A stretch of 64,000 nt of DNA from a virus. A model generated the notes under the pieces. The model saw nothing but the letters and a program-made list of their open reading frames with translations, ran no database searches and was not told the DNA's origin. Positions 1-64,000 of this stretch are shown piece after piece; within the stretch, counting starts at the first letter, position 1; every line of letters starts with the position of its first letter. The stretch lies in the IMG/VR virus record IMGVR_UViG_3300035171_000016, positions 64,001 through 128,000 of that record. One strand, 5' to 3'. The position numbers were made by a program, and so were the translations under genes.

Positions 1-2
1 AT

Positions 3-206
3 CTCTAATGATTTTTGAGGGTCTTCATTAGCATAATATTTATATTCACAAACAAGTTCTGAATTTTTATTTAAATACTTAATAATATCAGGGTCAACCG
101 AAGAAGACATTAAATGAGAGGGAAACTTATTAGTTCCAAAAAGAATCATAAACATCTTTTCGGGTCCCGTTTCAACATATGAGGCAAAATCTAGAATAGG
201 ATTCAT
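3..206 (-). CDS. Hypothetical protein, runs off the window edge
   Basis: Open frame from ATG at 206: MNPILDFASYVETGPEKMF... Confidence 0.6.
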   Translation of the reverse strand, partial: MNPILDFASYVETGPEKMFMILFGTNKFPSHLMSSSVDPDIIKYLNKNSELVCEYKYYANEDPQKSLE

Positions 207-239
207 TATATTAAATAATAAGGTAGTTTTTATAAAAAA

Positions 240-989
240 TCAAGCAATATTATACTTTTTTATTGCTTCTGGACATCCTATATGCTCAATTATTTTATTA
301 TCTATATAAGAAAAATAATCACCATAAAAACCTAAATCTTTATTATTTGAAGCTAAATAGTTTGCTCCTAATCCAAAATCTCTCTCACAATGCCCATTAA
401 ATCTATTTTTTAAAACAAATTTGCTTATAAAATACATATCTCTATTTCTAATAAATGTTGGGTTAAAAGAAAACTCCTTAGATTGAATAAATAATCCATT
501 TCCTATTTCTATTGCCTGTGTTCTGTCTTTAATATCTAAATCATCTACTCTGGTATATCTAAAAGTCAATAGGTTTGGATTTTTTTCTAATAAAAACTGA
601 GCCAATTTTACTTTCTCATCATAGTTATCAATATTAACAACCCAATCATCTTCATGCCAGTATCCATATTTAATATTTTGCAATTCTGGCTGTGAATATA
701 ATGTATTTATATCTTTTAAATATTCTAAATGAGATGAGCCATTATTATGACTCCAATCGCCAATAGTTTTAACTACTTTATTAAAGTTAAAATTTTTATA
801 TAAATCTTCTTCAATTTTATTACCTATTTCTATTTCATCTGGAGAAACTTTTATGTGGGCAATTTTATAAGCATTATTTTTAATTATTGATGATTTCTTA
901 TATAAACTAGTCAAAGTATAACTATAAATAGCCCTACATCCAAAATGCCCTTTTGTAGATGTAAAGAAGTTAAGTGACAAGTCTTGCAT
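240..989 (-). CDS. Putative GT-A glycosyltransferase
   Basis: WHEDDW DxD-like motif, FSFNP, C-terminal HIG. Confidence 0.6.
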   Translation of the reverse strand: MQDLSLNFFTSTKGHFGCRAIYSYTLTSLYKKSSIIKNNAYKIAHIKVSPDEIEIGNKIEEDLYKNFNFNKVVKTIGDWSHNNGSSHLEYLKDINTLYSQPELQNIKYGYWHEDDWVVNIDNYDEKVKLAQFLLEKNPNLLTFRYTRVDDLDIKDRTQAIEIGNGLFIQSKEFSFNPTFIRNRDMYFISKFVLKNRFNGHCERDFGLGANYLASNNKDLGFYGDYFSYIDNKIIEHIGCPEAIKKYNIA

Positions 990-1011
990 AATTAATAATA
1001 TAAGGTAAAAA

Positions 1012-1809
1012 TTATTCGTACCAAAGTTTTAAACCATGAGAAAAATATTCAATTTTATCTAATTTTTCTTTAGATTCGATGATATTATCAACTTTATGAC
1101 CGGCACGATTTTCCCACACAGGCCTCCAGAATGCGTTAGCTTTTAATCTTTTATCCTTGTCGAGCCAGCCAAGATGCCAAACTTTAGGAATACATTTTTC
1201 TTTTATATATGATGGAGTTAAGTTATTGGTTATATAACAGGCGTCGCATAATTTATCATCAAATGATAATAATTCACAAGTATCGCTTTTGTTAATATCA
1301 ACTTTTCCGTCTTCTTTTTTTGCAAAAGAAACAGTACCACGGTGCAAGTGAGGAAGATTTTTATGTAAATACCACTTTACTCCTACGGTCTTATATTCTT
1401 TTTCGGAATTATATAAATCAAATACAGGAATCATTAAGGCATCGCAGCTAGGAGTATAGGAAAGATAATTAGCCCAATTTATCCAGTTAGTTTTATCTTT
1501 AACATCTATTCTTTCGTCTCCGTCTAAAAGAATACAAAATGGTTTTTCGCATAAATTTAATGCTTTGTTTTTCATTTTGCCATCAAAATCAGGCTCTTTT
1601 AAAATATCATCGCTCCAATGATATACTTTAATAATACATTTATTACCTTTATTTAATTCGTTATGAAAAAAATTATTTAATATATTTCTATCTTTTTCTA
1701 ATGTTGAAATACAAACCTCGTCAGAAAAATCTGTAAAATTATTAATTGCTCCCTTCCAATCAATAAAATCGTTATCCAAATTATATAATGAAGTATATAT
1801 TGAAAACAT
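1012..1809 (-). CDS. Glycosyltransferase family 2-like
   Basis: N-terminal SIYTS strand, KN-A...LLDGDE motif, C-terminal WHLGW. Confidence 0.75.
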   Translation of the reverse strand: MFSIYTSLYNLDNDFIDWKGAINNFTDFSDEVCISTLEKDRNILNNFFHNELNKGNKCIIKVYHWSDDILKEPDFDGKMKNKALNLCEKPFCILLDGDERIDVKDKTNWINWANYLSYTPSCDALMIPVFDLYNSEKEYKTVGVKWYLHKNLPHLHRGTVSFAKKEDGKVDINKSDTCELLSFDDKLCDACYITNNLTPSYIKEKCIPKVWHLGWLDKDKRLKANAFWRPVWENRAGHKVDNIIESKEKLDKIEYFSHGLKLWYE

Positions 1810-1810
1810 A

Positions 1811-3298
1811 TTAAATGGTATGCTCTATTTTGTTATTATCTTTTTGTAAAGGCTTATTTAAAGCTTGGTCTCTTATGATATTTTCTAAAGTTCCCAATTC
1901 TTTAACTTGGTAGTTTTCTATAGTATAATTAATAAAATTCTGTTTCCATTTAGGCTTTCCTGTATGGTCTATGGTCTTAACAGAGCTATTCATATTATAG
2001 TTGTCTTTGCCTTGAACGCGGCTAGTCTTAAAAGGTTTTAATAAATGAGTTCCATAACCATTCCCAAATTCATTAATTTCATCGTGGGTTTTCTTTCTAA
2101 AAACCGCATTGAAACCTACAAGATGGTTAATTCTATCGGAAACAGCCGCCGTAGTACTATCATCATTTCTAGCCCCTTGGTTTTCCGCCGCTCTATTTTG
2201 TTGGCCAGCCGTTAGAATAGAGCTATCGGTTTCATGGCCAAGCTCATTTAAGTAATTTAACATATCTCCAAGAGCTTGATATTCGGCACGATTTTTATCT
2301 GGAACGTCCGTAATTTTTAAATAATCATAAACAAATAAACATTTATTTCCCCTACCAACATTCTTATAATACCATCTTTTCATTAAGCTAACTGTCTCTT
2401 TAATTGGCTTATTTGGTAAATAAATATGATGAATAGAGCCTTTATACTGATTTAGCTTCTCGAATCCCCTTAGAACTTTTTCAGATAGCTCTTTATTTTT
2501 AGTCCATGCGCCGGTTTCTAAATACCAAGCATTTAAATCCATTTCTGAGGCACCCGCGCGAAACATATTTAAGTCTAAATCCATTTCAGTATCTATGTAT
2601 AGGGTCTTAATATTATTAAGCTTGCATAAATTTTTAGCCATGTTAAATAAGAAACAGCTTTTGCCTTCGCCAGACCTACTAATAATATTCGTTGTTTGTT
2701 TTTGTCTAATACCACCAAATAAGCGATTCCATTCTGGATATGCAGTTTTAAAACCCACTTCTTCTTTAGGATTTTTCGCTATCTCTTTTAGAAAATGTTC
2801 TATATTAGAATATAAATCAATCGGCTCTACTTGTGATGAATATTGAGATACTTGGGTATTATAAATTCCATCTACTCCGTGAATTAATTCATCTATAGAC
2901 TTATCCCCACACTCTTTAATAAAGTTTTGAACTAAGCCTGCATTATCCCAAAGCTCTCTTTTAATTCTTAATTTTACTAATTCTTTTCCAAGTTCAATAG
3001 TGCCGCGCTCATTTAGACTTACAAATGAAATAGAGTCTAAGTAATCAAATAAATTTAAATCTTCAAAGGTATTTAAAGATAATTCTTTACATTTTTGAGC
3101 AACAATTACCTTATCGGCTGGCATTCCAGCCATAACTAAGTTTCTTAATACGGCATAAACTATTCTATGAGTTTTATGAAAAAACTCGGCCTCTTTTACA
3201 AATGGTTCAATTTCAATTAAATACTTAGGATTTTTTAAAAGGCTTCCTAGAAAATTAGCTTCTGCTCTAATAGAATAGAGATTATCGGGGTAGTTCAT
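1811..3298 (-). CDS. dnaB: Replicative DnaB-like helicase
   Basis: AE..LG.LL N-domain, Walker A SRSGEGKS, DTEM, YDYL, QQNR. Confidence 0.92.
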   Translation of the reverse strand: MNYPDNLYSIRAEANFLGSLLKNPKYLIEIEPFVKEAEFFHKTHRIVYAVLRNLVMAGMPADKVIVAQKCKELSLNTFEDLNLFDYLDSISFVSLNERGTIELGKELVKLRIKRELWDNAGLVQNFIKECGDKSIDELIHGVDGIYNTQVSQYSSQVEPIDLYSNIEHFLKEIAKNPKEEVGFKTAYPEWNRLFGGIRQKQTTNIISRSGEGKSCFLFNMAKNLCKLNNIKTLYIDTEMDLDLNMFRAGASEMDLNAWYLETGAWTKNKELSEKVLRGFEKLNQYKGSIHHIYLPNKPIKETVSLMKRWYYKNVGRGNKCLFVYDYLKITDVPDKNRAEYQALGDMLNYLNELGHETDSSILTAGQQNRAAENQGARNDDSTTAAVSDRINHLVGFNAVFRKKTHDEINEFGNGYGTHLLKPFKTSRVQGKDNYNMNSSVKTIDHTGKPKWKQNFINYTIENYQVKELGTLENIIRDQALNKPLQKDNNKIEHTI

Positions 3299-3330
3299 TG
3301 TTTTTATTATACTGTCTTAAACTTAAAAAC

Positions 3331-3561
3331 TCAACATAAAAATTTAAGTTCTTCTTTATATCTTTTTTCAAATTTAGACCAAAATTCTCTTGGGCATTCA
3401 TTATATTTTGCATCAGAAAGAATTTTAGATTCTGGAAATCTTTTTTTTAATTCTTTTTCTAGCAAATCATAATTATAATCTGATATTATAGGATTACTTT
3501 TTTCGTAATAAAGGTATTTATGGTATAAAATATCGTCTTCTAGTTGTTCCTGAGTTAGCAT
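3331..3561 (-). CDS. Stand-alone NAD-dependent DNA ligase domain Ia-like protein
   Basis: YHKYLYY..SNPIISDYNYDLL..EL matches the LigA N-terminal Ia motif; no adenylation domain. Confidence 0.75.
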   Translation of the reverse strand: MLTQEQLEDDILYHKYLYYEKSNPIISDYNYDLLEKELKKRFPESKILSDAKYNECPREFWSKFEKRYKEELKFLC

Positions 3562-3566
3562 AATAT

Positions 3567-3953
3567 TTATTTTAATAAATCTGGATTTTGAAAGATATTA
3601 CCAATTATTTCTCTATAGTCATCTTCAATAAACTCTGATACCGGATAATACGAACCAGTTTCGTATGAAACGGTACTTATAGTATCTCTTTCTCCCCAAT
3701 TACCATCAAAAAAATTAGTATCTGTCCATTTTATAATATCTCCCTCATAAATATCTTTTTGATTAATATCTTTTAAACCTGTAAATTGTTGGATAACATA
3801 TAAATCTGGATTAACAGATTTTAGAGATACAGAATTAGTAGTTAATAATTCAACAAAAATTAATTTTCCATCTAAATCTAAACAATACTCTTCTTTTCCA
3901 AGAAACCTATTAAATTCTTTGTGCCAAACGCGAAATTTTAATTCTCTATTCAT
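3567..3953 (-). CDS. YopX family protein
   Basis: RELKFRVW...QFTGLKD.N.KDIYEGDII...EIIGNIFQNPDLL. Confidence 0.9.
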   Translation of the reverse strand: MNRELKFRVWHKEFNRFLGKEEYCLDLDGKLIFVELLTTNSVSLKSVNPDLYVIQQFTGLKDINQKDIYEGDIIKWTDTNFFDGNWGERDTISTVSYETGSYYPVSEFIEDDYREIIGNIFQNPDLLK

Positions 3954-4948
3954 ACTCTTATATATTCTACGTTTTTAAATGCCGATAAATCTTTTCCGCC
4001 AGCATAAGATATTGCGCTAGACAAGGCCTGTTTTATTTCCTCTAGCTTTTCTTTATAAGAAACGTCAACATTAACCTCAAGCGTTCTTCCTTCAATATGT
4101 TTACTATTTCCTTTTGCCTCGTAAGAAGTTGAGCCAAAATAAATTTTCTTGCCATCTACTTTATTTATGTCCGCAGGCGAATCAGAGCATCTAGCAAATA
4201 AACCGCCAGACATGACCATAGACGCACCCACTGATAATGCTTTTGATATGTCTCCAATAGTTTGAATTCCACCATCTGCTATAATTGGGACTGTTTTAAA
4301 CTCTTTATATGTTGGATTACCAAGTTTATTTTCTTGCCAGTAAAAATTTTGACAACAATCTTGTACGCAACTAAACATGGGAACGGAAAATCCTGTTTGT
4401 AGTCTTGTGGTACAAATAGAGCCTTGGCCAATACCAACTTTAACCGCTTCCGCACCCCATTCTGATAAATTACAAACGCCCTCTGTTGTCGCGGCATTTC
4501 CTACTATTAGTCTAGTTTTTGGAAAGTTTTTTCTAATAAAATCTATTTGGCTCTTAACTTTAAGATGATGAGCGTGAGCAACATCAATAGTAATAAAATC
4601 TATTTTTTCTTTTTTTAAAGATAAAAGTTCTTTCCTTGAGTCTTCGTTTATTCCCGTAGAGATACTAACAATATTAAAATCATGCTTATTTGCATATTTA
4701 ACAAATTCATAAGTATCTAAATGGCCGTTTTTAGTATTTCCAAACCTATGATAAATATAAAAATATCCATTATTAGAAAGATATTCGGCTATATTTACAT
4801 CAATAACAGATAACATATTCGCCGGAACAATAGGTAATTTAAATTTAAATCCTAAAAATTCAATAGAAGTATTAGCTTTTGAGCGGCTTGGTAGCTCTGA
4901 GTATTTTGGAACTAGCAGAACATCTTGATAAGATAAGTATTTTTCCAT
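3950..4948 (-). CDS. guaC: GMP reductase
   Basis: LSYQDVLLVP, PIVPANM, IDVAHAH, KVGIGQGSICTTR, IIADGGI; no CBS domains; start moved to ATG at 4948. Confidence 0.88.
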   Translation of the reverse strand: MEKYLSYQDVLLVPKYSELPSRSKANTSIEFLGFKFKLPIVPANMLSVIDVNIAEYLSNNGYFYIYHRFGNTKNGHLDTYEFVKYANKHDFNIVSISTGINEDSRKELLSLKKEKIDFITIDVAHAHHLKVKSQIDFIRKNFPKTRLIVGNAATTEGVCNLSEWGAEAVKVGIGQGSICTTRLQTGFSVPMFSCVQDCCQNFYWQENKLGNPTYKEFKTVPIIADGGIQTIGDISKALSVGASMVMSGGLFARCSDSPADINKVDGKKIYFGSTSYEAKGNSKHIEGRTLEVNVDVSYKEKLEEIKQALSSAISYAGGKDLSAFKNVEYIRV

Positions 4949-4949
4949 A

Positions 4950-5492
4950 TTATAAAATAGATTTTTTTTGAATATCTGCACTTAAAAATTTATAACCTTT
5001 AATTTTCTCGTATTTTCCGCGAGATAAAGACCATAAAGAATGATAGGAAATGTCTTTTAAAGACTTTCTGATAGTCTTTAGTTTTACTATTTTATTTTTA
5101 GGAGATAAAAATTTATAATTATTAATTATATATGAATTTATATTAATATGATTAATATTAGTATTTTTTAACATTAATCCATTGCTAACCATTTTTTTAT
5201 TATTTATTAATTTCCATATAAACTGAAAAGTTAATCCATTTTTAAAAATAAAATTTCTTATAGAATCTTTATATATATTTCCATATATATCTTTTAGGCA
5301 AATTTTTTTATAAAAGACGGACGGAAGAACCCAATGTTTATGAGACGGCCTATCTCCATTCAATATTGGAGTAATATGAAATTTGTCGTTTTTTAAAAGT
5401 TTGGCCTTTTTACAAAAATCAGATATAGAATCTGCCGATATTATTTGTTCGGTTTGTTTATTAACTAGCAAGCATTTTCTTTTTAAGAACAT
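4950..5492 (-). CDS. Basic protein of NUMOD1-like repeats, no nuclease domain seen
   Basis: Three ~50-aa units resembling the C-terminal repeats of 10109-11380; has its own promoter. Confidence 0.5.
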   Translation of the reverse strand: MFLKRKCLLVNKQTEQIISADSISDFCKKAKLLKNDKFHITPILNGDRPSHKHWVLPSVFYKKICLKDIYGNIYKDSIRNFIFKNGLTFQFIWKLINNKKMVSNGLMLKNTNINHININSYIINNYKFLSPKNKIVKLKTIRKSLKDISYHSLWSLSRGKYEKIKGYKFLSADIQKKSIL

Positions 5493-5599
5493 ATTAAATG
5501 TTAATATTGTTTTATGTATTTGTCAAATTTTTTATAAAAGAAAGCCTATTAAATGAATTATTATATCTAATATACAAATAATTAATAACAGTCCATATA

Positions 5600-5797
5600 C
5601 TATCCTATTTTTCGCCATTTTTCTATAGTATTAAAATCTTTATAATTAAATTTCTCTTCAAAAAGCCATCCTTTATAATCAACTCCGCTTGAACGATAGC
5701 TGGCGCGGCCAATTTTTCCTACAGAATCAATAACTTCTACAATACTACTATCTTTAGGATATGAATCCTTTATTTTTATCCATTTATTTGTATTCAT
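5600..5797 (-). CDS. DUF551-like hypothetical protein
   Basis: WIKIKD.YP...V...W pattern. Confidence 0.5.
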   Translation of the reverse strand: MNTNKWIKIKDSYPKDSSIVEVIDSVGKIGRASYRSSGVDYKGWLFEEKFNYKDFNTIEKWRKIG

Positions 5798-5799
5798 TA

Positions 5800-6225
5800 T
5801 TATAAAATACTAATATCAAATTTTTCTTGTATATATTTTATTGAAAAGTTATCTAAGTCACTAGAATCTAATCTAACTAATTTTATATTATTAGCTCTTA
5901 ACCAATCATCTTTTTTAAGGTCTCTACCAATACTTGCTAGAAATTTTGCCCTACTATTATTATGAAAATGTTTATTAAATTCATTATGCTGCGGGCCATC
6001 TATTTCTACGCATAACCTATTAGTAGCATTTAAAAAATCCAATCTTAATCTTGTGCCCGGAATTAGTGGCTGGAATAATACAATCTTGTTTTTCCAATAA
6101 GGATAAATAAGGTCTCTAAACTGTCTTTCTATTTTACTGGCACCGTCTTTTTCCCAATCTATCTTATATTTATTTACATTAATAGATACTAGCTTAGTTA
6201 AGCTTCCAAATTTAAAGACCTTCAT
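5800..6225 (-). CDS. Vsr/DUF559-like PD-(D/E)XK endonuclease
   Basis: LDF....LCVEIDGPQH...RD..KD.WL....I.LVR. Confidence 0.8.
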   Translation of the reverse strand: MKVFKFGSLTKLVSINVNKYKIDWEKDGASKIERQFRDLIYPYWKNKIVLFQPLIPGTRLRLDFLNATNRLCVEIDGPQHNEFNKHFHNNSRAKFLASIGRDLKKDDWLRANNIKLVRLDSSDLDNFSIKYIQEKFDISIL

Positions 6226-6226
6226 T

Positions 6227-7360
6227 TTATTTGCTTAAAACTGAATTGTATTTATTACATAGGTATTCTGTAATATTTGGCCTATCTTCTAAATAGTTTC
6301 TTACGTTATCTATACCTTGGAATTTTTCTGGACATTCGGCATCAATTTCTTTTAGTTCCTTTAAGATATTTTCATCTAAATAAAACCAAGCACCTTTATC
6401 ACCCTTACGTTTTAATTGAGACCAAGCCTGTAGCATATCTATACATTCTAATTCCTTCCAAACGCTTTTGCCGCCAACCCTGCCATATTTTACAGGATAG
6501 CTTAGTTCATTATAGTTTTCATTATCACTCTTAATAATTTTAATCTTGCATCTATGACCAATAGCTTTGCTATTTTTATCAGACGGGTTTTCTCTGATAA
6601 TATCATCATTATATCTTCCTAAAAAGTTGATAACTACAGACGAGGCGTGTTCTAGGGCATGACCGCCACTAGATTTACCCTGACGTTGAGTTGTAGCCTG
6701 ATATTGGTTAATTTTAATTTCCTCTCTAATTTGAGAAATAAAAATACAAATATGACCTCTTCTAGCTAAAGCTAGGGCCGTCTTTTTTAAGAAAACAGAA
6801 GTAATTAAAGCCCCGCCAGCAACTTGTTGAGCCTCTTCTAGCGGTTTAGATAAGTCGTCCCTCTTTACCATGCTATCTACAGAATCAATAATAAAGAAAT
6901 ATTTAGCTTTTGTAGGGTTGTCAATAATAAGACTTCTAATAAATCCAAACACTACTTCATAAATATTAGATTCAACAACCAAACAATTATTTTGCCATTT
7001 TTCGGCGTCGGTAACAAAATCAATACCAGAACGCGCTCTTACTTCTGGACTTAATCTCCCCTCGCATTTAAAATAAACCCCTCTATTAGAAGAATCTAAT
7101 TTAAGAAAATTATACATAAAATCTAAGGCACAGGAAGTTTTGCCGCCAGCAGTAATACCCATAAACCTATGCGCTCCATTTGGTAATCCAGAGCCTAACT
7201 CTAAGTTAAGATTCAGACTAGAACTAGGAACCTTATAATAAATCTCTTCTTCAAAATTATAATGGTCTTTTTTATTCTCCTTTAGATAGGCTAAAGCCTG
7301 ACTTTGTGGAGAAATAACTTCTGAATCTTCTTTTATAACTTCTTTATTTTTTGGTGCCAT
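6227..7360 (-). CDS. recA: RecA/UvsX-like recombinase
   Basis: SSSL.LNL.LG.GLP.G, Walker A GITAGGKTS, IIDSV, FISQIRE, SGGHALEH. Confidence 0.9.
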   Translation of the reverse strand: MAPKNKEVIKEDSEVISPQSQALAYLKENKKDHYNFEEEIYYKVPSSSLNLNLELGSGLPNGAHRFMGITAGGKTSCALDFMYNFLKLDSSNRGVYFKCEGRLSPEVRARSGIDFVTDAEKWQNNCLVVESNIYEVVFGFIRSLIIDNPTKAKYFFIIDSVDSMVKRDDLSKPLEEAQQVAGGALITSVFLKKTALALARRGHICIFISQIREEIKINQYQATTQRQGKSSGGHALEHASSVVINFLGRYNDDIIRENPSDKNSKAIGHRCKIKIIKSDNENYNELSYPVKYGRVGGKSVWKELECIDMLQAWSQLKRKGDKGAWFYLDENILKELKEIDAECPEKFQGIDNVRNYLEDRPNITEYLCNKYNSVLSK

Positions 7361-7364
7361 ATTT

Positions 7365-7742
7365 TTAATTATCTAGGAATTCTATAATATTTTGAGGTTT
7401 TCTTTTTATTTCCTCTATTATAACCGTAGAAGTCTCGTTTAGCAAGTATTTTTTATTTTTTTGTTTATTAGAGATATAATTCTTCCATAATTCATCAAGA
7501 TTATGAAATTTCTTACTTTGAAGTCCGCACAAACTATTAAATTTACCGTTTAAATGATTTAAGGTATAAAAAAAATTAAAATCTGGATATTTATTTAATA
7601 ATCTTTTACAGGCAGAACGCTCTCTAATCCAATCCTTTTCTTCCCAAAATTTAGTCCCATCTTTTTTTATGAATAAATTAATTAAAAAACTAAACTTATC
7701 CGTTTTATTTATACTTAATGGTTCGTTTGGTGGTATTTCCAT
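7365..7742 (-). CDS. Hypothetical protein
   Basis: ORF in operon; likely start MEIPP. Confidence 0.6.
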   Translation of the reverse strand: MEIPPNEPLSINKTDKFSFLINLFIKKDGTKFWEEKDWIRERSACKRLLNKYPDFNFFYTLNHLNGKFNSLCGLQSKKFHNLDELWKNYISNKQKNKKYLLNETSTVIIEEIKRKPQNIIEFLDN

Positions 7743-7923
7743 ATTGATTAATAAATTCAAAAACTAGGTTATAACAATCTTTGCATAAATGAAATTTAAA
7801 AACACTATCTAAAATAGATAATTTTTCTTCACTAAAAGCACAATAATTAGATGGTGGAGATAGTAAAATTGCCCCCGCTTGTTTTAATTCTTTTCTACAG
7901 CTATAACAAATTGGTTTAATCAT
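7705..7923 (-). CDS. Small Zn-finger-like protein
   Basis: CxxC...HLCxxC. Confidence 0.55.
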   Translation of the reverse strand: MIKPICYSCRKELKQAGAILLSPPSNYCAFSEEKLSILDSVFKFHLCKDCYNLVFEFINQYGNTTKRTIKYK

Positions 7924-8417
7924 ACATCTATCTCTTTTCCATCTAAAAATCCCTTTAACCCTAAAACCTCGTCAAGCCATTTAATAGAAATTCCGCTTTC
8001 TGCCAACATCACCTGCGAAAAGGCAATTGATTCTTTCCAAGCATCCGAATTTACCATATCCGGCCATTGTCTATGGCAAATAATTTCTTTAATTCCTCCT
8101 TGAATTATTACCTTACAGCAGTTATCGCAGGGAATACCTTGGGTATATAAAATGGAATCTTTAGAACTTGTTCCAAATCTAGCACATTGCAAAACGGCAT
8201 TAAACTCACCGTGGCAAATAAATTTGTATTTAGTTGGTCTATCTAAATATCTTTGCTCTAAATCATTGACGTTGTACGGGAATCCATTATAACCATTAGA
8301 AATAATTCTCTTATCTTTTACTAAGACGGCTCCAATTTTTGTTCTTGGGTCTTTAGACTTGGAAGCCGCAAGATAAACGTGTTTCATAAACCAAACATCC
8401 CATAGTTTATTATCCAT
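7920..8417 (-). CDS. dCMP deaminase
   Basis: SKDP.TKIGA, GYNGFP, HGE.NA, PCxxC. Confidence 0.92.
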   Translation of the reverse strand: MDNKLWDVWFMKHVYLAASKSKDPRTKIGAVLVKDKRIISNGYNGFPYNVNDLEQRYLDRPTKYKFICHGEFNAVLQCARFGTSSKDSILYTQGIPCDNCCKVIIQGGIKEIICHRQWPDMVNSDAWKESIAFSQVMLAESGISIKWLDEVLGLKGFLDGKEIDV

Positions 8418-8418
8418 A

Positions 8419-8712
8419 TTATTTATTTTCTGGTTTTAAAGTAAGGCTCATTGTTTGATTTAAAGCATTAGTGGTATCCGAACACCAGACAATATCCCAA
8501 CGCTTATATGGCCAAGTAATATCTCCGTAATTAGGTGGATATACTGGCCTGTCTATAATAATAGGATTTTGTGGAATCCATTTTACTACTTCTTTTTCTG
8601 GAAAGGTAGCATCTAAAACAGCTTTTAATTCTTTAAGCTCATCGGGAGTCAAAGAGATAACCTGTTTTCCTATTTTTATCTCTATTTTTGAGATTTGAAT
8701 TTGATTTGACAT
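8419..8712 (-). CDS. Hypothetical protein
   Basis: ATG at 8712 (MSNQIQ) follows the small upstream ORF. Confidence 0.6.
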   Translation of the reverse strand: MSNQIQISKIEIKIGKQVISLTPDELKELKAVLDATFPEKEVVKWIPQNPIIIDRPVYPPNYGDITWPYKRWDIVWCSDTTNALNQTMSLTLKPENK

Positions 8713-8719
8713 AAAATTA

Positions 8720-8848
8720 CTAAAAAGATATATAGACAAATACTATAAACAATAAGAATAGCAAAAATAAAACAGGAACGCCTATTGTATATAGGGTTTG
8801 CCACCATTTAGGCATTTTATTTATAGATTTCATGTTAAAATCGGTCAT
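8720..8848 (-). CDS. Small membrane protein (42 aa), not in ORF track
   Basis: MTDFNMKSINKMPKWWQTLYTIGVPVLFLLFLLFIVFVYISF; TTGACT-17-TAATAT promoter 7 nt upstream. Confidence 0.6.
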   Translation of the reverse strand: MTDFNMKSINKMPKWWQTLYTIGVPVLFLLFLLFIVFVYISF

Positions 8849-8880
8849 ATAGATTATATTAATTCACTTTAATAAAAAAG

Positions 8881-10023
8881 TCAAGGATATAAAGATTCAT
8901 ATATTTTTATATCGTTCTCAACCATTTCCGAAATTAACATATCAAATGTATATTTAGGATTCCATATTAATTCTTTACGGGCTAAGTCCGAACAACCAAG
9001 AAGTGATTCAACATCAGCAGGACGATAAAATTTAGAATCAATAGCCACTAAAGTTTTACTTGATAAATTATCTATATATCTTTCTTCTAGTTTTTCGCCT
9101 TCCCATCTACCGTATATATTAGCTTTATTGAATGCTACATTTATTAAATCTTTTACCGTATATGTTTCGTTAGAGGATAATACATATTCTTTTATTTGTT
9201 TAGATAACCACTTTCTAGCATCCAAGCTAGTATAATCACCACAAAATCCAAAGTTTATTTTTTTAGCTATTTCACCATTATCTCTCCAAAGCTCTTGATT
9301 CAACATTTTCCATATTCCGTCTACAAAATCCTTAGAATGTGACCAGTCACGTTTTGCATAGATATTACCACAAAAAATTGGCTCAAATTCTTTATTATTT
9401 TTAATAGAATGATAAATTCTCGCAACACCATTTGTAATTTTACGAGATATAAAATGAATTTGGCGACGTGGAGATTCGTGATTGGTTAAAATTCCATGAA
9501 CTACATAAAGATTGTAGCTTTCTCTATATACTTTACATATATGTGCGGCGCAACATTTACTAACTCCATAAATACTACGAGGACTCATAGAATGTTTTTC
9601 ATCTTGCGGTGAATATTTAACATCACCCCATTGTTCAGAGCTACCAGCAGAATATAACCTACAGTTAGGGACGTAATTCCTTATAGATTCTAATATATGG
9701 ACTAAAGAAATAGAATTAGCTTCTATTGTAAAAGCTGGTTGGTTCCATGAATCGGCAACGAAACTTGATGCACCTAAATGAATGAAATAATCAGGTTTTT
9801 CGTTTTTAATTAGCGTTATTATCGAATGGGCGTCGGTTAACTCTAGCGGAACTAATTTAAATCTAGGATTTTTTAGACACTCCTGTAAATTACTAAGAAT
9901 AGCTTGGCTAGTTCGTCTAACGCCGCCTAAAACATCATAATCAGTATTTTTAAGTAAATACTCGCACATATAGGAACCATCTTGACCGTTAGCACCAGAC
10001 ACTATAACTTTTAGTTTATTCAT
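8881..10023 (-). CDS. gmd: GDP-mannose 4,6-dehydratase
   Basis: SGANGQDGSY, SFV..SW, SSEQWG, PRS.YGVSK, NHESPRR, RDW, RPADV..LLG. Confidence 0.93.
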   Translation of the reverse strand: MNKLKVIVSGANGQDGSYMCEYLLKNTDYDVLGGVRRTSQAILSNLQECLKNPRFKLVPLELTDAHSIITLIKNEKPDYFIHLGASSFVADSWNQPAFTIEANSISLVHILESIRNYVPNCRLYSAGSSEQWGDVKYSPQDEKHSMSPRSIYGVSKCCAAHICKVYRESYNLYVVHGILTNHESPRRQIHFISRKITNGVARIYHSIKNNKEFEPIFCGNIYAKRDWSHSKDFVDGIWKMLNQELWRDNGEIAKKINFGFCGDYTSLDARKWLSKQIKEYVLSSNETYTVKDLINVAFNKANIYGRWEGEKLEERYIDNLSSKTLVAIDSKFYRPADVESLLGCSDLARKELIWNPKYTFDMLISEMVENDIKIYESLYP

Positions 10024-10108
10024 ATATATATAATAGTAAATTTATAGTTTATTTAACTTTTTAATAAAAAAAAGTTAATACCTATGTTTATTGTGTATTA
10101 TATAGTAT

Positions 10109-11380
10109 ATGCAGGTATATAGAATTTTTAATAAGAAAAATGGAAAAAGTTATATAGGTATAACAAAATGGACATTTAACGAAAGGTACCCACAATCAAA
10201 ATGGTGGAAATGGACTCATTCAAATCATTTAAAAAAAGCTGTAAAAAAATATGGTATAGAGGAGTTTGCATACGAAATATTAAATAATTCATGTAAAAAT
10301 GACAGTGAATTAGTAGAAATGGAAAAATTATATATTAAACAGTACAATTCATTTATTCCGAATGGATACAATTTAACATTAGGAGGAAGCAATCAAAAAA
10401 AAGCGACTTTAGAAAAAGAATATGAATTAATTGATGCTAACGGTACATTGTATAAAATTAAAAATATGTCTGATTTTTGTAGGAAAAACGGATTTAACTA
10501 TGGTTCAATGCTTAATATGGTATCTGGAATAAATAAATCATCTCATGGTTTCGCACTATCTACTACAGACAAAGACGACATAATAAACCCCAACCAAGAG
10601 TGGGAATTAGAAGAAATTAAAACGGGAAAAATTTTTAAAATAAAAAGAAAAAATATTAATGATTTTTGTAAACAAATTGGAGTAAGAAATGATTATATTT
10701 ATATGTTGGTAAACAAAAAGGTATATGTTTCCCATGGATTTAAACTTAAAGAGACGATATTAGATGGAGTAAAAATAAAAGAAGATAGGTTAAAATATAA
10801 AAATATAAAATTTATAAATCCCAAGGGTGAGGAAGTGATTATAGAAAACCTTTATAGATTTTGTCAAAAAAATCCTAATTTAGAACGAGGCGGTTTTTAT
10901 GACTTAATAAATAATAAGTCGCTAGAATATCATGGGTGGAGGTTGCCATATCAAGAAAAAGAATTTAAAGAACTAAAGCAAAAAAGATATGGAAGATTTT
11001 TAAAATTAAAAAATATAATTACTGGAGAAATTTTTGAAATTAAAAACGTATCTAAATTTTGTAGAGATAACAATATAGATATAAATATATTTAATACAAT
11101 GATTAATGGAAATATTAAACAATATATGAATTATGCTATTCCAGAAACAGATTTGACAAATTACAAATACCCTAAAAAAGTTATTTTTATATCAATAATA
11201 AACAAAAATGGTAGCGTTTTAGATGGTCGTAATGCAAAAGATATAGAAAAAAGGTTTGGTATTATGACATCTCAATCAATACAAGATATGATAAACAAAA
11301 AATATGCCTCAATTAAGGGATGGAGAATATTAAAAGTTAAATACAAAAATAATTATTATCCAGAAATAGATAATTCTTAA
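10109..11380 (+). CDS. GIY-YIG homing endonuclease with five NUMOD1-like repeats
   Basis: VYRI.N..NGKSYIGIT, E..YI..YNS..PNGYNLT.GG, then five FC...HG[FW]-type repeats. Confidence 0.88.
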   Translation: MQVYRIFNKKNGKSYIGITKWTFNERYPQSKWWKWTHSNHLKKAVKKYGIEEFAYEILNNSCKNDSELVEMEKLYIKQYNSFIPNGYNLTLGGSNQKKATLEKEYELIDANGTLYKIKNMSDFCRKNGFNYGSMLNMVSGINKSSHGFALSTTDKDDIINPNQEWELEEIKTGKIFKIKRKNINDFCKQIGVRNDYIYMLVNKKVYVSHGFKLKETILDGVKIKEDRLKYKNIKFINPKGEEVIIENLYRFCQKNPNLERGGFYDLINNKSLEYHGWRLPYQEKEFKELKQKRYGRFLKLKNIITGEIFEIKNVSKFCRDNNIDINIFNTMINGNIKQYMNYAIPETDLTNYKYPKKVIFISIINKNGSVLDGRNAKDIEKRFGIMTSQSIQDMINKKYASIKGWRILKVKYKNNYYPEIDNS

Positions 11381-12168
11381 TCTATATAAACTTCTGGAAT
11401 AGGAATATTTAACCTATTATAGTATTCTTCGTTAAACTTTAAATGGCCGTTTTCCCATTTATAAGAACATCCGTATCCTGATTTAAAATGTTGTTCATGG
11501 TATAGTACTTTATTGTAACTATTTTCATTATCTAACCAAGTTAAATGTTTAACTCCTCCGTCTAAAAAACTGGCGGGAATTGATTTACTGCTAAATAATT
11601 GATAGTTTAATAACTCTCCCTTTTCTTTATCTTCATATATCACATCATTATCAAAATAAAAATTATATAAAGATTGGTTAGGTCTAGGATTTACTCTAAA
11701 TATTCTCGGAGGACAAAACCCGGCTATCCATTCTTTTCCAGAAAAAATATAATTCTTAAATGGTATTCTTACCCAATCATAAAACTTATTATCTTCTCTG
11801 TTTATATACTCAATAATTTTTTCTATTTGATGCTCTGTATAATACTCATCCGATAAATCTAGTAGCCATATAATATCACACTTTTCATCAAGTAAATGCT
11901 TTAAAGCAATGTTTCTTGCCTCGCTTTCTAACATAGCCATTTTAGGAGCTTCTAAAAATTGAATATAATTTATATTTTGATACCTTTCAAGTAGTTCAAC
12001 TGTTTTAGAGTTGTCTTGATTAATATTTAAATCTTCATATTCTTTAAATTTTACAGAAACGAAAGAAAATACTAAATCTTTATTTTCTGCCGTATTAAAC
12101 CACGGTTTTAATCGCTCTCCTAGCTTGTCGTCACAAGCATACCCGCATCCTAGAATTCCAATTTTCAT
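11377..12168 (-). CDS. Glycosyltransferase family 2-like
   Basis: ARN.AL...IWLLDLSDE, PPRIFR, KHLTW. Confidence 0.7.
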   Translation of the reverse strand: MKIGILGCGYACDDKLGERLKPWFNTAENKDLVFSFVSVKFKEYEDLNINQDNSKTVELLERYQNINYIQFLEAPKMAMLESEARNIALKHLLDEKCDIIWLLDLSDEYYTEHQIEKIIEYINREDNKFYDWVRIPFKNYIFSGKEWIAGFCPPRIFRVNPRPNQSLYNFYFDNDVIYEDKEKGELLNYQLFSSKSIPASFLDGGVKHLTWLDNENSYNKVLYHEQHFKSGYGCSYKWENGHLKFNEEYYNRLNIPIPEVYID

Positions 12169-12186
12169 ATATATAAAAAGTCAAAT

Positions 12187-12393
12187 TTAAATATTATTTT
12201 TTGATTTTAAACTATTTTCCAAACAATTTAAAACAAATTCTCCTACTTGCTTTTTTGTAGGTTTTTTAGATAAATTTAAGTTATTTTGGACTATTAATTC
12301 AAACTCTTTGTTATAACTAAAGCTTACGCTAGCAGAGCCATCTTTATTCTCTACAATTTTTTTCACTAAAATAGACGGAGTTTTATTCTGCAT
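12187..12393 (-). CDS. Hypothetical protein
   Basis: ORF; ENKDGSA motif common in small phage proteins. Confidence 0.6.
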   Translation of the reverse strand: MQNKTPSILVKKIVENKDGSASVSFSYNKEFELIVQNNLNLSKKPTKKQVGEFVLNCLENSLKSKNNI

Positions 12394-12595
12394 AAACTAA
12401 AGCCTTACCATCTTTAATTACAATATTTACAGAATTAGGAAAATCTTCTCTTTTTAGTTCTATTTCAAAGATTCCATTTTTTCCTAGTTTTTTTGCAATA
12501 ACTCCTAAAATAATAGATTCTTCACTCCAATATTTTACATTAGAGGTATATTTTAGTTCAGTATTTGCATCAATTATTTTTTCTGATTGGTTCAT
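12383..12595 (-). CDS. Hypothetical protein
   Basis: ORF in operon. Confidence 0.55.
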   Translation of the reverse strand: MNQSEKIIDANTELKYTSNVKYWSEESIILGVIAKKLGKNGIFEIELKREDFPNSVNIVIKDGKALVYAE

Positions 12596-12626
<31 letters not shown>

Positions 12627-12630
12627 TATA

Positions 12631-13563
12631 TTACTCTTTCGAGGAAAATTCCCATATATATCCTCCGGCAGACTTTGTTTTGTATCCACTTTTATCAATT
12701 TTGTTGTTACAGCACCTACTTATTGATGACCTATCTATTTTACAGGCAATAGAGGCGTCTAAAGCACTAAACCAAACATTAATTACATTTCCAGTTTTAA
12801 TATCTATTTGTTTTACTGGAATACTTCTATTATATAAAGACATTTTCCAACCAATTCTTAGTCCAGAAAGCTGCCTTTCAGAAGCTTTTATTCCTAGTTT
12901 TGATTTACTTATTTTATTCTTAGCTTCTTCCGAATGGTGCTTGCCAGACCAATGCGCCTCATTTTTTCTGTAATAGTCTATATTTTTATCAGAAATTATT
13001 TTTTTGGTTTCTTCTGTATGATTTTTTCCATAAAACGGATTCTTTTCTTTAAATCTTGCTGATTTATACTGAGGATTTTTTTCTTTTCTCCAACTTCCTA
13101 ACCTAATCTTATTTTCTGATATTTTCAATTTAGTGGATTTCTCCATTTTTGACATATCTACAACTTTTTGTATATTTAACAATTCATATTCTCCATTAAA
13201 TTCAAAAAAATCTATCCAATTTTGCTCTCTATTTCTTAAATATTCTATAGAATTGTTTATATCTATTTCTTCCAAAATTATATATATAAAATCTACGCCA
13301 TACTTATTAACATAATTTTTTATCCTGTCATTTGAGTGTTTTTTGTGAAAGATAAAATAAGAATGATTTTTGATTCTTTCGTTTAAATTAATCGTGCTAC
13401 CTATATATAGTCGTCTCTTGTTATTTACTTTTATATCGTCAGAAATACCCAGTAAACAATAAATATAATATTTTTCATAACTATGAATATCGGGCTGATA
13501 CCTATAATCGTTATGAAATTCTACATTAAATTTTCTATTATTGTATATTCCATTTTTTATCAT
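12631..13563 (-). CDS. GIY-YIG homing endonuclease with NUMOD3/NUMOD1 motifs
   Basis: YIY...LYIGST.NL.ER, REQ.WID, NPFYGKNHTEETKKIIS, GKHHSEEAK.KIS, SAGGYIW. Confidence 0.9.
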   Translation of the reverse strand: MIKNGIYNNRKFNVEFHNDYRYQPDIHSYEKYYIYCLLGISDDIKVNNKRRLYIGSTINLNERIKNHSYFIFHKKHSNDRIKNYVNKYGVDFIYIILEEIDINNSIEYLRNREQNWIDFFEFNGEYELLNIQKVVDMSKMEKSTKLKISENKIRLGSWRKEKNPQYKSARFKEKNPFYGKNHTEETKKIISDKNIDYYRKNEAHWSGKHHSEEAKNKISKSKLGIKASERQLSGLRIGWKMSLYNRSIPVKQIDIKTGNVINVWFSALDASIACKIDRSSISRCCNNKIDKSGYKTKSAGGYIWEFSSKE

Positions 13564-13578
13564 ATCTATATTATTATA

Positions 13579-14487
13579 TTAGTTTTTTATAGTATTTAAA
13601 ATATTATTTGCTATACTTTTATCACAAAATATATCTAAGTATTTAATAGAGGTGTCAATCAATATCTTTTCTAAAGATATATTTTTATTTATAATATAAG
13701 ATAATTTTTCACTCATATCATATAAAGATGCACGACATATAAACTCGCTAGGACAAAACTCTAACGATGTTGACATATCTTCGCAACATACAACTGGAGT
13801 TTTACACGATAACGATTCTATAAGTGGGAGATTTAATCCTTCCCATTTAGAGGTAATCAAAACAGCCGCACAGGTATTGTACTGTATATTTAAATCCTCA
13901 TCGCTTAATACGCCTAAATAATTAATATATTTCTTGTAATGTAATTTATTTGGCGGTAATATATTACTTGGGTCTTCGGGGCCAACTACGTTAATAATCC
14001 TTCCGGTAAATACTGCTAATTCTAAAGCAATATTAAATCTTTTATTAGGGTCATTCTGTCTCCCTATAGCTAATAAATTACTATTTCTTTCTAAATTTAA
14101 TGGCCTAACTGGTTTAATGGGCTGATAAATAATAGGAATCCCTCTTTTCTGTAGCTGTGGAAATATATTAATCATCTGTAATCTAACCGTTTCGGAAATA
14201 GTAGTAACAATATCCGCCGAGTAGAAATTATTATTAAGGTTAGCTATAATATCTCTTACTTCTTTACAGTGAAAAGGGATGTCCAAAATATTAAGTATTA
14301 ATTTAGCATTAGGATATTTCTTTTTTAGCTCTATTCCTTCTAAATGATAACCGGCGTCATTAACATAAATAATATCTGGATTAATATCAGTTAGTTCATG
14401 GCCTAAACTTTTTAGGCCCTTATCAATCCTATTTAGCTGGCATAGAATATTTCCTCTAGCACCTAATGTTAAAATTTTGTAACTCAT
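13579..14487 (-). CDS. Glycosyltransferase family 4 (GT-B)
   Basis: GR..D.NKR, YLG.LSDEDL..YN, SKWEGLNLPLIE...C.TPVV. Confidence 0.85.
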   Translation of the reverse strand: MSYKILTLGARGNILCQLNRIDKGLKSLGHELTDINPDIIYVNDAGYHLEGIELKKKYPNAKLILNILDIPFHCKEVRDIIANLNNNFYSADIVTTISETVRLQMINIFPQLQKRGIPIIYQPIKPVRPLNLERNSNLLAIGRQNDPNKRFNIALELAVFTGRIINVVGPEDPSNILPPNKLHYKKYINYLGVLSDEDLNIQYNTCAAVLITSKWEGLNLPLIESLSCKTPVVCCEDMSTSLEFCPSEFICRASLYDMSEKLSYIINKNISLEKILIDTSIKYLDIFCDKSIANNILNTIKN

Positions 14488-14747
14488 TTAGGAAATAGAT
14501 AGTTATAAAAATCAATAAAAGTATTTAATTTTCTTCCATTGTTCCAAATACTTGTTGAATATGTACAAATATAACTTTCCTGTCTAAAATCGTGCTCTCT
14601 CTTATCAAAGAAAAGTTTAATACTTCCTAAATTATGAAGATGTTTAATAGAATTCCAAAAACGCATTCTGCTTTTATATTCGTCGGTTTCTTTCATTTTG
14701 TTAAACTTTTGTACAAAATTAAGTTCTTTTTTATTTTTGGTTTTCAT
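14484..14747 (-). CDS. Hypothetical protein
   Basis: ORF in operon. Confidence 0.55.
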   Translation of the reverse strand: MKTKNKKELNFVQKFNKMKETDEYKSRMRFWNSIKHLHNLGSIKLFFDKREHDFRQESYICTYSTSIWNNGRKLNTFIDFYNYLFPK

Positions 14748-14991
14748 TGAAATTGGCAACTACTTTTAATGTTGTGTTTTCTAGGTCATGTAAATTAAAT
14801 AAAATATTAATCATTCTGTCCAAGGCCGCGCATTTTAGAGTTCCAAGCTTAATTATTTTTTCATCAGACCAAATATTTTGAATAGCATAGTCGGCCAATT
14901 CTTTATAAGACCATTTAGAAACCTCTTCGCTATGCTTTAGCTCTTTGAGAGCTAGTTCTGTAAATTTATTTATATTTTTTTGTTTAGTCAT
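14731..14991 (-). CDS. Hypothetical protein
   Basis: ATG at 14991 (MTKQK) right after the upstream stop. Confidence 0.55.
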   Translation of the reverse strand: MTKQKNINKFTELALKELKHSEEVSKWSYKELADYAIQNIWSDEKIIKLGTLKCAALDRMINILFNLHDLENTTLKVVANFNENQK

Positions 14992-14992
14992 A

Positions 14993-15208
14993 TTAATTAA
15001 AATTACAACCGTTTTTATGGGCAACATGCCCGTCATCATAAAAAATATAATTTTCTGGTTTATTTTTTAAATCTTCTTTTTTAATAGAAGAATTACATTC
15101 GCAACAATAACTATTTCTAGCTCTAAAGTCTATTTGGTCGTATCCGGCGCGAAATTCTTTAGTACTGATAACCGCTGGCTGGGGAGTTCCTAATTTATCA
15201 AGTGGCAT
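14993..15208 (-). CDS. Small Cys/His protein
   Basis: CCEC...HKNGC. Confidence 0.55.
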   Translation of the reverse strand: MPLDKLGTPQPAVISTKEFRAGYDQIDFRARNSYCCECNSSIKKEDLKNKPENYIFYDDGHVAHKNGCNFN

Positions 15209-15210
15209 AA

Positions 15211-15486
15211 TTAATGAATTATTAACGATTTATCTTTTTTAATCCATCCTAGCTTTTCCATTTCCTGCGGTTTTAGAATGGATATATCTGTCCCAGTTTT
15301 AAGAACTAAAAAAGAAATATTTTTTTCTTTAAATTGTTTACCGTATATTTGGTGAAGAGCGGCTATGGTTTTAGCAATTAAATCGTTATACTCTTTAACC
15401 CTAAAAAGAATTATAGAATTATTAACCAAATTATCTACGTCAATAATAGATTCTACGTTTATATGGTTATTAATATTTTCTTCCAT
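15211..15486 (-). CDS. Hypothetical protein
   Basis: ORF in operon. Confidence 0.6.
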   Translation of the reverse strand: MEENINNHINVESIIDVDNLVNNSIILFRVKEYNDLIAKTIAALHQIYGKQFKEKNISFLVLKTGTDISILKPQEMEKLGWIKKDKSLIIH

Positions 15487-15487
15487 A

Positions 15488-15679
15488 TTATGATTCGTCC
15501 TTCATCCTATATTCTTTTAATTCCGCCTCTATCTCAAAAATCCTTACATTATCAAGTTCTCTGCAATGATTAAACGCTTTTAAAGCAACTCTTTTTAGAA
15601 GGTTTTCTATTTTGGGGTCTTGCGTAATAGCGTCTTCAAATTGACCAAACGATTTCCAGTATTTATCAAAATCTCTCAT
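15488..15679 (-). CDS. Hypothetical protein
   Basis: ORF with TTGACA-17-TAATAT promoter. Confidence 0.65.
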   Translation of the reverse strand: MRDFDKYWKSFGQFEDAITQDPKIENLLKRVALKAFNHCRELDNVRIFEIEAELKEYRMKDES

Positions 15680-15723
15680 ATAAATATATTATAGTATAAT
15701 AATTAATTTGTCAATTTAAAATT

Positions 15724-16260
15724 TTATCTGAATTCTTCTCTTAATAGTCTAAATCTATCAGAATCAATTTTTTTCTCTCCATTATTTATTTTTTTTATAA
15801 CATCAATAGCTTCCTCAATAGAGGAATATATATATTTATGAGGAAGGACTCCATACATCCATTTTGGACATAAATCTTTACCGCCTTCTATACATAAAAA
15901 TATAGGTTTTTTCATTCTGTTTGCCCAGAAAATTTCTTCCCATGTTCCACAGGTATTATATTTAGGATTTATATAAACAAAAACAAAATCACATAAATCC
16001 ACACACCTTAAATCTTCGGCTCTAATTTTTTTGACAATTTCTGATATTTCATCATATTTGCCTTCTTTCATTAGTTCGTCAAGCTTAGCCCTAGCATCAT
16101 TGTCTTCTTTGCTAGAATTTATAAAAGGATGATTATATGGATTAAAAATAATAATACCTAATTCTTTTAAAGAATTACTAACAAATTCTCTCCAAGAAGA
16201 GCCGTCCATATACTCCATTTGGCCAACTAAGTAAACTCTTGTTTTATTTAATAGATTCAT
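15724..16260 (-). CDS. Nucleoside 2'-deoxyribosyltransferase / nucleotide N-hydrolase family
   Basis: VYLVG.M....SWR, FNP, DL..VD.CD, GT.EE...A..MKKP. Confidence 0.85.
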   Translation of the reverse strand: MNLLNKTRVYLVGQMEYMDGSSWREFVSNSLKELGIIIFNPYNHPFINSSKEDNDARAKLDELMKEGKYDEISEIVKKIRAEDLRCVDLCDFVFVYINPKYNTCGTWEEIFWANRMKKPIFLCIEGGKDLCPKWMYGVLPHKYIYSSIEEAIDVIKKINNGEKKIDSDRFRLLREEFR

Positions 16261-16305
16261 TCCTATATAGGATAATCTATTTCTAGGTTTATGTCAAGAT
16301 AGAGT

Positions 16306-16749
16306 TTAACTCCTATCTTCTTTGTAGGCGTGCCAACCACCAATTCTTACGCCTTGATAGATAGCGTCTCTTTGTGCCTTCTCTAGCTCTGTAAGGCTAT
16401 TAGAGACGCTATTCATAGCCTCTAGTAGTAAATCATTACATTTCTCTTCTGTAAGGTTGGCAACCTTTGTAGTCCCGTCATTATTAACTATTAGAAGTGT
16501 ATTTTGAAACCCGCAATCGTGAAGATAAAATGGTCTAGCAAATAGACCAAACGGAACCAAAAACAACGGAGGGCCCCATAGCGGAGACGGAATAGAACCT
16601 AAATCAGAGGGCGCATATTTAGGTAATCTATAATGAGTTCCGTCAATAGCAATATAATCCTCGTCTTCTAAAAGCTTAAAATTACGAAAATCTCCAGAAG
16701 TTATTGTTTTCCAGTCGCAATTAAGAAATCCATGAAATTTATTGTCCAT
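16306..16749 (-). CDS. DUF1353 family protein
   Basis: SDLGSIP, LHD, CN.LL.EAM, YQGVR.GG. Confidence 0.75.
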   Translation of the reverse strand: MDNKFHGFLNCDWKTITSGDFRNFKLLEDEDYIAIDGTHYRLPKYAPSDLGSIPSPLWGPPLFLVPFGLFARPFYLHDCGFQNTLLIVNNDGTTKVANLTEEKCNDLLLEAMNSVSNSLTELEKAQRDAIYQGVRIGGWHAYKEDRS

Positions 16750-16765
16750 ATTAATTATTACACAA

Positions 16766-17269
16766 TTAGAACCTAATTCTAAACCCAAAAAATTGTTTAA
16801 ATACCGGATACGTTAAAGATGAATACGAATCAATTTCTCCGCCGGTTTCCATAAAAATATATTTACCTCTTATTTTAAAATAAAGAGGAGTTTGATAGCA
16901 TATTCCAGTTCCTACAATTCCTATAGCTCGGTGGTCTTTTAAAGAAAAACCCGCACCACTTATTAAGTATATTTCAAACTCTCCAATATTACTATCTATT
17001 TTCTGTCCAATACTGGCGTTACCAGATGATTGATATAGTTGATTATCAATATAATCCAAAGAAATGCCAAATTTTATTTTTGGCTTATAATCATACATTA
17101 GCCTAGAGCTTAGTCCATACTTTCCATGATAATAATTAAATCCAGATTGTAGGTCAAAGTTAGTATATGTTATACTTGGCGGTATATTTGTTGTAGAGTT
17201 TTGAGAATAACAAGATATACCTAAAAATAAAAATAGGCAAAACGGTAAAATTTTGCCTATTAATCTCAT
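16766..17269 (-). CDS. Exported beta-strand-rich protein, possible small outer-membrane barrel
   Basis: Signal peptide, alternating G/aromatic strands, C-terminal GFRIRF. Confidence 0.55.
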   Translation of the reverse strand: MRLIGKILPFCLFLFLGISCYSQNSTTNIPPSITYTNFDLQSGFNYYHGKYGLSSRLMYDYKPKIKFGISLDYIDNQLYQSSGNASIGQKIDSNIGEFEIYLISGAGFSLKDHRAIGIVGTGICYQTPLYFKIRGKYIFMETGGEIDSYSSLTYPVFKQFFGFRIRF

Positions 17270-17281
17270 GTACTTTTTAAA

Positions 17282-17560
17282 TTAAACCTGCTTTACCCAT
17301 TCAGGCCCCGAAAGAAGGTCTCCGGCTAGAATTTTATATACTCTAGCGAACTGTGCGGCTTGAGCCTCTGGCGTAATTGTACCGCCAGCAGGAATTAGAG
17401 AGATAAGAGATACTAACGATTGAGCGGCACTTACTCCTAACTGAATATTTTGTGCATTTCCTTTGGCGGCAGGTACATAATTTTCTACTACTGGTAGTAA
17501 AGAATTAATTGCGTTCAAAAGAACCTGTGAGTCAACTTGAATTGTTGTGGCGTCTGGCAT
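17282..17560 (-). CDS. Hypothetical protein
   Basis: ORF; amphipathic helices. Confidence 0.65.
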   Translation of the reverse strand: MPDATTIQVDSQVLLNAINSLLPVVENYVPAAKGNAQNIQLGVSAAQSLVSLISLIPAGGTITPEAQAAQFARVYKILAGDLLSGPEWVKQV

Positions 17561-17568
17561 ATATTTTA

Positions 17569-18081
17569 TTAGTTATTTGTTGAAACTGTTGATAGAACAG
17601 TATTTATGTTAAATGATGGATTATTTGTAGTAACAGTAAGAATAGAGGTAAAGCTATTAGATACTGGTGAGGACGAAGCAATATTGGAAAAATATTGTGA
17701 CTGAGCAACTAGAATATTAACTTGAGACTGTAAGTTATTGCTTACATCGTTAAAGTTTCCAGCCGGACTATTGAAATACTTAATATAAAGGTCACGAGCC
17801 TTTTTAACATCAGCTAAGGCGGTAGGGGCACCGGCTCTAATTTGATTAGCTACGTTAAAAATTTCAGGACTATTTGTTTTAATAAAGGCTTGATTTTGTG
17901 TTTCAAATACTAGAAAGGCATCTACTACTTGATAAGTTCTTACAATCGTAGAATCAATATTGTATAGATAAGTATCTCCCTTATATACTCCTGTAGTATC
18001 TAAATTTTTAGTTGTAGCACAGCCTAGAAATAAGGCTGAAAGAGTTATTGCAGATATAGCGGTTAAAAAAGTTTTTTTCAT
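17569..18081 (-). CDS. Putative lipoprotein
   Basis: MKK plus hydrophobic stretch plus lipobox FLG-C. Confidence 0.8.
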   Translation of the reverse strand: MKKTFLTAISAITLSALFLGCATTKNLDTTGVYKGDTYLYNIDSTIVRTYQVVDAFLVFETQNQAFIKTNSPEIFNVANQIRAGAPTALADVKKARDLYIKYFNSPAGNFNDVSNNLQSQVNILVAQSQYFSNIASSSPVSNSFTSILTVTTNNPSFNINTVLSTVSTNN

Positions 18082-18159
18082 ATATTTTATTATACACGGT
18101 TATGGATAAAAGTAAAGAAGTTTTTATTTAAATTTAACTAAAAATAACTACTATAAATA

Positions 18160-18534
18160 GTGATTAAATCATTAGTAGATACTAGAACCATAAAAGAGGT
18201 AAATAATACCATTAATTTATACTCTTACGAAAGAATATTAATTCAGCCTAATACTAAAAAAATAATTACTCTACCTTATAAAAGAGATAATTTAGATAAA
18301 TATCTTAATTTTGAATTAGATAGGTTTTTAATCCTTAATGGATTACAAGTTTTATGGACTAATATAAATGAAGAGTCTTCAAAGGGTTGTTTTGAATTTA
18401 TATTATATAATAATAATTTAGATAAAGAATCTTTAAATTATTTTAGAGATAGTCCACTGGCGCAGATTGTCGGAAGTAAAGATAAGATAGATATATTAAG
18501 CAATACTTTATTAGGTAAAATCTATATTAATTAA
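18160..18534 (+). CDS. Degenerate dUTPase-fold protein
   Basis: I.I.P.....I, .GL.V...I....KG..EF.LYN pattern; catalytic RS and D motifs absent. Confidence 0.45.
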   Translation: MIKSLVDTRTIKEVNNTINLYSYERILIQPNTKKIITLPYKRDNLDKYLNFELDRFLILNGLQVLWTNINEESSKGCFEFILYNNNLDKESLNYFRDSPLAQIVGSKDKIDILSNTLLGKIYIN

Positions 18535-18692
18535 TATTTTGGCTTAATACTTACCATTTTTTTATACTCGTTCCATTGAAAATCAGTCATTGGCCCCGTT
18601 GCCTCTTCGACTTTTTTACGCTTTTTATCGTCTAAGTTTTTTAGCTTTTGCGGGGTTTCCATGTTTTTCTTTATTATGTAGATTTTTTTCAT
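18531..18692 (-). CDS. Small basic hypothetical protein
   Basis: ATG at 18692 overlaps the upstream stop (ATGA). Confidence 0.5.
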   Translation of the reverse strand: MKKIYIIKKNMETPQKLKNLDDKKRKKVEEATGPMTDFQWNEYKKMVSIKPKY

Positions 18693-18832
18693 TTTATTCT
18701 TTTCCATCCTTCTGGTACTGGAACTCCGTCCTGCCAATATTTTTCATATTTAGTTGATATTTCCTGAATAATAATCCAATAAACACAAAATCCATCGCTT
18801 ATTCTTTGTATAAATGGTGTCAATTTATTCAT
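18689..18832 (-). CDS. Small protein (47 aa), not in ORF track
   Basis: MNKLTPFIQRISDGFCVYWIIIQEISTKYEKYWQDGVPVPEGWKRIK; ATGA overlaps at both ends. Confidence 0.55.
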   Translation of the reverse strand: MNKLTPFIQRISDGFCVYWIIIQEISTKYEKYWQDGVPVPEGWKRIK

Positions 18833-19722
18833 TTTCTTACCACTCTTTCGTCTTTAAGATTTTCATCTTCAAAAAACTTGCGATATTGTTTGAATCCTCT
18901 ATAATTACCAATAAAATCGCTAGAATCCATAGCTTGCGCGACGTGTTCGGTGGGGCTAAGATGTCTAGGAATGTTGCCAAATAATCTATCGCATAATTTA
19001 ATATCTGCTTCATAATCATCTTTACCTTCATAGTTAAAATAAGAAACCCTTGCACAGCGAGCAACCGCTATTTTCTTTTTTGCTTCTACAGATTCGTTTT
19101 CTAGCCAATATGAGTCAAAAATCTGTAATTTATTTAATTTTAAAATTAAGCTTTTTAGTTTAGAATCATCTATGCCATTTCCAAACGGGATATGCCATTC
19201 GCCAGTTTTTAATTTTTTAGGCTCTGATTTATTATACTGTTCTAGCATTAAATTAGCTAAAAATTGTAATTCGGGCTGGGCGTCTTTGTGGACTCTTAAA
19301 GCAAAAAAGTTTTCAAATTCGGTAGCCGAAACAATAGCTCTAACATACATAAAATTTTCAATCATTCTATTAACATATTGTTTATGTAGGCCTATAGACA
19401 ACAATTCTTCGGCACTATGTATAGCTCTATCCCTAGCATCCAGCCATGCCAATTTAGCAATTTTCTTAGATTTTTCATCCAATTCAATGTTACTTTGCAT
19501 TCCAGGTTGATTTTTTCCCCAAAACTCTGGCATAGCAGGGTTTGCTTTTATCATTTCTATCATTTTTTCTATTGGAATAGCTCTTGAGCTAGCTACGTTA
19601 CGAGAAAACATCCTATGAGTATTTATCTCTGCTAAAATCCATCTAGGAAACTCTAAAATAAAAGTTGTAAGACGGTTTCCGTGTGTGTTTATAGAATCTT
19701 GGATTATTTCAGATTTTATCAT
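18829..19722 (-). CDS. thyX: Flavin-dependent thymidylate synthase (phage type)
   Basis: PR.ILAE.NTHR.FSRN.ASSRAIP, HKQ..NR, FF.LR.H.DAQPE, ARCARVSY, HLSP.EH. Confidence 0.92.
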   Translation of the reverse strand: MIKSEIIQDSINTHGNRLTTFILEFPRWILAEINTHRMFSRNVASSRAIPIEKMIEMIKANPAMPEFWGKNQPGMQSNIELDEKSKKIAKLAWLDARDRAIHSAEELLSIGLHKQYVNRMIENFMYVRAIVSATEFENFFALRVHKDAQPELQFLANLMLEQYNKSEPKKLKTGEWHIPFGNGIDDSKLKSLILKLNKLQIFDSYWLENESVEAKKKIAVARCARVSYFNYEGKDDYEADIKLCDRLFGNIPRHLSPTEHVAQAMDSSDFIGNYRGFKQYRKFFEDENLKDERVVRK

Positions 19723-20542
19723 ATTTATGTAATTTTTCTACCTTTAGGAATTTTTTAAAATTTTTATATCCTACTCTATCATATACTATGGATGTTATAA
19801 TATCATTTTTATAGCCAGATGTCAACGCTAATTTTCTAATCCCGTCTTCAATAAAGGTCTCACCTGTTATTAAATTAGTTAGTTTCCAATAAAAAGTATT
19901 ACAATTTCTATTGTTTTTTAATTTTTTTGATATTTTTTCGTTTCTCTTATTTTTGTGAGGTTCTACATTATTTTTTTTATCAAAAAATGCTTGATATTTT
20001 TTTAATATTAAACCTTTAAATCTTATAGAATTTACAATTGTACAATGTTTTATTCCTAATTCTTTGGCACAGTTATTTATTGATTCAAATTCCTTTAAAA
20101 AAAAGCCTTCTTTATTATATAGAAATACTTTTTTCTTATTCTTTGCGGATTTAATATGGTTTTTTATACACTCCTTATTTTTTTTAAAGTTTTCTCCGCC
20201 ATCTGTTAAATTGTAACCATACTCTTTTTCGTTTGATTTAAAAAATTTTATCCAATATGTTTCTCGTTTTGCAAGATTTTTTAAAGATACTTCTTCTATT
20301 ATAAGAAAATCAAATTTATCAAAACCATATTTTTTAATGGCTCTATGTATCGCCATCTGACCTCGCCCATTTATTCCATGATATAAATAAGACTTAAATC
20401 TTTTACTTAAATTGGTAGTTAAGCCTACATAAACCTTTCCATTTACTAGATTAGATAATTTATAAATTAAACATTTTTTATAGTATATGCCATAGGTTTT
20501 ATATCTTTTTCGTTCTAAATTTTTTATTTGTAATAATGTCAT
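19709..20542 (-). CDS. GIY-YIG homing endonuclease
   Basis: LIYKL.NL.NGKVYVG.T, RE.YWI, GYNLTDGG. Confidence 0.9.
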   Translation of the reverse strand: MTLLQIKNLERKRYKTYGIYYKKCLIYKLSNLVNGKVYVGLTTNLSKRFKSYLYHGINGRGQMAIHRAIKKYGFDKFDFLIIEEVSLKNLAKRETYWIKFFKSNEKEYGYNLTDGGENFKKNKECIKNHIKSAKNKKKVFLYNKEGFFLKEFESINNCAKELGIKHCTIVNSIRFKGLILKKYQAFFDKKNNVEPHKNKRNEKISKKLKNNRNCNTFYWKLTNLITGETFIEDGIRKLALTSGYKNDIITSIVYDRVGYKNFKKFLKVEKLHKYDKI

Positions 20543-20589
20543 ATTTATGGATACACATAAACAAATCAGAAATACATATAAATATAAAA

Positions 20590-21516
20590 CTAATTTTTAT
20601 ACCATTCTAAGATTGAATCTTTTCCCTCGGCCATTAATTGCTCATTAAAGTCTTTATATGGTTTTTTAGGAAGTTTAATTTTTATTTGTTTAGAATCAAA
20701 ATATTTACTTAATCTTTTATATGCTTTATTTGCAGAATTAAGGCCAGCATTATCATTATTTGTAGCAATAATTATTTTAACATCTTGAATTTTAAGAAGA
20801 TAATTAATTATCGGTAGGCCGCATTCAGTTCCAAACATACAGACAGAAGTTCTTATTCCACAGGTCAAAAATGAAATAACATCTGATATTCCTTCAACCA
20901 AAATTATTTCCTTCTTTTCTTTTATGTCTTTATTATTTAAAAATAAAGGATAAACGGTAGATTTTGAACCTCTTAAAATCCATTTCCACTCTTTATTATT
21001 TCCATTAATATCTCTTCCGGCCAACATTGTTATTTGGTTCTTAGAGTTCAATACAGGAAAAACATATTTGCCTTTTAAAATACCCTTGTCAGAAAAAACT
21101 CCGCCTCTGGTTTCTTGTAGAACTTCCTTGCTAATTCCTCTTGATTCCCAATAATCATAAATAGGAACCAAGCTTTTAAAAATGTCGTCGGAAAAAATCT
21201 TAATTTGTTTGATTTTAGGACTAGGCGGCGGCAAAACTATATTATTTTTTTGTAAGTATTTTTCTAAATCTTCGGTAGATAATTGGTTAGTAACCAAAGA
21301 AATTAATCGTTTAATATCAAACTTGCTACCCTCTACGAAATCCAAACAAAGATTTTCTCCCCAATAAATAGCAACGCTTTTTGGGTCTTGTCCAGAACGC
21401 CATAATGCTGCCGTATTAAGATAGTTAGAACTTTCGCTAACAGGATAGCCATGAGTTAATAGGATATTTTTAATAGCATCCTTATTTTTAAAGGAATATT
21501 CTCCAGAATTATACAT
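20590..21516 (-). CDS. DNA primase (TOPRIM)
   Basis: YVFPV, AGRD, ILVEGISD, GT, NNDNAG, KDFNE. Confidence 0.88.
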   Translation of the reverse strand: MYNSGEYSFKNKDAIKNILLTHGYPVSESSNYLNTAALWRSGQDPKSVAIYWGENLCLDFVEGSKFDIKRLISLVTNQLSTEDLEKYLQKNNIVLPPPSPKIKQIKIFSDDIFKSLVPIYDYWESRGISKEVLQETRGGVFSDKGILKGKYVFPVLNSKNQITMLAGRDINGNNKEWKWILRGSKSTVYPLFLNNKDIKEKKEIILVEGISDVISFLTCGIRTSVCMFGTECGLPIINYLLKIQDVKIIIATNNDNAGLNSANKAYKRLSKYFDSKQIKIKLPKKPYKDFNEQLMAEGKDSILEWYKN

Positions 21517-21519
21517 ATT

Positions 21520-21708
21520 TTAAATTACTGCTAAAAGTCTAATAGGCCAATATAAAAGATATACTGGTAATAATATAGAATAAAATAATATTACAACTAA
21601 TGAAGGATATTTAAAAGCAGTAGACATATCAATATAAACTGATTTCATATATCGTAAATCAGCCAAAAAGGTGATAAATCCTAAAGTTAAGTAAGCCTCT
21701 ATTAGCAT
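21520..21708 (-). CDS. Small membrane protein
   Basis: Two hydrophobic segments; own promoter. Confidence 0.6.
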   Translation of the reverse strand: MLIEAYLTLGFITFLADLRYMKSVYIDMSTAFKYPSLVVILFYSILLPVYLLYWPIRLLAVI

Positions 21709-21749
21709 AGGATATTAATATAAGAGTTTAACATTAAAAAGTCAAGACT

Positions 21750-21970
21750 TTAATATCTGCGTAGCAGTTTGAGATGAAAGACCTATCTTATTTATATAAT
21801 TAATTGCGTAGCAAATATAATTAAAATTATAAGAATCATTTAAAATGGCCGCGATTTGAGCTTCTTATTCTTCTTTCAGAAGAACTGTCGTTCCGACAGA
21901 ATTTAAGAGTAGTATAGTTTTATTTATCTATTACGAGCGATAGCGAGTTTATAATAAAATATTATACTCT
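21750..21970. other. Cluster of short hairpins, candidate replication origin or regulatory element
   Basis: TGC-GTA-GCA twice, TTCTTC-TTTCA-GAAGAA, CTGTCG-TTC-CGACAG, imperfect long inverted repeat around GAGCGATAGCGAG. Confidence 0.4.
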
Positions 21971-21989
21971 TTCGTGTCAAGATACAAAA

Positions 21990-22301
21990 ACTCCATATAA
22001 TTTTAGGGATATGTAAAATATATCTTTAATATTAAGAACGTGCTAAGGTCGCCTATAAGCACTTAATTTTACTATCTGTATTCGACTGTCGTGGCTTCTA
22101 TTAAGAATTTGTATTCGCCACCCTATAATAAGACATCAATATAGTCTTTATTATAAAATATACCTTAAATTAATAGTATTGGTTATCAGCTATTAATAGT
22201 ATATAATCTTTTTGTTTGTTTAAAGTCTCCCCTTCTCTTTCCGCGAGCGGCGAGTTAAATTTCCACCTTTCGGCGTTTCTTATGTTATGGGTCAAGACTC
22301 C
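21990..22301 (-). ncRNA. Candidate structured non-coding RNA 3' of HNH gene
   Basis: Consecutive stems including CGCC-GAAA-GGTG, GTGGC...GCCAC, GTGCT...AGCAC, TATAATAAAGAC...GTCTTATTATA; no credible ORF. Confidence 0.5.
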
Positions 22302-22766
22302 CTATTCTTTAATTTTAATAGAGTCAGATTTACTTATTTCGTTTTTTAGAAAATTTATACGATTTAAAAGATTATTTTTCTTTTTTATATTTTTAGTACA
22401 TACCTTATTAAGCTCTAAAAGAGCCGAAAGTCTTAATTTAGATAATTCTAACGGACTTATTTTATTATTGTTACTAATTGATATAGTATCTTTTTTAAGT
22501 GTATTTATTTGTTTTTTGTTTAAAAATGGCTCGGAACCATATATAGAAATAGCTTTATGTGTAGATTTATGACATTTAAAACATAAAACAATTAAATCAT
22601 CCATAGATGTTTTATACCAATTTTTATTATAAACTTTATGATGACAATTTAAGTTCTCGGTAGAGCGGCAATATTCGCATTTATTTCCAACCGAAAACTT
22701 CTTTTTTATCGAAAGGTTTTTCCAAAAACCGCTTTCTAAAAAAGCTCTGTAATTATTATTAGACAT
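22302..22766 (-). CDS. HNH endonuclease (Zn-binding, phage type)
   Basis: Y..FL.S.FW...CEYC....LNCHH..Y...DDL..LC.KCH..H. Confidence 0.88.
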   Translation of the reverse strand: MSNNNYRAFLESGFWKNLSIKKKFSVGNKCEYCRSTENLNCHHKVYNKNWYKTSMDDLIVLCFKCHKSTHKAISIYGSEPFLNKKQINTLKKDTISISNNNKISPLELSKLRLSALLELNKVCTKNIKKKNNLLNRINFLKNEISKSDSIKIKE

Positions 22767-22780
22767 AAATTATTGCTATA

Positions 22781-22809
22781 ATATTAGAATCATTTAAACA
22801 AAAAGTCAA
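22781..22809 (-). promoter_or_regulatory. Sigma70-type promoter for HNH gene
   Basis: TTGACT-17-TAATAT. Confidence 0.65.
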
Positions 22810-22832
22810 CATCTTTTTAATTAATTTTATTC

Positions 22833-22861
22833 TTGACTTAATATCATATATAACATATACT
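22833..22861 (+). promoter_or_regulatory. Sigma70-type promoter, divergent
   Basis: TTGACT-17-TATACT, 7 nt before ATG 22869. Confidence 0.8.
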
Positions 22862-22868
22862 TATATCA

Positions 22869-23060
22869 ATGCCTAAAATATTGACTATCTTAGTGGATAA
22901 AATAAATCCAGAGCCAACAATAGAAGAAATGAAGGCTTTTGGTGTAAGATTTGATAGAATTAGCTGGAATAAGCTAACTGGTAATAAGGAATTTATGAAA
23001 GTTTTTCCTAAAAATCTAAAACTAGCAGAGAAATTAGTTAATAATATATTAAATAATTAA
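22869..23060 (+). CDS. Hypothetical protein
   Basis: ORF behind promoter. Confidence 0.65.
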   Translation: MPKILTILVDKINPEPTIEEMKAFGVRFDRISWNKLTGNKEFMKVFPKNLKLAEKLVNNILNN

Positions 23061-23082
23061 TTAATTAACTATAATATTAAAT

Positions 23083-23535
23083 ATGTCAATAATTGAAGCT
23101 CAATCTATTTTAACAGGCTGGTTCGTAAAGCATGACTCGATTAATAATGAACAATTTATCTCTATCGCTCCGAAAAAGACATTACCGAATGAGGCTGAGG
23201 CCGCGTTTTCGTTTGCTCTACAAGAATTTGAAAATAAAGGAATTGTCGGAAAGTTTATTGGTGTCAACGACAAGGGTAACTCATTATTTACTTGGTGTCT
23301 TAGGAGGCCCTTAATTCTCAATAGCCAAACATTAGTAATTAATGGACAAACGGCCCTATCAATAAGTAATTGTGTTAATTCATTTTACGAATCAATGGGT
23401 GATAAAGAAAATTTCTGCAATCCTTTGGAAATATGTCAAAACGATATAGATATTTTACTAGAAATAACCTCGCTTTTATCTGAACAAAATTTAGAAAAAA
23501 ATAATAATAAAGAAAATATTAAAACTAATAATTAA
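23083..23535 (+). CDS. Hypothetical protein
   Basis: 150-aa ORF. Confidence 0.7.
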   Translation: MSIIEAQSILTGWFVKHDSINNEQFISIAPKKTLPNEAEAAFSFALQEFENKGIVGKFIGVNDKGNSLFTWCLRRPLILNSQTLVINGQTALSISNCVNSFYESMGDKENFCNPLEICQNDIDILLEITSLLSEQNLEKNNNKENIKTNN

Positions 23536-23553
23536 TTATAAATTGTAAACTAT

Positions 23554-24156
23554 ATGAGAAAAACTAATTTAATAGCATTATCATCAGCGGCAACCGGAGG
23601 AAAAGATACTCTGTATAATATTTTAGAAAAAATATTTAAACAATATAGTATTACATCCGATAGGCTTGCTCTTGCTGACCCTCTTAAATCAGAGATAAAT
23701 AGCTTCACGCAAGCTCAATATAATATTAGTGCATTTACTAAAGACCCCAAGGAAAAAGAGTTAATTAGACCGTTAATGGTTATTCATGGAAAAATTAAAA
23801 GAACTCAAACTAGTGGCAAATATTTTACCTCTTTAGCTCAGGAAAGATTAAATAGTAATATTACTGATAATATATTAACAATTGTTACAGATATAAGATA
23901 TTCCTCTTATTCTGAGGACGAACTTTATTGGTTGAAAAGTAATAATGGTATTTTAATACATATCGAAAGAATAAATGTTGACGGCCAAATAATTGAGCCC
24001 GCTAACATTGATGAAAAAGAAAATGACCCTAAAATTAAATCAGCCGCCGATTACCATTTACGCTGGCCAACTACAGACAATGAACAATTAAGAGAAGATT
24101 TTGTCAAAACACAACTTAAAGACTTAATTGAAAAAATTATCAATGAAAAAAATTAA
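23554..24156 (+). CDS. Deoxynucleoside monophosphate kinase (T4 gp1-like)
   Basis: P-loop SSAATGGKDT, ALADPLK, KE..RP, TDIRY..E. Confidence 0.8.
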   Translation: MRKTNLIALSSAATGGKDTLYNILEKIFKQYSITSDRLALADPLKSEINSFTQAQYNISAFTKDPKEKELIRPLMVIHGKIKRTQTSGKYFTSLAQERLNSNITDNILTIVTDIRYSSYSEDELYWLKSNNGILIHIERINVDGQIIEPANIDEKENDPKIKSAADYHLRWPTTDNEQLREDFVKTQLKDLIEKIINEKN

Positions 24157-24754
24157 CTTTTCTAAATTAACGGAAAATCAATTAGTTAATAGAGTTCAGA
24201 ATAAATGCTGTAACGATTCTATGCTAGAGTTGATTAACAGGCATACTAAATTGGTATGCTCTGTAATTCATCGCTTTTCTAGAAGAAATATTCATATAAA
24301 GATTAACGACCTACTTGACGACCAATATTTAATTTTTGATGATGCTGTTAAAACATTTAATGTTAGAAAAAAAACTAAATTTACATCTTGGCTCTACGCA
24401 AGAACAAGATTTTGGATATTAAATAATCACAAAAATGAGGATAAATTGATTCATTTAGAAAATCAAGATATAGAAGATATTTTTAATAAAAATGAAAAAT
24501 TTTATCATTCAAATGATTCTATGATTGAAAACAATAAATATATTTTTAATATTTTAGGTCAAGTTAAAGATAAGAGAATTATTGATATTTTTAAAATTAG
24601 ATATTTTAATGATGCTGGAAAGTCTAAAACCCCTTGGAAGGAAATTGCTAATAAGTTTAATTTAAGCATTACAAGAGTAATTTCTCTACATGAAGAGGGA
24701 AGAAAGATACTTTTAGATAAATTTAACAGTAAAAATAAAATGGATGTCCTATAA
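24143..24754 (+). CDS. Sigma70-like RNA polymerase sigma factor
   Basis: LI.RH..LV...I, KF.SWL (region 2), IF.IRY...PWKEIA..F.LS..RV..LH (region 4). Confidence 0.8.
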   Translation: MKKINFSKLTENQLVNRVQNKCCNDSMLELINRHTKLVCSVIHRFSRRNIHIKINDLLDDQYLIFDDAVKTFNVRKKTKFTSWLYARTRFWILNNHKNEDKLIHLENQDIEDIFNKNEKFYHSNDSMIENNKYIFNILGQVKDKRIIDIFKIRYFNDAGKSKTPWKEIANKFNLSITRVISLHEEGRKILLDKFNSKNKMDVL

Positions 24755-24770
24755 TATATAAAATAAACAT

Positions 24771-25031
24771 ATGCCAGACTTTGAACAATCACCAGTAAAC
24801 AAACCCCAATATCAAAAATCTAATAGAAATCCAGAATCAGTTGGAGCTTGTTGGATTAAACAAAACGGTAATGGAATTGATTACCTTTCAATGAAGATAG
24901 AGCTTAAAAACGGAGAGGTATTAAATATTAAAGGATTTCTAAATTCTGAAAAAGTTACCGGAGACGCAAAGCCAGAATATATCCTTTATCCAAGCAAGGG
25001 AATAGTAAAAGAAAGAAATGGAAACAAGTAA
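24771..25031 (+). CDS. DUF736-like protein
   Basis: VGACW....G.DYLS.KI...N..K.....P.Y. Confidence 0.6.
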   Translation: MPDFEQSPVNKPQYQKSNRNPESVGACWIKQNGNGIDYLSMKIELKNGEVLNIKGFLNSEKVTGDAKPEYILYPSKGIVKERNGNK

Positions 25032-25245
25032 TATGACACCAGAAAATTTCTGCTATTGGCTACAAGGATGGATAGAGTTAAATAAAACCTCTAATAAAAA
25101 TGCCAAAGCTTCAAAAGAAACATTAGAAATGATTGAAAATCATTTAAAGTTAGTTTTTTCTAATGTAACAGAATTTAAACCAATTCCCGTCTCTAATAAC
25201 GGAATCCAACCAACTAGAGACGGAGTTCCCCAGTTATATTGTTAA
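25018..25245 (+). CDS. Hypothetical phage protein
   Basis: MTPENFCYWLQG..E...I..HL.LVF, a widespread phage pattern. Confidence 0.7.
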   Translation: METSNMTPENFCYWLQGWIELNKTSNKNAKASKETLEMIENHLKLVFSNVTEFKPIPVSNNGIQPTRDGVPQLYC

Positions 25246-25247
25246 AT

Positions 25248-26336
25248 ATGAATTATACATTTAATGTTCCCATAAATAATCTTTCATTCGGCTCTGTTTC
25301 TCTAAATATTCTTAGAGAATCATACGCAGCCGGTCACTCTCCATGTATTATTCCTATTGGTGGTCAGGTGGATATTTCTGCCCAAAAAGAAGATAAAGAT
25401 TTTTTTAACTGGCTCCAATCATGTTTAAATAAAGGATTAAAATCTCATAAGAGAAGCTTTCCGGTATTAAAATTGTGGCATCTTTCGGGCGGCATAGAAT
25501 CACTAAGTAATAAACAAGTATTATATACTTTCCATGAACTAGATGGCGTTACGCCAGAAGAAATTAATGCCGTACAAAATAATCATAAAGTATTATTTGC
25601 CTGCGATTATAACACAAATACGTTTAAAGACTACGGATGTACAAATGTAGAAACGGTTCCGCTTGGATTTGATAATATAAATTTTTATAACACTAATAAA
25701 GAATATTTTAATGATGGCAGAATATCATTTTTTATTGGCGGTAAGTGGGAGCCGGTAAGAAAACGTACAGATAAAGTTATTCAAGCTTGGATTAAAAAAT
25801 TTGGAAATAATAAAAAATATTTCTTAAACTGTGCCATTCAAAATAATTTTGTAAATCCAGAACAGCATAACCAAATATATTCAAATATTACTAAAGGACA
25901 AAGATATGGAAACGTACAGTTTTTAGGATTTATGCCTAGAAATGATATTTATAATGATTTTATTAATTCTCACGAAATAGTACTAGGATTAGGAACAGAG
26001 TCTTGGGGCATTCCAGAATTTACAGCCACAGCATTAGGCAAGCATTCGATTATATCAAATTATGCAGGACATAAACAATGGGCTAATAACGATAATTCTG
26101 TATTAGTTAATCCTTGTGCTAAAATTCCGGCATATGATAATATGTTTTTTCATCCTAATCAACCATTTAATCAGGGGAGTGTCTACGATTTTAACGAGGA
26201 CGAATTAGTTAATGCTTTTGAATTAGCTATAAAGCGTGTTGAGGCCAATAAAGTTAATATTGCCGGATTAGAACTACAAAAAGAATTTACCTATAAAAAA
26301 ACCTTTGATAAAATATATCAATTATTAAGCGAATAA
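25248..26336 (+). CDS. Glycosyltransferase family 4 (GT-B)
   Basis: VPLGFD, GKWE..RK, ESWGIPEF.A.ALGK. Confidence 0.85.
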   Translation: MNYTFNVPINNLSFGSVSLNILRESYAAGHSPCIIPIGGQVDISAQKEDKDFFNWLQSCLNKGLKSHKRSFPVLKLWHLSGGIESLSNKQVLYTFHELDGVTPEEINAVQNNHKVLFACDYNTNTFKDYGCTNVETVPLGFDNINFYNTNKEYFNDGRISFFIGGKWEPVRKRTDKVIQAWIKKFGNNKKYFLNCAIQNNFVNPEQHNQIYSNITKGQRYGNVQFLGFMPRNDIYNDFINSHEIVLGLGTESWGIPEFTATALGKHSIISNYAGHKQWANNDNSVLVNPCAKIPAYDNMFFHPNQPFNQGSVYDFNEDELVNAFELAIKRVEANKVNIAGLELQKEFTYKKTFDKIYQLLSE

Positions 26337-26337
26337 C

Positions 26338-26520
26338 ATGAATAATGACAAAACAATATATTGTATTTGTGAAGATTGGCCAATTCAAAGTAAAATTATT
26401 GATAGTTTTATAGTTTTACAAGCGGTTCGTTCTGGGCAATACGATTTATATACTAAAAAGGGCGGAAAAGAATTTATATTTTGTCCGTTTTGTGGGTATA
26501 AACTAAAAAAGAATAAATAA
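26338..26520 (+). CDS. Small Zn-ribbon-like protein
   Basis: CIC...FCPFCG.KL. Confidence 0.6.
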   Translation: MNNDKTIYCICEDWPIQSKIIDSFIVLQAVRSGQYDLYTKKGGKEFIFCPFCGYKLKKNK

Positions 26521-26530
26521 TTAAATAAAT

Positions 26531-26770
26531 ATGAAAACCAATAAAAATTACATATTAAGAACTGGTTTAGCATTAACATCTAGTAAAAGATTTCCTAAAA
26601 ACTTAGAGTTGTCACAATTTGAATTAGATGGCACAGAAAAAGAAATATTTTATAAAATTATGAGAAATACCGCTGCTGTATTTGCGGCACATTACTCAAA
26701 TATTAACAACACAGATATAAATATAGAAATAAAAAAACTTATTAAAAAGTATAATATTAAAAATAAATAA
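26531..26770 (+). CDS. Hypothetical protein
   Basis: ORF in operon. Confidence 0.55.
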   Translation: MKTNKNYILRTGLALTSSKRFPKNLELSQFELDGTEKEIFYKIMRNTAAVFAAHYSNINNTDINIEIKKLIKKYNIKNK

Positions 26771-26771
26771 T

Positions 26772-26975
26772 ATGAAAATTAAAATTGAATCGGCCTGCGA
26801 CGGAAAAGAGCTTATTGAAGATTTTATTAATAAATTAAAATCTAATAATATAGAAGCCCCTTGGAAAGAGGGTGCTGACCTACCTATTGGCGTTAGAATT
26901 ATTGTTAAAAATAAAAACGACCAAGAAATAGAGATTAGTCCCGATAAATTAAAAATTGTATTTAATAAAGGGTAA
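26772..26975 (+). CDS. Hypothetical protein
   Basis: ORF in operon. Confidence 0.55.
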   Translation: MKIKIESACDGKELIEDFINKLKSNNIEAPWKEGADLPIGVRIIVKNKNDQEIEISPDKLKIVFNKG

Positions 26976-26997
26976 CCATTTATAAAGAAGATATATA

Positions 26998-27402
26998 ATG
27001 CCATACTACGATTTTCTAAATCATAAAACCGGAGAAATTAAAACTTTATTCTTTGGAATGAATGAAGATAAAATTTATGTTGATTCTGACGGATATGAAT
27101 GGAAACGACAGTTTTCAGTTCCAATGGCGGCGATTGATACTCAAAATGACGCCTTTGATGATAAAAAAAATCTAGAAAAAATTAAAAACACAAAAGGCTC
27201 TCTTGGAGATATTCTAGATTATTCAAAAGAACAGAGTATTAAAAGAGAAGAAAAGCTTGGAACTACAGACCCTAAAAAACAGGCTTACTATGATAAATAT
27301 GCAGCGGACAGAAATGGTAAAAGACACCTTAATGAAAAAAAAGAAAAACTTGAGAAAACAATAAAAGAAGTAACAATTAAATATAACAAAAGAAACAAAT
27401 AA
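26998..27402 (+). CDS. FmdB-like protein lacking Zn cysteines
   Basis: MPYYDF....GE.......M......W.R.FS.P. Confidence 0.55.
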   Translation: MPYYDFLNHKTGEIKTLFFGMNEDKIYVDSDGYEWKRQFSVPMAAIDTQNDAFDDKKNLEKIKNTKGSLGDILDYSKEQSIKREEKLGTTDPKKQAYYDKYAADRNGKRHLNEKKEKLEKTIKEVTIKYNKRNK

Positions 27403-27503
27403 TCTTTTCAGTACACTTGAAAATATCTGTTAATAACTTTTTTTAGTTTTTAGCAGATTTTTATTTTATTTAAACTTGTTTAGATGTATACTAATATCCT
27501 ATT

Positions 27504-29636
27504 ATGAATAAAGAAAAAGAAGCGGTTAATTATTTAGAAGAAATTTCAAACTTTATATTTTTAAGTAAATATAGTAGATATAACGAAAAATTAGAAAGAA
27601 GAGAGTCTTGGGCAGAGGCGGTTGGTAGAGTAGAGCAAATGCATCTTAAAAAATACTCCTATCTTTCAGAATTAGATAAAAAAATAATCTCAAAAGCTTT
27701 TGATTCGGTTAGAGATAAAAGAGTTGTTCCGTCAATGCGCTCCCTGCAATTTGGTGGTAAGGCTATCGAGGCCAAAAACGAAAGAATTTATAACTGTGCC
27801 GTTAGGCACGTTGATTCTCTAAGAGCTTTTTCAGAAGTATTTTATCTTCTCTTATGCGGGTGTGGAGTAGGTCTAGGATTATCTAAATATTTTCTTAATA
27901 GAATTCCTGACTTAGTTGGAGAAAAAGATAAGACCGGAACCGTATTAACTTATCAAGTTTTAGATTCTATTGAAGGCTGGGCCGATTCTTTAGAGGTATT
28001 ATTAATGTGTTATTTTAAAAACACTCCTTTGACTGGAAGAAAAATTGTATTTGATTATTCTAAAATTAGACCAGAAGGTTCTCTACTTAAAACAGGCGGC
28101 GGTAAGGCACCCGGATATAAAGGTTTAAAGTTTTGCCATAAAAAGATTAAAGAACTTCTTGACCATGTTATAGAATATAAACATCAAAATCGTTTAAAAT
28201 CTGTAGATGCCTATGATATAATCATGCACGCCGCCGACGCCGTATTAAGTGGCGGAGTAAGAAGAAGTTCTACAAGCGTTATCTTTGATAAGGATGACGA
28301 AGACATGATTAACGCAAAAGCTAAATTTAAAGTTGATAAGGTTTTTACTTTTCATTGTATCGGAGAAGAAACTCTAGGCGGATTTACTAATAAAATTTAT
28401 GAAGGTAAAATTAATTTTGAAGGAACTAGAAGAGAAATTCAAATTAAAGATTACGAACTAGAAGACCTACAAAAAAATAATCTAGTAAGTTGGAGCCATC
28501 TTTTTCCTCAAAGGGCTAGGTCTAATAACAGCGTATTATTACTAAGAGATAGTACCACTCAAAAAGAATTTAATGATATTCTTCAAAGAACCAAGCAGTT
28601 TGGCGAGCCCGGTTTCGTATGGGGGAACCATCCTTGGCAATTATTTAATCCATGTTTTGAAATAGGTTTTATTCCTGTAACAAAAGATGGTATTTGTGGA
28701 GTACAATTCTGTAATTTAAGCTCTCAAAACGGAAGAAAAATTACATCTTTGGAGGAATTCAGAGAATCGGTTGTGTCCGCTACTATTATTGGAACCTTAC
28801 AGGCAGGATATACTCATTTTCCATACCTATCAAAAGCCGCAGAAGAGCTTACTAAAGAAGAGGCATTATTAGGCGTTAGTATTACTGGAATTATGGATAA
28901 TCCAGATATTATCCTAAATCCTGACATACAAAAAGAAATGGCAAAATTAGCAGTACAAATCAATAAAGAATGGAGCAAGAAAATAGGTATTAATCAGGCC
29001 GCAAGAATTACTTGTGTTAAACCAGAAGGTACTTCTAGTTTGGTATTAGGAACTGGTTCGGGAATCCATCCTCACCATGATAGAAGATATTTTAGAAGAG
29101 TAATGGCCAACAAAAATGAGAATATCTATAAACATTTTAAAAAGGTAAATTCTAAACTAGTTGAGCCTTCAGTTTGGTCTGCTACTAAAACGGATGATGT
29201 TATTACTTTTCCTATAGAAGTATCTAGTAAAGCTATTATCAAAAAGGATTTAAATGCCATTAAGCATTTAGAGTACATTAAATCAACTCAACAAAACTGG
29301 GTTCTATCAGGAACCACAGAAGTTAATTCTAAGCCGGTAGAACACAATGTTAGCTGTACAGTTATCGTTAAAGATACAGAATGGGATAGCATTTCTAAAT
29401 TTATCTATGAAAATAGAAGGTTTTATGCAGCTATTTCTTTCGTACCAGATGGTAGCGATAAAATATACCAACAATCTCCTATGGAAGCCGTAGTAGATGA
29501 AAAAGACGAAATTAATTGGAATAATATTATTGCTCATTTTAATAAGGTAGATTATAAGTCTCTTAAAGAAAACGACGATAATACCGCTCATATTCAGGAA
29601 ATAGTTTGTGCTGGAGGGGCTTGTCAACTAATTTAA
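27504..29636 (+). CDS. nrdJ: Class II (adenosylcobalamin) ribonucleotide reductase
   Basis: PSMR, YNC, GCGVG, GGVRRS, SNNS, NPCFEI, FCNL, GTLQA, CVKPEGT.S, C-terminal CAGGAC; no small subunit adjacent. Confidence 0.88.
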   Translation: MNKEKEAVNYLEEISNFIFLSKYSRYNEKLERRESWAEAVGRVEQMHLKKYSYLSELDKKIISKAFDSVRDKRVVPSMRSLQFGGKAIEAKNERIYNCAVRHVDSLRAFSEVFYLLLCGCGVGLGLSKYFLNRIPDLVGEKDKTGTVLTYQVLDSIEGWADSLEVLLMCYFKNTPLTGRKIVFDYSKIRPEGSLLKTGGGKAPGYKGLKFCHKKIKELLDHVIEYKHQNRLKSVDAYDIIMHAADAVLSGGVRRSSTSVIFDKDDEDMINAKAKFKVDKVFTFHCIGEETLGGFTNKIYEGKINFEGTRREIQIKDYELEDLQKNNLVSWSHLFPQRARSNNSVLLLRDSTTQKEFNDILQRTKQFGEPGFVWGNHPWQLFNPCFEIGFIPVTKDGICGVQFCNLSSQNGRKITSLEEFRESVVSATIIGTLQAGYTHFPYLSKAAEELTKEEALLGVSITGIMDNPDIILNPDIQKEMAKLAVQINKEWSKKIGINQAARITCVKPEGTSSLVLGTGSGIHPHHDRRYFRRVMANKNENIYKHFKKVNSKLVEPSVWSATKTDDVITFPIEVSSKAIIKKDLNAIKHLEYIKSTQQNWVLSGTTEVNSKPVEHNVSCTVIVKDTEWDSISKFIYENRRFYAAISFVPDGSDKIYQQSPMEAVVDEKDEINWNNIIAHFNKVDYKSLKENDDNTAHIQEIVCAGGACQLI

Positions 29637-29673
29637 TATTTCACAGTTGGTATATATGGTGTAAAAACCATAT

Positions 29674-30225
29674 ATGAGAAGAAATAAAAAATTAAAACTT
29701 GACCTTACTGGACAAAAGTTTGGAGATTTAAGTGTTGTAACATGGACTAAATTTAAAAATTTACATCGGGTGTGGATGTGCAAGTGTTCTTGTGGAAAAG
29801 AGCATGAGGTTCTTGGAACTCACCTAGTTTCTGGACTTACTAAATCGTGCGGATGTAAAAACCATAAAAGTAAATCTGATAGCCCGTGTTGGACTGGATA
29901 TGGAGATATAAGCGGAGGAATGTTTTCTGGAATTAAGTTAAGAGCCAAAAAATATAATATTATATTTAATATTACGATAGAGTATATTTGGAATCTTTTT
30001 TTAGAACAAAAAAAGAAATGTGCGTTAAGTGGTATAGAAATAACAATGCCAGAAAAAAGCGGTTCTAGACCTACCGCATCTCTTGACAGAATTGATTCAT
30101 CAAAGGGGTATATCGAGGGTAATGTTCAATGGGTTCATAAAGATGTAAATTGGATGAAAAATAGCTTTAATCAAGATTATTTTATTTTTATATGCAAGCA
30201 AATAGCAAATAATAACACTATATAA
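29674..30225 (+). CDS. HNH-type homing endonuclease
   Basis: LTGQKFG.L.V, CKCSCG, SG.TKSCGC, SLDRIDSSKGY..GNVQWV...N.MK. Confidence 0.88.
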   Translation: MRRNKKLKLDLTGQKFGDLSVVTWTKFKNLHRVWMCKCSCGKEHEVLGTHLVSGLTKSCGCKNHKSKSDSPCWTGYGDISGGMFSGIKLRAKKYNIIFNITIEYIWNLFLEQKKKCALSGIEITMPEKSGSRPTASLDRIDSSKGYIEGNVQWVHKDVNWMKNSFNQDYFIFICKQIANNNTI

Positions 30226-30298
30226 TTATTATTTATTTTATTATTAAGTGTAAATTTATACAAATAAACATATAACAACTATTTAATACTAAAAAATA

Positions 30299-30550
30299 AT
30301 GAACGATATGGGAACAGATTCTCAATTACAGGAACTACAGAAAGAGTGGAGAGAAAGTACATCTAGAAAGCTAGATTATCTTACAGAGAAAATAGACGGC
30401 CTCCCCTCTTTATTTGCCAATCAATTAGAGTTTAAAACCCTAAAGAATGAAGTAGAAGAGCTTAAAACTTTCAGAAACAAGGCTCTTGGCGGCATTCTGG
30501 TATTTAATTTCCTTATTGCATTAATTGGATATTTAATAGGCCATCATTAA
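30299..30550 (+). CDS. Coiled-coil plus C-terminal TM protein (XhlA/holin-like)
   Basis: Heptad N-terminus, single C-terminal transmembrane helix; GTGTA motif upstream. Confidence 0.5.
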   Translation: MNDMGTDSQLQELQKEWRESTSRKLDYLTEKIDGLPSLFANQLEFKTLKNEVEELKTFRNKALGGILVFNFLIALIGYLIGHH

Positions 30551-30556
30551 ATAAAG

Positions 30557-30585
30557 TTGACTATTTTCATATAAAACTATATAAT
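30557..30585 (+). promoter_or_regulatory. Sigma70-type promoter
   Basis: TTGACT-17-TATAAT, 6 nt before ATG 30592. Confidence 0.85.
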
Positions 30586-30591
30586 TAATCA

Positions 30592-31386
30592 ATGTTGACA
30601 TATGTTATTATAGACTATAATCGTCCCTTTGAGAGTGAATTATGTTTAAAATCTATACATAAATACTCTAAATTCGATTATAAAATTGTATATCTCTCAA
30701 ATGGCGGAGAGCAAGACTATGCTATTAACTTTTATAAAAATTCTCTAATAGATAAGTTAATTCTAAGAAAAAAGAACTCTGGATGCGGACTCGCAATGAG
30801 AGAGGCTTTTAATGATTTTGACCTAGAATCCGATTATATTGCTTTAATTCAGTGTGACCAATTCCTTATTAGAGAATACTCTAAAGAAGAGCTAGATTAC
30901 CATATAAGCCTCTTAGAAAGTAAAAGGCACCTTTATATTGATTTGGCCGGAAATCAAGGCAATGGCAATCCTAGCGAAAGAGCGCACCTAATAAATAAAT
31001 ATGAGTACCGTAAGATTCCAAATACAATTGGTGGTCCCGGCCCATATGCTAATGAGGTTTGGACTGAAAAATCGTTTCAAGATTATATAAAAAATAATAA
31101 TTTATCGTTTTTTACTTGCCCACTTTTATTTGCCGATAATGGTAAAATATCTAGAAGAGAATATCCGTGTGGGGGAGAGCTGATTCAGTATACCGATGAA
31201 AAATCTGTTTTTATTACCAAGCCAATTAAAAATAGAGTAGATTTTCCAAACTTACATCTTACCGATAAAGAATGGTCTGATATTATTCAAAATAAATGGA
31301 TTAACGGTACTGTTCCAGAAATGCATAAAAAAGATAGCTTTTTATACTGGAGAGAACCATATACAACTAAAAATACAAATGTCTAA
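30592..31386 (+). CDS. Glycosyltransferase family 2-like
   Basis: VII.YNRP....CL.SI, NGG, N.G.G, QCDQ. Confidence 0.75.
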   Translation: MLTYVIIDYNRPFESELCLKSIHKYSKFDYKIVYLSNGGEQDYAINFYKNSLIDKLILRKKNSGCGLAMREAFNDFDLESDYIALIQCDQFLIREYSKEELDYHISLLESKRHLYIDLAGNQGNGNPSERAHLINKYEYRKIPNTIGGPGPYANEVWTEKSFQDYIKNNNLSFFTCPLLFADNGKISRREYPCGGELIQYTDEKSVFITKPIKNRVDFPNLHLTDKEWSDIIQNKWINGTVPEMHKKDSFLYWREPYTTKNTNV

Positions 31387-32218
31387 AATATTCTTAGCAA
31401 TATCAACCGGCGCAGGAGAAATAGAAAATATTAAAGAGTTAACAGCTAGTTTCTATAATTTTGATGGATTAGCAGTTACATATCATGGCACAAAAGAAGA
31501 CGAGGAATATAAATTATTAGAAAATAGGAAAGGTAATGGATTTGTTGAAATAATTCCTTATTTTGGACACCACGGACATGATTTAAATCATATTTTATTT
31601 AATCCTAAAATAGACCAATCTAGCTGGCTTTTATTAAGAGATAGTAGTGAAAGAGTAAATCCAGACTTTGCCGCCAATATTAAAGATTTTATAAAAATGC
31701 TAGAATATAATGGTATAAATACTGTATATAATTATAGTAAATTATTACTTTTTAAAAGATTTCCGCATCAATATTTTGTTAATAGTCCGCATTGGGGTTT
31801 GGTAGGAGTACAAGATAAGATGATTTCCATAGAAGCCTCTGGCCTTTTTAGCAGAGAAGAAGATTATTGTTATAGTATAAGAAATAGAAATAGAGATAAA
31901 TATCATTTTGTATGGCATTATTTAAAATATTTCTCTAATATTCTTGATAGTAATCATTGTCTTTTAGGAAACGAAAAGAACCAAAACCAATTTCAAATTG
32001 ATGAAGGGAACCGTAGACAATTTAGACGCTATTTAGAAACAAATAATTATCTCCCCTTAACGCCGGAGAAATTTATTTGGATTTGTAATAATAAATTAGA
32101 AGATATTAAATATCTAATAAATAACAATAAAATACTAAATGATGCCTATAGATATTTAGTATTAAAACAAACAGATTTTAATGATGACCACGATAATAAT
32201 AATCTTGTTAAAATATGA
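31379..32218 (+). CDS. Glycosyltransferase family 2-like (divergent)
   Basis: N..L...W.LL.DSSER, PH; resembles the other GT-A ORFs in this window. Confidence 0.55.
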   Translation: MSKIFLAISTGAGEIENIKELTASFYNFDGLAVTYHGTKEDEEYKLLENRKGNGFVEIIPYFGHHGHDLNHILFNPKIDQSSWLLLRDSSERVNPDFAANIKDFIKMLEYNGINTVYNYSKLLLFKRFPHQYFVNSPHWGLVGVQDKMISIEASGLFSREEDYCYSIRNRNRDKYHFVWHYLKYFSNILDSNHCLLGNEKNQNQFQIDEGNRRQFRRYLETNNYLPLTPEKFIWICNNKLEDIKYLINNNKILNDAYRYLVLKQTDFNDDHDNNNLVKI

Positions 32219-32472
32219 ATAAAAAAAACAAAACACTAATCAAAATAGTTGAAAAAGACTTAATGAAAGATGAAGTCTGGGGATATGCGTATGTAAATAA
32301 GAATCTAATTGAATTAGAACAATTAATGAAAGGTAGAAGAAGATTTTCTGTACTTATTCACGAATTAGTTCATAAAGCGTTACCAGAGTTAACCGAAAAA
32401 GAAACAACAAGAGTTGAGAAAATTTTATTCAGAAACTTGTGGGCGCAAAATTATAGGAAAGTTGACCAATGA
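32215..32472 (+). CDS. Minimal zincin-like protein
   Basis: WGYA....I.L.........VLIHELVH....E. Confidence 0.65.
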   Translation: MNKKNKTLIKIVEKDLMKDEVWGYAYVNKNLIELEQLMKGRRRFSVLIHELVHKALPELTEKETTRVEKILFRNLWAQNYRKVDQ

Positions 32473-33188
32473 TAAATTTAATAAATATTAAAACTTTAAA
32501 AACTGGCGAAGGTTTTGATGTATATATAGGTAGATATAATAAAGCTGGAGAATTTCCCGAATCAATATGGAAAAATCCTTATATAATTGGCGTTCATGGC
32601 GATAGAGAGTTTTGTATAGAAAAATATAAATTATATTTAAATACAAGGCCAGATTTGCTTAGAAGATTAGGAGATTTAAAAAACAAAACTTTAGGGTGTT
32701 GGTGTGTCCCTGAGAAATGTCATGGAGAAATTTTAATAAAACTATCAGAAAGTAAATATATCAGGAATTGGTTTAGTAATATGCTGCCATTTGACGAGCC
32801 AATGATTTATCAAGATATTATGTTTAAAACTCCTGAAAATTTTTATCAAGCTATGAAGCTTCCTAAGCATGATATTGCACTAAGAAAAGAGATAGCTGAT
32901 ATGCTTCCATTTGAAGCTAAAAAAGCAATTAGAGATAAATCTAAGTATAAATGGAGAGAAGACTGGTCACGAGAAAAGGCTCTTAAAATAATGAAATATA
33001 CTTTAGATTTTAAATTTAAAAAAGGAACTTCTTGGTATAATAAACTAGTAATGACCGAAAACTGGGAAATAACAGAATGGAATAACTGGGGAGATTTATA
33101 TTGGGGCAAAGATATTAACACCGGAAAAGGAGAAAATAATCTAGGAAAAATTTTGATGGAAATTAGGAGTAATTATAAAAATGATTAA
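32469..33188 (+). CDS. DUF4326-NADAR fusion protein
   Basis: N-half DVYIGR..S.WKNPY..GDR...LGCWC.P..CHG; C-half FSN, ENFYQAMK, KF, E.N.WGD.YWG...G.N.LGKILMEIR. Confidence 0.85.
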   Translation: MINLINIKTLKTGEGFDVYIGRYNKAGEFPESIWKNPYIIGVHGDREFCIEKYKLYLNTRPDLLRRLGDLKNKTLGCWCVPEKCHGEILIKLSESKYIRNWFSNMLPFDEPMIYQDIMFKTPENFYQAMKLPKHDIALRKEIADMLPFEAKKAIRDKSKYKWREDWSREKALKIMKYTLDFKFKKGTSWYNKLVMTENWEITEWNNWGDLYWGKDINTGKGENNLGKILMEIRSNYKND

Positions 33189-33891
33189 ATTAGAAGACAT
33201 TTCTAGCGAAATTTCGTTTGATGAGCCAACCCATGTTTATAAAAATAAAAAAGGAAAAATATTAACCTCTGTTACAACCTGTCTCGGAGAATATAAAGAA
33301 AAGTTTGACCCGACAGGTATAATTGCTTTAATGTGTGCTAAAAGAGCCGGAATAAGCAAAGATGAAATGTTAAATAAATGGAAAATAGAAAATAAAAGAG
33401 CTTGTGACTACGGACACTCTGTTCACGCTCAAATTGAACATTTTTTAAAAACTCAAGAAATAAAAGATACTCCAGAAAAGGATATAGTAGAAGACTTTTC
33501 TAAAATAGAATTTAAAGGTAAAATTTATTCAGAATTAAGATTAAAATCTGATAAGTTTTCACTGGCGGGTACCTGTGATATAGCGACTCTTGATAAAAAA
33601 ATGGTGTCAATCCATGATTTAAAGACCAACAAAGCTTTTAATATTAAATCTAAATATGGTAATAAATTTTTATATCCATTAAATGATTTAGATGAAAACC
33701 ATTTAACTAGCTATTCTTTACAAATTATTATTTATGGAGAAATGGTAAAAGAACATGGGTACGATTTTATACCCGGACAAATACTTTGGATTAATCCTAA
33801 AACTAGGAAAATTGAGAAATATGATGTATTAGACCTTAGAAAAGAGGCTAGTAGATTATTGCATCATTTCAAATCTATTCAAGATTTTTAA
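33181..33891 (+). CDS. PD-(D/E)XK exonuclease (Cas4/RecB-like)
   Basis: FDE.TH.Y, SVTT, G..VH..IE, AGTCD, DLKT, YSLQ..IY. Confidence 0.85.
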   Translation: MIKLEDISSEISFDEPTHVYKNKKGKILTSVTTCLGEYKEKFDPTGIIALMCAKRAGISKDEMLNKWKIENKRACDYGHSVHAQIEHFLKTQEIKDTPEKDIVEDFSKIEFKGKIYSELRLKSDKFSLAGTCDIATLDKKMVSIHDLKTNKAFNIKSKYGNKFLYPLNDLDENHLTSYSLQIIIYGEMVKEHGYDFIPGQILWINPKTRKIEKYDVLDLRKEASRLLHHFKSIQDF

Positions 33892-33895
33892 TATC

Positions 33896-33924
33896 TTGAC
33901 TTTTTTTGTTTAATGAAATAGAAT
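33896..33924 (+). promoter_or_regulatory. Sigma70-type promoter
   Basis: TTGACT-17-TAGAAT, 5 nt before ATG 33930. Confidence 0.75.
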
Positions 33925-33929
33925 ACTTT

Positions 33930-34394
33930 ATGGCTGCTAAAACTTTTTCGTTTTCTAAACAATTAAAACAGGGCGAATTAGGCGAGCAATTCTTTATTAA
34001 ATGTTATCATAATTTAAATCCAAGAAAAAGCTCTGCTAGAGAAGTGGATATTTTCATTAATAAAAACGAAACTGTTGAACTAAAATCAGATAGCTATGGA
34101 GAGAATTTAACCGAAAACTTTTTTATAGAACTTGTAGGTAATACGGAATCAGGCAAGCTTGGAGGGGCTCATTTAGCATTAAAAAATGGACTAGATTACT
34201 TTGTATATCATTATACTCCAAATAAATCATTTTATTGGTTTCGTCCATCAGATTTAGTAGATTTTATTGATAAAAATGGACATGAATTTAAAAGAAAAGA
34301 AGTTAAGAATGTAGGTTGGTCAAGTATTGGCCTACTTATACCACGCGATAAAATATCCCACCTTATTATTAAAAAAGATATATTTAATGAATAA
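33930..34394 (+). CDS. Putative PD-(D/E)XK endonuclease
   Basis: L..GE.GE, VD....VELKSD....T.NFFIE. Confidence 0.7.
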   Translation: MAAKTFSFSKQLKQGELGEQFFIKCYHNLNPRKSSAREVDIFINKNETVELKSDSYGENLTENFFIELVGNTESGKLGGAHLALKNGLDYFVYHYTPNKSFYWFRPSDLVDFIDKNGHEFKRKEVKNVGWSSIGLLIPRDKISHLIIKKDIFNE

Positions 34395-34599
34395 TAATAT
34401 TTTTACTTGTAAAATTGAAGATTTAAAAGATTTTAGTCTTGTAATTCCGACTAAAGACTGTTACTATTTACCTGATGATGTTATAGTTATAAACGAGCAT
34501 AGAAAAGTTTTAACCTGTGCAAAAATTTCTTCTTATAATACTTTGATAAAAAAGTATATAGAAGTAGTCGAAGAACCAAAAACATATAGAAAAAAATAA
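34387..34599 (+). CDS. Hypothetical protein
   Basis: ORF overlapping upstream stop. Confidence 0.55.
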   Translation: MNNNIFTCKIEDLKDFSLVIPTKDCYYLPDDVIVINEHRKVLTCAKISSYNTLIKKYIEVVEEPKTYRKK

Positions 34600-34600
34600 T

Positions 34601-34804
34601 ATGGGAACAGCAGACAATATTCTAGAAAACATTAAACTTTTAGAAGACCAAAAACTTCAATATATTCTTGCGGTCTGGACTCCAGAAACAAAGAATGATA
34701 AAGATGTTGTTAATTTGTATACTAATTTTGAAAAGGGCGAGGTAAAAAAACTTATAGAGGTTTTAAAAGGCGCGACGGTAGACGCCATTCAAAAAAAACC
34801 GTAA
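34601..34804 (+). CDS. Hypothetical protein
   Basis: ORF in operon. Confidence 0.6.
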   Translation: MGTADNILENIKLLEDQKLQYILAVWTPETKNDKDVVNLYTNFEKGEVKKLIEVLKGATVDAIQKKP

Positions 34805-34805
34805 T

Positions 34806-35564
34806 ATGAATAAAAATATTTTACCAATATTTTCTTCTCATTTTTCTTTAGGAAAGTCAACTCTTACTTTGGAAAAACCAGAGCCGATAGAGGATAATAA
34901 GCCTATTTCAATTTTTTCTATAGCTAAAGAAAACAAGTTAACTGAAATTTATTTAGTTGAAAATAATTTTAGTGGTTTTATTCAGGCTTATAAAACGTCC
35001 AAAGATAATAAAATTAATCTTAAATTCGGATTAAAATTAGTAATTTGTAATGATTTAGCCGACAAATCCGAAGCCTCCTTTAAAACAGAGTCAAAGGTTA
35101 TTATATGGATGAAAAATTCTGATGCTTATAAAGATTTAATTCGTATATATTCAAAGGCCGCGACTGATGGATTTTATTATTTACCAAGATTAGATTGGAA
35201 ACATTTACAAGAAATGTTTACTAATAATTTAATACTTTCTATTCCTAGTTATGGTTCATTCTTACATAATAATCTTTTAAAGGGGTACGAGTGTGTTCCA
35301 GATTTCGGAAAATTAAAATATAATATAATGTATAGTAGGATGTCGCTTCCATTTGACTTTCTGATTGAGGAAAACCATAAGAACTATGCTAAAAATAATA
35401 ATATTGAGATATTAGAAACACATCCTATTTATTTTTATAGCCTAAAACAGTTAGATTCATATATTTGCTTTAAGGCAATCCATAAAAGAGGTCAGTTTTC
35501 TGCTCCTAAAATTGATAATCACGGTTCTTCCGATTTTTGTTGGGAAAATTATAAAAATAAATAG
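34806..35564 (+). CDS. Stand-alone PHP domain of DNA Pol III alpha
   Basis: SHFSLGKS, E..FSGF..AY......I.LKFG, KN..AYKDLI.I.S.A..GFYY.PRLD. Confidence 0.85.
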   Translation: MNKNILPIFSSHFSLGKSTLTLEKPEPIEDNKPISIFSIAKENKLTEIYLVENNFSGFIQAYKTSKDNKINLKFGLKLVICNDLADKSEASFKTESKVIIWMKNSDAYKDLIRIYSKAATDGFYYLPRLDWKHLQEMFTNNLILSIPSYGSFLHNNLLKGYECVPDFGKLKYNIMYSRMSLPFDFLIEENHKNYAKNNNIEILETHPIYFYSLKQLDSYICFKAIHKRGQFSAPKIDNHGSSDFCWENYKNK

Positions 35565-35650
35565 TTAGAAACAAAAAAAATATTTAATTATTTATATAAA
35601 AATATAAATTTCTCATTAAAAAGAAAACTTAATGAATTTAAAAAAATAAT

Positions 35651-36298
35651 ATGCTAGATTCCAAACTACTAAAATACAATATATCAAATTATAAATTTCT
35701 CTGTTTCGACGTTGAGAGCGAGGGATTAAATCTTCTAAAATCAAGGCCATGGGAAATCGCATGGACTGTTTATCACGGCTATAATAAGATAGAAAGCCAT
35801 CAACACTTCGTAAAATGGCACGAGCTTAATGTTTCTATTGGTGCGGCTAAGGCCACAGGATTTAACCCGGCCATAATTGAAGAAAAAGGTGAAAATCCTA
35901 AAGATGTTATTGACTTATTTGATAATTATATATACAATAAGGAATACAAATTAATTACGGCTAATGGGCTAGGCTTTGATACCTATATTCATAATTTATC
36001 AAGAAAACTATTGGGATATAAAACTGATTATTCCTATTTAGATAGGATGTACGATATTTTATCAATGGGTAGGGCCTATAGACTAGGAATAAAACCGCCG
36101 GAAGAAAAAAAAGATTTTTTAGCATGGCAATATCGCCTTTTGCAGATTTTTCAGAAAGGGCTAAAATGTAAAAACGCAGAGCTAGCTAGAGAGTTCGGTT
36201 TTGAAGTTGACGAATCAAAACTACATATTGGAGCATATGATTGCGAATTAACCGCATTTTCATTCTTTAATTTAATTAAAAAAATAGATATACAATAA
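35651..36298 (+). CDS. DEDDh 3'-5' exonuclease (DnaQ-like)
   Basis: FDVESEGL, NG.GFD, YD, LH.GAYD. Confidence 0.88.
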   Translation: MLDSKLLKYNISNYKFLCFDVESEGLNLLKSRPWEIAWTVYHGYNKIESHQHFVKWHELNVSIGAAKATGFNPAIIEEKGENPKDVIDLFDNYIYNKEYKLITANGLGFDTYIHNLSRKLLGYKTDYSYLDRMYDILSMGRAYRLGIKPPEEKKDFLAWQYRLLQIFQKGLKCKNAELAREFGFEVDESKLHIGAYDCELTAFSFFNLIKKIDIQ

Positions 36299-36306
36299 TT
36301 AATATA

Positions 36307-38856
36307 ATGTTTACAGAGCAATTTCAAAAATACGACTTTCCATTATTAGGACTAGTAAGATTACCTCAAGTAAAAATTACTGACGCCGAAAAGAATTCTA
36401 TTGGCATTAACTTAAATTGTTCAAATTATGAGTTTTTAAGAGAACTAACAAAACAAAACTTCCAAAAAAATGAGCATAAACTGTCTAATCCAGATGCATA
36501 TCAAAAAAGAGCGCAGTATGAATTAGAGATATTTGAGGAATTAGGATTTACTGATTACGTTTTATTGGTATGGAAAGTTATCAATAAATTAAAAGAGCTA
36601 GGCGGTTACAGAGACGCTGGGCGCGGTAGCTGTGTAGGCTCTTTTGTTTTTGCTTTGATTGGTATTACCGGAGTATTAGATGTTATTGATAAAGGTTTAA
36701 TTTTTGAGCGTTTTATTTCTAGAGTAAGAAGTAAAAAAGAAATTATTGATGGAACTACATATCTTCATGGAGACCTTCTTTGCGATGCAGATTTAAATCT
36801 CGGAGGGTGCCGACAAGATATTATTGATTGGCTTAAACAGGAATATCAGGGTAAAATCTGTAAAATTGCAGCGTTTTCAACCCTTACTTCTAAAATTTTA
36901 ATTAAGGATATATATAAAACATATGACGAGGTAAACGAGGATGAGGCCAAGAGAGTTGCCGACATGATTGAGAAACAATTTGGTATAGTTAACGATATTG
37001 AAGAAACTATTAAAGAAAATAAAGAATTTAAAAAATGGTCAGAAGCACATCCTAAAACATTTGAAATTTGTTTACAACTAAGAGATTTATTGAGACAAAA
37101 AACTTCTCATGCTTCTGGATATTTTATATCATATTATGATTTAGACGGATTTGTCCCTGTTGAGCTAAATAAAGATAAGGAATTATCTCTAGCTTACGAA
37201 ATGAATGACGCCTCTCAGTTAGGAACAAAATTAGACTTATTAGGTCTAACACAATGCGAAATTCTTACTGAATTTTTCAAAACTATTCCAGAAAAACCAG
37301 ACGATATTGAATTAGACACAAATCCAATTGTTTACGAAGCATTACAAAAAGATTTTTTGCCATATGGATTATATCAAATAAGTGCCGATTGTGCAAAAAG
37401 AGTTACAAATAAAGTAAGACCAAAAAATATTTCAGAATTAAGTGATATTAACGCAATAGCTAGACCCGGCGCATTAGATTATCTAGATTCATATGTAGAT
37501 GGAACAGTAAAATCTCCTCATAAAATATTTGATGATATAGTTAAAGAAACTAGAGGCCTGTTTTTGTACCAAGAGCAATTAATGAAGGCTATTGTGGCAA
37601 TCGGATTTACGTTAGACGACGCTGAAATAGTTAGAAAAATTGTTGGCAAAAAACAAAAGAAAGAGTTTCCAAAATGGGAGCAAAAAATTAAAGATAAAAT
37701 TAAAGAAAATAATCTTCCATCAGAAGTTTATGAAATTGTTTGGAAGGTTTTAAACGATAGCTCTGGATATTCTTTTAATAAAAGTCATAGCTTAGGCGTG
37801 TCATATCTCGGAGCATTAACTGTTTGGGCAAAATATAAATATCCATTACAATTCTATACAGCCTGCCTAAATTCAGCTAAAAATCAGCCCGCTCCCACAG
37901 ACGAAATAGCGGCTATTGAAAACGAATTAAAATATTTTAATATTAAATTATTACCACCGGATATTATTAAGTCTAAAAATGAATTTACTATAGAAGATGG
38001 AAATATAAGATTTTCATTACAGTCTATTAAAGGAATTGCTAATAAAACATTAGAAAAAATTCAAAACTTTAAACACGAATATTCTTCTAAATTTGATATA
38101 TTTAATGCCGCCAACGAAGCAAAGTTAGGTATTGGAGTTCTATCGGCTTTAATACAATCTGGCTGTTTAAGTAGCTATTGCAAGGATATAACTCGCTCAC
38201 AGCTAGTTAAAGAGGCTCAGTTATATAATTTATTAACAGACAAGGAAAAGAAAAGAGTTATTGAAATTGGAGAACAATTTAATTATGATTTAGTTGGAAT
38301 TATTAAATATTTATCTTCTCCACAAAACGGCTCAGAAAAATCTTTTATTAAGAATAGTAGAATGGAAACAATAAGAAAGAAATTTAAAGGATATTACGAA
38401 ATTTATAAACAAAATAGCAAAAATGAAAAGCTTGCTCAAAATTTTTATGAATTTTCCTTGCTAGGATTTACTTTTTCTGATACATTATATAGTATATTAA
38501 AGGAAGAATATAAAGATGTAATGCCAATAAATCAAGTAATTGGTGAGCTAGATAATACTAAAGTTCAGGTATGCGGACGTATTAGTGATATTCGCTCTGG
38601 GACTTCAAAAAATAAAAATAAATATATTAAAGCTAAACTTGAAGATGGTAGCGGAAATAGTATTAATATAATGATAATGGAAAGAAATTTTAGTCTCAAT
38701 GAAGAGCTAAACGATGGTAAAAAACTAGAAGATGGAGATATTATCATGGCAGAAGGAACTAAAAAGCCAGATATTATCTTCTGTGATAAGATAGTATCCC
38801 AAAAAATTAAAATATATCAAAAACTAAGCGAATTAAAAAATAGCGAAAAAATATAA
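36307..38856 (+). CDS. dnaE: DNA polymerase III alpha catalytic core (no PHP)
   Basis: GRGSCVGS, FERF, DADL, HASG, KLDLLGL, RPG, YQEQ, YSFNKSH, C-terminal OB fold. Confidence 0.95.
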   Translation: MFTEQFQKYDFPLLGLVRLPQVKITDAEKNSIGINLNCSNYEFLRELTKQNFQKNEHKLSNPDAYQKRAQYELEIFEELGFTDYVLLVWKVINKLKELGGYRDAGRGSCVGSFVFALIGITGVLDVIDKGLIFERFISRVRSKKEIIDGTTYLHGDLLCDADLNLGGCRQDIIDWLKQEYQGKICKIAAFSTLTSKILIKDIYKTYDEVNEDEAKRVADMIEKQFGIVNDIEETIKENKEFKKWSEAHPKTFEICLQLRDLLRQKTSHASGYFISYYDLDGFVPVELNKDKELSLAYEMNDASQLGTKLDLLGLTQCEILTEFFKTIPEKPDDIELDTNPIVYEALQKDFLPYGLYQISADCAKRVTNKVRPKNISELSDINAIARPGALDYLDSYVDGTVKSPHKIFDDIVKETRGLFLYQEQLMKAIVAIGFTLDDAEIVRKIVGKKQKKEFPKWEQKIKDKIKENNLPSEVYEIVWKVLNDSSGYSFNKSHSLGVSYLGALTVWAKYKYPLQFYTACLNSAKNQPAPTDEIAAIENELKYFNIKLLPPDIIKSKNEFTIEDGNIRFSLQSIKGIANKTLEKIQNFKHEYSSKFDIFNAANEAKLGIGVLSALIQSGCLSSYCKDITRSQLVKEAQLYNLLTDKEKKRVIEIGEQFNYDLVGIIKYLSSPQNGSEKSFIKNSRMETIRKKFKGYYEIYKQNSKNEKLAQNFYEFSLLGFTFSDTLYSILKEEYKDVMPINQVIGELDNTKVQVCGRISDIRSGTSKNKNKYIKAKLEDGSGNSINIMIMERNFSLNEELNDGKKLEDGDIIMAEGTKKPDIIFCDKIVSQKIKIYQKLSELKNSEKI

Positions 38857-38862
38857 ACTATT

Positions 38863-39120
38863 ATGAATAAAAAACCACTATTATCAACTTTAGGTTCTAA
38901 TGAAAATGGAGACTGGAAACAAGAATGGAAAGATATGCCAGAATTTATTCAGGAAAAGCAAAGACCATATAAAATGCTTATAGTAAGATTTGAAACAAAA
39001 GAAGATTATGAAGATTTTCAAAAAAGAATTGAACAAAAACTTACGGATAAGACTAAAAGTATCTGGCACCCAGAATTAGAGCGCGGCGAGCATTCTGATA
39101 AAAGATATGTAGACGAATAA
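38863..39120 (+). CDS. Small acidic protein of the type found beside TAGT genes
   Basis: W.DMPEF.Q......LIVRF...ED...F...I.Q..T.KTKSIW.P. Confidence 0.65.
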   Translation: MNKKPLLSTLGSNENGDWKQEWKDMPEFIQEKQRPYKMLIVRFETKEDYEDFQKRIEQKLTDKTKSIWHPELERGEHSDKRYVDE

Positions 39121-39136
39121 TAAATATTAATTATTT

Positions 39137-39886
39137 ATGTTTACAGTATATATACCCTCTCTTAAAAGGTTTGATATAAAAAATGGTACTGCTAAACTTA
39201 TGCAGGACAATAATATTAACTATAAATTAGTTGTAGAGCCACATGAATTTATAAGTTATTGTAATAATTTTGGAGAAAATAATGTTATTAGTATAGACCG
39301 CTCTGGATTAGGAGAGGCATATGTTAGAAATTGGATTAAAAAATATTCAAAATCAATTAAGGAACAGTGGCATTGGCAATTAGATGATGATATTAGTAGT
39401 TTTTGTTATAGAAGATTTCAACAAAAAAGACAGGCTATTTCTGCCAAAAATGCTTTATTAGATGTAGAAATAGAAACTATTAAATATAACAATGTTTCAG
39501 AGTCGGGTATTAATTTTGATTCTTGGAGGCCGGGGAATATATCTATAATTATTAATAGGCCGGTATATAGATGTGTTTTAATTAAAAATGATAATAATAT
39601 AGAATGGCGAGAATTTGTTCCATTTTGCGACTGGGACTATTCTATGCAACTATTAAATAACGGATTTTCAATATTAAAATTTGACCATATTAGATTAAAA
39701 TCTCCTAAACCCGGAACCTTTGCTGGTGGATTAGACTATTTATATGCAAAAAATAATATTAGAAATAATATACAAAGTCAGTTAATTAAGGAGTGGCCAG
39801 AGTGCTATTTAAGCGAAAGTAAATCCGGTAAATGGATTAATGCTAGAAAATTTTTTAAACTACATAATAACCCACTAAATAAATGA
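39137..39886 (+). CDS. TET-associated glycosyltransferase (TAGT/GREB1-like) 1
   Basis: VYIPS.KR, VVEP.E..Y, RNWI, HWQLDDDI, D.DYS.Q.L..G, GG. Confidence 0.75.
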   Translation: MFTVYIPSLKRFDIKNGTAKLMQDNNINYKLVVEPHEFISYCNNFGENNVISIDRSGLGEAYVRNWIKKYSKSIKEQWHWQLDDDISSFCYRRFQQKRQAISAKNALLDVEIETIKYNNVSESGINFDSWRPGNISIIINRPVYRCVLIKNDNNIEWREFVPFCDWDYSMQLLNNGFSILKFDHIRLKSPKPGTFAGGLDYLYAKNNIRNNIQSQLIKEWPECYLSESKSGKWINARKFFKLHNNPLNK

Positions 39887-40782
39887 ATCCAAACTATCCA
39901 TTATATATTGTATCTAAAAGTCGCTGGGAAAGCCGATTAACAAGCAAGGCGTTAGAGAGAATGGATGTTCCCTATTATATAGTAGTAGAGGCTCACCAAT
40001 ATAATGAATATGCATCCGTTATAGATAAGAATAAGATATTAATTTTACCACAAGAATTTTTAGATAACTACGATACTTGCGATGAACTCGGTAATACTAA
40101 AAGCAAGGGTCCCGGAGCAGCTAGAAATTTTGCATGGGAACACTCTATTAAAAATGGATTTAAGAGACATTGGGTACTAGATGATAATATTCCATTGTTT
40201 TATAGATTAAATAGAAATACTAGAATAATCGTTAATACCGGCTCAATTTTTAAAGCTGCCGAAGATTTTGTAGATAGATATGAAAACTTATTGGTTTCTG
40301 GATTTAATTATAGATTCTTTTGCAAACAAACAGAGCCTCTTCCGCCTTATTATCTTAATACCAGAGTTTATTCGTGTTTATTAATTCAAAATGATGCTCC
40401 CTATAGATGGAGAGGAAGATATAATGAAGATACCGATTTATCTTTAAGAGTTTTAAAAGACGGACATTGTACATTACAATTTAATGCCTTTCTTCAGGGT
40501 AAGGTGGCTACTCAAACAGTAGCGGGTGGAAATACTGAGGAATTTTATAAAAACGAAGGTACTATCAATAAATCCAAAATGCAAGTTGATTTACATCCAG
40601 ATGTATCAAAGCTTGTTTGGAAATTCGGTAGGTGGCATCATCATGTAGATTATAGCTCATTTCAAAAAAATAATAAATTAATAAAAAAGAAAAATTTAAA
40701 TATAGAAGATAAAATAAATAATTATGGAATGAAATTGGTAGATATTAAAGATAAAAACATTGACAAAACTAACATATCCTGA
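39883..40782 (+). CDS. TET-associated glycosyltransferase (TAGT/GREB1-like) 2
   Basis: YP.YIVSK.R, GPG.ARNF.W.HS, HWVLDDNI, NTR.YSC.LI, WRGRYNEDTDLSL, K..TQ...GGNT. Confidence 0.85.
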   Translation: MNPNYPLYIVSKSRWESRLTSKALERMDVPYYIVVEAHQYNEYASVIDKNKILILPQEFLDNYDTCDELGNTKSKGPGAARNFAWEHSIKNGFKRHWVLDDNIPLFYRLNRNTRIIVNTGSIFKAAEDFVDRYENLLVSGFNYRFFCKQTEPLPPYYLNTRVYSCLLIQNDAPYRWRGRYNEDTDLSLRVLKDGHCTLQFNAFLQGKVATQTVAGGNTEEFYKNEGTINKSKMQVDLHPDVSKLVWKFGRWHHHVDYSSFQKNNKLIKKKNLNIEDKINNYGMKLVDIKDKNIDKTNIS

Positions 40783-40788
40783 TAATAT
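40760..40788 (+). promoter_or_regulatory. Sigma70-type promoter
   Basis: TTGACA-17-TAATAT, 6 nt before ATG 40795. Confidence 0.75.
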
Positions 40789-40794
40789 ATAAAT

Positions 40795-41229
40795 ATGCCT
40801 AAACTAACTATTGCCGAAGTACAAGAAGCCCTAGCTCGCTCTAATGTAGAACCAAAACAGCAAGAGTCGGTTCTTAATCATTTACAAGAGGTTATTAAAG
40901 AGCTAGAAGACGAAAAAGAGCAACAAAATCCTACAGTTAAAGTAAAAAACGAGTTTGGAGTAATTATTCTTGATGAAAATGGAGATATTAAGGTAGATAC
41001 TGCTGCGCTTATTTATCAGATAAAGGTAGGAGAAGACCACGGTACGGTATTCCAGCGCATTAGAGACGCCGTAAAAGAATTTAATCTAACTAAAAAAGGC
41101 CTAAAGCATCCTGTCAAATCGGTAACAGAAGCCTTTCAAGCAATCGCGCCTAAGATTTTTAAGAACCAAGGTATCATTCGTAAAACTAAAGAAATTACCA
41201 GAGTATTAAAAACTAATAATAAAATTTAA
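40795..41229 (+). CDS. Hypothetical protein
   Basis: 144-aa ORF with promoter. Confidence 0.75.
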   Translation: MPKLTIAEVQEALARSNVEPKQQESVLNHLQEVIKELEDEKEQQNPTVKVKNEFGVIILDENGDIKVDTAALIYQIKVGEDHGTVFQRIRDAVKEFNLTKKGLKHPVKSVTEAFQAIAPKIFKNQGIIRKTKEITRVLKTNNKI

Positions 41230-41230
41230 C

Positions 41231-41259
41231 TTGACTTTTCTATAAAATTAAATTAATAT
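41231..41259 (+). promoter_or_regulatory. Sigma70-type promoter
   Basis: TTGACT-17-TAATAT, 6 nt before ATG 41266. Confidence 0.75.
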
Positions 41260-41265
41260 AAATAT

Positions 41266-41457
41266 ATGCCTAAAAATACAAATAAAACAATCCGTTATTT
41301 CGGTGAAATCGTTATGCGCCCTAATGGTCGCTATCAAGTAAAACATATCCAACGCCTTATCGGTGTCAACCAACATCGCCGCAAGTGGGTTGATGTTAGT
41401 GGCTCTGAATTTGCTAAGGAACTAAATAAAGCAAATGTTTTAGCCCCTAAACACTAA
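41266..41457 (+). CDS. Small basic hypothetical protein
   Basis: ORF with promoter. Confidence 0.65.
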   Translation: MPKNTNKTIRYFGEIVMRPNGRYQVKHIQRLIGVNQHRRKWVDVSGSEFAKELNKANVLAPKH

Positions 41458-41466
41458 TATATAATT

Positions 41467-42033
41467 ATGCCTAGCCAATTTTTTTCACCTAATGCCAAAA
41501 TTTCAGGAGGAGCGGCTTTCTTCTCCTTTAATTCTAAGGATGGCTCAGTTTATATCAAATTACTTAAACAGATAGCTAATAATCCAAATAAGAAAGGTAA
41601 TTTTGACGGAGCGAATCCAGTAAATATTAAACTTTCTCAAGATGAGGCCGCTGATTTTGTCCGCGCCGTTAGAACCAGCGGAGAATCTAAATTCTTTCAT
41701 AAGTTCGAGGCCAATACAACCTCTGGCTCTTTAAAGTTTTATACTATTCCAGCTAAGGATAACTTTCCTGCTCGTAGCGGTTTTGGTTTATCTGTGAAGA
41801 AATCCGCAGATGGAAAGGAAACAGAAATTAAGGTAGGATTTACTCTCGGTTCTGCCGAAAGACTATCTATTTTCTTAACAAATGCTTTAACGCATATTAT
41901 GGACGCTGAATACTCACAGGACATTAAGGACGCAAAGGAGTATGCCGAAAAGAAAAAGAATGCCGCATCGGTATCTGTTCCAGACGAAGCTAAAGAAGAT
42001 GTTAAAGAAACAGAAGAAGAAATCGAATTTTAA
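41467..42033 (+). CDS. Possible ssDNA-binding protein
   Basis: Two beta-rich/helix units with aromatics; acidic tail ending EEEIEF. Confidence 0.5.
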   Translation: MPSQFFSPNAKISGGAAFFSFNSKDGSVYIKLLKQIANNPNKKGNFDGANPVNIKLSQDEAADFVRAVRTSGESKFFHKFEANTTSGSLKFYTIPAKDNFPARSGFGLSVKKSADGKETEIKVGFTLGSAERLSIFLTNALTHIMDAEYSQDIKDAKEYAEKKKNAASVSVPDEAKEDVKETEEEIEF

Positions 42034-42043
42034 TTAAAAAATT

Positions 42044-42289
42044 ATGGCACATGGAAAAAGTTTAGAACTTAATAAGATTAAACCCGCTGACACAACTATT
42101 GGTTCATACGCTAAAGTTGGAAATAAAATGTTTAGAGAGTTTGTCGCTGGAGATATTGTTTATTCTAGAGACGGAACTACTAAATATTTGGTTCAAAAAG
42201 ACGGTAGCTTTAGAAGAGTTACTGCTGCAATGGAAAATCTAACTAAGATTGTTAAAAAGGTTAGCGATAACGAGTCTAAAGAAAATTAA
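42044..42289 (+). CDS. Hypothetical protein
   Basis: ORF in operon. Confidence 0.6.
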   Translation: MAHGKSLELNKIKPADTTIGSYAKVGNKMFREFVAGDIVYSRDGTTKYLVQKDGSFRRVTAAMENLTKIVKKVSDNESKEN

Positions 42290-44148
42290 TAGGTAGTCTT
42301 ACCCATCATAATCGGCATCCATAGGTTTGCCGATTTTTTTACGTCTCCAGCTCTATTCATATCAAAGTAAGCTTTAGCGGCTTCTATTGCTAATAAAAGA
42401 CTAGTATAGCCGTCTTTACGAGCACGGTTAGCACTTTTATTTCTTTTTAGAGTTACTGGCAAATCAAAAATCTGGCCACCAGAAGGCGAGTTACGAATTT
42501 CTATTAAACTAGCCTGTTTTTTAATTTGATAAACAAGGTCGTCTTCATTTGAAATTAAATCTACTATAAACTTGTTTTTATTTTCGCTTTCTTCAAATGG
42601 GTATGGAATTCCGCTTGTTATAGCAGATTCATAATCGTTATGAGAGGTTAGTCTAGAAGCAAACCAGATTTTTTTAGTATTTATCCACGTTTGTAGTTGT
42701 TCATTAATTCTTCTGATAGACTGTTGGTTAAAAACGTGTTTAAAACAAATTTTATTATTACTTAAATTGTATTCTTTTTTGAAATCTAACAACATTCTAT
42801 TATAATCGTCACCATGAAGTTCTCCATTATATTCTAATAGATTAACCTTGAATTTGTTATCTTGAAACAAAGCAGACTCATTACAGCTAGAGGTAAATCC
42901 GCCATCAGCATTATCAAAGCATATCATTTGAATATTAAAAGCTTTTAATAGATAATAAAAATATTTGATATGTTCTTTTAAGTCTTTTCCGGCTTCCATA
43001 TACGAATGGACTACTGTTGCCGTTTCATTTTCTGGATTTAATTTCAAAACACACATTGCGAAGAAATCTGAACTAGGACTATTAGAAAACGATGGGTCGC
43101 ATCCTAAAACATAAATATCCTCTGATTTTCCTCTAATTTCCATACATGGAGAATCAGAATCTTTAACAGTTAATTCATGCATTTTCTTAGCCGAAAAATA
43201 AGAATCGCTACCATCTGTAAAATGTGCGCCAAATTCTCTTTGAAAGATTGGGTCATGTTCGCCCATAGAGCTAGCTTCTTCAATAACACTCTTTTCAATA
43301 AAGAGTTTCGGAAGAGCCTTATAACCTATTTGAGCAACGAAATAGGTAGCATCAACTACCTTATCTTCCGCTAAAATATTCTCTATCCATTCTTGAAATG
43401 TTTTATAACATGGCTCAAAAGTATAAGACGCGCTGGTTAAGCATATCATTCTTGCCGAAGATGGGAATACCATCCTATCCTTTTCCTCTATCTTTCCTTC
43501 TTTAACAAGTTCGTCTTCCTCGTCTGCCTGACGAATACGCTCTCCGACATTTGACGGAACCAACAAGAACGGCATTAATACTTTTTTAACAACCTCTTCT
43601 GAAAAAAGTAGATATTCATCTAAAATAAGTAATTGGGCGCGAAAACCACGAAGCTTATCAGAGTTCATGGGAATTGCTCTGATAATTCCGCCATTCAAAG
43701 CGATTTCAAATGCATCATTTCTCTTACTTTTTGCGCCGAAACATTCTTTAAGTAAGAAACCTTCTTTTGAGTCTATTATTTTTTCCAAATTGTTAAAGAT
43801 ATGTCTAGCTGTACGAAATGTCGGGCCGCATATAACAACATTAGTTCCCGGATTGAATAAAGGATATAAGAATGCTATAATGGCAGCTATAAAGCTTTTT
43901 GAAGCACCACGAGAGGCCACAATCATTGAAAAATTTCTATTAAAAAGAGCTTTTAATAAAATCTCTTGATATGTAGCTAGAGTTACTTTTCTTTTAGTTA
44001 ATAATTCCAAACCAAAACCAAGATTTGCTCTTAAAAACTTTCCGAGTGCGGCCATAGCCTGCTTATCGGTAAGCTCTCCTTTTAAATCTAAAATAGATTG
44101 ATTTATATTTGGATATTTTTTCTCGTATTTTTTAGGGAAATATAACAT
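42286..44148 (-). CDS. terL: Terminase large subunit
   Basis: YQ, Walker A ASRGASKS, PTFR.A, RGFRA.LLILDE, F.REF.A.F, nuclease GCDPS...D...KD. Confidence 0.9.
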   Translation of the reverse strand: MLYFPKKYEKKYPNINQSILDLKGELTDKQAMAALGKFLRANLGFGLELLTKRKVTLATYQEILLKALFNRNFSMIVASRGASKSFIAAIIAFLYPLFNPGTNVVICGPTFRTARHIFNNLEKIIDSKEGFLLKECFGAKSKRNDAFEIALNGGIIRAIPMNSDKLRGFRAQLLILDEYLLFSEEVVKKVLMPFLLVPSNVGERIRQADEEDELVKEGKIEEKDRMVFPSSARMICLTSASYTFEPCYKTFQEWIENILAEDKVVDATYFVAQIGYKALPKLFIEKSVIEEASSMGEHDPIFQREFGAHFTDGSDSYFSAKKMHELTVKDSDSPCMEIRGKSEDIYVLGCDPSFSNSPSSDFFAMCVLKLNPENETATVVHSYMEAGKDLKEHIKYFYYLLKAFNIQMICFDNADGGFTSSCNESALFQDNKFKVNLLEYNGELHGDDYNRMLLDFKKEYNLSNNKICFKHVFNQQSIRRINEQLQTWINTKKIWFASRLTSHNDYESAITSGIPYPFEESENKNKFIVDLISNEDDLVYQIKKQASLIEIRNSPSGGQIFDLPVTLKRNKSANRARKDGYTSLLLAIEAAKAYFDMNRAGDVKKSANLWMPIMMGKTTY

Positions 44149-44151
44149 ATT

Positions 44152-45060
44152 TTAAATAAACTTATTATCTATCATATATTGAAAATCAATTTTTCTAGGG
44201 TCATTTTTTAATTTATATAAATTAATAATAAATTCGGATGCTTTAACTCTTCCATCTACGCAACAAATTTGTACATTTTCAAACTTTAATAACAAATCTC
44301 TTATTCTATGTAATATATAATCTGGCGTTGCCTCGCTTCTTATATATTTTAAATGATTAAATCCAAATAAATTAGATATTTTTGATTCTATAAGAATAAT
44401 TATATTGGCATTACTATCTTTAGCTCTTTGCATTTCTCTACATAACCTGTCAAATCCAGAACTCAAAGAGCTAATAGCATCCTGTAAACTTTTTCTTTCG
44501 ATAAAAATATTAAATTTATTATTTCTTGCCGAATAATCACCAAAATCTAATTTAATTATTTCTTTATTAGTTTTTATATCTAATACCGACTGCTCTCTAG
44601 TATCTATTAATATTTCTGGTTCAATATTGTTATATTCTAATATTTGATTATAATCATATCTAACATCTAAAGAAATTTCATCGCATATATTTTCATAACT
44701 ATTTTTTCCATAAAAATTATGAAAAAATTTAATTGATGGATAACATAAAGTTCTTAATTCAAAATTAGAAGGAGCATAAATATATCCTTTTAATATTTTT
44801 CTCTTATTAAGCCAATTAGTAAGATATAAAAGTCCTTCTTCTTTTGTTTTAGATTGTAAATATTTTTTTAAGTTATCTTTACCTACAAAATCTGACGTTA
44901 AATATTGTTCTGGAGATTTAAATGGAATTAATTCACCAGTAAACAAATCTAAAGATTCGTAAAATTTTTGATAATAATCTGATTCTTTAGTACGGTGCTT
45001 TTTCCAAAAATGTGCTCGCTCCGTAAATTCTTCTCCACATATTTTACAAATATTATCCAT
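44152..45060 (-). CDS. C2H2 Zn finger plus ERCC4 (XPF/Mus81-like) nuclease
   Basis: CKIC...H...H; IDTREQ, GDYS, IERKS..D. Confidence 0.85.
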   Translation of the reverse strand: MDNICKICGEEFTERAHFWKKHRTKESDYYQKFYESLDLFTGELIPFKSPEQYLTSDFVGKDNLKKYLQSKTKEEGLLYLTNWLNKRKILKGYIYAPSNFELRTLCYPSIKFFHNFYGKNSYENICDEISLDVRYDYNQILEYNNIEPEILIDTREQSVLDIKTNKEIIKLDFGDYSARNNKFNIFIERKSLQDAISSLSSGFDRLCREMQRAKDSNANIIILIESKISNLFGFNHLKYIRSEATPDYILHRIRDLLLKFENVQICCVDGRVKASEFIINLYKLKNDPRKIDFQYMIDNKFI

Positions 45061-46186
45061 TTATAACTAAATCCTCATCAATTCCAAATATTCTTACTAT
45101 TGCCTCGTCTAGTTCAGAAAATCTAGTAAGTTCACCTTTAATTTTTGTATTTCTTTCTTCTGCCATTTTAACTAATGCGGTTCTTCTTTCTTCGTTTTTC
45201 ATTTCTTCTACAATGTTTAATAGAGTAAAAGATGCCCCAACCCTTTCATTTAATTTTTCACTTCTTTCTTGTGTTAATGATTTATAAAGAGAATTTTGTC
45301 TTTTTATACATTCGTCTCTATCTTTTCTAGCATTTTTTACTACCTCTACTATAGCCATTGATACTTTACCGTCCTCTTCTACTGCTCTGTTTTGTTCTCT
45401 ATTAAGCATATTAATATCGTTTTCTATTTGAGAGCCTATAACAATTTCAGAGCATAGGAGAATATACTGGTCAACATTTTCCTGAGTTAAATCGTCTTTA
45501 TTAAAACAATATTTTATAAAACTAGACTCAAATAATTCCTTATCAGATTGAGATTCGTAAGAATCTATTTGGTGTTTAAATCTATAAGATGCCAAATATC
45601 CAATTAAAGCTTCTATTTGTTTTTTCTGAGAGGGTGTTAATTTTTTAGTATCCCAATTTTTAGTTTCATCAACATATTTTTTAATTCTAGAGACCGCTCT
45701 TTCTGGACTTCTAGGGGGAAAATAATTACTATCTATTTCTTCTCCATACATAGGCTTTCCATCTAAAGTTCTCAGATATGAATTAATTTCTCTTACCTCT
45801 GAGGTAGACGGCCCTATCCCATAACCAAATAATTCTCTAGCCATCTCCATTGCCTTCATAGTAGAATAATTATTTTTAATATATTCTTTATGTTCTGGCG
45901 AAAGTTCAAAACTTTTTTTAGTTGATGCTAATTTAATAACTTCCCCAGAAAATCCACTACCAACAAGAAATTCTTTAATTAAAGAAGCCTGTTTAGACCT
46001 TCCATCTAATTCATCGTTAGGAAAAGCTAATTTTAATAACTCTGGAATAGATGGCGGAGTTTTTGACTCGTCTTTCCATCTATTTAAAATCAATTCTTTT
46101 TGTAAAGAAGACAAAAATATTTCTTTAACTTCATTTTTTTTAAATGGAGTTTGTTCGCTAGTTTCTATATCCCAAATATCAGGCAT
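45053..46186 (-). CDS. Conserved hypothetical, possible terminase small subunit / DNA-binding protein
   Basis: HTH-like segments plus C-terminal coiled coil; upstream of terL. Confidence 0.4.
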   Translation of the reverse strand: MPDIWDIETSEQTPFKKNEVKEIFLSSLQKELILNRWKDESKTPPSIPELLKLAFPNDELDGRSKQASLIKEFLVGSGFSGEVIKLASTKKSFELSPEHKEYIKNNYSTMKAMEMARELFGYGIGPSTSEVREINSYLRTLDGKPMYGEEIDSNYFPPRSPERAVSRIKKYVDETKNWDTKKLTPSQKKQIEALIGYLASYRFKHQIDSYESQSDKELFESSFIKYCFNKDDLTQENVDQYILLCSEIVIGSQIENDINMLNREQNRAVEEDGKVSMAIVEVVKNARKDRDECIKRQNSLYKSLTQERSEKLNERVGASFTLLNIVEEMKNEERRTALVKMAEERNTKIKGELTRFSELDEAIVRIFGIDEDLVING

Positions 46187-46188
46187 AT

Positions 46189-46893
46189 TTAAATAAAATC
46201 TATTTTATCTTTAACCTCTCTAGCTATCTTAATTATATTTCGTTTAATTTGCTGTATTCTAGCATATCCCGGTTTTCTATTTTTTTCGTGGCTAACAAAC
46301 CCCATATCTTTAGCTACTTGTTCTTCTGATAAATTTTTGATATACAAAGCCTCATATATTAACCACATAGATAGCTTTAATTTCTTTTTCATTTCGTCGT
46401 GAAATATTAATATATATTTCTCTGAATCAATGTGGCTGGATGGCATTTCCATTACTTCATTTGTATGATTTTCGGTAGAAACCGGAAGTTTAACATTATG
46501 AGCATATTTTTTACCATTTTCCCATTTTTTATATAATGGACAATTAGAATCTTGTTTTCCGTTTACAGTCCAGTCACATCCATCTGAGCCGGTATTAAAT
46601 ACGCACTTTAAACATGGCCTAGAGCAAGAATCATATACGTTTCTTTTAAGATTTCGTAATTGATTATTAATAATTGTATTAATCCACGGTTCTACCTGTT
46701 TGGTACTATCAAATAAATGCCACTTCTTAAATAAATGAATCCTAATTATTTGTTCAATATCCTCCCAGTCTATTGAAGATATGATTTTTAATTGCCATTT
46801 ATGCTTATTTCTAGATAACAAATTATCTATAATAGGTAACGATTCCTCAAATGTTATATTTTTTTTAGCTTCCGTATTTGGAGTTTCTTCCAT
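46189..46893 (-). CDS. Sigma-like factor with Cys-rich insert
   Basis: D.EDI.Q.I..HL..KW..FD......WI.TII.NQ.RN (region 2); C..PC..C..C..C; HTH EEQVAK.MG. Confidence 0.7.
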   Translation of the reverse strand: MEETPNTEAKKNITFEESLPIIDNLLSRNKHKWQLKIISSIDWEDIEQIIRIHLFKKWHLFDSTKQVEPWINTIINNQLRNLKRNVYDSCSRPCLKCVFNTGSDGCDWTVNGKQDSNCPLYKKWENGKKYAHNVKLPVSTENHTNEVMEMPSSHIDSEKYILIFHDEMKKKLKLSMWLIYEALYIKNLSEEQVAKDMGFVSHEKNRKPGYARIQQIKRNIIKIAREVKDKIDFI

Positions 46894-46926
46894 AGATAAG
46901 TTTATTTTATTTTGATATTCTATGGA

Positions 46927-47421
46927 TTATTCGATTTCAATACTATCTCTTTGTTTTTTTGAGCTACTTAAAAATTCATTTTTAAATTGAGCCTTAGCAT
47001 TTTCTATTTGAGCTTGTTTTTCTGCCTTAGAAAGTCTTTTCTTAGATTGGGGTTTTGGTTTAGGAGTAAAATCTTTATCTATTCCTCTATAACCCTCGGC
47101 AAAAACCTCTGTAGAGCTTTGTCTATTTGGCCGTAAATTATCAACATTAAAATTACATTCAATTTTATCAATTTTTGGAACAGAAGTAGCGTCATTTTCT
47201 ATATCATCATCATCGGATGTCTGAATAGGCTTATTTACAGGTCTGAGATTATTAGATGTTATTGACGGGGTAAGCGTAAAAGACGGTTTGTTGGCCGCTG
47301 GGAGCGGTTTAGACGAGGCAGATGACTCAAGATATGGTTTACCACACTTAGAACAAAAGTTTGGCTTAGAAACAGACCATTCAGTACCAAAGTTACATTT
47401 TAAACAGTAGATTTTTGCCAT
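46927..47421 (-). CDS. Zn-ribbon protein with disordered tail
   Basis: YCLKC...PNFCSKCG. Confidence 0.75.
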   Translation of the reverse strand: MAKIYCLKCNFGTEWSVSKPNFCSKCGKPYLESSASSKPLPAANKPSFTLTPSITSNNLRPVNKPIQTSDDDDIENDATSVPKIDKIECNFNVDNLRPNRQSSTEVFAEGYRGIDKDFTPKPKPQSKKRLSKAEKQAQIENAKAQFKNEFLSSSKKQRDSIEIE

Positions 47422-47476
47422 AACATTAATATATAATAAATTATAGTGTATTTATATGATAATTAAACTAAATAAA

Positions 47477-47505
47477 TAAAAAAAGACAGATTATTGGTCC
47501 GTCTT
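47477..47505 (-). terminator. Intrinsic terminator
   Basis: AAGACGGA-CCAATAA-TCTGTCTT followed by T-run, downstream of the 47550 stop. Confidence 0.7.
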
Positions 47506-47549
47506 GTGTATTACACTAAATTATTAAATATTTAAATATTTATATATTA

Positions 47550-48314
47550 TTATACGCTAGGCATCTTTTTTAGCCTCTCTATAAAAGAGAATACTAGGTC
47601 TTTAGGAAGGTCTTCTATAGTTTTATATTCAGGCTTGAAGGTATTTTCGGCCTTCATTTTATCTTCTAGATGCTTAAACAAAACACCCTTAGCCTTCATA
47701 ATATCACAAAGAAGCTTAACCTGTCTTTGAGGAACTATCGCCGGTCTAGATACCTGTTGCTCCGCTTCTCCGGTAGACGCCCCTAATTCCTCGCGTGATA
47801 CAATATTAATATTTAAACAGTTTCTTACGGCTCGGCAAAAAGCTCTATTAGTGGCAATTTCTAGCAAGTATTTGGTTGCAAAATTACTAGTATTCCCTAA
47901 ATGAGCGCAAGCGTTATCTTGAAACAATAGGCTAATATTTTCAGATTCGTAATTAGGAATTAATTCTAATTCACAATTAACAGCTACATATTCTGGATTA
48001 GCCTCTTTAATATTATATTTTACGGATTTAAAACCTCTTAACTTAGCTAGATATTTAATACCGCCTAATAGAATAATTAAATCGGTATCCTTTACATTAT
48101 CTTTAATAATATCTATTTCTGAATATGGTTTTCCGTATTGTTTTTCTATTCTTTCCCTATGTTTTGGGTCGTTATTAATATAGAGGTATTGAATGGGAAC
48201 CATACTCCTATAATCTATAAGACCATCTTGAGTAAATTTATATTCAATTCCTTTTATTAAGCCGTTTTCGTCGCGCTCAACTTTTTTTAAAATATTTGGT
48301 TTAATTTCTTCCAT
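47550..48314 (-). CDS. Putative ssDNA annealing protein (Rad52/RecT-like)
   Basis: L.GI..LA..RG, A.A......, IA.NRA..RAVR..LNI...EE. Confidence 0.55.
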   Translation of the reverse strand: MEEIKPNILKKVERDENGLIKGIEYKFTQDGLIDYRSMVPIQYLYINNDPKHRERIEKQYGKPYSEIDIIKDNVKDTDLIILLGGIKYLAKLRGFKSVKYNIKEANPEYVAVNCELELIPNYESENISLLFQDNACAHLGNTSNFATKYLLEIATNRAFCRAVRNCLNINIVSREELGASTGEAEQQVSRPAIVPQRQVKLLCDIMKAKGVLFKHLEDKMKAENTFKPEYKTIEDLPKDLVFSFIERLKKMPSV

Positions 48315-48337
48315 AGGTATAAATTTTAACTTAAAAA

Positions 48338-48676
48338 TTAAAATTCATTATCATCTTCTGGCTGAGCTAATGGCGCAGAAGGCTTTTTGGCTACGGTAGC
48401 CGACTTTTTAGGAGCGGCAACAGAAGAACTTTGGGTCTTCGGCTTCCAATCATCTACATAAATACTGTGGGTGTCCCCATTCTTGCCCGGAGCCAGCTTT
48501 TTTGAAATTACTAACTTAACATATCCTTTTTCATTAGGAGAGAGAGATTTAAAACTTTCTAAGAACTTTTCTGGCAAAATGCTTAATTTTAAAATTGAGC
48601 CGCCATTATCAAAGATTTTTTCTTCTACCCAAACGCCATTGATATAAGTTTTAGTCGTATTACTTGAATTATTCAT
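48338..48676 (-). CDS. Putative SSB-like protein
   Basis: Beta-rich core, THS.YVD.WKP, low-complexity linker, acidic tail DDNEF. Confidence 0.55.
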   Translation of the reverse strand: MNNSSNTTKTYINGVWVEEKIFDNGGSILKLSILPEKFLESFKSLSPNEKGYVKLVISKKLAPGKNGDTHSIYVDDWKPKTQSSSVAAPKKSATVAKKPSAPLAQPEDDNEF

Positions 48677-48720
48677 TTATTTTTTTATTTATTGTTAATT
48701 AATCTATTTAAAGTATATCA

Positions 48721-49911
48721 TTAGACCTTATCAGTGTCAAGCTTTTCAAGAAAATACATGAATTCGCTTTCTTCCCACAATAATTCTAATTTTTCATTAA
48801 TAATTTTAATTGGTTCATTTATTGTTGGATTAATATTTCTTCCAATAATATAATCTTGATAACTAGCAAAAAACTTTCCGCCGCCAAGGATTAATTTACT
48901 AGATTTATAATATAAATTATCAATATTAATATTTTTTAATTTATCGGGCATTTCTTTTGATATAACCACAATTGGAGAATAATCTAAATAATCTAATTTA
49001 ATATTATTTAATTTTTCTTGATTTAATTCTGATATTAATTGATATGGAATTTTTAAAGATATTAATTGTTTAATAAAATCTGGATTATTATTTTCGGCTA
49101 TACAATAAACAATACCAGAAATATTTTTCTTATATTTTTGTAGAATATTTAGCGGAATTTCTTTTGTTGTAATAATTTGACAAGGATTTAAGGCTAATTG
49201 ATTTTGCAGTATAGCCAAATTAAAATTCCAATCAATTCTCATTACTAGATTTTGAGCATTTAGTTTTTTTACGTCTATTACGTCTGTAACAGCGGATTCT
49301 AAAAATTTATTATTAAATAAATCTCCAATATATAAGGTATTATATGGATAATTAAAATTATCGTTTAATAACTTAATGACTGATTTAGCAATTTGCTCTG
49401 GTTTAATTTCGTTAATTTGTTTATTTGGTCCCTCGTCTAACGAAAACATTGGATTTTTAGATTTTCTATCTGGTTCTAAAATAATTTGTTTGGATTTGTC
49501 ACCAAAATAAGGACGAACACAATTAGAAAAATTATTAGAGATTAGGTCAACTAATGGTATATTATAATGTCCAGCTAAATGCGCTCCAACTGAATCTGTA
49601 CATAAAACTAGCTTTGATTTGCTGATAATATATTGGAATTGGCCCCAATTAGTGCTTCCTTGTAGATGCCTACAATATTTTAGCGGCCTTTCGTCTTTTG
49701 CGCCTAGCTGTAAAATTTCTATATTATTTTTTTGTAAGTAAGGATAGATTAAATCTAAAACCTCTTCCCAGTAACTATAATTTTTAGATGGTTTGCTCCA
49801 AGGTTGGATAACTATATAGTCATTAGGCAACCCTGGGTAGAATTTTTCACAAGTATGAATCTTGTCAATTTTTTGTCCTGACGTTAAACTATAATTTTGC
49901 ATTATATTCAT
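48721..49911 (-). CDS. GT9 (heptosyltransferase-like) C-terminal domain plus unknown domain
   Basis: YIVIQP....KNY..W..V, QLG...E, L.G.T.....II....L....DS...HLA.....P.V.L. Confidence 0.8.
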   Translation of the reverse strand: MNIMQNYSLTSGQKIDKIHTCEKFYPGLPNDYIVIQPWSKPSKNYSYWEEVLDLIYPYLQKNNIEILQLGAKDERPLKYCRHLQGSTNWGQFQYIISKSKLVLCTDSVGAHLAGHYNIPLVDLISNNFSNCVRPYFGDKSKQIILEPDRKSKNPMFSLDEGPNKQINEIKPEQIAKSVIKLLNDNFNYPYNTLYIGDLFNNKFLESAVTDVIDVKKLNAQNLVMRIDWNFNLAILQNQLALNPCQIITTKEIPLNILQKYKKNISGIVYCIAENNNPDFIKQLISLKIPYQLISELNQEKLNNIKLDYLDYSPIVVISKEMPDKLKNINIDNLYYKSSKLILGGGKFFASYQDYIIGRNINPTINEPIKIINEKLELLWEESEFMYFLEKLDTDKV

Positions 49912-49921
49912 AATAAGATAT

Positions 49922-50770
49922 TTAAATTTTCCATTTTTTAAGAGTTTTATTTTTATGTAATTGTTTTAATTTATTTAAATATCGCACTTTTCTATCTAAC
50001 GATAAATATAAATTATCTTTATATAAATAATCCATAATTATCATTATATTATTAATTCCATAAATATTCATATAATGAACATCTTTTTTAGAAACGGTAA
50101 TATAGTTCTTAATTTTTAATTTATTTTTAATAAAATTAGATATTTGCTCTATAATTTTTCTAGAACCGGAGCAAATGTAAAACTGAGTATTTAAATAATT
50201 AGTTTTTTTACCTTTAACTAAATAATAGTTAATACAACCATCGCCTTCAAAATAACCTCTTAAAAAATATGGCATCAAAGACTGTTTTATATTAGGCATT
50301 TCTACGGTTTTTGATTTATTTTGGACACATCCCAATCTTGCTAAATCCTCGCATATTTTATGACTTCTAATGCTTAATCTTAATAAATTTTTTTTATTTT
50401 TGAGTTTACTCCTATCAATAAATAATAATGGCCTATCTGTTTCAATAATTTTTTGTAATTTATTTAAAACTATCCTATCGCCCTCTTGTATAGAAATGTG
50501 GAAATCTCCATCTTTTAAGTTATTATATCCATCACTAAACGCCCATCCTAAGAAGTATGCCTTATCTAAAGTATTAATATTATTGAAAATATTATGATTA
50601 ATATTATATTTTCTATACGCTCCAACAGCTCTAGATTTTATATTAAATTTTCTTAAAATATTCATAATAGTTACCGCGCTAGTATTATATCTAGCTCCTA
50701 TTTTACTCAAACTCAATCCTTTATTATATAAATTAATAATGATAGGATATTTTCTTTTATCTATTTTCAT
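49922..50770 (-). CDS. LAGLIDADG homing endonuclease (two motifs, N-terminal HTH)
   Basis: AYFLGWAFSDG and FLRGYFEGDGCI, L.RK. Confidence 0.92.
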   Translation of the reverse strand: MKIDKRKYPIIINLYNKGLSLSKIGARYNTSAVTIMNILRKFNIKSRAVGAYRKYNINHNIFNNINTLDKAYFLGWAFSDGYNNLKDGDFHISIQEGDRIVLNKLQKIIETDRPLLFIDRSKLKNKKNLLRLSIRSHKICEDLARLGCVQNKSKTVEMPNIKQSLMPYFLRGYFEGDGCINYYLVKGKKTNYLNTQFYICSGSRKIIEQISNFIKNKLKIKNYITVSKKDVHYMNIYGINNIMIIMDYLYKDNLYLSLDRKVRYLNKLKQLHKNKTLKKWKI

Positions 50771-50773
50771 AGT

Positions 50774-52720
50774 TTATACGGGGACAAAAACCGAATTATT
50801 TGATAAATAATTAAGAAATTTTTGGGTTCCGGCAGCAACAAAACAATATCCATTAAACATACCCTTTCTCTCTCCCTGACCAATACAATATATTTCAGAT
50901 TGCATAAAATCTTGATAAGGCAATACTTTATCGAGATACGGATTTAAGTCAAATAACTCCGAAAACTCTGGTTTAGTTGCCAAATATAAATTCCATTCTT
51001 CGCTAGGATATGATTCTCTAAAAGATTTAAGAGTTGCGGATACATATAAACAATCCCCTGCGGACTCTGGACATACAATTAAAAATTGTTTTTTGCCATT
51101 ATTTATTAACAAAGACTCAAAAGGAATTTGCGGCTGTACTTTTTGATTATGTTCCATTGCCGCCCTACGGAATGAATTTACTAGACTTTCTCTCAATTTT
51201 CTTTTTTCTCCATCTTGAGATAGAAATTTCATCCAATGCTGTTTACCACTATCATTTTCCGGCAAATTCATATTCAGAATTTCTTTATAACAGTGGTCAA
51301 TAAACTCAATATCGGATTGCTTATCTTCTATTCTAGCATTAATATTTTTCAGTTCTTTCTTTCTATTAAAATAAGAGTCCCAATCAATCTTTTTGCAAGA
51401 ATCAAAAAAAGATTCTAATTTGCCAGCAATAACATTGGCGTCAAAGTTTTCAACCGTCCATTTTCTTGCTCTTTCTGTAATATCTTTCTTTTTTTCTGGA
51501 GAAAGATTATAAACAAGCTCATAAAATTCAGTAATTGATTTAATATCAGGCACGAATTTTTTAAAACCAGTTCCAACCTCTCTAGTATAGGTACCCCTTA
51601 GAGAAAAAACGAAATCATTTTTGACATAATCTTCTCCACAAGAATATGGGAAAGAGGCAAATGGTATTCCAGCCAGCATTGATTCTTGGCTTGTTAATTC
51701 GCTTCCACCACTATTAGGACAGCTACAAGAGCCATCGGCCAAATTATAAATTTTATTTAAATCTTTTTCGTTGATGGTACTAGTAATTCCTGCGCTAATT
51801 CTACTTTTCTTTGATTTACAGGTAGGACAGTCCAAATCTTCTCCGTCATGCGGGGCTACTTCCCATTCTTGACAATTTTTACAAAAATATGTGCATAAAA
51901 CATCTTCCTTGTTAAGTTTAAGTTCATCTCTAATTCTATCAATTGGCCAGCCGTTAGGTTCGGTAAAAGAAGTATGTAATAATAATCTTACTTTCTTATC
52001 AGGATTTTTTAGTTTAAATTCTTTTAAACCCTCTAGAAGAGCCCATGCTTGTTTTCTTAATTGGTTTCTAAATACATAAATAATAACTTTTTCATCATCA
52101 TTAATATTAAATTTACGTCTTAATTCTAATCTTTCTTTATTTGGTAGAGGATAGAAATCGTCAGTATTGAAAGCTGGAAATAGTGTTTTACAATGTCCAT
52201 ATTTTTCAATATTTTCTTCTTTTAATGCTCTTTCTGCAAAGCTAGACCAAAAATACATATTAGGACAATTTTCTGCCCATGTTTTAAAATTAGGTAAAAT
52301 AGGCTCAGAATCAGCGGTTGTCCATTGAATAAAATTTTGTTTAATATGTTTATACCAGTCTTGACTTATATAAGATTCTTCACTAGAACTCCAAATATCA
52401 TCTGCGTGAATAACGCAATCTAACCTGTTTTCTGTAACAAATTTTTCCACTACATTGTTTCCATAACTAACCCACCTTCTATATCCTTCATCCTGATTAA
52501 ATCTGTTCTGGTCAAAATTAACCATTGTACCAAAGCTTTTCCAAGGATATTTTTGAAAACTGGGGTCATTATCTGAAAATCCTTGATTTAGAAAGTATAT
52601 ATCATATTTATTTGTCTTATAAATAATTGGTAGCCAAGCTTTTACGCATCTAGCTAAACCTGTTTTTAAAGAGATATTATTGGTAATTATACCAATTTTA
52701 AGTTTGTCTTCCATGTACAT
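50774..52720 (-). CDS. GT4 glycosyltransferase with Zn-ribbon insert, DUF4214-like domain and GT9 N-terminal domain
   Basis: TGLAR, FRNQLRK, CKNC..CPTC, LN.IYN..D, GG.EL...E....G; FI...Y..IL....D.G..HW; ESAGD...LKS....YP...NPY.DKV. Confidence 0.85.
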   Translation of the reverse strand: MYMEDKLKIGIITNNISLKTGLARCVKAWLPIIYKTNKYDIYFLNQGFSDNDPSFQKYPWKSFGTMVNFDQNRFNQDEGYRRWVSYGNNVVEKFVTENRLDCVIHADDIWSSSEESYISQDWYKHIKQNFIQWTTADSEPILPNFKTWAENCPNMYFWSSFAERALKEENIEKYGHCKTLFPAFNTDDFYPLPNKERLELRRKFNINDDEKVIIYVFRNQLRKQAWALLEGLKEFKLKNPDKKVRLLLHTSFTEPNGWPIDRIRDELKLNKEDVLCTYFCKNCQEWEVAPHDGEDLDCPTCKSKKSRISAGITSTINEKDLNKIYNLADGSCSCPNSGGSELTSQESMLAGIPFASFPYSCGEDYVKNDFVFSLRGTYTREVGTGFKKFVPDIKSITEFYELVYNLSPEKKKDITERARKWTVENFDANVIAGKLESFFDSCKKIDWDSYFNRKKELKNINARIEDKQSDIEFIDHCYKEILNMNLPENDSGKQHWMKFLSQDGEKRKLRESLVNSFRRAAMEHNQKVQPQIPFESLLINNGKKQFLIVCPESAGDCLYVSATLKSFRESYPSEEWNLYLATKPEFSELFDLNPYLDKVLPYQDFMQSEIYCIGQGERKGMFNGYCFVAAGTQKFLNYLSNNSVFVPV

Positions 52721-52774
52721 ATAATATTATTTATATTTAAAAATTAAACTAATTTAATATAATATTTTGATAAT

Positions 52775-52804
52775 ATGGAATAAAAAGGAATAATCTTATT
52801 CCAT
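52775..52804. repeat. Direct and inverted repeats upstream of portal
   Basis: ATGGAATAA, AAGGAATAA (10-bp period) and inverted TTATTCCAT. Confidence 0.65.
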
Positions 52805-52807
52805 TTA

Positions 52808-52812
52808 GTGTA
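52808..52812 (+). promoter_or_regulatory. GTGTA putative phage late-promoter motif
   Basis: 9 nt before portal ATG; same motif 9-11 nt before four other starts. Confidence 0.55.
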
Positions 52813-52821
52813 TATATTAAT

Positions 52822-54915
52822 ATGAAAAAATTAGCCGAATTTGCAAGAGAAAATAAATTAAACTATAAGAACCTATGGCGAGAAGTTAAAAATGGCACGG
52901 CCTCTATTAAAACCACAACTAAAAATGGAAGAATTTATGTACAGGAAGAGGCCACGGCCTCTAAGTTGGCCAAATTTGTAGATAATGAAGGCAAATTCTA
53001 TACTCCAGTTTTGTCCGGTAAGGATACTATTGTCGCGTCATCAACTCGCAGAAACGCTGCCGCTACTAGTACTCCAACTGATGAATATTATAATATTTCT
53101 AATGGTTTAACTCCATTTAATAATGCGTCTCAAAGAACTGGTGGAGACGGCGGTGGTATGTTTCCGGTTGCAGAGGCTATTCTTTTAACTCAAAAGGCTT
53201 ATTATAATTTTTCAGTTTTTAGAAATATCATAGACTTTATGACAGAGTTTTCATGCTCTAAGATATTCTTACAAGGCGGCAATGCAAAAGCTCGTAATTT
53301 CTTTGAAAATTTCTTTGATTCTATCAATATTAATGCTCTACAAGACAAATTTTTTAGAGAAATGTATAGGTCAGGGAATTGTCTAGTATATCGTTTTCAG
53401 GTAAAAGCAAAACAAGAAGATATAGATAGATTAAATAAAATCTACGGAGCAACAGCCGCCGCTCTAACTCTTCCGTCTAAATATATACTAATTAATCCAT
53501 ATGATATTGGCGTTCAATCTAATATAGTTTTCGGCTCCAATGTAATTTTCTTTAAAAGACTTAATGGTTATGAAGTAAATCGTTTAAGAGCTTCCGAAAC
53601 CCCAGAAGAAAAGCAGTTTTTTGATAGTCTACCAGAAGTAACACAAAAACAAATTAAGGCCGGTTCTGGAACAGTATTAATTCCGCTAGACCCGGAAAGA
53701 TTATATGGAGTTTTCTTTAAAAAGAGTGACTACGAATCTATGGCAATTCCAATGGGTTATCCAGTTCTAAAGGATATTGAATGGAAGGCCGAAATGAAGA
53801 GAGTTGACATGGCTGTAGCTAGAACAATGCAACAAGTTGTTTTATTGGTAAACATGGGATACGAATCTAAAGATGGAACTTATATGTTTGATGGTAAGGC
53901 GGCAGAATCAATGCAAACATTATTTGCTAGCGAATCAGTAGGTAAAGTACTAGTTGCCGACTTTACTACCAAATTAACATGGGCTATTCCAGCAATCGGA
54001 GACTTTCTTGACCCTAAGAAATATGAAATAGTTAACCAAGATATTAAAGAAGGATTAAATTATATATTAACCGGAGGCGATTCTAAGTTTGCTAATCAAT
54101 TTATATCTGTAAAGCTTTTCGTAGAAAGACTTAAAAGCGGAAGAGAAATGTTTTTGAATGAATTTCTTATTCCAGAAATGAAAAAAATATCTGAAAATAT
54201 GGGTTTTAAATCTTGCCCTACTCCAAAATTTGAAGATATTGATTTAAGAGACGAGGCAGAATGGGAAAGAATTGTAACTCAATTAGGTTCTTTAGGTATA
54301 CTTACTCCCCAAGAAACTTTAGAGGCTATGAATTCCGGTAGACTTCCTACCGCCGAAGAATCTATAGAACATCAAAACGAATATCGAGCGCAAAGAGACA
54401 AGGGTTTATACGAACCACTAGTAGGCGGCCCTTATGATACGGCCAAGCTAGCTAAATTAACGGCTGCTCAAAAACCAGCAGCGCAAACAAATCCATCAGA
54501 TTTAGGTGGTCGCCCGGGAAATGTAAAAACCAAACAAACTACTAAAAAAGTAGGTATTTCTAGAGGCTCTATACAAGAAGAGATGGCTATTCAAAGTTTA
54601 TATTCTTTATCTAAAATTAAAGATAATTTAATATTAGCTGCCAACCTTAAAGAAAAAGTAAAGCAATACTATGCAAAAGCAAAAAATATTAAAAAATTTA
54701 ATGACCAACAAATGTTCATTATTAATGAAATAAGCGAATTAATTATAGCTGACTGCAAACCAAATGAATGGGAACTTAATATCGAGAAATATATTAAAGA
54801 GCCAATCGCCTCTAACGAAAAGAATATTAAGGAAATAGAAGAAATAGCTTTAGAACATTCTCTACCTCATTCTTTAGCCGCTATTTTACTTAATAGTAAA
54901 TTAGAAAAAATCTAA
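52822..54915 (+). CDS. Portal protein with N-terminal HTH
   Basis: AY...SVFRNIID.M.EF, E.YRSGN...Y, INPYDI, K..YE....P; size and position near terL. Confidence 0.75.
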   Translation: MKKLAEFARENKLNYKNLWREVKNGTASIKTTTKNGRIYVQEEATASKLAKFVDNEGKFYTPVLSGKDTIVASSTRRNAAATSTPTDEYYNISNGLTPFNNASQRTGGDGGGMFPVAEAILLTQKAYYNFSVFRNIIDFMTEFSCSKIFLQGGNAKARNFFENFFDSININALQDKFFREMYRSGNCLVYRFQVKAKQEDIDRLNKIYGATAAALTLPSKYILINPYDIGVQSNIVFGSNVIFFKRLNGYEVNRLRASETPEEKQFFDSLPEVTQKQIKAGSGTVLIPLDPERLYGVFFKKSDYESMAIPMGYPVLKDIEWKAEMKRVDMAVARTMQQVVLLVNMGYESKDGTYMFDGKAAESMQTLFASESVGKVLVADFTTKLTWAIPAIGDFLDPKKYEIVNQDIKEGLNYILTGGDSKFANQFISVKLFVERLKSGREMFLNEFLIPEMKKISENMGFKSCPTPKFEDIDLRDEAEWERIVTQLGSLGILTPQETLEAMNSGRLPTAEESIEHQNEYRAQRDKGLYEPLVGGPYDTAKLAKLTAAQKPAAQTNPSDLGGRPGNVKTKQTTKKVGISRGSIQEEMAIQSLYSLSKIKDNLILAANLKEKVKQYYAKAKNIKKFNDQQMFIINEISELIIADCKPNEWELNIEKYIKEPIASNEKNIKEIEEIALEHSLPHSLAAILLNSKLEKI

Positions 54916-54920
54916 TTTTT

Positions 54921-56234
54921 ATGGCCAATAGGAAGATATATAATCAGGCCGGAATCGCTGTTTCTAGCGACTCCTCTGGATATTGCTTTCTTGATTTTTC
55001 GGGAAATAGAACTAATTCAATATATTCTAATATTAACGGTTTAACTGGATATTCTTATAATTTAGTAAAACCGCTAACTAGAATAGTTGATGTTAGTTAT
55101 GGATTTTCCGAAAGCAGAATAGATGTTAAAAACATGGGTAATTTTGGAACTATTGCTAGGCCATCAATAGTTTCCACACCAATAACATTAAGATTTTCAT
55201 ATTATTTAATGGGTTTAATAAACGAAGCAAGGCTTGGTTTTATTTTTGCCCAGCCATCTGGAAATAATGTTAACAATCCTTCTATATACGATAATATATG
55301 TCCTATATCTGGATTTTTAGATAGAACGTATCAGCCAGATTATAATGATTCATTTATTAATTATGCCGGAGCAAATGAATACTGGAATAATACTCATAGA
55401 GACTGCAAGAATTTTTTTGTTATAACTAAAATAGGAGAATCGGATTTAAAATCATCTCCATCAATAACCCAAACATTAAATAATACAACCGGAACCATTC
55501 TAAAAGATAATATTTATGTATATGAATTTGGAAATTGCTATTTAAATTCATATAAAGCCTCTGCTTCGGTAGGTAATTTTCCAGTAGCTTCTGTAGATTA
55601 TACTTGTTATAATGTAATGTATATAAGCGGAGGCTCTGGACAAAATATTCCAGCAGTAAATCCTAAAGATTTTACCTTGTTAAGCGGAATTACATACAAT
55701 TTACCGCCCATGTCTAGTGGAGAATTATCTACTATATTATTACCCGGAGATATTACTTTAAATATAATGGAAACCGGAAATAACCAAATAACAAATCTTC
55801 CTATTAGTTTTTCTGATATTAAAGTTCAAAATTTTGATATAGATATAAATTTAAATAGAGAGCCTTTATATAATTTAGGATACCGCCTTCCTATGGATAA
55901 TATTGTTAATTATCCGGCATATGCAAACCTATCTTTATCTGCAATAGTAGGAAATACATCTACCGGCTCTTTTATTGATTTTATTAATAAAGATACCGAA
56001 TATGATATTTCAGTTAATATGAAATATTCTAGGAATAGCAATATTACTGGCACGGCGATATTATATAGATTTTTAAGTGCCAAATTTAATAATATTCAAA
56101 TATCAGAATCTATTTCAAATAAAAAAATGGTTAGTTTTAATGTTTCTAATGAGATGAACCCAACTACAAATAGTAAGGGATTTTTCATTTCTGGACAATT
56201 AGGAGTACCAAATAATAATAAACCTTTATATTAA
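54921..56234 (+). CDS. Probable virion structural protein (tail tube-like)
   Basis: Two related beta-rich halves (R.DV..MG / REPLY.LG..P), VQNFDI.I.L.R pattern. Confidence 0.5.
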   Translation: MANRKIYNQAGIAVSSDSSGYCFLDFSGNRTNSIYSNINGLTGYSYNLVKPLTRIVDVSYGFSESRIDVKNMGNFGTIARPSIVSTPITLRFSYYLMGLINEARLGFIFAQPSGNNVNNPSIYDNICPISGFLDRTYQPDYNDSFINYAGANEYWNNTHRDCKNFFVITKIGESDLKSSPSITQTLNNTTGTILKDNIYVYEFGNCYLNSYKASASVGNFPVASVDYTCYNVMYISGGSGQNIPAVNPKDFTLLSGITYNLPPMSSGELSTILLPGDITLNIMETGNNQITNLPISFSDIKVQNFDIDINLNREPLYNLGYRLPMDNIVNYPAYANLSLSAIVGNTSTGSFIDFINKDTEYDISVNMKYSRNSNITGTAILYRFLSAKFNNIQISESISNKKMVSFNVSNEMNPTTNSKGFFISGQLGVPNNNKPLY

Positions 56235-57091
56235 TGAATATTAAATTTACCGTATCAGCAGAAAAAAATAATAATAAAATAATTTCTTCCTCAGAAGATA
56301 AGTTTGCCGGAGTAGTAAAAGGTAGTTTAATTAAAATAGAAAACGATTCTATTCTTCATACTGTCCAATCAAAAGAATCATTTTTTTATATTAAAGATTT
56401 TTTAGTACAAAATTCAAAAATTATTGTTATTGAAGATGATACAAAGATAAATCTACAATCTGGAGACTCGCTTAAAATAACATATAAAGAATATGAATCA
56501 AAATTTATTATTGACGTTTTAAATGGCGGAGTAGGATATAATGTAGGAGATATTATTACAGTAAAAGATGGAGTAGTAAATATTGATATATCAAGCGGAC
56601 TATCAAACCCAACTACTTTAGAAGTTATAGAAGTTAATATGGATGGGGCTATTCAAAAACTAGGCATAAAAGAATCTGGAAGATATATAACGCCCCCAAG
56701 TAATCCTATAAAAACATATTCAAAAAATGGAAATAATTGCGAAATTGAATTAAAATATTTAGAGCTTTCTAATAGAGCTTTTATAGAAAAAGAAATAGAT
56801 AATATTTATTTTTCAAATGGCCAAACATTTATAGTTTTAAATTCTTCTTTACCATTAAACTTAAAAAATGGAAAGCTATCGGTAGAAAAAGCTATTGTTA
56901 CTCTTTCTGAAAACTATAATGGAGAAACTAGAAAAAACCTATCATATGAAATATTTAGAGACTTTACTCCAAACCTTAGAATACCTCTTTTAGTAAGGGG
57001 TTCTCTATCTCACGAAACAGTTTATAATAAAGGCTGTTTAATTTTAGATGCCGAAATCCAAAAAATTAAAGATAAACTAGGTATTTCTTAA
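56234..57091 (+). CDS. Probable virion structural protein
   Basis: NGG.GY.VGD.ITV and G.Y..PPSNP beta-repeat motifs. Confidence 0.5.
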   Translation: MNIKFTVSAEKNNNKIISSSEDKFAGVVKGSLIKIENDSILHTVQSKESFFYIKDFLVQNSKIIVIEDDTKINLQSGDSLKITYKEYESKFIIDVLNGGVGYNVGDIITVKDGVVNIDISSGLSNPTTLEVIEVNMDGAIQKLGIKESGRYITPPSNPIKTYSKNGNNCEIELKYLELSNRAFIEKEIDNIYFSNGQTFIVLNSSLPLNLKNGKLSVEKAIVTLSENYNGETRKNLSYEIFRDFTPNLRIPLLVRGSLSHETVYNKGCLILDAEIQKIKDKLGIS

Positions 57092-57093
57092 TA

Positions 57094-60000
57094 TTAAGTT
57101 CTTTTAGGAGCGAAGGTTTGATGTAAGATTCCTCCCGGTCTGCTTTGTTGAGTCATTTCTTTTACTATCATTCCTTTAATATTATCGGCTACTTTCGATA
57201 GAACATCCTTGCTATCTTTTTCTGACGTTCCATTTTTAGAATCTGAACTTGATTTAGAGTCGCTAGATGTTACTTCTCCGGTATGATGCATAGAAACATT
57301 TACAGCCACATGATTGGTAACATTAGACTGTGGTTTAGAATCACTATTTTTATTTCCATTCGTTGATAGTTTTTCTTTAATTTGGTTTAAAGCATTTATA
57401 ATTTTAGTTGTTCCATCGTCTGAATTAGATTGTCCGCCAACATATCCTCCATCGGCATATTTAGCTGTAGAATTGAGAGATTTAAAGAAACTAGTTCCGT
57501 ATTTATTAACCGTTTGTGGGCTCATTACATACTCTCCGCCCATAACCATAGCACTAAACTTATCAGAAGAGTTTTCGCCGCCAAAATAACCGCCGCCAGC
57601 AAATTTAGGAATTAATCCGCCACTAGCTCTACTTGTTAGTCCAAAACCATAAGGGTTATAGCTTTGAGTTCCATATGAATTAATACTATTAATAGTAGTA
57701 TTATTTCCAGCAAAATTATTTGCGGCAGAGGAATTTAATGGGCCTTGGCCTTGATTTAAAGCTGATATTTGGTTGTCTGTAGGATTATTACTATTGCTAA
57801 CTTGAGCAAACGCACCAACAACATTACCAACGGCACCCAAATAAGCCAATCCTAAATTTAAATTTTGAGAAAACTTAAAGGCATCTAATTGTTTTTGATA
57901 CTCTCTTTCGGCTAACCTTTTATTAAGGGCGTACTTTTCTCTTGAAAACTTTAATTTATTTTGAGGATTATTATCATCTGTTTGTCCTATAGCGGATAAT
58001 AATGAACTTGTTTTAAAAGAGCCCTTTCCTTTATTAATTAAAAATGCATTAGCTAATGTTATGTCGGTAGAGCTTCCGTTTATTGAAATGGAATCACTAG
58101 TAACACCCGGAAAAGAATTCTTTTTCTTGGGTCTATTAATAAATGCTCCCGGCTGCCTAAACGAGTCCCTTTGTTCCCCTGTTCCGTTTAGGTGATTTAG
58201 ATTATCAACACCAATACGATTTACTGCGTTTTTATTAATAACAAATTCCCCGCCGCTTAAAAATGCCGGAACATCATCTCTTACTCCAGAACCCATATTT
58301 ACAAATCCGCCTTTAGCAAATTTAGGAATATATCCACCAGAAGCTTTTCTATTAGGCGGAGTAGCCGATGGTATTATACTAGGAGCAAAAGAAGCTATAC
58401 CTTTAAAGGCAGCACCAAATAACGAGTTAATTCCAATATTTATAGCCTTAGAAGCTAAACTTTGGGCTAATGATATACCTAAATCTCTAAATGCCTCGCT
58501 TGCATTTTTTGCGCCTTTAGTTATCTCTAATAAATTATAAGATAAATCATTTTTGATTTCCGCTGAAAATTCCTGCAATCCAACAACAGAATCTTTTAGA
58601 AAAGTAGACGTATTATATTGGAATGGAGCCGCAGCCGCTTGTGCGAAGCTAGCCCCAGTTAAAGCTGTACCACCAATTCCGTTTCCGCGCTGAGAAGCCG
58701 CACCAATATTATTTTCTAAGTTTTTAGCAGCGATTCTATCAGTAAAAGCTAATTGAATATCTAAATTTTTATTCTGATTTTCAATTTCATCGTTAATATT
58801 TTTTTGTTTTTCTTCTAATGCTGTAGAAGCAGATATTAAATTTTCTAATATTACTTCTTGAGTTTCTAGTTCTGCGCCAGCAGGAAGAGAAGAGATTTTT
58901 GATTTCGTGCCGTTAATTAAACTATCTATTCCGCTTTTATTTATATTATTAAAATCTACATCCGAAACCGTACCTGATAAATTAGTTGATAGGTTTTTCC
59001 TTTGCGTTGCTAGTTCCGCTTCATATGATTGCGCTCTTTGTATAGCAGCAACTTGGAATGGATTTGCACCAACCTCGCTTCTTTGTAATCCAGAAATTTT
59101 ATTTATTGAATTTCTATCAATAATTCCACTCTGTCTAATATTATTTTGTGCTTTAGCGAATTGTACGTTTAAAAATTTTTCATTATTATTAAACTCGGCT
59201 AATCCTTTAGCATCATTTGAAGCAAGATTAGAACGTAAAACAGACAAGTCTTTAATATACTTTAATAATGAACCATTTATTTTTTCTTTTATAGAAACTA
59301 GTTCGTCCTGAATTGACTTTATAGTTTTATCGTCTAGAGATAGATTGGAAATATTATCTATTTTCCCCCCTAATAAAGTATTTTTTAAATCACCTTCTGG
59401 TAATTTACTTATTTTATTTAAAGACGTTCCAGATATTTTTTTATCATTAGAATTTAAATCGCTAATAACGGTATTTATTAATGCTTGACTCCCTTTAACA
59501 AGACTAACATTTTCTATTTGTTTTGCTATTTGATAGTTTATTTGTTCTGGTGAATTTGAATTAATATTTCCAAAAACAGAAGAAACAAAAGATGAAGATT
59601 TTTTAAATCCAGAATTTATAGATTCGGCATCGCCATTTAATTTATTTTTTTCAATACTATCTTTTAATAATTTTAATAAATCATTTTTACCAGATACTAA
59701 TCCTTCGTTACTTGATATAGATAACTCTGCTTTTAGTTGTTTTTGAGCCTTATCAAACTCGTCTTTATCTTGAGCTAATTTTTCTTGAAAGGAGACATAA
59801 TTTTTAAAATAAGAATTATCTCCAGAATTTAAAATAGATATTTGATTTGCGCCTTGACGATTTATAGCCCTAACATCTATATTGCTTACATCTCTACTTA
59901 AACCTTTTAATATTTTAATATCAAAATTATTTAAAGATTTACTAGAAGACTCTAAAAATTTTATTAAATCAGAATTAATAGTTTCTAAAGCATCATCGTA

Positions 60001-63000
60001 TAACTGAATATTTTTATCAATAACTTTTGAATTTTCTTTATTTGCATTAATATTTGAAGAACTAAATTTTCCAAATAATACTTTTGAAAGAAAATCTGGG
60101 TTATTTTTACCCGCCTCGCTTACTTGTTGAGATATATCTCCAAACTGAGAGCCGAAACCCTTTGAAGATAAAATAGGCTTTAACGCTGAAAGGAATCCAG
60201 ATAGACCGCCAGACCTAGATGATTGAATTTGCTCTAAATCTTTAGGACTTAATACGTCTTGTAATGACTGGCCAGAAGTATTTAGTCTTGTTAATAAAGA
60301 ACTAGAAAATTGTTGAACCCTCTCTAAGTCGGTAGACTCTCTATCCAATCTTTTTCCTCTAAGATACTGTCCAATTACTGGGTCATTTTCTGAATTACCA
60401 GCTCTAGCACTTGTAGTAAAAAACCCTCTTTCAAAACTTTCAAACCCGCCGGGTTTAGATGTTGAATTTAATATGCTAGCATCTTTACCAGAATTAATAT
60501 TTTGACTATTAATAGTTTGAGCAATATCAGCGATATTATTAGCTTCGGAAAAATTTCCACTTGTAACGGCGGACTGTATTCTTCCGCGAAATTCAGACGG
60601 AATACCTGCAAAGGCTATATTTTTTTGACCCTCTAGTAATCTTTTTTGTAAAGCAGTAGCGGATAAATCATTTCCAATACTTGCTAGCTGCTGAGAAATA
60701 GAAACGTAAGAGCTTAAAGAAACCGATGTTTTTTGTGCCGAATCGGTTAATAGCTCTAATCTCTTTGATAAATCTGGAAGGGTATCAGAGAACGCTTTAA
60801 ATACAGTAGGTAATTCCAGTAACGCTCCCACTCCGGCTCCGGCTACGGCTCCTAGCGGATTTCCTCCAGATAATCCTAACCCAGTTAAAGCATATGAGCC
60901 TATATTTCCAGCGGCACCAATAGAAGCGTTTGCTCCACGAGCCGTAGTAGAATTGTTTCCAATTAATCCTTCTGCGGTATTTTGAATTACTCCCGTTAAA
61001 ATAGGAAGAGCAAAAGAACCTAATAATGCCTGTCCAGCAACTCTTTGCCTTGCCCTCTGAAACGATGCGTTTTCTCCTAAATTTTCAGATTCTTTAGATA
61101 GTTTATTATCTTTAAATACAGAATTAAAAATATTTAATTTATCCAATTTTGATTGGAAAATTTTACTTCTATTTTGAAGTTCTTCTTCGATTATCTGGTC
61201 TTCTTGAAGTGAAAGACCTCTATTTAACTCGGCTCTTCCGGGGCCAAGTAATTCATCTCCAGATACTCCAGATTGAAAAATTCTACTAGATAACGCTCCG
61301 CCTTCATTTAATACTTTTGTTACTCCGGCAACATTAGAAGCTCCATTATCAATAGTTCTTATTCCTCTGGTAGTAATTTTGCCACTAGAAGGGTCTTTAG
61401 TTATATCTAAAACCTTAGTAGTATAACTTAATTTTTGAGTATTTTGTATTATTTGAGATTTAAACTTTTGCATCTCTTCGGAACTTTCACTCGCTCCTTT
61501 AGATACTAAACTTAAATATTCATCTATTTGTTTATTAATGATATTAGCCTCTCTAATACCCTTAAATCTTACATCTTCTCTTAATAGTTGTTGTTCTCCA
61601 TTAACTCCGGTAGGCAAAAGAATGCTTTGGTTAACAGTTCTTTGGTTTGCAATATTAAATCTATTGGCTTGTGCATCTAAAATCTTTTTATTATTAGCAA
61701 GATTAAATATAGCATTACCTATTACTGACGTTTCAGAGTTTCCTGCTCCAGAAAAGCTTGGATAAAATTGAAATGCTCCCGGATTAAAGCTTTTAGTTTT
61801 TTGTTCAGCCGTACCAAAGTTTACATCCGACGCTTTTGTAATAGCTTTTATAAAATTATCTAGCGACTCCGTAGATTTCTTTAAGCTAATATTTAAATCA
61901 AGGGTGCTTTTACTTATCTCTGGTAATTGTATAGCATTTTTACCAGTTCCGGCTCCAAGTAATAAAGGAAAGGGTTTTTCTGGTGGAGGCGTTCCGTATC
62001 TAACAGAATCGGGGGCTAAACTAGCTGGATTAAAAATAGGCTTAGCTTTTTTAAATTCTTCTGGAACTAGATTAGAAGGTAATAGATTAAAAGGGTATGG
62101 AATATCCGCAAAATTAGGAATATTTCCTGCTTTTTTAGGGTCATTTCCGCTTCTTCTAGACCTATTAATACCCTGTTGAAGACCAAGCGGCTCATCTTTG
62201 GTATTATAAATACCAATTCCTAAAGGATTATCGGCAGAAATAAGCTCTCCAGAACTTCCTACTCTAATCTGAGAAGGATTAATACCTGCCTTTGTTTCTC
62301 TTTCTATAGCGTCTGATAAAGCACTAAAACCCGGAATATTTTTAGCTCTACTATTACCAGTTATTTTTTCATTGGTAATTACAAACGGGGCCGCAGTTGC
62401 TCCAACGCCTCCTAATGAAAATTTAGATATTATTTCAGCTACTCTTGCCGCCGCAGCAGCATTGGCATTTAGTTGGGCATTTTGTTTTGCTAAAATTTCA
62501 CTAACAACCTGTTGAACTTTATAAGTTTCGTTTCCTGCTGCGTTTATTTTTTGTATAGCACCCGGTTCAGATTGTAATAAGTCTAAAATAATTCTTTCGT
62601 TTCTTGCTCTTGCACTAGATACTTCGAGAATAGTTGCAAATGATTTTGCTGCTTGAACTGTAAATGTAGCAAATAATTTACTAACTAAGGTACCCGCCAA
62701 CACTAGGCCCGGCCCAGATAAATAGTTTCCTAATCCCTTTAATATTCCCGTTCCTAGATTTTCCCCAATATCAGAAGTAGCAGCAAAATCAGTAAATTTA
62801 AATAGATTTTTTAATGCGGGGGCAATTGATAAATTACCTACTTTTGCTCCAAATTGCTGTAGATTATTTAAAGATTGGTTTAGTTCCGAGGCCAATGTTT
62901 TATTAAGCTCTGCTTGGCGTCTTGCAGCTTGGTCAGAAGAGTTTGCGGAAGTAGATAGAGCACGTTCATAGATAGAACTCTGTTTCCCTAAATCTTGCAA

Positions 63001-63963
63001 TATAGCTCTAAATTGGTTTGCTTGAAATAGTCCCGAACTTAATTGTACAATTTGTTCTCTTTGGGCATCCGAAAGCGTTTTATATGCTTGTGCCGTATTT
63101 TTTAGAATAGCATCAGATGATAAAATTTTTCCATTAACATCTTCGGTTAAAATTCCTAACTGTTTAAGATTATCTAGAACTTCTGGACGCTGTACTCGTT
63201 GAAATATAGATTTTAATGCGTTGCCGATAACCGCGCCACCACGCTGCGTTTGTTGTTGCGCGGAGGTAACTAGGGCTATAAGAGAGTCAAAGCTTACCCC
63301 GGTATCCTGAGCGGTAGAGCCTACACGTTGTAAGGCTTGGGCTAAATCTCCCGAACTCACAGAAAACTGAGCGTCTACAGTTGCTAATTTATTTACTAGT
63401 ACTGTAGAATCTAAAGCAACATCATTAAAACTGTTTAAAGCGGCTGTAATGGCCTTTGTGGACTCTACAACATCTAATCCACTTAAACGGGTAAGAGTAA
63501 GCGCATCTTTGGTTCTTTTTAAGGTTTCTGATACAGATAAGCCTTGACGAGAGAATTCTAGGGCAGACGAGGCGGCAATTTTAAATGATTGTCCCGTTTC
63601 ATTAGCTACTTTAAAAAGAGATGTAGAAAAACCTTCTAGTTGCTTACTACTTAATCCAAAAATATTATTAATATCAGCTAATTCTTTTTGTACTTCGATA
63701 GTAGACCTAATTAGAGCGTCCATCGCCCTAGAGATTAGATAAACCTGCCCGGCAGTAGCACCGAAAGAAATAACACGGGCACCAGCGGATTGTAGAGCCT
63801 TCTCGAACTCTCCAACTTTCGTACTAATCTGTCCTAATCCAGAGGCGTCTACTCTAACTCTTACAGGTCTAGCCTCAAGACGCCTAACAGCATCAAAAGT
63901 CTGTGACTCAAGAAGCTTAGTATTTGCACCTATTACTAATTCTGCATCAAATTGACCGGCCAT
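57094..63963 (-). CDS. Tail tape measure protein (TP901-like core)
   Basis: 2289 aa; A.EFSRQG, D..F.VSS.DLA.AL.R.GS.A, R.G..IGN.LK.IF.R; C-terminal GG.IP.FA.GG and GEFVI motifs. Confidence 0.93.
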   Translation of the reverse strand: MAGQFDAELVIGANTKLLESQTFDAVRRLEARPVRVRVDASGLGQISTKVGEFEKALQSAGARVISFGATAGQVYLISRAMDALIRSTIEVQKELADINNIFGLSSKQLEGFSTSLFKVANETGQSFKIAASSALEFSRQGLSVSETLKRTKDALTLTRLSGLDVVESTKAITAALNSFNDVALDSTVLVNKLATVDAQFSVSSGDLAQALQRVGSTAQDTGVSFDSLIALVTSAQQQTQRGGAVIGNALKSIFQRVQRPEVLDNLKQLGILTEDVNGKILSSDAILKNTAQAYKTLSDAQREQIVQLSSGLFQANQFRAILQDLGKQSSIYERALSTSANSSDQAARRQAELNKTLASELNQSLNNLQQFGAKVGNLSIAPALKNLFKFTDFAATSDIGENLGTGILKGLGNYLSGPGLVLAGTLVSKLFATFTVQAAKSFATILEVSSARARNERIILDLLQSEPGAIQKINAAGNETYKVQQVVSEILAKQNAQLNANAAAAARVAEIISKFSLGGVGATAAPFVITNEKITGNSRAKNIPGFSALSDAIERETKAGINPSQIRVGSSGELISADNPLGIGIYNTKDEPLGLQQGINRSRRSGNDPKKAGNIPNFADIPYPFNLLPSNLVPEEFKKAKPIFNPASLAPDSVRYGTPPPEKPFPLLLGAGTGKNAIQLPEISKSTLDLNISLKKSTESLDNFIKAITKASDVNFGTAEQKTKSFNPGAFQFYPSFSGAGNSETSVIGNAIFNLANNKKILDAQANRFNIANQRTVNQSILLPTGVNGEQQLLREDVRFKGIREANIINKQIDEYLSLVSKGASESSEEMQKFKSQIIQNTQKLSYTTKVLDITKDPSSGKITTRGIRTIDNGASNVAGVTKVLNEGGALSSRIFQSGVSGDELLGPGRAELNRGLSLQEDQIIEEELQNRSKIFQSKLDKLNIFNSVFKDNKLSKESENLGENASFQRARQRVAGQALLGSFALPILTGVIQNTAEGLIGNNSTTARGANASIGAAGNIGSYALTGLGLSGGNPLGAVAGAGVGALLELPTVFKAFSDTLPDLSKRLELLTDSAQKTSVSLSSYVSISQQLASIGNDLSATALQKRLLEGQKNIAFAGIPSEFRGRIQSAVTSGNFSEANNIADIAQTINSQNINSGKDASILNSTSKPGGFESFERGFFTTSARAGNSENDPVIGQYLRGKRLDRESTDLERVQQFSSSLLTRLNTSGQSLQDVLSPKDLEQIQSSRSGGLSGFLSALKPILSSKGFGSQFGDISQQVSEAGKNNPDFLSKVLFGKFSSSNINANKENSKVIDKNIQLYDDALETINSDLIKFLESSSKSLNNFDIKILKGLSRDVSNIDVRAINRQGANQISILNSGDNSYFKNYVSFQEKLAQDKDEFDKAQKQLKAELSISSNEGLVSGKNDLLKLLKDSIEKNKLNGDAESINSGFKKSSSFVSSVFGNINSNSPEQINYQIAKQIENVSLVKGSQALINTVISDLNSNDKKISGTSLNKISKLPEGDLKNTLLGGKIDNISNLSLDDKTIKSIQDELVSIKEKINGSLLKYIKDLSVLRSNLASNDAKGLAEFNNNEKFLNVQFAKAQNNIRQSGIIDRNSINKISGLQRSEVGANPFQVAAIQRAQSYEAELATQRKNLSTNLSGTVSDVDFNNINKSGIDSLINGTKSKISSLPAGAELETQEVILENLISASTALEEKQKNINDEIENQNKNLDIQLAFTDRIAAKNLENNIGAASQRGNGIGGTALTGASFAQAAAAPFQYNTSTFLKDSVVGLQEFSAEIKNDLSYNLLEITKGAKNASEAFRDLGISLAQSLASKAINIGINSLFGAAFKGIASFAPSIIPSATPPNRKASGGYIPKFAKGGFVNMGSGVRDDVPAFLSGGEFVINKNAVNRIGVDNLNHLNGTGEQRDSFRQPGAFINRPKKKNSFPGVTSDSISINGSSTDITLANAFLINKGKGSFKTSSLLSAIGQTDDNNPQNKLKFSREKYALNKRLAEREYQKQLDAFKFSQNLNLGLAYLGAVGNVVGAFAQVSNSNNPTDNQISALNQGQGPLNSSAANNFAGNNTTINSINSYGTQSYNPYGFGLTSRASGGLIPKFAGGGYFGGENSSDKFSAMVMGGEYVMSPQTVNKYGTSFFKSLNSTAKYADGGYVGGQSNSDDGTTKIINALNQIKEKLSTNGNKNSDSKPQSNVTNHVAVNVSMHHTGEVTSSDSKSSSDSKNGTSEKDSKDVLSKVADNIKGMIVKEMTQQSRPGGILHQTFAPKRT

Positions 63964-64000
63964 ATAATATATTTACTACCTTATACTCTTTAAACTACCA

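Follow-up and report, generated by a model that had tools for sequence, protein, structure and literature searches.

Enzymes of the TET-associated glycosyltransferase (TAGT) family have so far been understood solely as catalysts of the final steps in hydroxymethyl-pyrimidine hypermodification. The locus described here, at which two such enzymes and a small companion protein follow a phage replicase, raises the question of what they glycosylate when no enzyme supplying such a pyrimidine is in evidence.

A three-gene insertion behind the replicase

The window, by which we mean the whole 64,000-nucleotide stretch analysed (positions 64,001 to 128,000 of IMG/VR record IMGVR_UViG_3300035171_000016), belongs to a source record of 147,760 bp whose genome is 95% complete. 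Neighbourhoods were annotated from our own ORF calls and Pfam. A split DnaE-type replicase occupies 34806..38856 on the plus strand and comprises a PHP subunit (34806-35564, +), an exonuclease (35651-36298, +), and a DnaE-type polymerase (36307-38856, +), with matches to the Pfam families PHP, DNA_pol3_alpha, finger, HHH_6, and OB as well as to phrog_192 and phrog_405. Directly downstream come S85 (38863..39120, +), an 85-aa acidic adaptor or N-terminal module of TAGT enzymes; TAGT-A (39137..39886, +), a 249-aa GT-A glycosyltransferase of a divergent TAGT clade; and TAGT-B (39883..40782, +), a 299-aa GT-A glycosyltransferase of a very widespread and highly conserved clade. The S85 ORF starts 6 nt past the end of the polymerase gene, a gap of 16 nt separates it from TAGT-A, TAGT-A and TAGT-B overlap by 4 nt, and no terminator-like site was found among the three genes. 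The sequence-only reading that preceded this analysis had described just such a tight run behind dnaE, and its ORF coordinates proved exact. A six-frame search of the whole record revealed no TAGT genes other than these two.

Two relatives (G076 and G082) keep the replicase trio while lacking the cassette, and in G076 a homolog of window positions 41467-42033 comes straight after the polymerase gene. The cassette is therefore accessory, and in this phage an insertion behind dnaE. The same inserted block holds two further ORFs of 144 and 63 aa (40795..41457, +), neither of which matches any family; we considered them as cassette members and rejected them, as nothing homologous to them was found next to TAGT at 234 other loci. 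Exact-peptide scans of viral contigs returned no close relatives of either the polymerase or TAGT-A, and relatives were reached instead via alignment A6 and a ThyX-like gene discussed below.

Two TAGT enzymes of different clades

Both enzymes match Pfam family PF20691 (TAGT), which was reportedly defined in a study by Iyer et al. in 2013: against a gathering cut-off of 27.5 bits, TAGT-A scores 86.5 bits (E 3e-24) and TAGT-B 161 bits (E 4.8e-47). Each of them also matches phrog_842 (TAGT-B with E 2.9e-57), and they are 25% identical to one another (E 9e-16). The motifs originally quoted for them, IPS.KR/IVSK.R, HW.LDD, and (E)D.D.S, are present: the R region reads YIPSLKR in TAGT-A and YIVSKSR in TAGT-B, the HW/DD motif HWQLDDD and HWVLDDN, and the late D motif CDWDYS and NEDTDLS, respectively. 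The R, H-W, D-D, and later D are invariant or nearly so in both clades; in TAGT-A a C replaces the motif E, at a position which is variable within its clade.

The AlphaFold (AF2) model of TAGT-A has a GT-A fold (pLDDT 94.8, pTM 0.91), as does the model of a natural S85-TAGT-B fusion that is 66% identical to TAGT-B (pLDDT 89.2, pTM 0.89). VIA-align gave Z values of 10-13.4 against GT-A enzymes. The top Foldseek matches were TAGT-labelled phage proteins, and the top structural matches of TAGT-A included a T-even-type beta-glucosyl-HMC-alpha-glucosyltransferase (TMq 0.73, E 6.7e-12). Among solved structures, the nearest folds are those of GT-A enzymes for proteins, polysaccharides, and teichoic acid, prophage TarP included. 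Fold searches with the fusion model gave generic GT-A matches only and no DNA-enzyme match, a result uninformative on the acceptor either way, and sequence searches of the PDB with TAGT-A, TAGT-B, and the ThyX-like protein returned nothing usable. Profile and structure searches thus bear out the earlier assignment of two divergent GT-A proteins to the TAGT family; grouping with polysaccharide or protein glycosyltransferase families was checked by profile and found for neither enzyme.

The relatives of TAGT-A comprise 852 representatives, the closest of which is 42% identical, and its third match covers the C-terminal half of a tandem TAGT of 579 aa; the clade conserves R11, D83/D84, and D165. 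For TAGT-B we found at least 8000 protein clusters and 320 viral relatives, the best 80 of them at 59-70% identity, with ~80 residues invariant over 42 homologs. The TAGT-B clade has a median pI of 9.0; the enzymes are basic throughout, at a pI of about 9, and have Lys-rich C-tails, properties which fit a polyanionic acceptor.

S85 is a detachable module

S85 has no match in Pfam, PHROG, or NCBIfam, and carries the motif EW.[GD]MPEF.Q ... VRF ... ED...F ... GQ.LT.KTKSIW.P ... RYVDE. Its homologs occur at 78 of 80 TAGT-B loci, directly upstream and with overlapping stop and start codons, and TAGT lies within 1.5 kb in 77 of the 78 loci found with S85 as the seed, the lone exception being cut off by a contig end. 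Fusions of S85 to TAGT are found in Aeromonas phage Aeh1, Vibrio phage Kuja, and many metagenomic proteins; the enzyme concerned is TAGT-B in L029, Aeh1p093, and Kuja gp32/33, and TAGT-A in L130. According to Pfam, S85 is also fused to ParB_N in L048 and L130. ParB_N is present on 86% of the members of one Atlas cluster, and most copies in bacterial genomes consist of TAGT-B with a ~210-aa, S85-bearing protein of ParB_N form, or of triple-length fusions. The S85 of this phage is 85 aa long and without ParB_N, which is likewise absent from the Pfam tallies of the genome. When E. coli genomes were searched by blastn, only the ParB/Srx part (YnaK-like) was matched, and TAGT was not.

Alone, S85 is poorly modelled (Atlas pLDDT 0.46); within the model of the natural fusion its block reaches a pLDDT of 86-96 (pTM 0.89). 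S85 is a detachable N-terminal module of the enzyme, and its partnership with TAGT is obligate. The 85-aa protein initially described as a small partner is thus a detached piece of the enzyme, to which it is fused elsewhere.

Distribution and gene order

The triad of S85, TAGT-A, and TAGT-B turns up repeatedly among viral contigs, many of which carry it, with its genes in several orders and variously fused, and is thus a real cassette, as first supposed. TAGT-A also lies between S85 and TAGT-B at L101, L102, L126, L128, L140, L142, L150, L157-159, L175, and L176, and TAGT-B/TAGT-A tandem polypeptides occur in which TAGT-A forms the C-terminal half. That the two paralogs belong to different clades and are elsewhere a single tandem-fused polypeptide fits the sequential sugar addition that had been suggested for them.

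Homologs of TAGT-B are found in cultured phages of Aeromonas, Vibrio, Tenacibaculum, and Pectobacterium; cultured carriers include Aeromonas phages Aeh1 and 65, which are reported to lack gene 42 (PMC2993671), Vibrio phage Kuja, and Tenacibaculum phage PTm1. Pantoea stewartii (ATCC 8199) has a copy on its chromosome, and further homologs lie in genome records attributed to many bacterial phyla, the majority of them MAG contigs. Recurrent neighbours include replicative polymerases (DnaE here; PolB at 18 loci), four terminase families, and sugar-nucleotide tailoring enzymes. The three-gene cassette is mobile. Its carriers extend over many phyla with 40-70% identity and with the ~80 residues invariant, which implies a universal acceptor.

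Absence of precursor enzymes

Searched in six frames, the whole 147,760-bp record contains neither Tet_JBP nor Thymidylat_synt (PF00303), even at E<=1; the TET search recovered its positive control, Mycobacterium phage Cooper, with E 4e-8, and the control for the ThyA search was also positive. T4-type glycosyltransferases and hydroxymethylases are absent from the Pfam tallies of the whole genome (for its left third, among the 25 of 40 families listed). The observation that no hydroxymethyl-generating enzyme is visible, made initially from the window, therefore holds for TET/JBP and ThyA-type enzymes over a 95%-complete genome. The association with TET gave the family its name but does not enter into its profile. 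The accompanying statement that a TET/JBP dioxygenase or a hydroxymethylase normally goes with the clade is wrong for the clades found here: TET occurs in 0 of 25 and 0 of 50 carrier records (75 besides this phage), and a ThyA-type gene in none of the 50 and, among the other 25, only as one 56-position C-terminal fragment. A missing precursor enzyme is thus the rule in this group and not a peculiarity of this phage. When eight complete carriers were compared in full with this phage, only TAGT and S85 were broadly common, so that a phage-encoded precursor enzyme is not needed.

Thymidylate had been supposed to come from ThyX. The protein concerned (window 18829-19719, minus strand) is highly divergent, scoring 50.9 bits against TIGR02170, and at profile positions 61-206 only, where the ThyX equivalog cut-off is 87.9 bits over the full profile; the label of an ordinary thymidylate synthase is therefore unsafe. 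It matches PF02511 at positions 59-190 (E 3e-13), lacks the first ~60 profile positions, has a C-terminal extension of ~130 aa, and retains part of the RHR-x7-S motif, as HR...S; phmmer linked it to no solved ThyX at E<=0.01. Nor is it linked to TAGT across genomes: we rejected it as an obligate partner, as TAGT is present in only one of nine records with this gene and complete relatives have the gene without TAGT. Canonical ThyX was also rejected as a partner (found in 7 of 50 records, each a fragment of a large phage, and in 0 of 8 complete small carriers), as was dCMP deaminase, which lies near triads in nine loci, all in large phages with general nucleotide-metabolism genes. The suggested supply of a GDP-deoxysugar via Gmd finds no support either, gmd lying 30 kb away among other glycosyltransferase genes. 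A literature search for DUF5662 found no mention.

What the cassette may glycosylate

GATC sites number 0 in this genome, against about 310-420 expected, and CCWGG sites three, against 56; 29 of 64 six-base palindromes are absent where 1.1 would be expected. Similar avoidance is seen in seven of eight other complete carriers. Site avoidance this extreme means that carrier DNA is evidently exposed to restriction enzymes and excludes global shielding, and the pattern argues against genome-wide DNA modification.

The best reading of the cassette, which we hold tentatively and at a little short of an even call, is that of a self-sufficient system which glycosylates DNA in two steps, at limited sites and independently of TET. 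A mobile glycosyltransferase system of three components, complete in itself, would have been inserted behind the replicase genes. S85 would fold only against the TAGT catalytic domain, to which it would contribute an N-terminal arm and a docking piece, and in many other phages it would form the link to a ParB-type N-terminal domain. TAGT-B would initiate, taking a sugar from a nucleotide-sugar donor and placing it on an acceptor supplied by every host and phage, and TAGT-A would extend, adding a second sugar to this one in the way that the T2/T6 TAGT extends glucosyl-hmC; the two transfers probably follow in that order. The acceptor deemed most likely is phage DNA, which would be modified after replication and at few sites, without a hydroxymethyl pyrimidine made by TET/JBP or ThyA, and the resulting pattern is presumably sparse or site-specific. 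The mode of working would be akin to that of an orphan methyltransferase or Mu Mom, and unlike the wholesale base replacement of T4.

DNA as the acceptor is suggested by family precedent, the ParB fusions, the polymerase and terminase neighbours, the basic pI, and the spread over host phyla. The T2/T6 TAGT acts on DNA or on a DNA-attached sugar (PMC13390438, PMC13216743), as do phage GT-A enzymes and JGT (bioRxiv 10.1101/2023.12.21.572611), and ParB-like proteins have been experimentally tied to phage DNA base modification (PMC13229309). On the other side, this phage has several other glycosyltransferase genes and gmd, and thus other glycan targets in the same cell. We also know of no Leloir glycosyltransferase that glycosylates a canonical DNA base and, to our knowledge, unmodified DNA offers no evident acceptor hydroxyl, both of which count against DNA. 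So does the judgement of Pyle et al. that glycosyltransferases without a neighbouring 5mYOX or ThyS are 'less likely' to act on it. In its strictest form, which we think unlikely, the proposal would make S85/TAGT-B an 'orphan DNA glycosyltransferase' that places sugar directly on a canonical DNA component without a hydroxymethyl precursor, with TAGT-A extending it to a disaccharide; the site may be on the backbone or on a normal base, there at a ring position or an exocyclic amine.

A target other than DNA is a serious candidate, if a somewhat unlikely one. The enzymes would then modify a conserved host or phage protein, a virion protein, RNA or tRNA, or a nucleotide-type small molecule, in host takeover or counter-defence, with S85 and ParB_N as targeting or nucleotide-binding modules in place of DNA-loading ones. 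The ParB/Srx fold is indeed also found in non-DNA enzymes. None of 76 records contains a known acceptor-generating enzyme, the restriction-site avoidance marks the DNA as unshielded, the nearest solved folds belong to the protein, polysaccharide, and teichoic-acid enzymes noted above, the phage encodes its further glycosyltransferases and gmd, and GREB1, a eukaryotic protein whose Pfam family is that of the cassette enzymes, is known as a protein O-GlcNAc transferase (PMC7968844). However, surface polymers vary over the many host phyla which carry 40-70% identical enzymes, and the module occurs in strictly lytic T4-like phages, with genes near those for replication and packaging and away from structural and lysis genes. 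The characterised viral and kinetoplastid members, moreover, all act on DNA.

By a more classical scheme, an enzyme invisible to profiles would make a hydroxymethyl or hydroxy pyrimidine that the TAGT pair then glycosylates, the candidate being the ThyX-like protein fed by two dCMP deaminases. 5-Hydroxymethyl-dUMP has been trapped as an intermediate of the ThyX reaction. The ThyX-like protein is very divergent (in its score, missing start, C-terminal extension, and failure to find a solved ThyX), a homolog of it is found together with a TAGT triad on one 9-kb contig, and Krischvirus SAP has glucosyl-hmC without recognisable synthase genes (PMC13390438). We nevertheless consider this scheme very unlikely, given that TAGT accompanies only one of the nine ThyX-like genes and is lacking from three of these records that are 92-100% complete, that ThyX of any kind occurs in none of the eight complete small carriers, which share only S85 and TAGT, and that replacement at the nucleotide level would shield all T or C, in conflict with the total avoidance of GATC. 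Lastly, the cassette could act on foreign targets, interfering with hydroxymethylated or glycosylated DNA of co-infecting phages or the host, or it could be a recent passenger without a role. It is accessory, mobile, and missing from relatives, and common in bacterial-genome records, many with prophage-type neighbours. Yet both genes are intact and tightly coupled to the replicase operon, purifying selection is strong across thousands of homologs, and nothing points to a foreign-DNA target; we give this explanation hardly any credence.

Relation to known systems and significance

A close counterpart is the T2/T6 beta-glucosyl-HMC-alpha-glucosyltransferase, whose name phrog_842 bears. It shares PF20691 and the GT-A fold with the cassette enzymes and is a second-step enzyme that adds sugar to a DNA-borne sugar, the role proposed here for TAGT-A. 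Identity is only 14-16%, however, and tblastn with TAGT-B did not reach T6 at E 1e-5. T-even phages make hmC by gp42 and add the first glucose by the GT-B alpha-GT, neither of which is in this genome, and no S85-type module has been reported for their TAGT. The phage GT-A enzymes associated with 5mYOX (TET) or C5-methyltransferases, together with JGT (Burke 2021; Pyle 2023/2024), have in common with the cassette the GT-A fold and the R...DDD...(E)D motifs. They further resemble it in that tandem or sequential glycosyltransferases are common and that ParB-like genes, polymerases, terminases, and sugar epimerases recur as neighbours, but they use 5hmC or 5hmU from an adjacent dioxygenase, whereas TET/JBP is absent from all 76 records here. 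Pyle et al. left unexplained the ~65% of glycosyltransferase contigs without such neighbours and, judging by the same absence, the cassette appears to belong to that set.

ParB-dependent phage T-dioxygenases (PMC13229309) combine a catalytic subunit with a small, adjacent ParB-fold partner, and in many relatives of the cassette S85 makes up the C-terminal portion of a ParB_N protein. In the cassette itself, the catalytic role falls to a predicted glycosyltransferase and not to a dioxygenase, and this S85 lacks ParB_N. Orphan phage DNA methyltransferases and Mu Mom likewise come from mobile, accessory, and self-sufficient genes that lie near those for packaging or replication and in some cases are fused to ParB_N. 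They modify canonical bases at only some of the sites, and are compatible with continued site avoidance. They have no homology to the cassette and a different chemistry, so that the analogy would extend to the way of working only. GREB1, as an animal protein of the same Pfam family, demonstrates that the fold can take a protein acceptor, but is multidomain and without S85, ParB, or viral context.

The cassette gives an unexplained set of glycosyltransferases an anatomy: an obligate S85 adaptor, two clades that pair, permute, and fuse, and frequent ParB-type fusion. As several cultured carriers exist, the target of the orphan TAGT enzymes is directly testable. Were sugar indeed placed directly on canonical DNA, thousands of phages, along with bacterial genome records from many phyla, would encode a DNA modification of a new class. 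Either outcome would be useful, revealing new DNA chemistry or, alternatively, that the RefSeq label beta-glucosyl-HMC-alpha-glucosyltransferase is wrong for thousands of genes.

The cassette and its predicted folds

The source record (IMG/VR) is a 147,760-bp uncultured phage (95% complete by CheckV, ~30% GC), and the window covers its bases 64001-128000. Directly downstream of a split DnaE-type replicase, whose polymerase gene (36307-38856, +) follows those for an exonuclease (35651-36298, +) and a PHP subunit (34806-35564, +), lie three ORFs at 38863-40782 (+). They encode, in order, an 85-aa protein (S85) and two members of the TET-associated glycosyltransferase family (TAGT, PF20691), TAGT-A (249 aa, E 3e-24) and TAGT-B (299 aa, E 4.8e-47). 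Six nt separate the polymerase from S85 and 16 nt S85 from TAGT-A, while TAGT-A and TAGT-B overlap by 4 nt; no terminator-like sites were found between the cassette and polymerase genes. Both TAGTs match PF20691 far over its cut-off, as well as PHROG 842, and share 25% identity.

AlphaFold models of TAGT-A (pLDDT 94.8, pTM 0.91) and of a natural S85-TAGT-B fusion 66% identical to TAGT-B (pLDDT 89.2, pTM 0.89) confidently predict a GT-A fold. Structurally they come closest to phage proteins labelled TAGT, among them a T-even-type beta-glucosyl-HMC-alpha-glucosyltransferase; the search of solved structures yielded nothing more specific than general GT-A matches (GT2 synthases, GnT-I and TarP, for example). 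The sequence-only reading had proposed a three-gene cassette with two different TAGT proteins behind the polymerase, and the ORFs, family matches, models and its quoted motifs, present in both proteins, confirm it.

S85 as a module of the enzyme

Searches of Pfam, PHROGs and NCBIfam assigned S85 to no family. Its homologs occur in 78 of the best 80 of 320 viral TAGT-B loci, directly upstream and with overlapping stop and start codons, and a reverse search with the S85 alignment placed a TAGT within 1.5 kb in 77 of 78 loci, the sole exception being truncated by the contig end. Locus L029, gp093 of Aeromonas phage Aeh1 and the two tandem copies in Vibrio phage Kuja carry it as the N-terminal part of a TAGT-B fusion, and locus L130 has it joined to TAGT-A. 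Modelled alone it is poor (Atlas pLDDT 0.46); inside the fusion it is confidently modelled, mostly as an extended arm and a helix. S85 is acidic (pI ~5.3) and both TAGT clades are basic (median pI ~9). Very often S85 makes up the last ~70 residues of a longer protein of ~210 aa, the form of most copies in bacterial genomes; Pfam detects ParB_N (PF02195) in loci L048 and L130, and 86% of the members of one Atlas cluster carry it. S85 is thus part of the TAGT enzyme, an undescribed adaptor module: the earlier "small partner" does stand beside TAGT, but is rather the enzyme's own module, fused elsewhere to either TAGT.

A recurrent, mobile system

The TAGT-B clade is strongly conserved, with ~80 invariant positions, and very large, with 320 viral loci and at least 8000 protein clusters; that of TAGT-A is looser (852 representatives, the best 42% identical). 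The gene order S85-TAGT-A-TAGT-B was found again in a dozen loci and TAGT-B-S85-TAGT-A in some fifteen, single TAGT-B-TAGT-A polypeptides of ~578 aa exist, and Kuja bears two fused copies in tandem. S85 and two TAGTs are therefore a recurrent, shuffled system. Such pairing, permutation and fusion fit a pair of enzymes that work successively on a single product; the order of transfers in this cassette is one that we infer. The proposed scheme resembles the way in which the T2/T6 TAGT completes gentiobiose by attaching its second glucose (PMC13390438, PMC13216743).

Of the phage's other proteins essentially none recurs in 234 other TAGT loci, save for a few isolated matches and a dCMP deaminase present in nine loci of large phages. 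Two relatives without TAGT, G076 (172 kb, 100% complete) and G082 (146 kb, 92%), have polymerases 43-44% identical and retain the PHP-exonuclease-polymerase order; because, in addition, the homolog of 41467-42033 directly follows the polymerase gene in G076, the block 38863-41457 is an insertion. By these comparisons the cassette is mobile and accessory. Elsewhere its recurrent neighbours are four terminase families, PolB and ERF/YqaJ recombinases, with NAD-dependent sugar epimerase/dehydratases in 15 loci and UDP-glucose dehydrogenases in 11. Block order also differs between the relatives, since G076 (locus L211, 1-14000) places homologs of three GT-like genes (50774-52720, 48721-49911, 47550-48314 here) just behind its polymerase and 41467-42033 homolog.

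Other genes of the phage include a 239-aa protein (32469-33188, +) joining DUF4326 (E 2e-19) to NADAR (E 3e-14). NADAR domains remove ADP-ribose from guanine in DNA, and by this analogy the gene may serve counter-defence. An unusual nucleotide-metabolism set (3950-4981, 7920-8417 and 15724-16260, all -; 31073-31558 and 60434-60958 of the whole record, both -) includes an IMPDH/GMP-reductase-type enzyme (E 1e-59), two dCMP-deaminase-type and two nucleoside 2-deoxyribosyltransferase-like (PF15891) proteins, and a DUF5662 protein adjoining a Methyltransf_24 gene.

Precursor enzymes

Neither Tet_JBP nor Thymidylat_synt matched anywhere in the genome, even at E<=1, bearing out, for this 95%-complete record, the earlier remark that TET/JBP and hydroxymethylase are missing; the same TET search recovered Mycobacterium phage Cooper gp2 (E 4e-8). 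Among the Pfam matches listed for every ORF of 95 aa or longer (25 of 40 families for the genome's left third) there was no TET/ThyA-type entry either. TET was likewise absent from 25 and from 50 other carrier records, sets that include 14 records at least 90% complete; ThyA-type genes were found in none of the 50 and, in the further 25, as one 56-position fragment. All-against-all phmmer of eight complete carriers (28-44 kb) and this phage found only TAGT and S85 broadly common, and the Pfam tally of the eight contributes no more than ParB_N, epimerases and single methyltransferases. Since these carrier records likewise have no TET and no full-length ThyA-type gene, the absence of both is the rule in these clades, contrary to the expectation that TAGTs normally sit with TET/JBP or a hydroxymethylase. 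Homologs in Aeh1, 65, phiAS5, Ah1, PTm1, Kuja and Nonlabens P12024L bear the RefSeq name beta-glucosyl-HMC-alpha-glucosyltransferase, probably an over-transfer from T-even phages, because Aeh1 and 65 are without genes 42 and 56 and the hmC pathway (PMC2993671).

Acceptor and donor

Limited post-replicative glycosylation of DNA has, in our estimation, not quite an even chance of being the cassette's function. All viral and kinetoplastid members of the family characterised so far act, to our knowledge, on DNA; the basic charge of both enzymes and their setting among replicase and terminase genes point the same way. Enzymes 40-70% identical appear in genome records, mostly MAG contigs, of Proteobacteria, Bacteroidota, Acidobacteriota, Verrucomicrobiota, Planctomycetota, Bacilli, Cyanobacteria and others, a spread that calls for a universal acceptor and so also favours DNA. 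Against it, we know of no chemistry by which a Leloir glycosyltransferase acts on a canonical base, and GREB1, which belongs to this family too, has a protein as its acceptor. Since the T-dioxygenases of phages are activated by ParB-like proteins (PMC13229309), the ParB_N fusions of S85 also speak for DNA; the catalytic partner here is a glycosyltransferase.

Restriction-site avoidance also weighs against DNA. GATC is absent from the whole genome (309 expected by Markov model, 420 by composition), and thus from all of window positions 1-64000; CCWGG occurs 3 times (56 expected) and GATATC never (~50 expected). Twenty-nine of 64 six-base palindromes are missing where composition predicts 1.1, and seven of eight other complete carriers are similar (13-34 of 64). 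Such extreme avoidance excludes T4-type genome-wide shielding; if DNA is the acceptor, modification must therefore be sparse or site-specific. A non-DNA acceptor, to which GREB1 and this avoidance lend weight and the family's record on DNA does not, we consider rather unlikely.

Improbable, and a minor rival, is an unrecognised hydroxymethylase, for which the ThyX-like protein (18829-19722, -; 296 aa) is a conceivable candidate. It is very divergent, scoring 50.9 bits against the 87.9-bit TIGR02170 cut-off, without the N-terminal third of the profile, with a ~130-aa C-terminal extension and with THR..S where RHR..S is expected; no solved ThyX homolog was found by sequence. The gene from which thymidylate was said to come is hence present, but falls below the family cut-off. 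Its homologs (49-61% identity in eight viral records, 32% in a ninth) accompany a TAGT in only one of the nine, and three that are 92-100% complete have none, which argues against this rival. Between the ThyX-like gene and a DnaG-type primase gene (20590-21513) sits a GIY-YIG group-I-intron-type homing endonuclease (TIGR01453, E 5e-24; 19709-20539, -). The remaining probability falls to other readings. As to the donor, the suggested GDP-deoxysugar link finds no support: gmd is 30 kb from the cassette, surrounded by GT2 and GT4 genes, and nothing ties the two together.

Place among TAGT systems

The cultured Ackermannviridae phage Kuja (L092, NC_048827.1) encodes tandem S85-TAGT fusions of 446 and 452 aa (30264-32952), 63% identical to each other and both bearing the RefSeq name discussed above, and one full-length ThyA-type gene (39141-39983). 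It is a good candidate experimental model. Pyle et al. left unexplained the ~65% of glycosyltransferase contigs without a 5mYOX (TET-type dioxygenase) or ThyS (thymidylate-synthase-type hydroxymethylase) neighbour, and the clades of this cassette match that description. The cassette is a TET/ThyS-independent variant of TAGT systems.

Follow-up and report, generated by a model that had tools for sequence, protein, structure and literature searches.

A winged helix-turn-helix of the IS607 transposase type at the N-terminus of a phage portal protein and a candidate array of binding sites upstream of its gene

Portal proteins are commonly viewed as passive, sequence-blind DNA channels, with genome recognition credited to the terminase, and the portal is needed at just 12 copies per capsid. 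N-terminal extensions are known from the connector of phi29, whose basic N-terminus binds pRNA, and from T4 gp20, which has N-terminal arms. The portal described here resembles both in carrying a flexible N-terminal extension for nucleic-acid or assembly contact, but theirs are unstructured peptides and not folded, sequence-specific DNA-binding domains. A portal with a winged helix-turn-helix (wHTH) was not described in the literature searched. Within the packaging machinery, a DNA-recognition domain of this fold class forms the N-terminus of the lambda small terminase gpNu1; in the present phage, in contrast, the domain sits on the portal and lacks the TerS oligomerization domain, and most of the portal family does without it. 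The same beta-alpha-alpha-beta-beta fold (Z 4.1–5.3 over most of the domain) is shared by Xis/Cox/BldC/MerR-type proteins, namely lambda, HK022 and Pukovnik Xis, the P2 Cox-like 4lhf, RdfS, Streptomyces BldC and pSK1 Par, several of which bind short direct-repeat arrays cooperatively. These are free-standing regulators or recombination directionality factors, whereas the portal HTH does not stand alone, and it also lacks the dimerization helix that follows the wing in MerR. In the transposase IS1535 TnpA, a winged helix formed by residues 1–50 binds four helically phased 9-bp repeats (PMC6188088).

The window analyzed here, a 64-kb stretch from the 147,760-bp (147.8-kb) genome of an uncultured phage, contains an open reading frame at 52822–54915 on the + strand, whose translation matches the earlier reading (MKKLAEFARENKLNYKNLWREVKNG...NGRIYV). 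Its product is a true portal protein, as the earlier note had held. Over 150 Foldseek matches at E <= 1e-3 were obtained with the full structural model (mean pLDDT 81); those listed as best were all portals with a probability of 1.00, among them those of T7, HFTV1, lambda, T4, SPP1, G20c and others. Likewise, a profile built from 120 family members recovered the SPbeta portal YonE (9pha, 12 chains) at E 9.7e-4. The whole protein had no significant match in Pfam, PHROGs, NCBIfam or PDB sequences, and tblastn against the 50,697 phage records of INPHARED returned no match. The family amounts to about 1,000 clusters at 50% identity and has been overlooked by annotation pipelines because it is absent from Pfam, PHROGs and the records of cultured phages. 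In the related loci L090 and L110, the portal gene lies directly 3' of TerL with an ERCC4 nuclease gene just upstream, while the order in L111 is TerL, ERCC4, portal; conserved head-module genes and the tape measure gene follow downstream of the portal gene. The features of the locus are collected in Table 1.

Table 1. Features in and upstream of the portal gene (positions in the window).
Feature	Position	Strand	Remarks
Sigma-70-like promoter match (TTTAAA, 16 nt, TATAAT)	52736..52763	+	weak: 10/12 matches
Array site 1, ATGGAATAA	52775-52783	+	core GGAATAA begins 31 nt before GTGTA
Array site 2, AAGGAATAA	52785-52793	+	10 bp after site 1
Array site 3, TTATTCCAT on + strand	52796-52804	-	inverted copy; promoter-proximal, best conserved
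GTGTATA, copy of the genome-wide GTGTA(A/T) motif	52808..52814 (GTGTA 52808-52812)	+	14 nt before ATG
Predicted winged helix-turn-helix	52822..52947	+	codons 1-42; structure models, fold searches, IS607 TnpA sequence link
Linker	52948..53154	+	codons 43-111; low confidence, mostly disordered, ~70 residues
Portal body	53155..54915	+	codons 112-697 plus stop; Foldseek portal matches, family profile match to YonE

The N-terminal domain is predicted to consist of a strand, two helices (residues 4–10 and 15–24) and a beta-hairpin (residues 30–41), with a pLDDT of about 90 in two independent models and a positive net charge. It is followed by the linker, in which pLDDT falls to 40–56 across residues 45–79 and which holds a short motif (F-x-T-P, RRN, TD.Y..I..G..PF) that the alignment also places in short-form portals, i. 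e. those lacking the HTH. When 48,161 representative PDB chains were searched, wHTH domains of the Cox/Xis/BldC/MerR/Par type (Z 3.9–5.3, covering 41–47 of 48 residues) made up the majority of the top-scoring matches and 12 of the first 13, and matches in BFVD were excisionase/HTH_17-type proteins with an rmsd of 1.0–1.5 A. A Foldseek search of the 48-residue model against the PDB gave nothing significant, the best match being BldC at E 0.34. The domain is very small, and its fold-match scores are modest. The HTH of IS607 TnpA was not among the fold matches from the 48,161 chains; N-terminal domains of IS607 TnpA have been modeled only (PMC6188088). Judged by these models, residues 1–42 adopt a wHTH fold of the Xis/MerR/BldC class, so that structure prediction bears out the HTH proposed in the earlier note, and we regard it as very probable that this is a real DNA-binding domain. 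Its translation is indicated by the ATG at 52822, which lies at the modal spacing from GTGTA to an ORF start in this genome (14 nt), while the first in-frame methionine after the start is residue 113. For both reasons, a start downstream of the HTH, which the earlier note had named as an outcome that would speak against its proposal, is unlikely and was rejected.

The origin of the domain is indicated by profile comparisons. A profile of 12 portal N-termini, searched against 5.8 billion sequences, retrieved 13 small proteins at E 9e-14 to 7e-3, four of which carry the name integrase-resolvase or resolvase in their source records. Eight of the ten that were scanned matched NF033518 (transpos_IS607), and two of them (P0276 and P0277) did so at E ~1e-13 and reach the first part of the Resolvase catalytic domain. 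These small proteins are, to judge from their sequences, N-terminal pieces of IS607-family serine transposases. An hhalign comparison of the portal HTH with IS607 TnpA N-termini reached a probability of 99.4. Direct matches were marginal: hmmscan of the portal N-termini against NF033518 hit one of the 12 members at E 0.09, which together with a Cox-like excisionase and a transposase PHROG makes up the sub-threshold hints, and the N-terminus alone gave nothing significant in Pfam, PHROGs, NCBIfam or PDB sequences. Similarly, a search of the ESM Atlas yielded sub-threshold leads only (HTH_17, MerR and Cox clusters). Pfam HTH_17 (PF12728) weakly matched two of 12 IS607-type relatives; the portal N-termini had no Pfam match, and none matched MerR or MerR_1 even at E 10. 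Based on the N-terminal profile, the NF033518 matches and hhalign, which support the IS607-TnpA-like N-terminus claimed earlier, the portal HTH is shown at the sequence level to share ancestry with the DNA-binding domain at the N-terminus of IS607-family serine transposases.

The likeness to IS607 TnpA (NF033518, COG2452) extends from the pattern (I)KLS-x-[WY]AK-x-x-G-x-x-Y-[KR]-x-A-W-x(5)-G-x-[LI]P...G-x-I-x-V to the placement of the domain at the very N-terminus, ahead of a flexible linker, and to 9-bp repeats in a register of about 10 bp immediately upstream of the gene (PMC6188088). In the phage, however, the domain is carried by a portal and not by a serine recombinase catalytic domain, and the array mixes direct and inverted sites and abuts a promoter-like motif. 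IS607 elements have ends with GG termini and subterminal repeats and often carry tnpB; in the phage, phased repeats are present, while TnpB and transposon ends appear to be lacking. The portal protein has no match to the Resolvase catalytic domain, and the phage genome has none to a recombinase domain or to IS607 (NF033518). The protein was therefore rejected as an IS607 transposase: without a Resolvase match, and with a disordered linker and the portal body behind the HTH, the DNA-binding domain alone is common to both. Identity as a MerR regulator was dismissed as well, as there is neither a Pfam MerR match nor a helix after the wing, only a similar fold (Z 4.0–4.7); so was a gpNu1-type small terminase, with which a low-Z wHTH fold is all that is shared and for which no TerS family match was obtained.

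Among 269 family members, at least 78 (~30%) carry the HTH module, always at the extreme N-terminus. L4, A8, Y15 and W19 are invariant within the module, which is kept with a confident fold among portals down to about 35–40% identity. The HTH-bearing long forms are largely one clade; scans of metagenomes with the full portal alignment yielded mostly short forms, which begin with a basic peptide, MAKKSKK.... The one candidate for a secondary loss of the HTH, L174, is a contig truncated at its 5' end. No separate HTH gene was found within +/-4 kb of 80 short-form loci, nor in four longer short-form records (42–87% complete; a positive control was run). Divergent HTHs occur in L109, L110 and L111, where helix 2 reads Y[AIH]xA[WY] instead of Y[KR]xxW, and their upstream repeats differ as well.

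Upstream of the portal gene, three 9-bp sites of the pattern [A/T][A/T]GGAATAA are spaced at 10 bp, two of them direct and one inverted. The single site is as common as chance predicts (WWGGAATAA, 11 found in the 64-kb window vs 11.5 expected); apart from the array, no three exact copies of GGAATAA/TTATTCC fall within 45 bp anywhere in the genome, and such an exact triple arose in none of 40 first-order Markov simulations. When one mismatch is allowed, the number of clusters genome-wide does not rise above noise (31 found; 20 on average and at most 32 in simulations). Two other GGAATA...TATTCC pairs were inspected and look like chance, given their ordinary surroundings and no further copies beside them. 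An array in 10–11-bp register to GTGTA recurs in L082, L083, L084, L089, L090, L091, L002, L092 and L114 (45–83% portal identity); about ten HTH-bearing portal genes have it. Site 1 keeps its position and orientation in L082, L083, L084, L089 and L091. Site 2 has degenerate counterparts in L084 (GGTATAA) and L089 (GTAATAA), while in L082 its place is taken by TTATTAC, an inverted copy with one mismatch. Site 3 ends 5–6 bp ahead of GTGTA in the window and relatives; its TTATTCC begins 12–13 nt before GTGTA in the window, L082, L089, L091, L002 and L114, with a one-mismatch variant in L084 and TTATTCT, 15 nt before GTGTA, in L092. The array stays beside the portal gene although the upstream neighbor varies among relatives, and in L092 and L002, where an endonuclease gene is inserted between promoter and portal ORF, it remains with the promoter. 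The site pair was absent from all 87 short-form loci, so that the comparison stands at 0/87 short-form vs about 10/14 long-form loci, which is not a count of independent events because the long forms are largely one clade. The repeats pointed out in the earlier note are thus real, phased and conserved, and they occur only with HTH-bearing portals.

The GTGTA motif next to the array belongs to a wider set: 22 of its 69 occurrences in the genome precede the start of an ORF by no more than 60 nt (about 3 expected; mode -14), and it precedes 81 of 87 short-form portal genes. In this phage group it is found upstream of genes in general, and it has no tie to the HTH. The adjacency of repeats and GTGTA described in the earlier note stands. 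GTGTATA is a candidate for a promoter-like element or for part of the translation-initiation region; if GTGTA(A/T) is a promoter, the sigma-like protein that the phage encodes at 46189–46893 might recognize it. Sigma-70-like matches, such as the one in Table 1, are no more frequent in the region than in shuffles, and the TATAATATTWTGA part of that match is common to the nearest relatives only.

Could the repeats be explained without the HTH? GGAATAA...TTATTCC could pair in most relatives, with loops of 4–13 nt, and might form an RNA or DNA hairpin serving as mRNA 5' stabilizer, upstream terminator or translational operator. We consider this very unlikely, since the predicted fold is ordinary (-9.4 kcal/mol, z -1.04, with 29 of 200 shuffles at least as stable), a search for a terminator-like site found none, and extra unpaired copies are present in the window, L002 and L114. 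Moreover, the 10-bp register is kept in either orientation, which is characteristic of sites lying on the same face of a duplex, and L092 has three direct copies without a partner, for which protein sites are a better fit than a hairpin. Another explanation is a functionless relic, the HTH and end repeats being what remains of an IS607-type element that once inserted before the portal gene. The HTH is indeed of the IS607-TnpA type, and the left end of IS607 likewise has repeats that precede the start codon of an HTH (PMC6188088). Yet a phage GTGTA motif separates array and HTH, and no recombinase remnant was found in protein or genome; the idea of a domesticated IS607 left end put forward in the earlier note hence finds no support. 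In addition, invariant residues and a confident fold persist in the at least 78 sequences, and the non-coding array is kept at a divergence where neutral DNA is randomized, so that a relic without function is extremely improbable and already disfavored.

An IS607-type HTH and matching, regularly spaced sites at its own promoter suggest that the portal probably recognizes its own DNA. The wHTH of ~42 residues has been joined to the portal through the flexible linker, and in the proposed explanation the tethered domains, one per subunit and twelve per ring, would bind the upstream array in the manner in which IS607 TnpA binds phased 9-bp repeats. Binding of the array by the HTH appears somewhat favored. 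Free portal protein on the array might then exert feedback, probably negative, on transcription of the portal gene; we infer this effect on transcription because the array is unique in the genome and keeps a fixed distance to a promoter-like motif. Portal autoregulation as the outcome of such a pairing is a tentative proposal, however, and the explanation as a whole, with the array bound by the HTH and portal expression under feedback, is the likeliest of the readings considered but falls similarly short of being probable. To our knowledge, a transcription-factor role would be unusual for a structural virion protein. That the array is an operator is itself an assumption, GTGTA being either a promoter or a translation signal, and another phage regulator could be the one that binds it.

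It is conceivable, if unlikely, that the HTH functions away from the array, binding DNA non-specifically or at other places (e. g. packaged DNA around the portal inside the head) or docking to protein, with the array as operator of a different regulator or as an architectural promoter element. N-terminal arms in solved portal vertices touch capsid or DNA and not promoters, and the positive net charge of the domain would suit this role. HTH and array could also have been co-inherited in one clade without interacting, so that their co-occurrence may be phylogenetic. On the other hand, the array type shifts where helix 2 of the HTH shifts, the genome offers no other array copy for a general regulator, and the homologous IS607 TnpA proteins bind phased 9-bp repeats beside their own gene sequence-specifically (PMC6188088).

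The main rival to autoregulation is a role in packaging or DNA anchoring, in which the array is a unique pac-like mark read by the HTHs, or the HTHs keep the end of the DNA at the portal, either way standing in partly for a small terminase. This would agree with the uniqueness of the array, its location between TerL and portal in the ancestral gene order, the lack of a recognized small terminase beside TerL and the presence of TerS-related wHTH chains among the fold matches (7lxs, Z 3.4; 6hn7, Z 3.6); twelve tethered domains facing 3–4 phased sites would also provide avidity. Most family members, however, package their DNA without the module, which is encoded nowhere in the four short-form records (42–87% complete), and the array, at its fixed 5–6 bp from GTGTA, tracks the portal promoter and not TerL, as a pac site need not. 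We therefore regard such a role as distinctly unlikely.

In a further reading, the assembled portal ring, its twelve HTHs recognizing a unique array, would itself be a sequence-specific DNA-binding machine that either couples the supply of free rings to late expression or selects and holds viral DNA without or alongside a small terminase. This is improbable, but if true, it would constitute a way of recognizing the genome that is not known from tailed phages and that arose by recruitment of a transposase domain. In any case, a lineage of large aquatic phages, uncultured but widespread, retains a predicted sequence-specific DNA-binding domain on its portal, an instance of a virion protein that has taken up the DNA-binding domain of a transposase. 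The portal HTH and its candidate sites thus present a testable case of either assembly-coupled autoregulation of a low-copy structural gene or portal-mediated DNA recognition.

The IMG/VR virus record comprises 147,760 bp with 31% G+C, of which the window covers bases 64001-128000; the portal gene and the neighbouring features are located as listed in the table. The assignment as a portal is safe, and the N-terminal sequence written out in the earlier note matches the translation of the ORF exactly. With the AlphaFold2 model (mean pLDDT 81) as query, the best Foldseek matches listed are solved portals only, all with a probability of 1.00 (T7, HFTV1, lambda, T4, SPP1, G20c, P74-26 and others). 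In relatives with a seemingly older gene order, the portal gene directly follows an ERCC4-nuclease and TerL pair, of which the nuclease comes first in L090 and L110 (L-numbers denote related portal loci from other phage DNA). By sequence, the whole protein has no match in Pfam, PHROGs or the PDB, nor by tblastn against 50,697 phage records. It is a member of an uncultured family of very large size, with 1,401 matches in a 90%-clustered database (1,039 representatives at 50% identity). The family comes from freshwater and marine samples, with many members on 150-310 kb contigs, and has no entry in Pfam, PHROGs or the phage records of INPHARED. With a profile of 120 family members, YonE, the portal of SPbeta, is reached at E 1e-3, a link made only by this family profile.

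Location of the portal gene, its upstream elements and further features (window coordinates unless a locus or the genome is named)
Feature	Position	Strand	Remarks
Array site 1, ATGGAATAA	52775-52783	+	
Array site 2, AAGGAATAA	52785-52793	+	
Array site 3, inverted copy TTATTCCAT	52796-52804		
GTGTA	52808-52812	+	GTGTATA-type element 52808-52814; 14 nt before portal ATG
Portal ORF	52822-54915	+	697 residues
Tape measure	57094-63963	-	2,289 residues
TerL	42286-44148	-	
ERCC4-type nuclease	44152-45060	-	adjoins TerL
Sigma-like protein	46189-46893	-	234 residues; weak sigma-70 region-2 match (Pfam E 1e-4, PHROG sigma factor E 8e-5)
GT9-like gene	48721-49911		
LAGLIDADG-type endonuclease	49922-50770	-	PHROG E 4e-47
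Glycosyltransferase-like gene	50774-52720		648 residues
TATAATATTWTGA	52758-52770		
TATAATATTWTGA	7383-7395		
TATAATATTWTGA	genome 59741-59753	-	
Inserted endonuclease	L092: 2741-3997		HNH/NUMOD4
Inserted endonuclease	L002: about 2362-2701		HNH-like by sequence
Inserted endonuclease	L087: upstream of 1486		HNH-like by sequence

In two independent models, portal residues 1-41 adopt a predicted winged helix-turn-helix (wHTH) composed of a strand, helices at residues 4-10 and 15-24, and a β-hairpin at residues 30-41, with a pLDDT of about 90, which agrees with the HTH proposed in the earlier note. A low-confidence linker, i.e. a flexible tether, extends from there to about residue 110 in the same models. 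The fold class of this module tops a search of 48,161 representative PDB chains, with the phage P2 DNA-binding protein 4lhf as best match (Z 5.3), along with the excisionases RdfS (Z 5.1) and Pukovnik (Z 4.9), BldC (Z 4.8) and several MerR N-domains (Z 4.0-4.7). Further matches are TraN, pSK1 Par and the Xis proteins of Tn916, HK022 and lambda; two terminase-related wHTH chains rank lower (Z 3.4-3.6). Foldseek alone placed BldC and Par first, without significance, and in BFVD excisionase/HTH_17-type phage proteins, with no portal among them, matched at an rmsd of 1.0-1.5 Å. These scores are modest, as expected at 48 residues, and the family of matches is consistent.

At the sequence level, the resemblance of the portal N-terminus to IS607 TnpA, likewise put forward earlier, is a real relationship, since several comparisons converge on it. 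Searching 5.8 billion proteins of 26-97 residues with a profile built from 12 portal N-termini retrieved 13 small proteins (E 9e-14 to 7e-3), four of which are named "site-specific integrase-resolvase" or "resolvase" by their sources. Ten were scanned; in eight, the NCBIfam model for IS607-family transposases, NF033518, gives a match. For P0276 and P0277, two proteins from this search, this match has an E of about 1e-13, and both sequences continue into the beginning (Y-x-R-V-S-[ST]) of the serine-recombinase domain. Portal N-termini and IS607-type proteins have the pattern (I)KLS-x-[WY]AK..G..Y[KR].AW.....G.[LI]P...G.I.V in common, and hhalign aligned the portal N-termini with the small-protein set, itself picked by the profile, at a probability of 99.4. 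Unlike IS607 TnpA, the portal is devoid of the remainder of the transposase; the Resolvase domain has no match in the protein, and NF033518 none anywhere in the phage genome. TnpA residues 1-50, a predicted winged helix, are required for DNA binding, and four helically phased 9-bp direct repeats, 20-60 bp away from the left end, serve as nucleation sites for IS1535 TnpA (PMC6188088). The domesticated IS607 left end suggested in the earlier note lacks support in the form proposed; between the array and the HTH sits a GTGTA motif of the phage. Instead, the data favour a more modest version, in which the portal recruited a transposase-type DNA-binding domain that may work like its relatives. That HTH and array are a dead relic of an IS607 insertion is extremely improbable and contradicted by the deep conservation of both.

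Related portals carry the HTH as well: the module is present in at least 78 of the 269 fetched family members, always at the extreme N-terminus, and a few further members have divergent versions missed by the model. In a tree of the portal core, these long forms account for most of a single large clade that extends to about 35-40% identity, while short-form lineages, which are without the module, lie outside it and in a few cases are nested inside; therefore, several losses or gains must have occurred. The short forms (L003-L081) have a strongly basic N-terminal peptide (MAKKSKK..., MAAQRKK...) and, after it, a conserved P-L/I-M motif. TerL genes ahead of them encode T-F-x-P-x-M at their ends, with only a few codons left to the stop. 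No separate module gene turned up, either in the ±4 kb around 80 short-form loci or in four longer short-form phage records, and the same search on the window's genome returned its own copy (E 6e-25) and nothing else. Given this deep retention in long forms and absence from the short-form phages searched, the module is a long-kept accessory rather than a universal part of the packaging system.

Upstream of the portal gene, GGAATAA/TTATTCC cores form a helically phased array at 52775-52804, with an inverted copy near GTGTA as described in the earlier note. This triple is the only exact GGAATAA cluster in 147.8 kb (0 in 40 simulated genomes). With GTGTA as reference point, the forward cores begin near -31/-32 and -42/-43 and, at some loci, also near -20 to -22; the reverse cores begin near -12/-13, -21 to -25 and -33 to -35. 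The cores hence keep a 10-11-bp register, which is found in the window, L082, L083, L084, L089, L090, L091, L002 and L092 as well as, read by eye, in L114; the portals of array-sharing phages are only 45-83% identical. Degenerate versions occur in L085, L004 and L120. Despite variable orientation (L092 has three TTATTCT copies in direct orientation at exact 10-bp steps, L114 one forward and three reverse copies), the phase and a 5-6-bp gap to GTGTA are kept throughout. It is very unlikely that the repeats represent an RNA or DNA hairpin, as the fold is no better than that of shuffles (z -1.04), no terminator-like site was found, and direct-only arrays exist. The array stays with the portal gene whatever the upstream neighbour (glycosyltransferase, YopX-like genes or TerL), and in L092 and L002, where an endonuclease gene is inserted between promoter and portal ORF, it remains with the promoter. 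Such insertions, ending 3-20 nt before the portal ATG, are seen in three relatives, and this gap looks like a recurrent insertion point. In the window, the LAGLIDADG endonuclease is wedged between the glycosyltransferase-like and GT9-like genes, with gaps of 3 and 10 nt.

The GTGTA motif is a general upstream signal without particular tie to the HTH, since it is found upstream of ORFs genome-wide and before short-form portals. GTGTA(A/T) occurs 69 times in the genome, 22 of these on the right strand at most 60 nt upstream of an ORF start versus about 3 expected (e.g. ahead of ORFs starting at window 10109, 16749, 18081, 20542 and 29674), with a modal distance of -14, also given as 14-16 nt before the ATG. 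In other phages it precedes 81 of 87 short-form portal genes, GTGTAAT following almost immediately after the TerL stop codon. This promoter-like motif may act as a late promoter or, alternatively, as an atypical signal for initiating translation, and a candidate for its reader is the sigma-70 region-2-like protein encoded in the gene run beside ERCC4 and TerL. The genome contains three copies of TATAATATTWTGA; the one ahead of the portal array is common to the two nearest relatives, L082 and L083, and overlaps a sigma-70-like -10 element. The ERCC4-type nuclease gene adjoins TerL in the window, L090, L110 and L111, and in L091 and L109 an ERCC4 gene is situated a short way upstream of the portal; in several of these, a conserved protein of 365-413 residues is encoded ahead of the ERCC4/TerL pair, and no small terminase was recognised.

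HTH and array co-occur: the array accompanies HTH-bearing portals and its site pair is found in 0 of 87 short-form loci, in a set of loci that are phylogenetically non-independent. Three deep-branching long forms have Y[AIH]xA[WY] in helix 2, versus the usual Y[KR]xxW, and at the same place carry other short repeats (TGTGAAT/ATTCACA; TGAAATTTCA; GTTAATT twice at 10 bp). Suggestive of co-variation between helix 2 and the repeat sequence, this comparison comprises very few points. Alternatively, the HTH might act elsewhere and the array be bound by another factor, which appears rather unlikely. A role in packaging or DNA holding is unlikely in view of a module that is dispensable in relatives and an array locked to the promoter, even if the genome contains only this one array, which the older gene order places between the TerL and portal genes, and a TerS was not recognised.

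A regulatory accessory is favoured because the spacing to GTGTA is fixed, the array tracks the promoter and not TerL, and most family members are without the module. Since its relatives among the transposases recognise phased 9-bp repeats adjacent to the genes that encode them, the portal HTH may analogously bind the upstream array, and the fixed array-GTGTA spacing suggests an effect on transcription; the full chain from binding to portal autoregulation is possible, if tentative. Full-text literature searches yielded no description of a portal fused to a winged-helix or HTH domain. A known virion protein thus appears to be joined to a known DNA-binding domain in a way not described before, together with a candidate cis site. 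Portal protein in free form, or as free rings whose twelve tethered domains confer high avidity, would occupy the array, and this occupancy could damp or tune the synthesis of the portal, which is needed at 12 copies per head.
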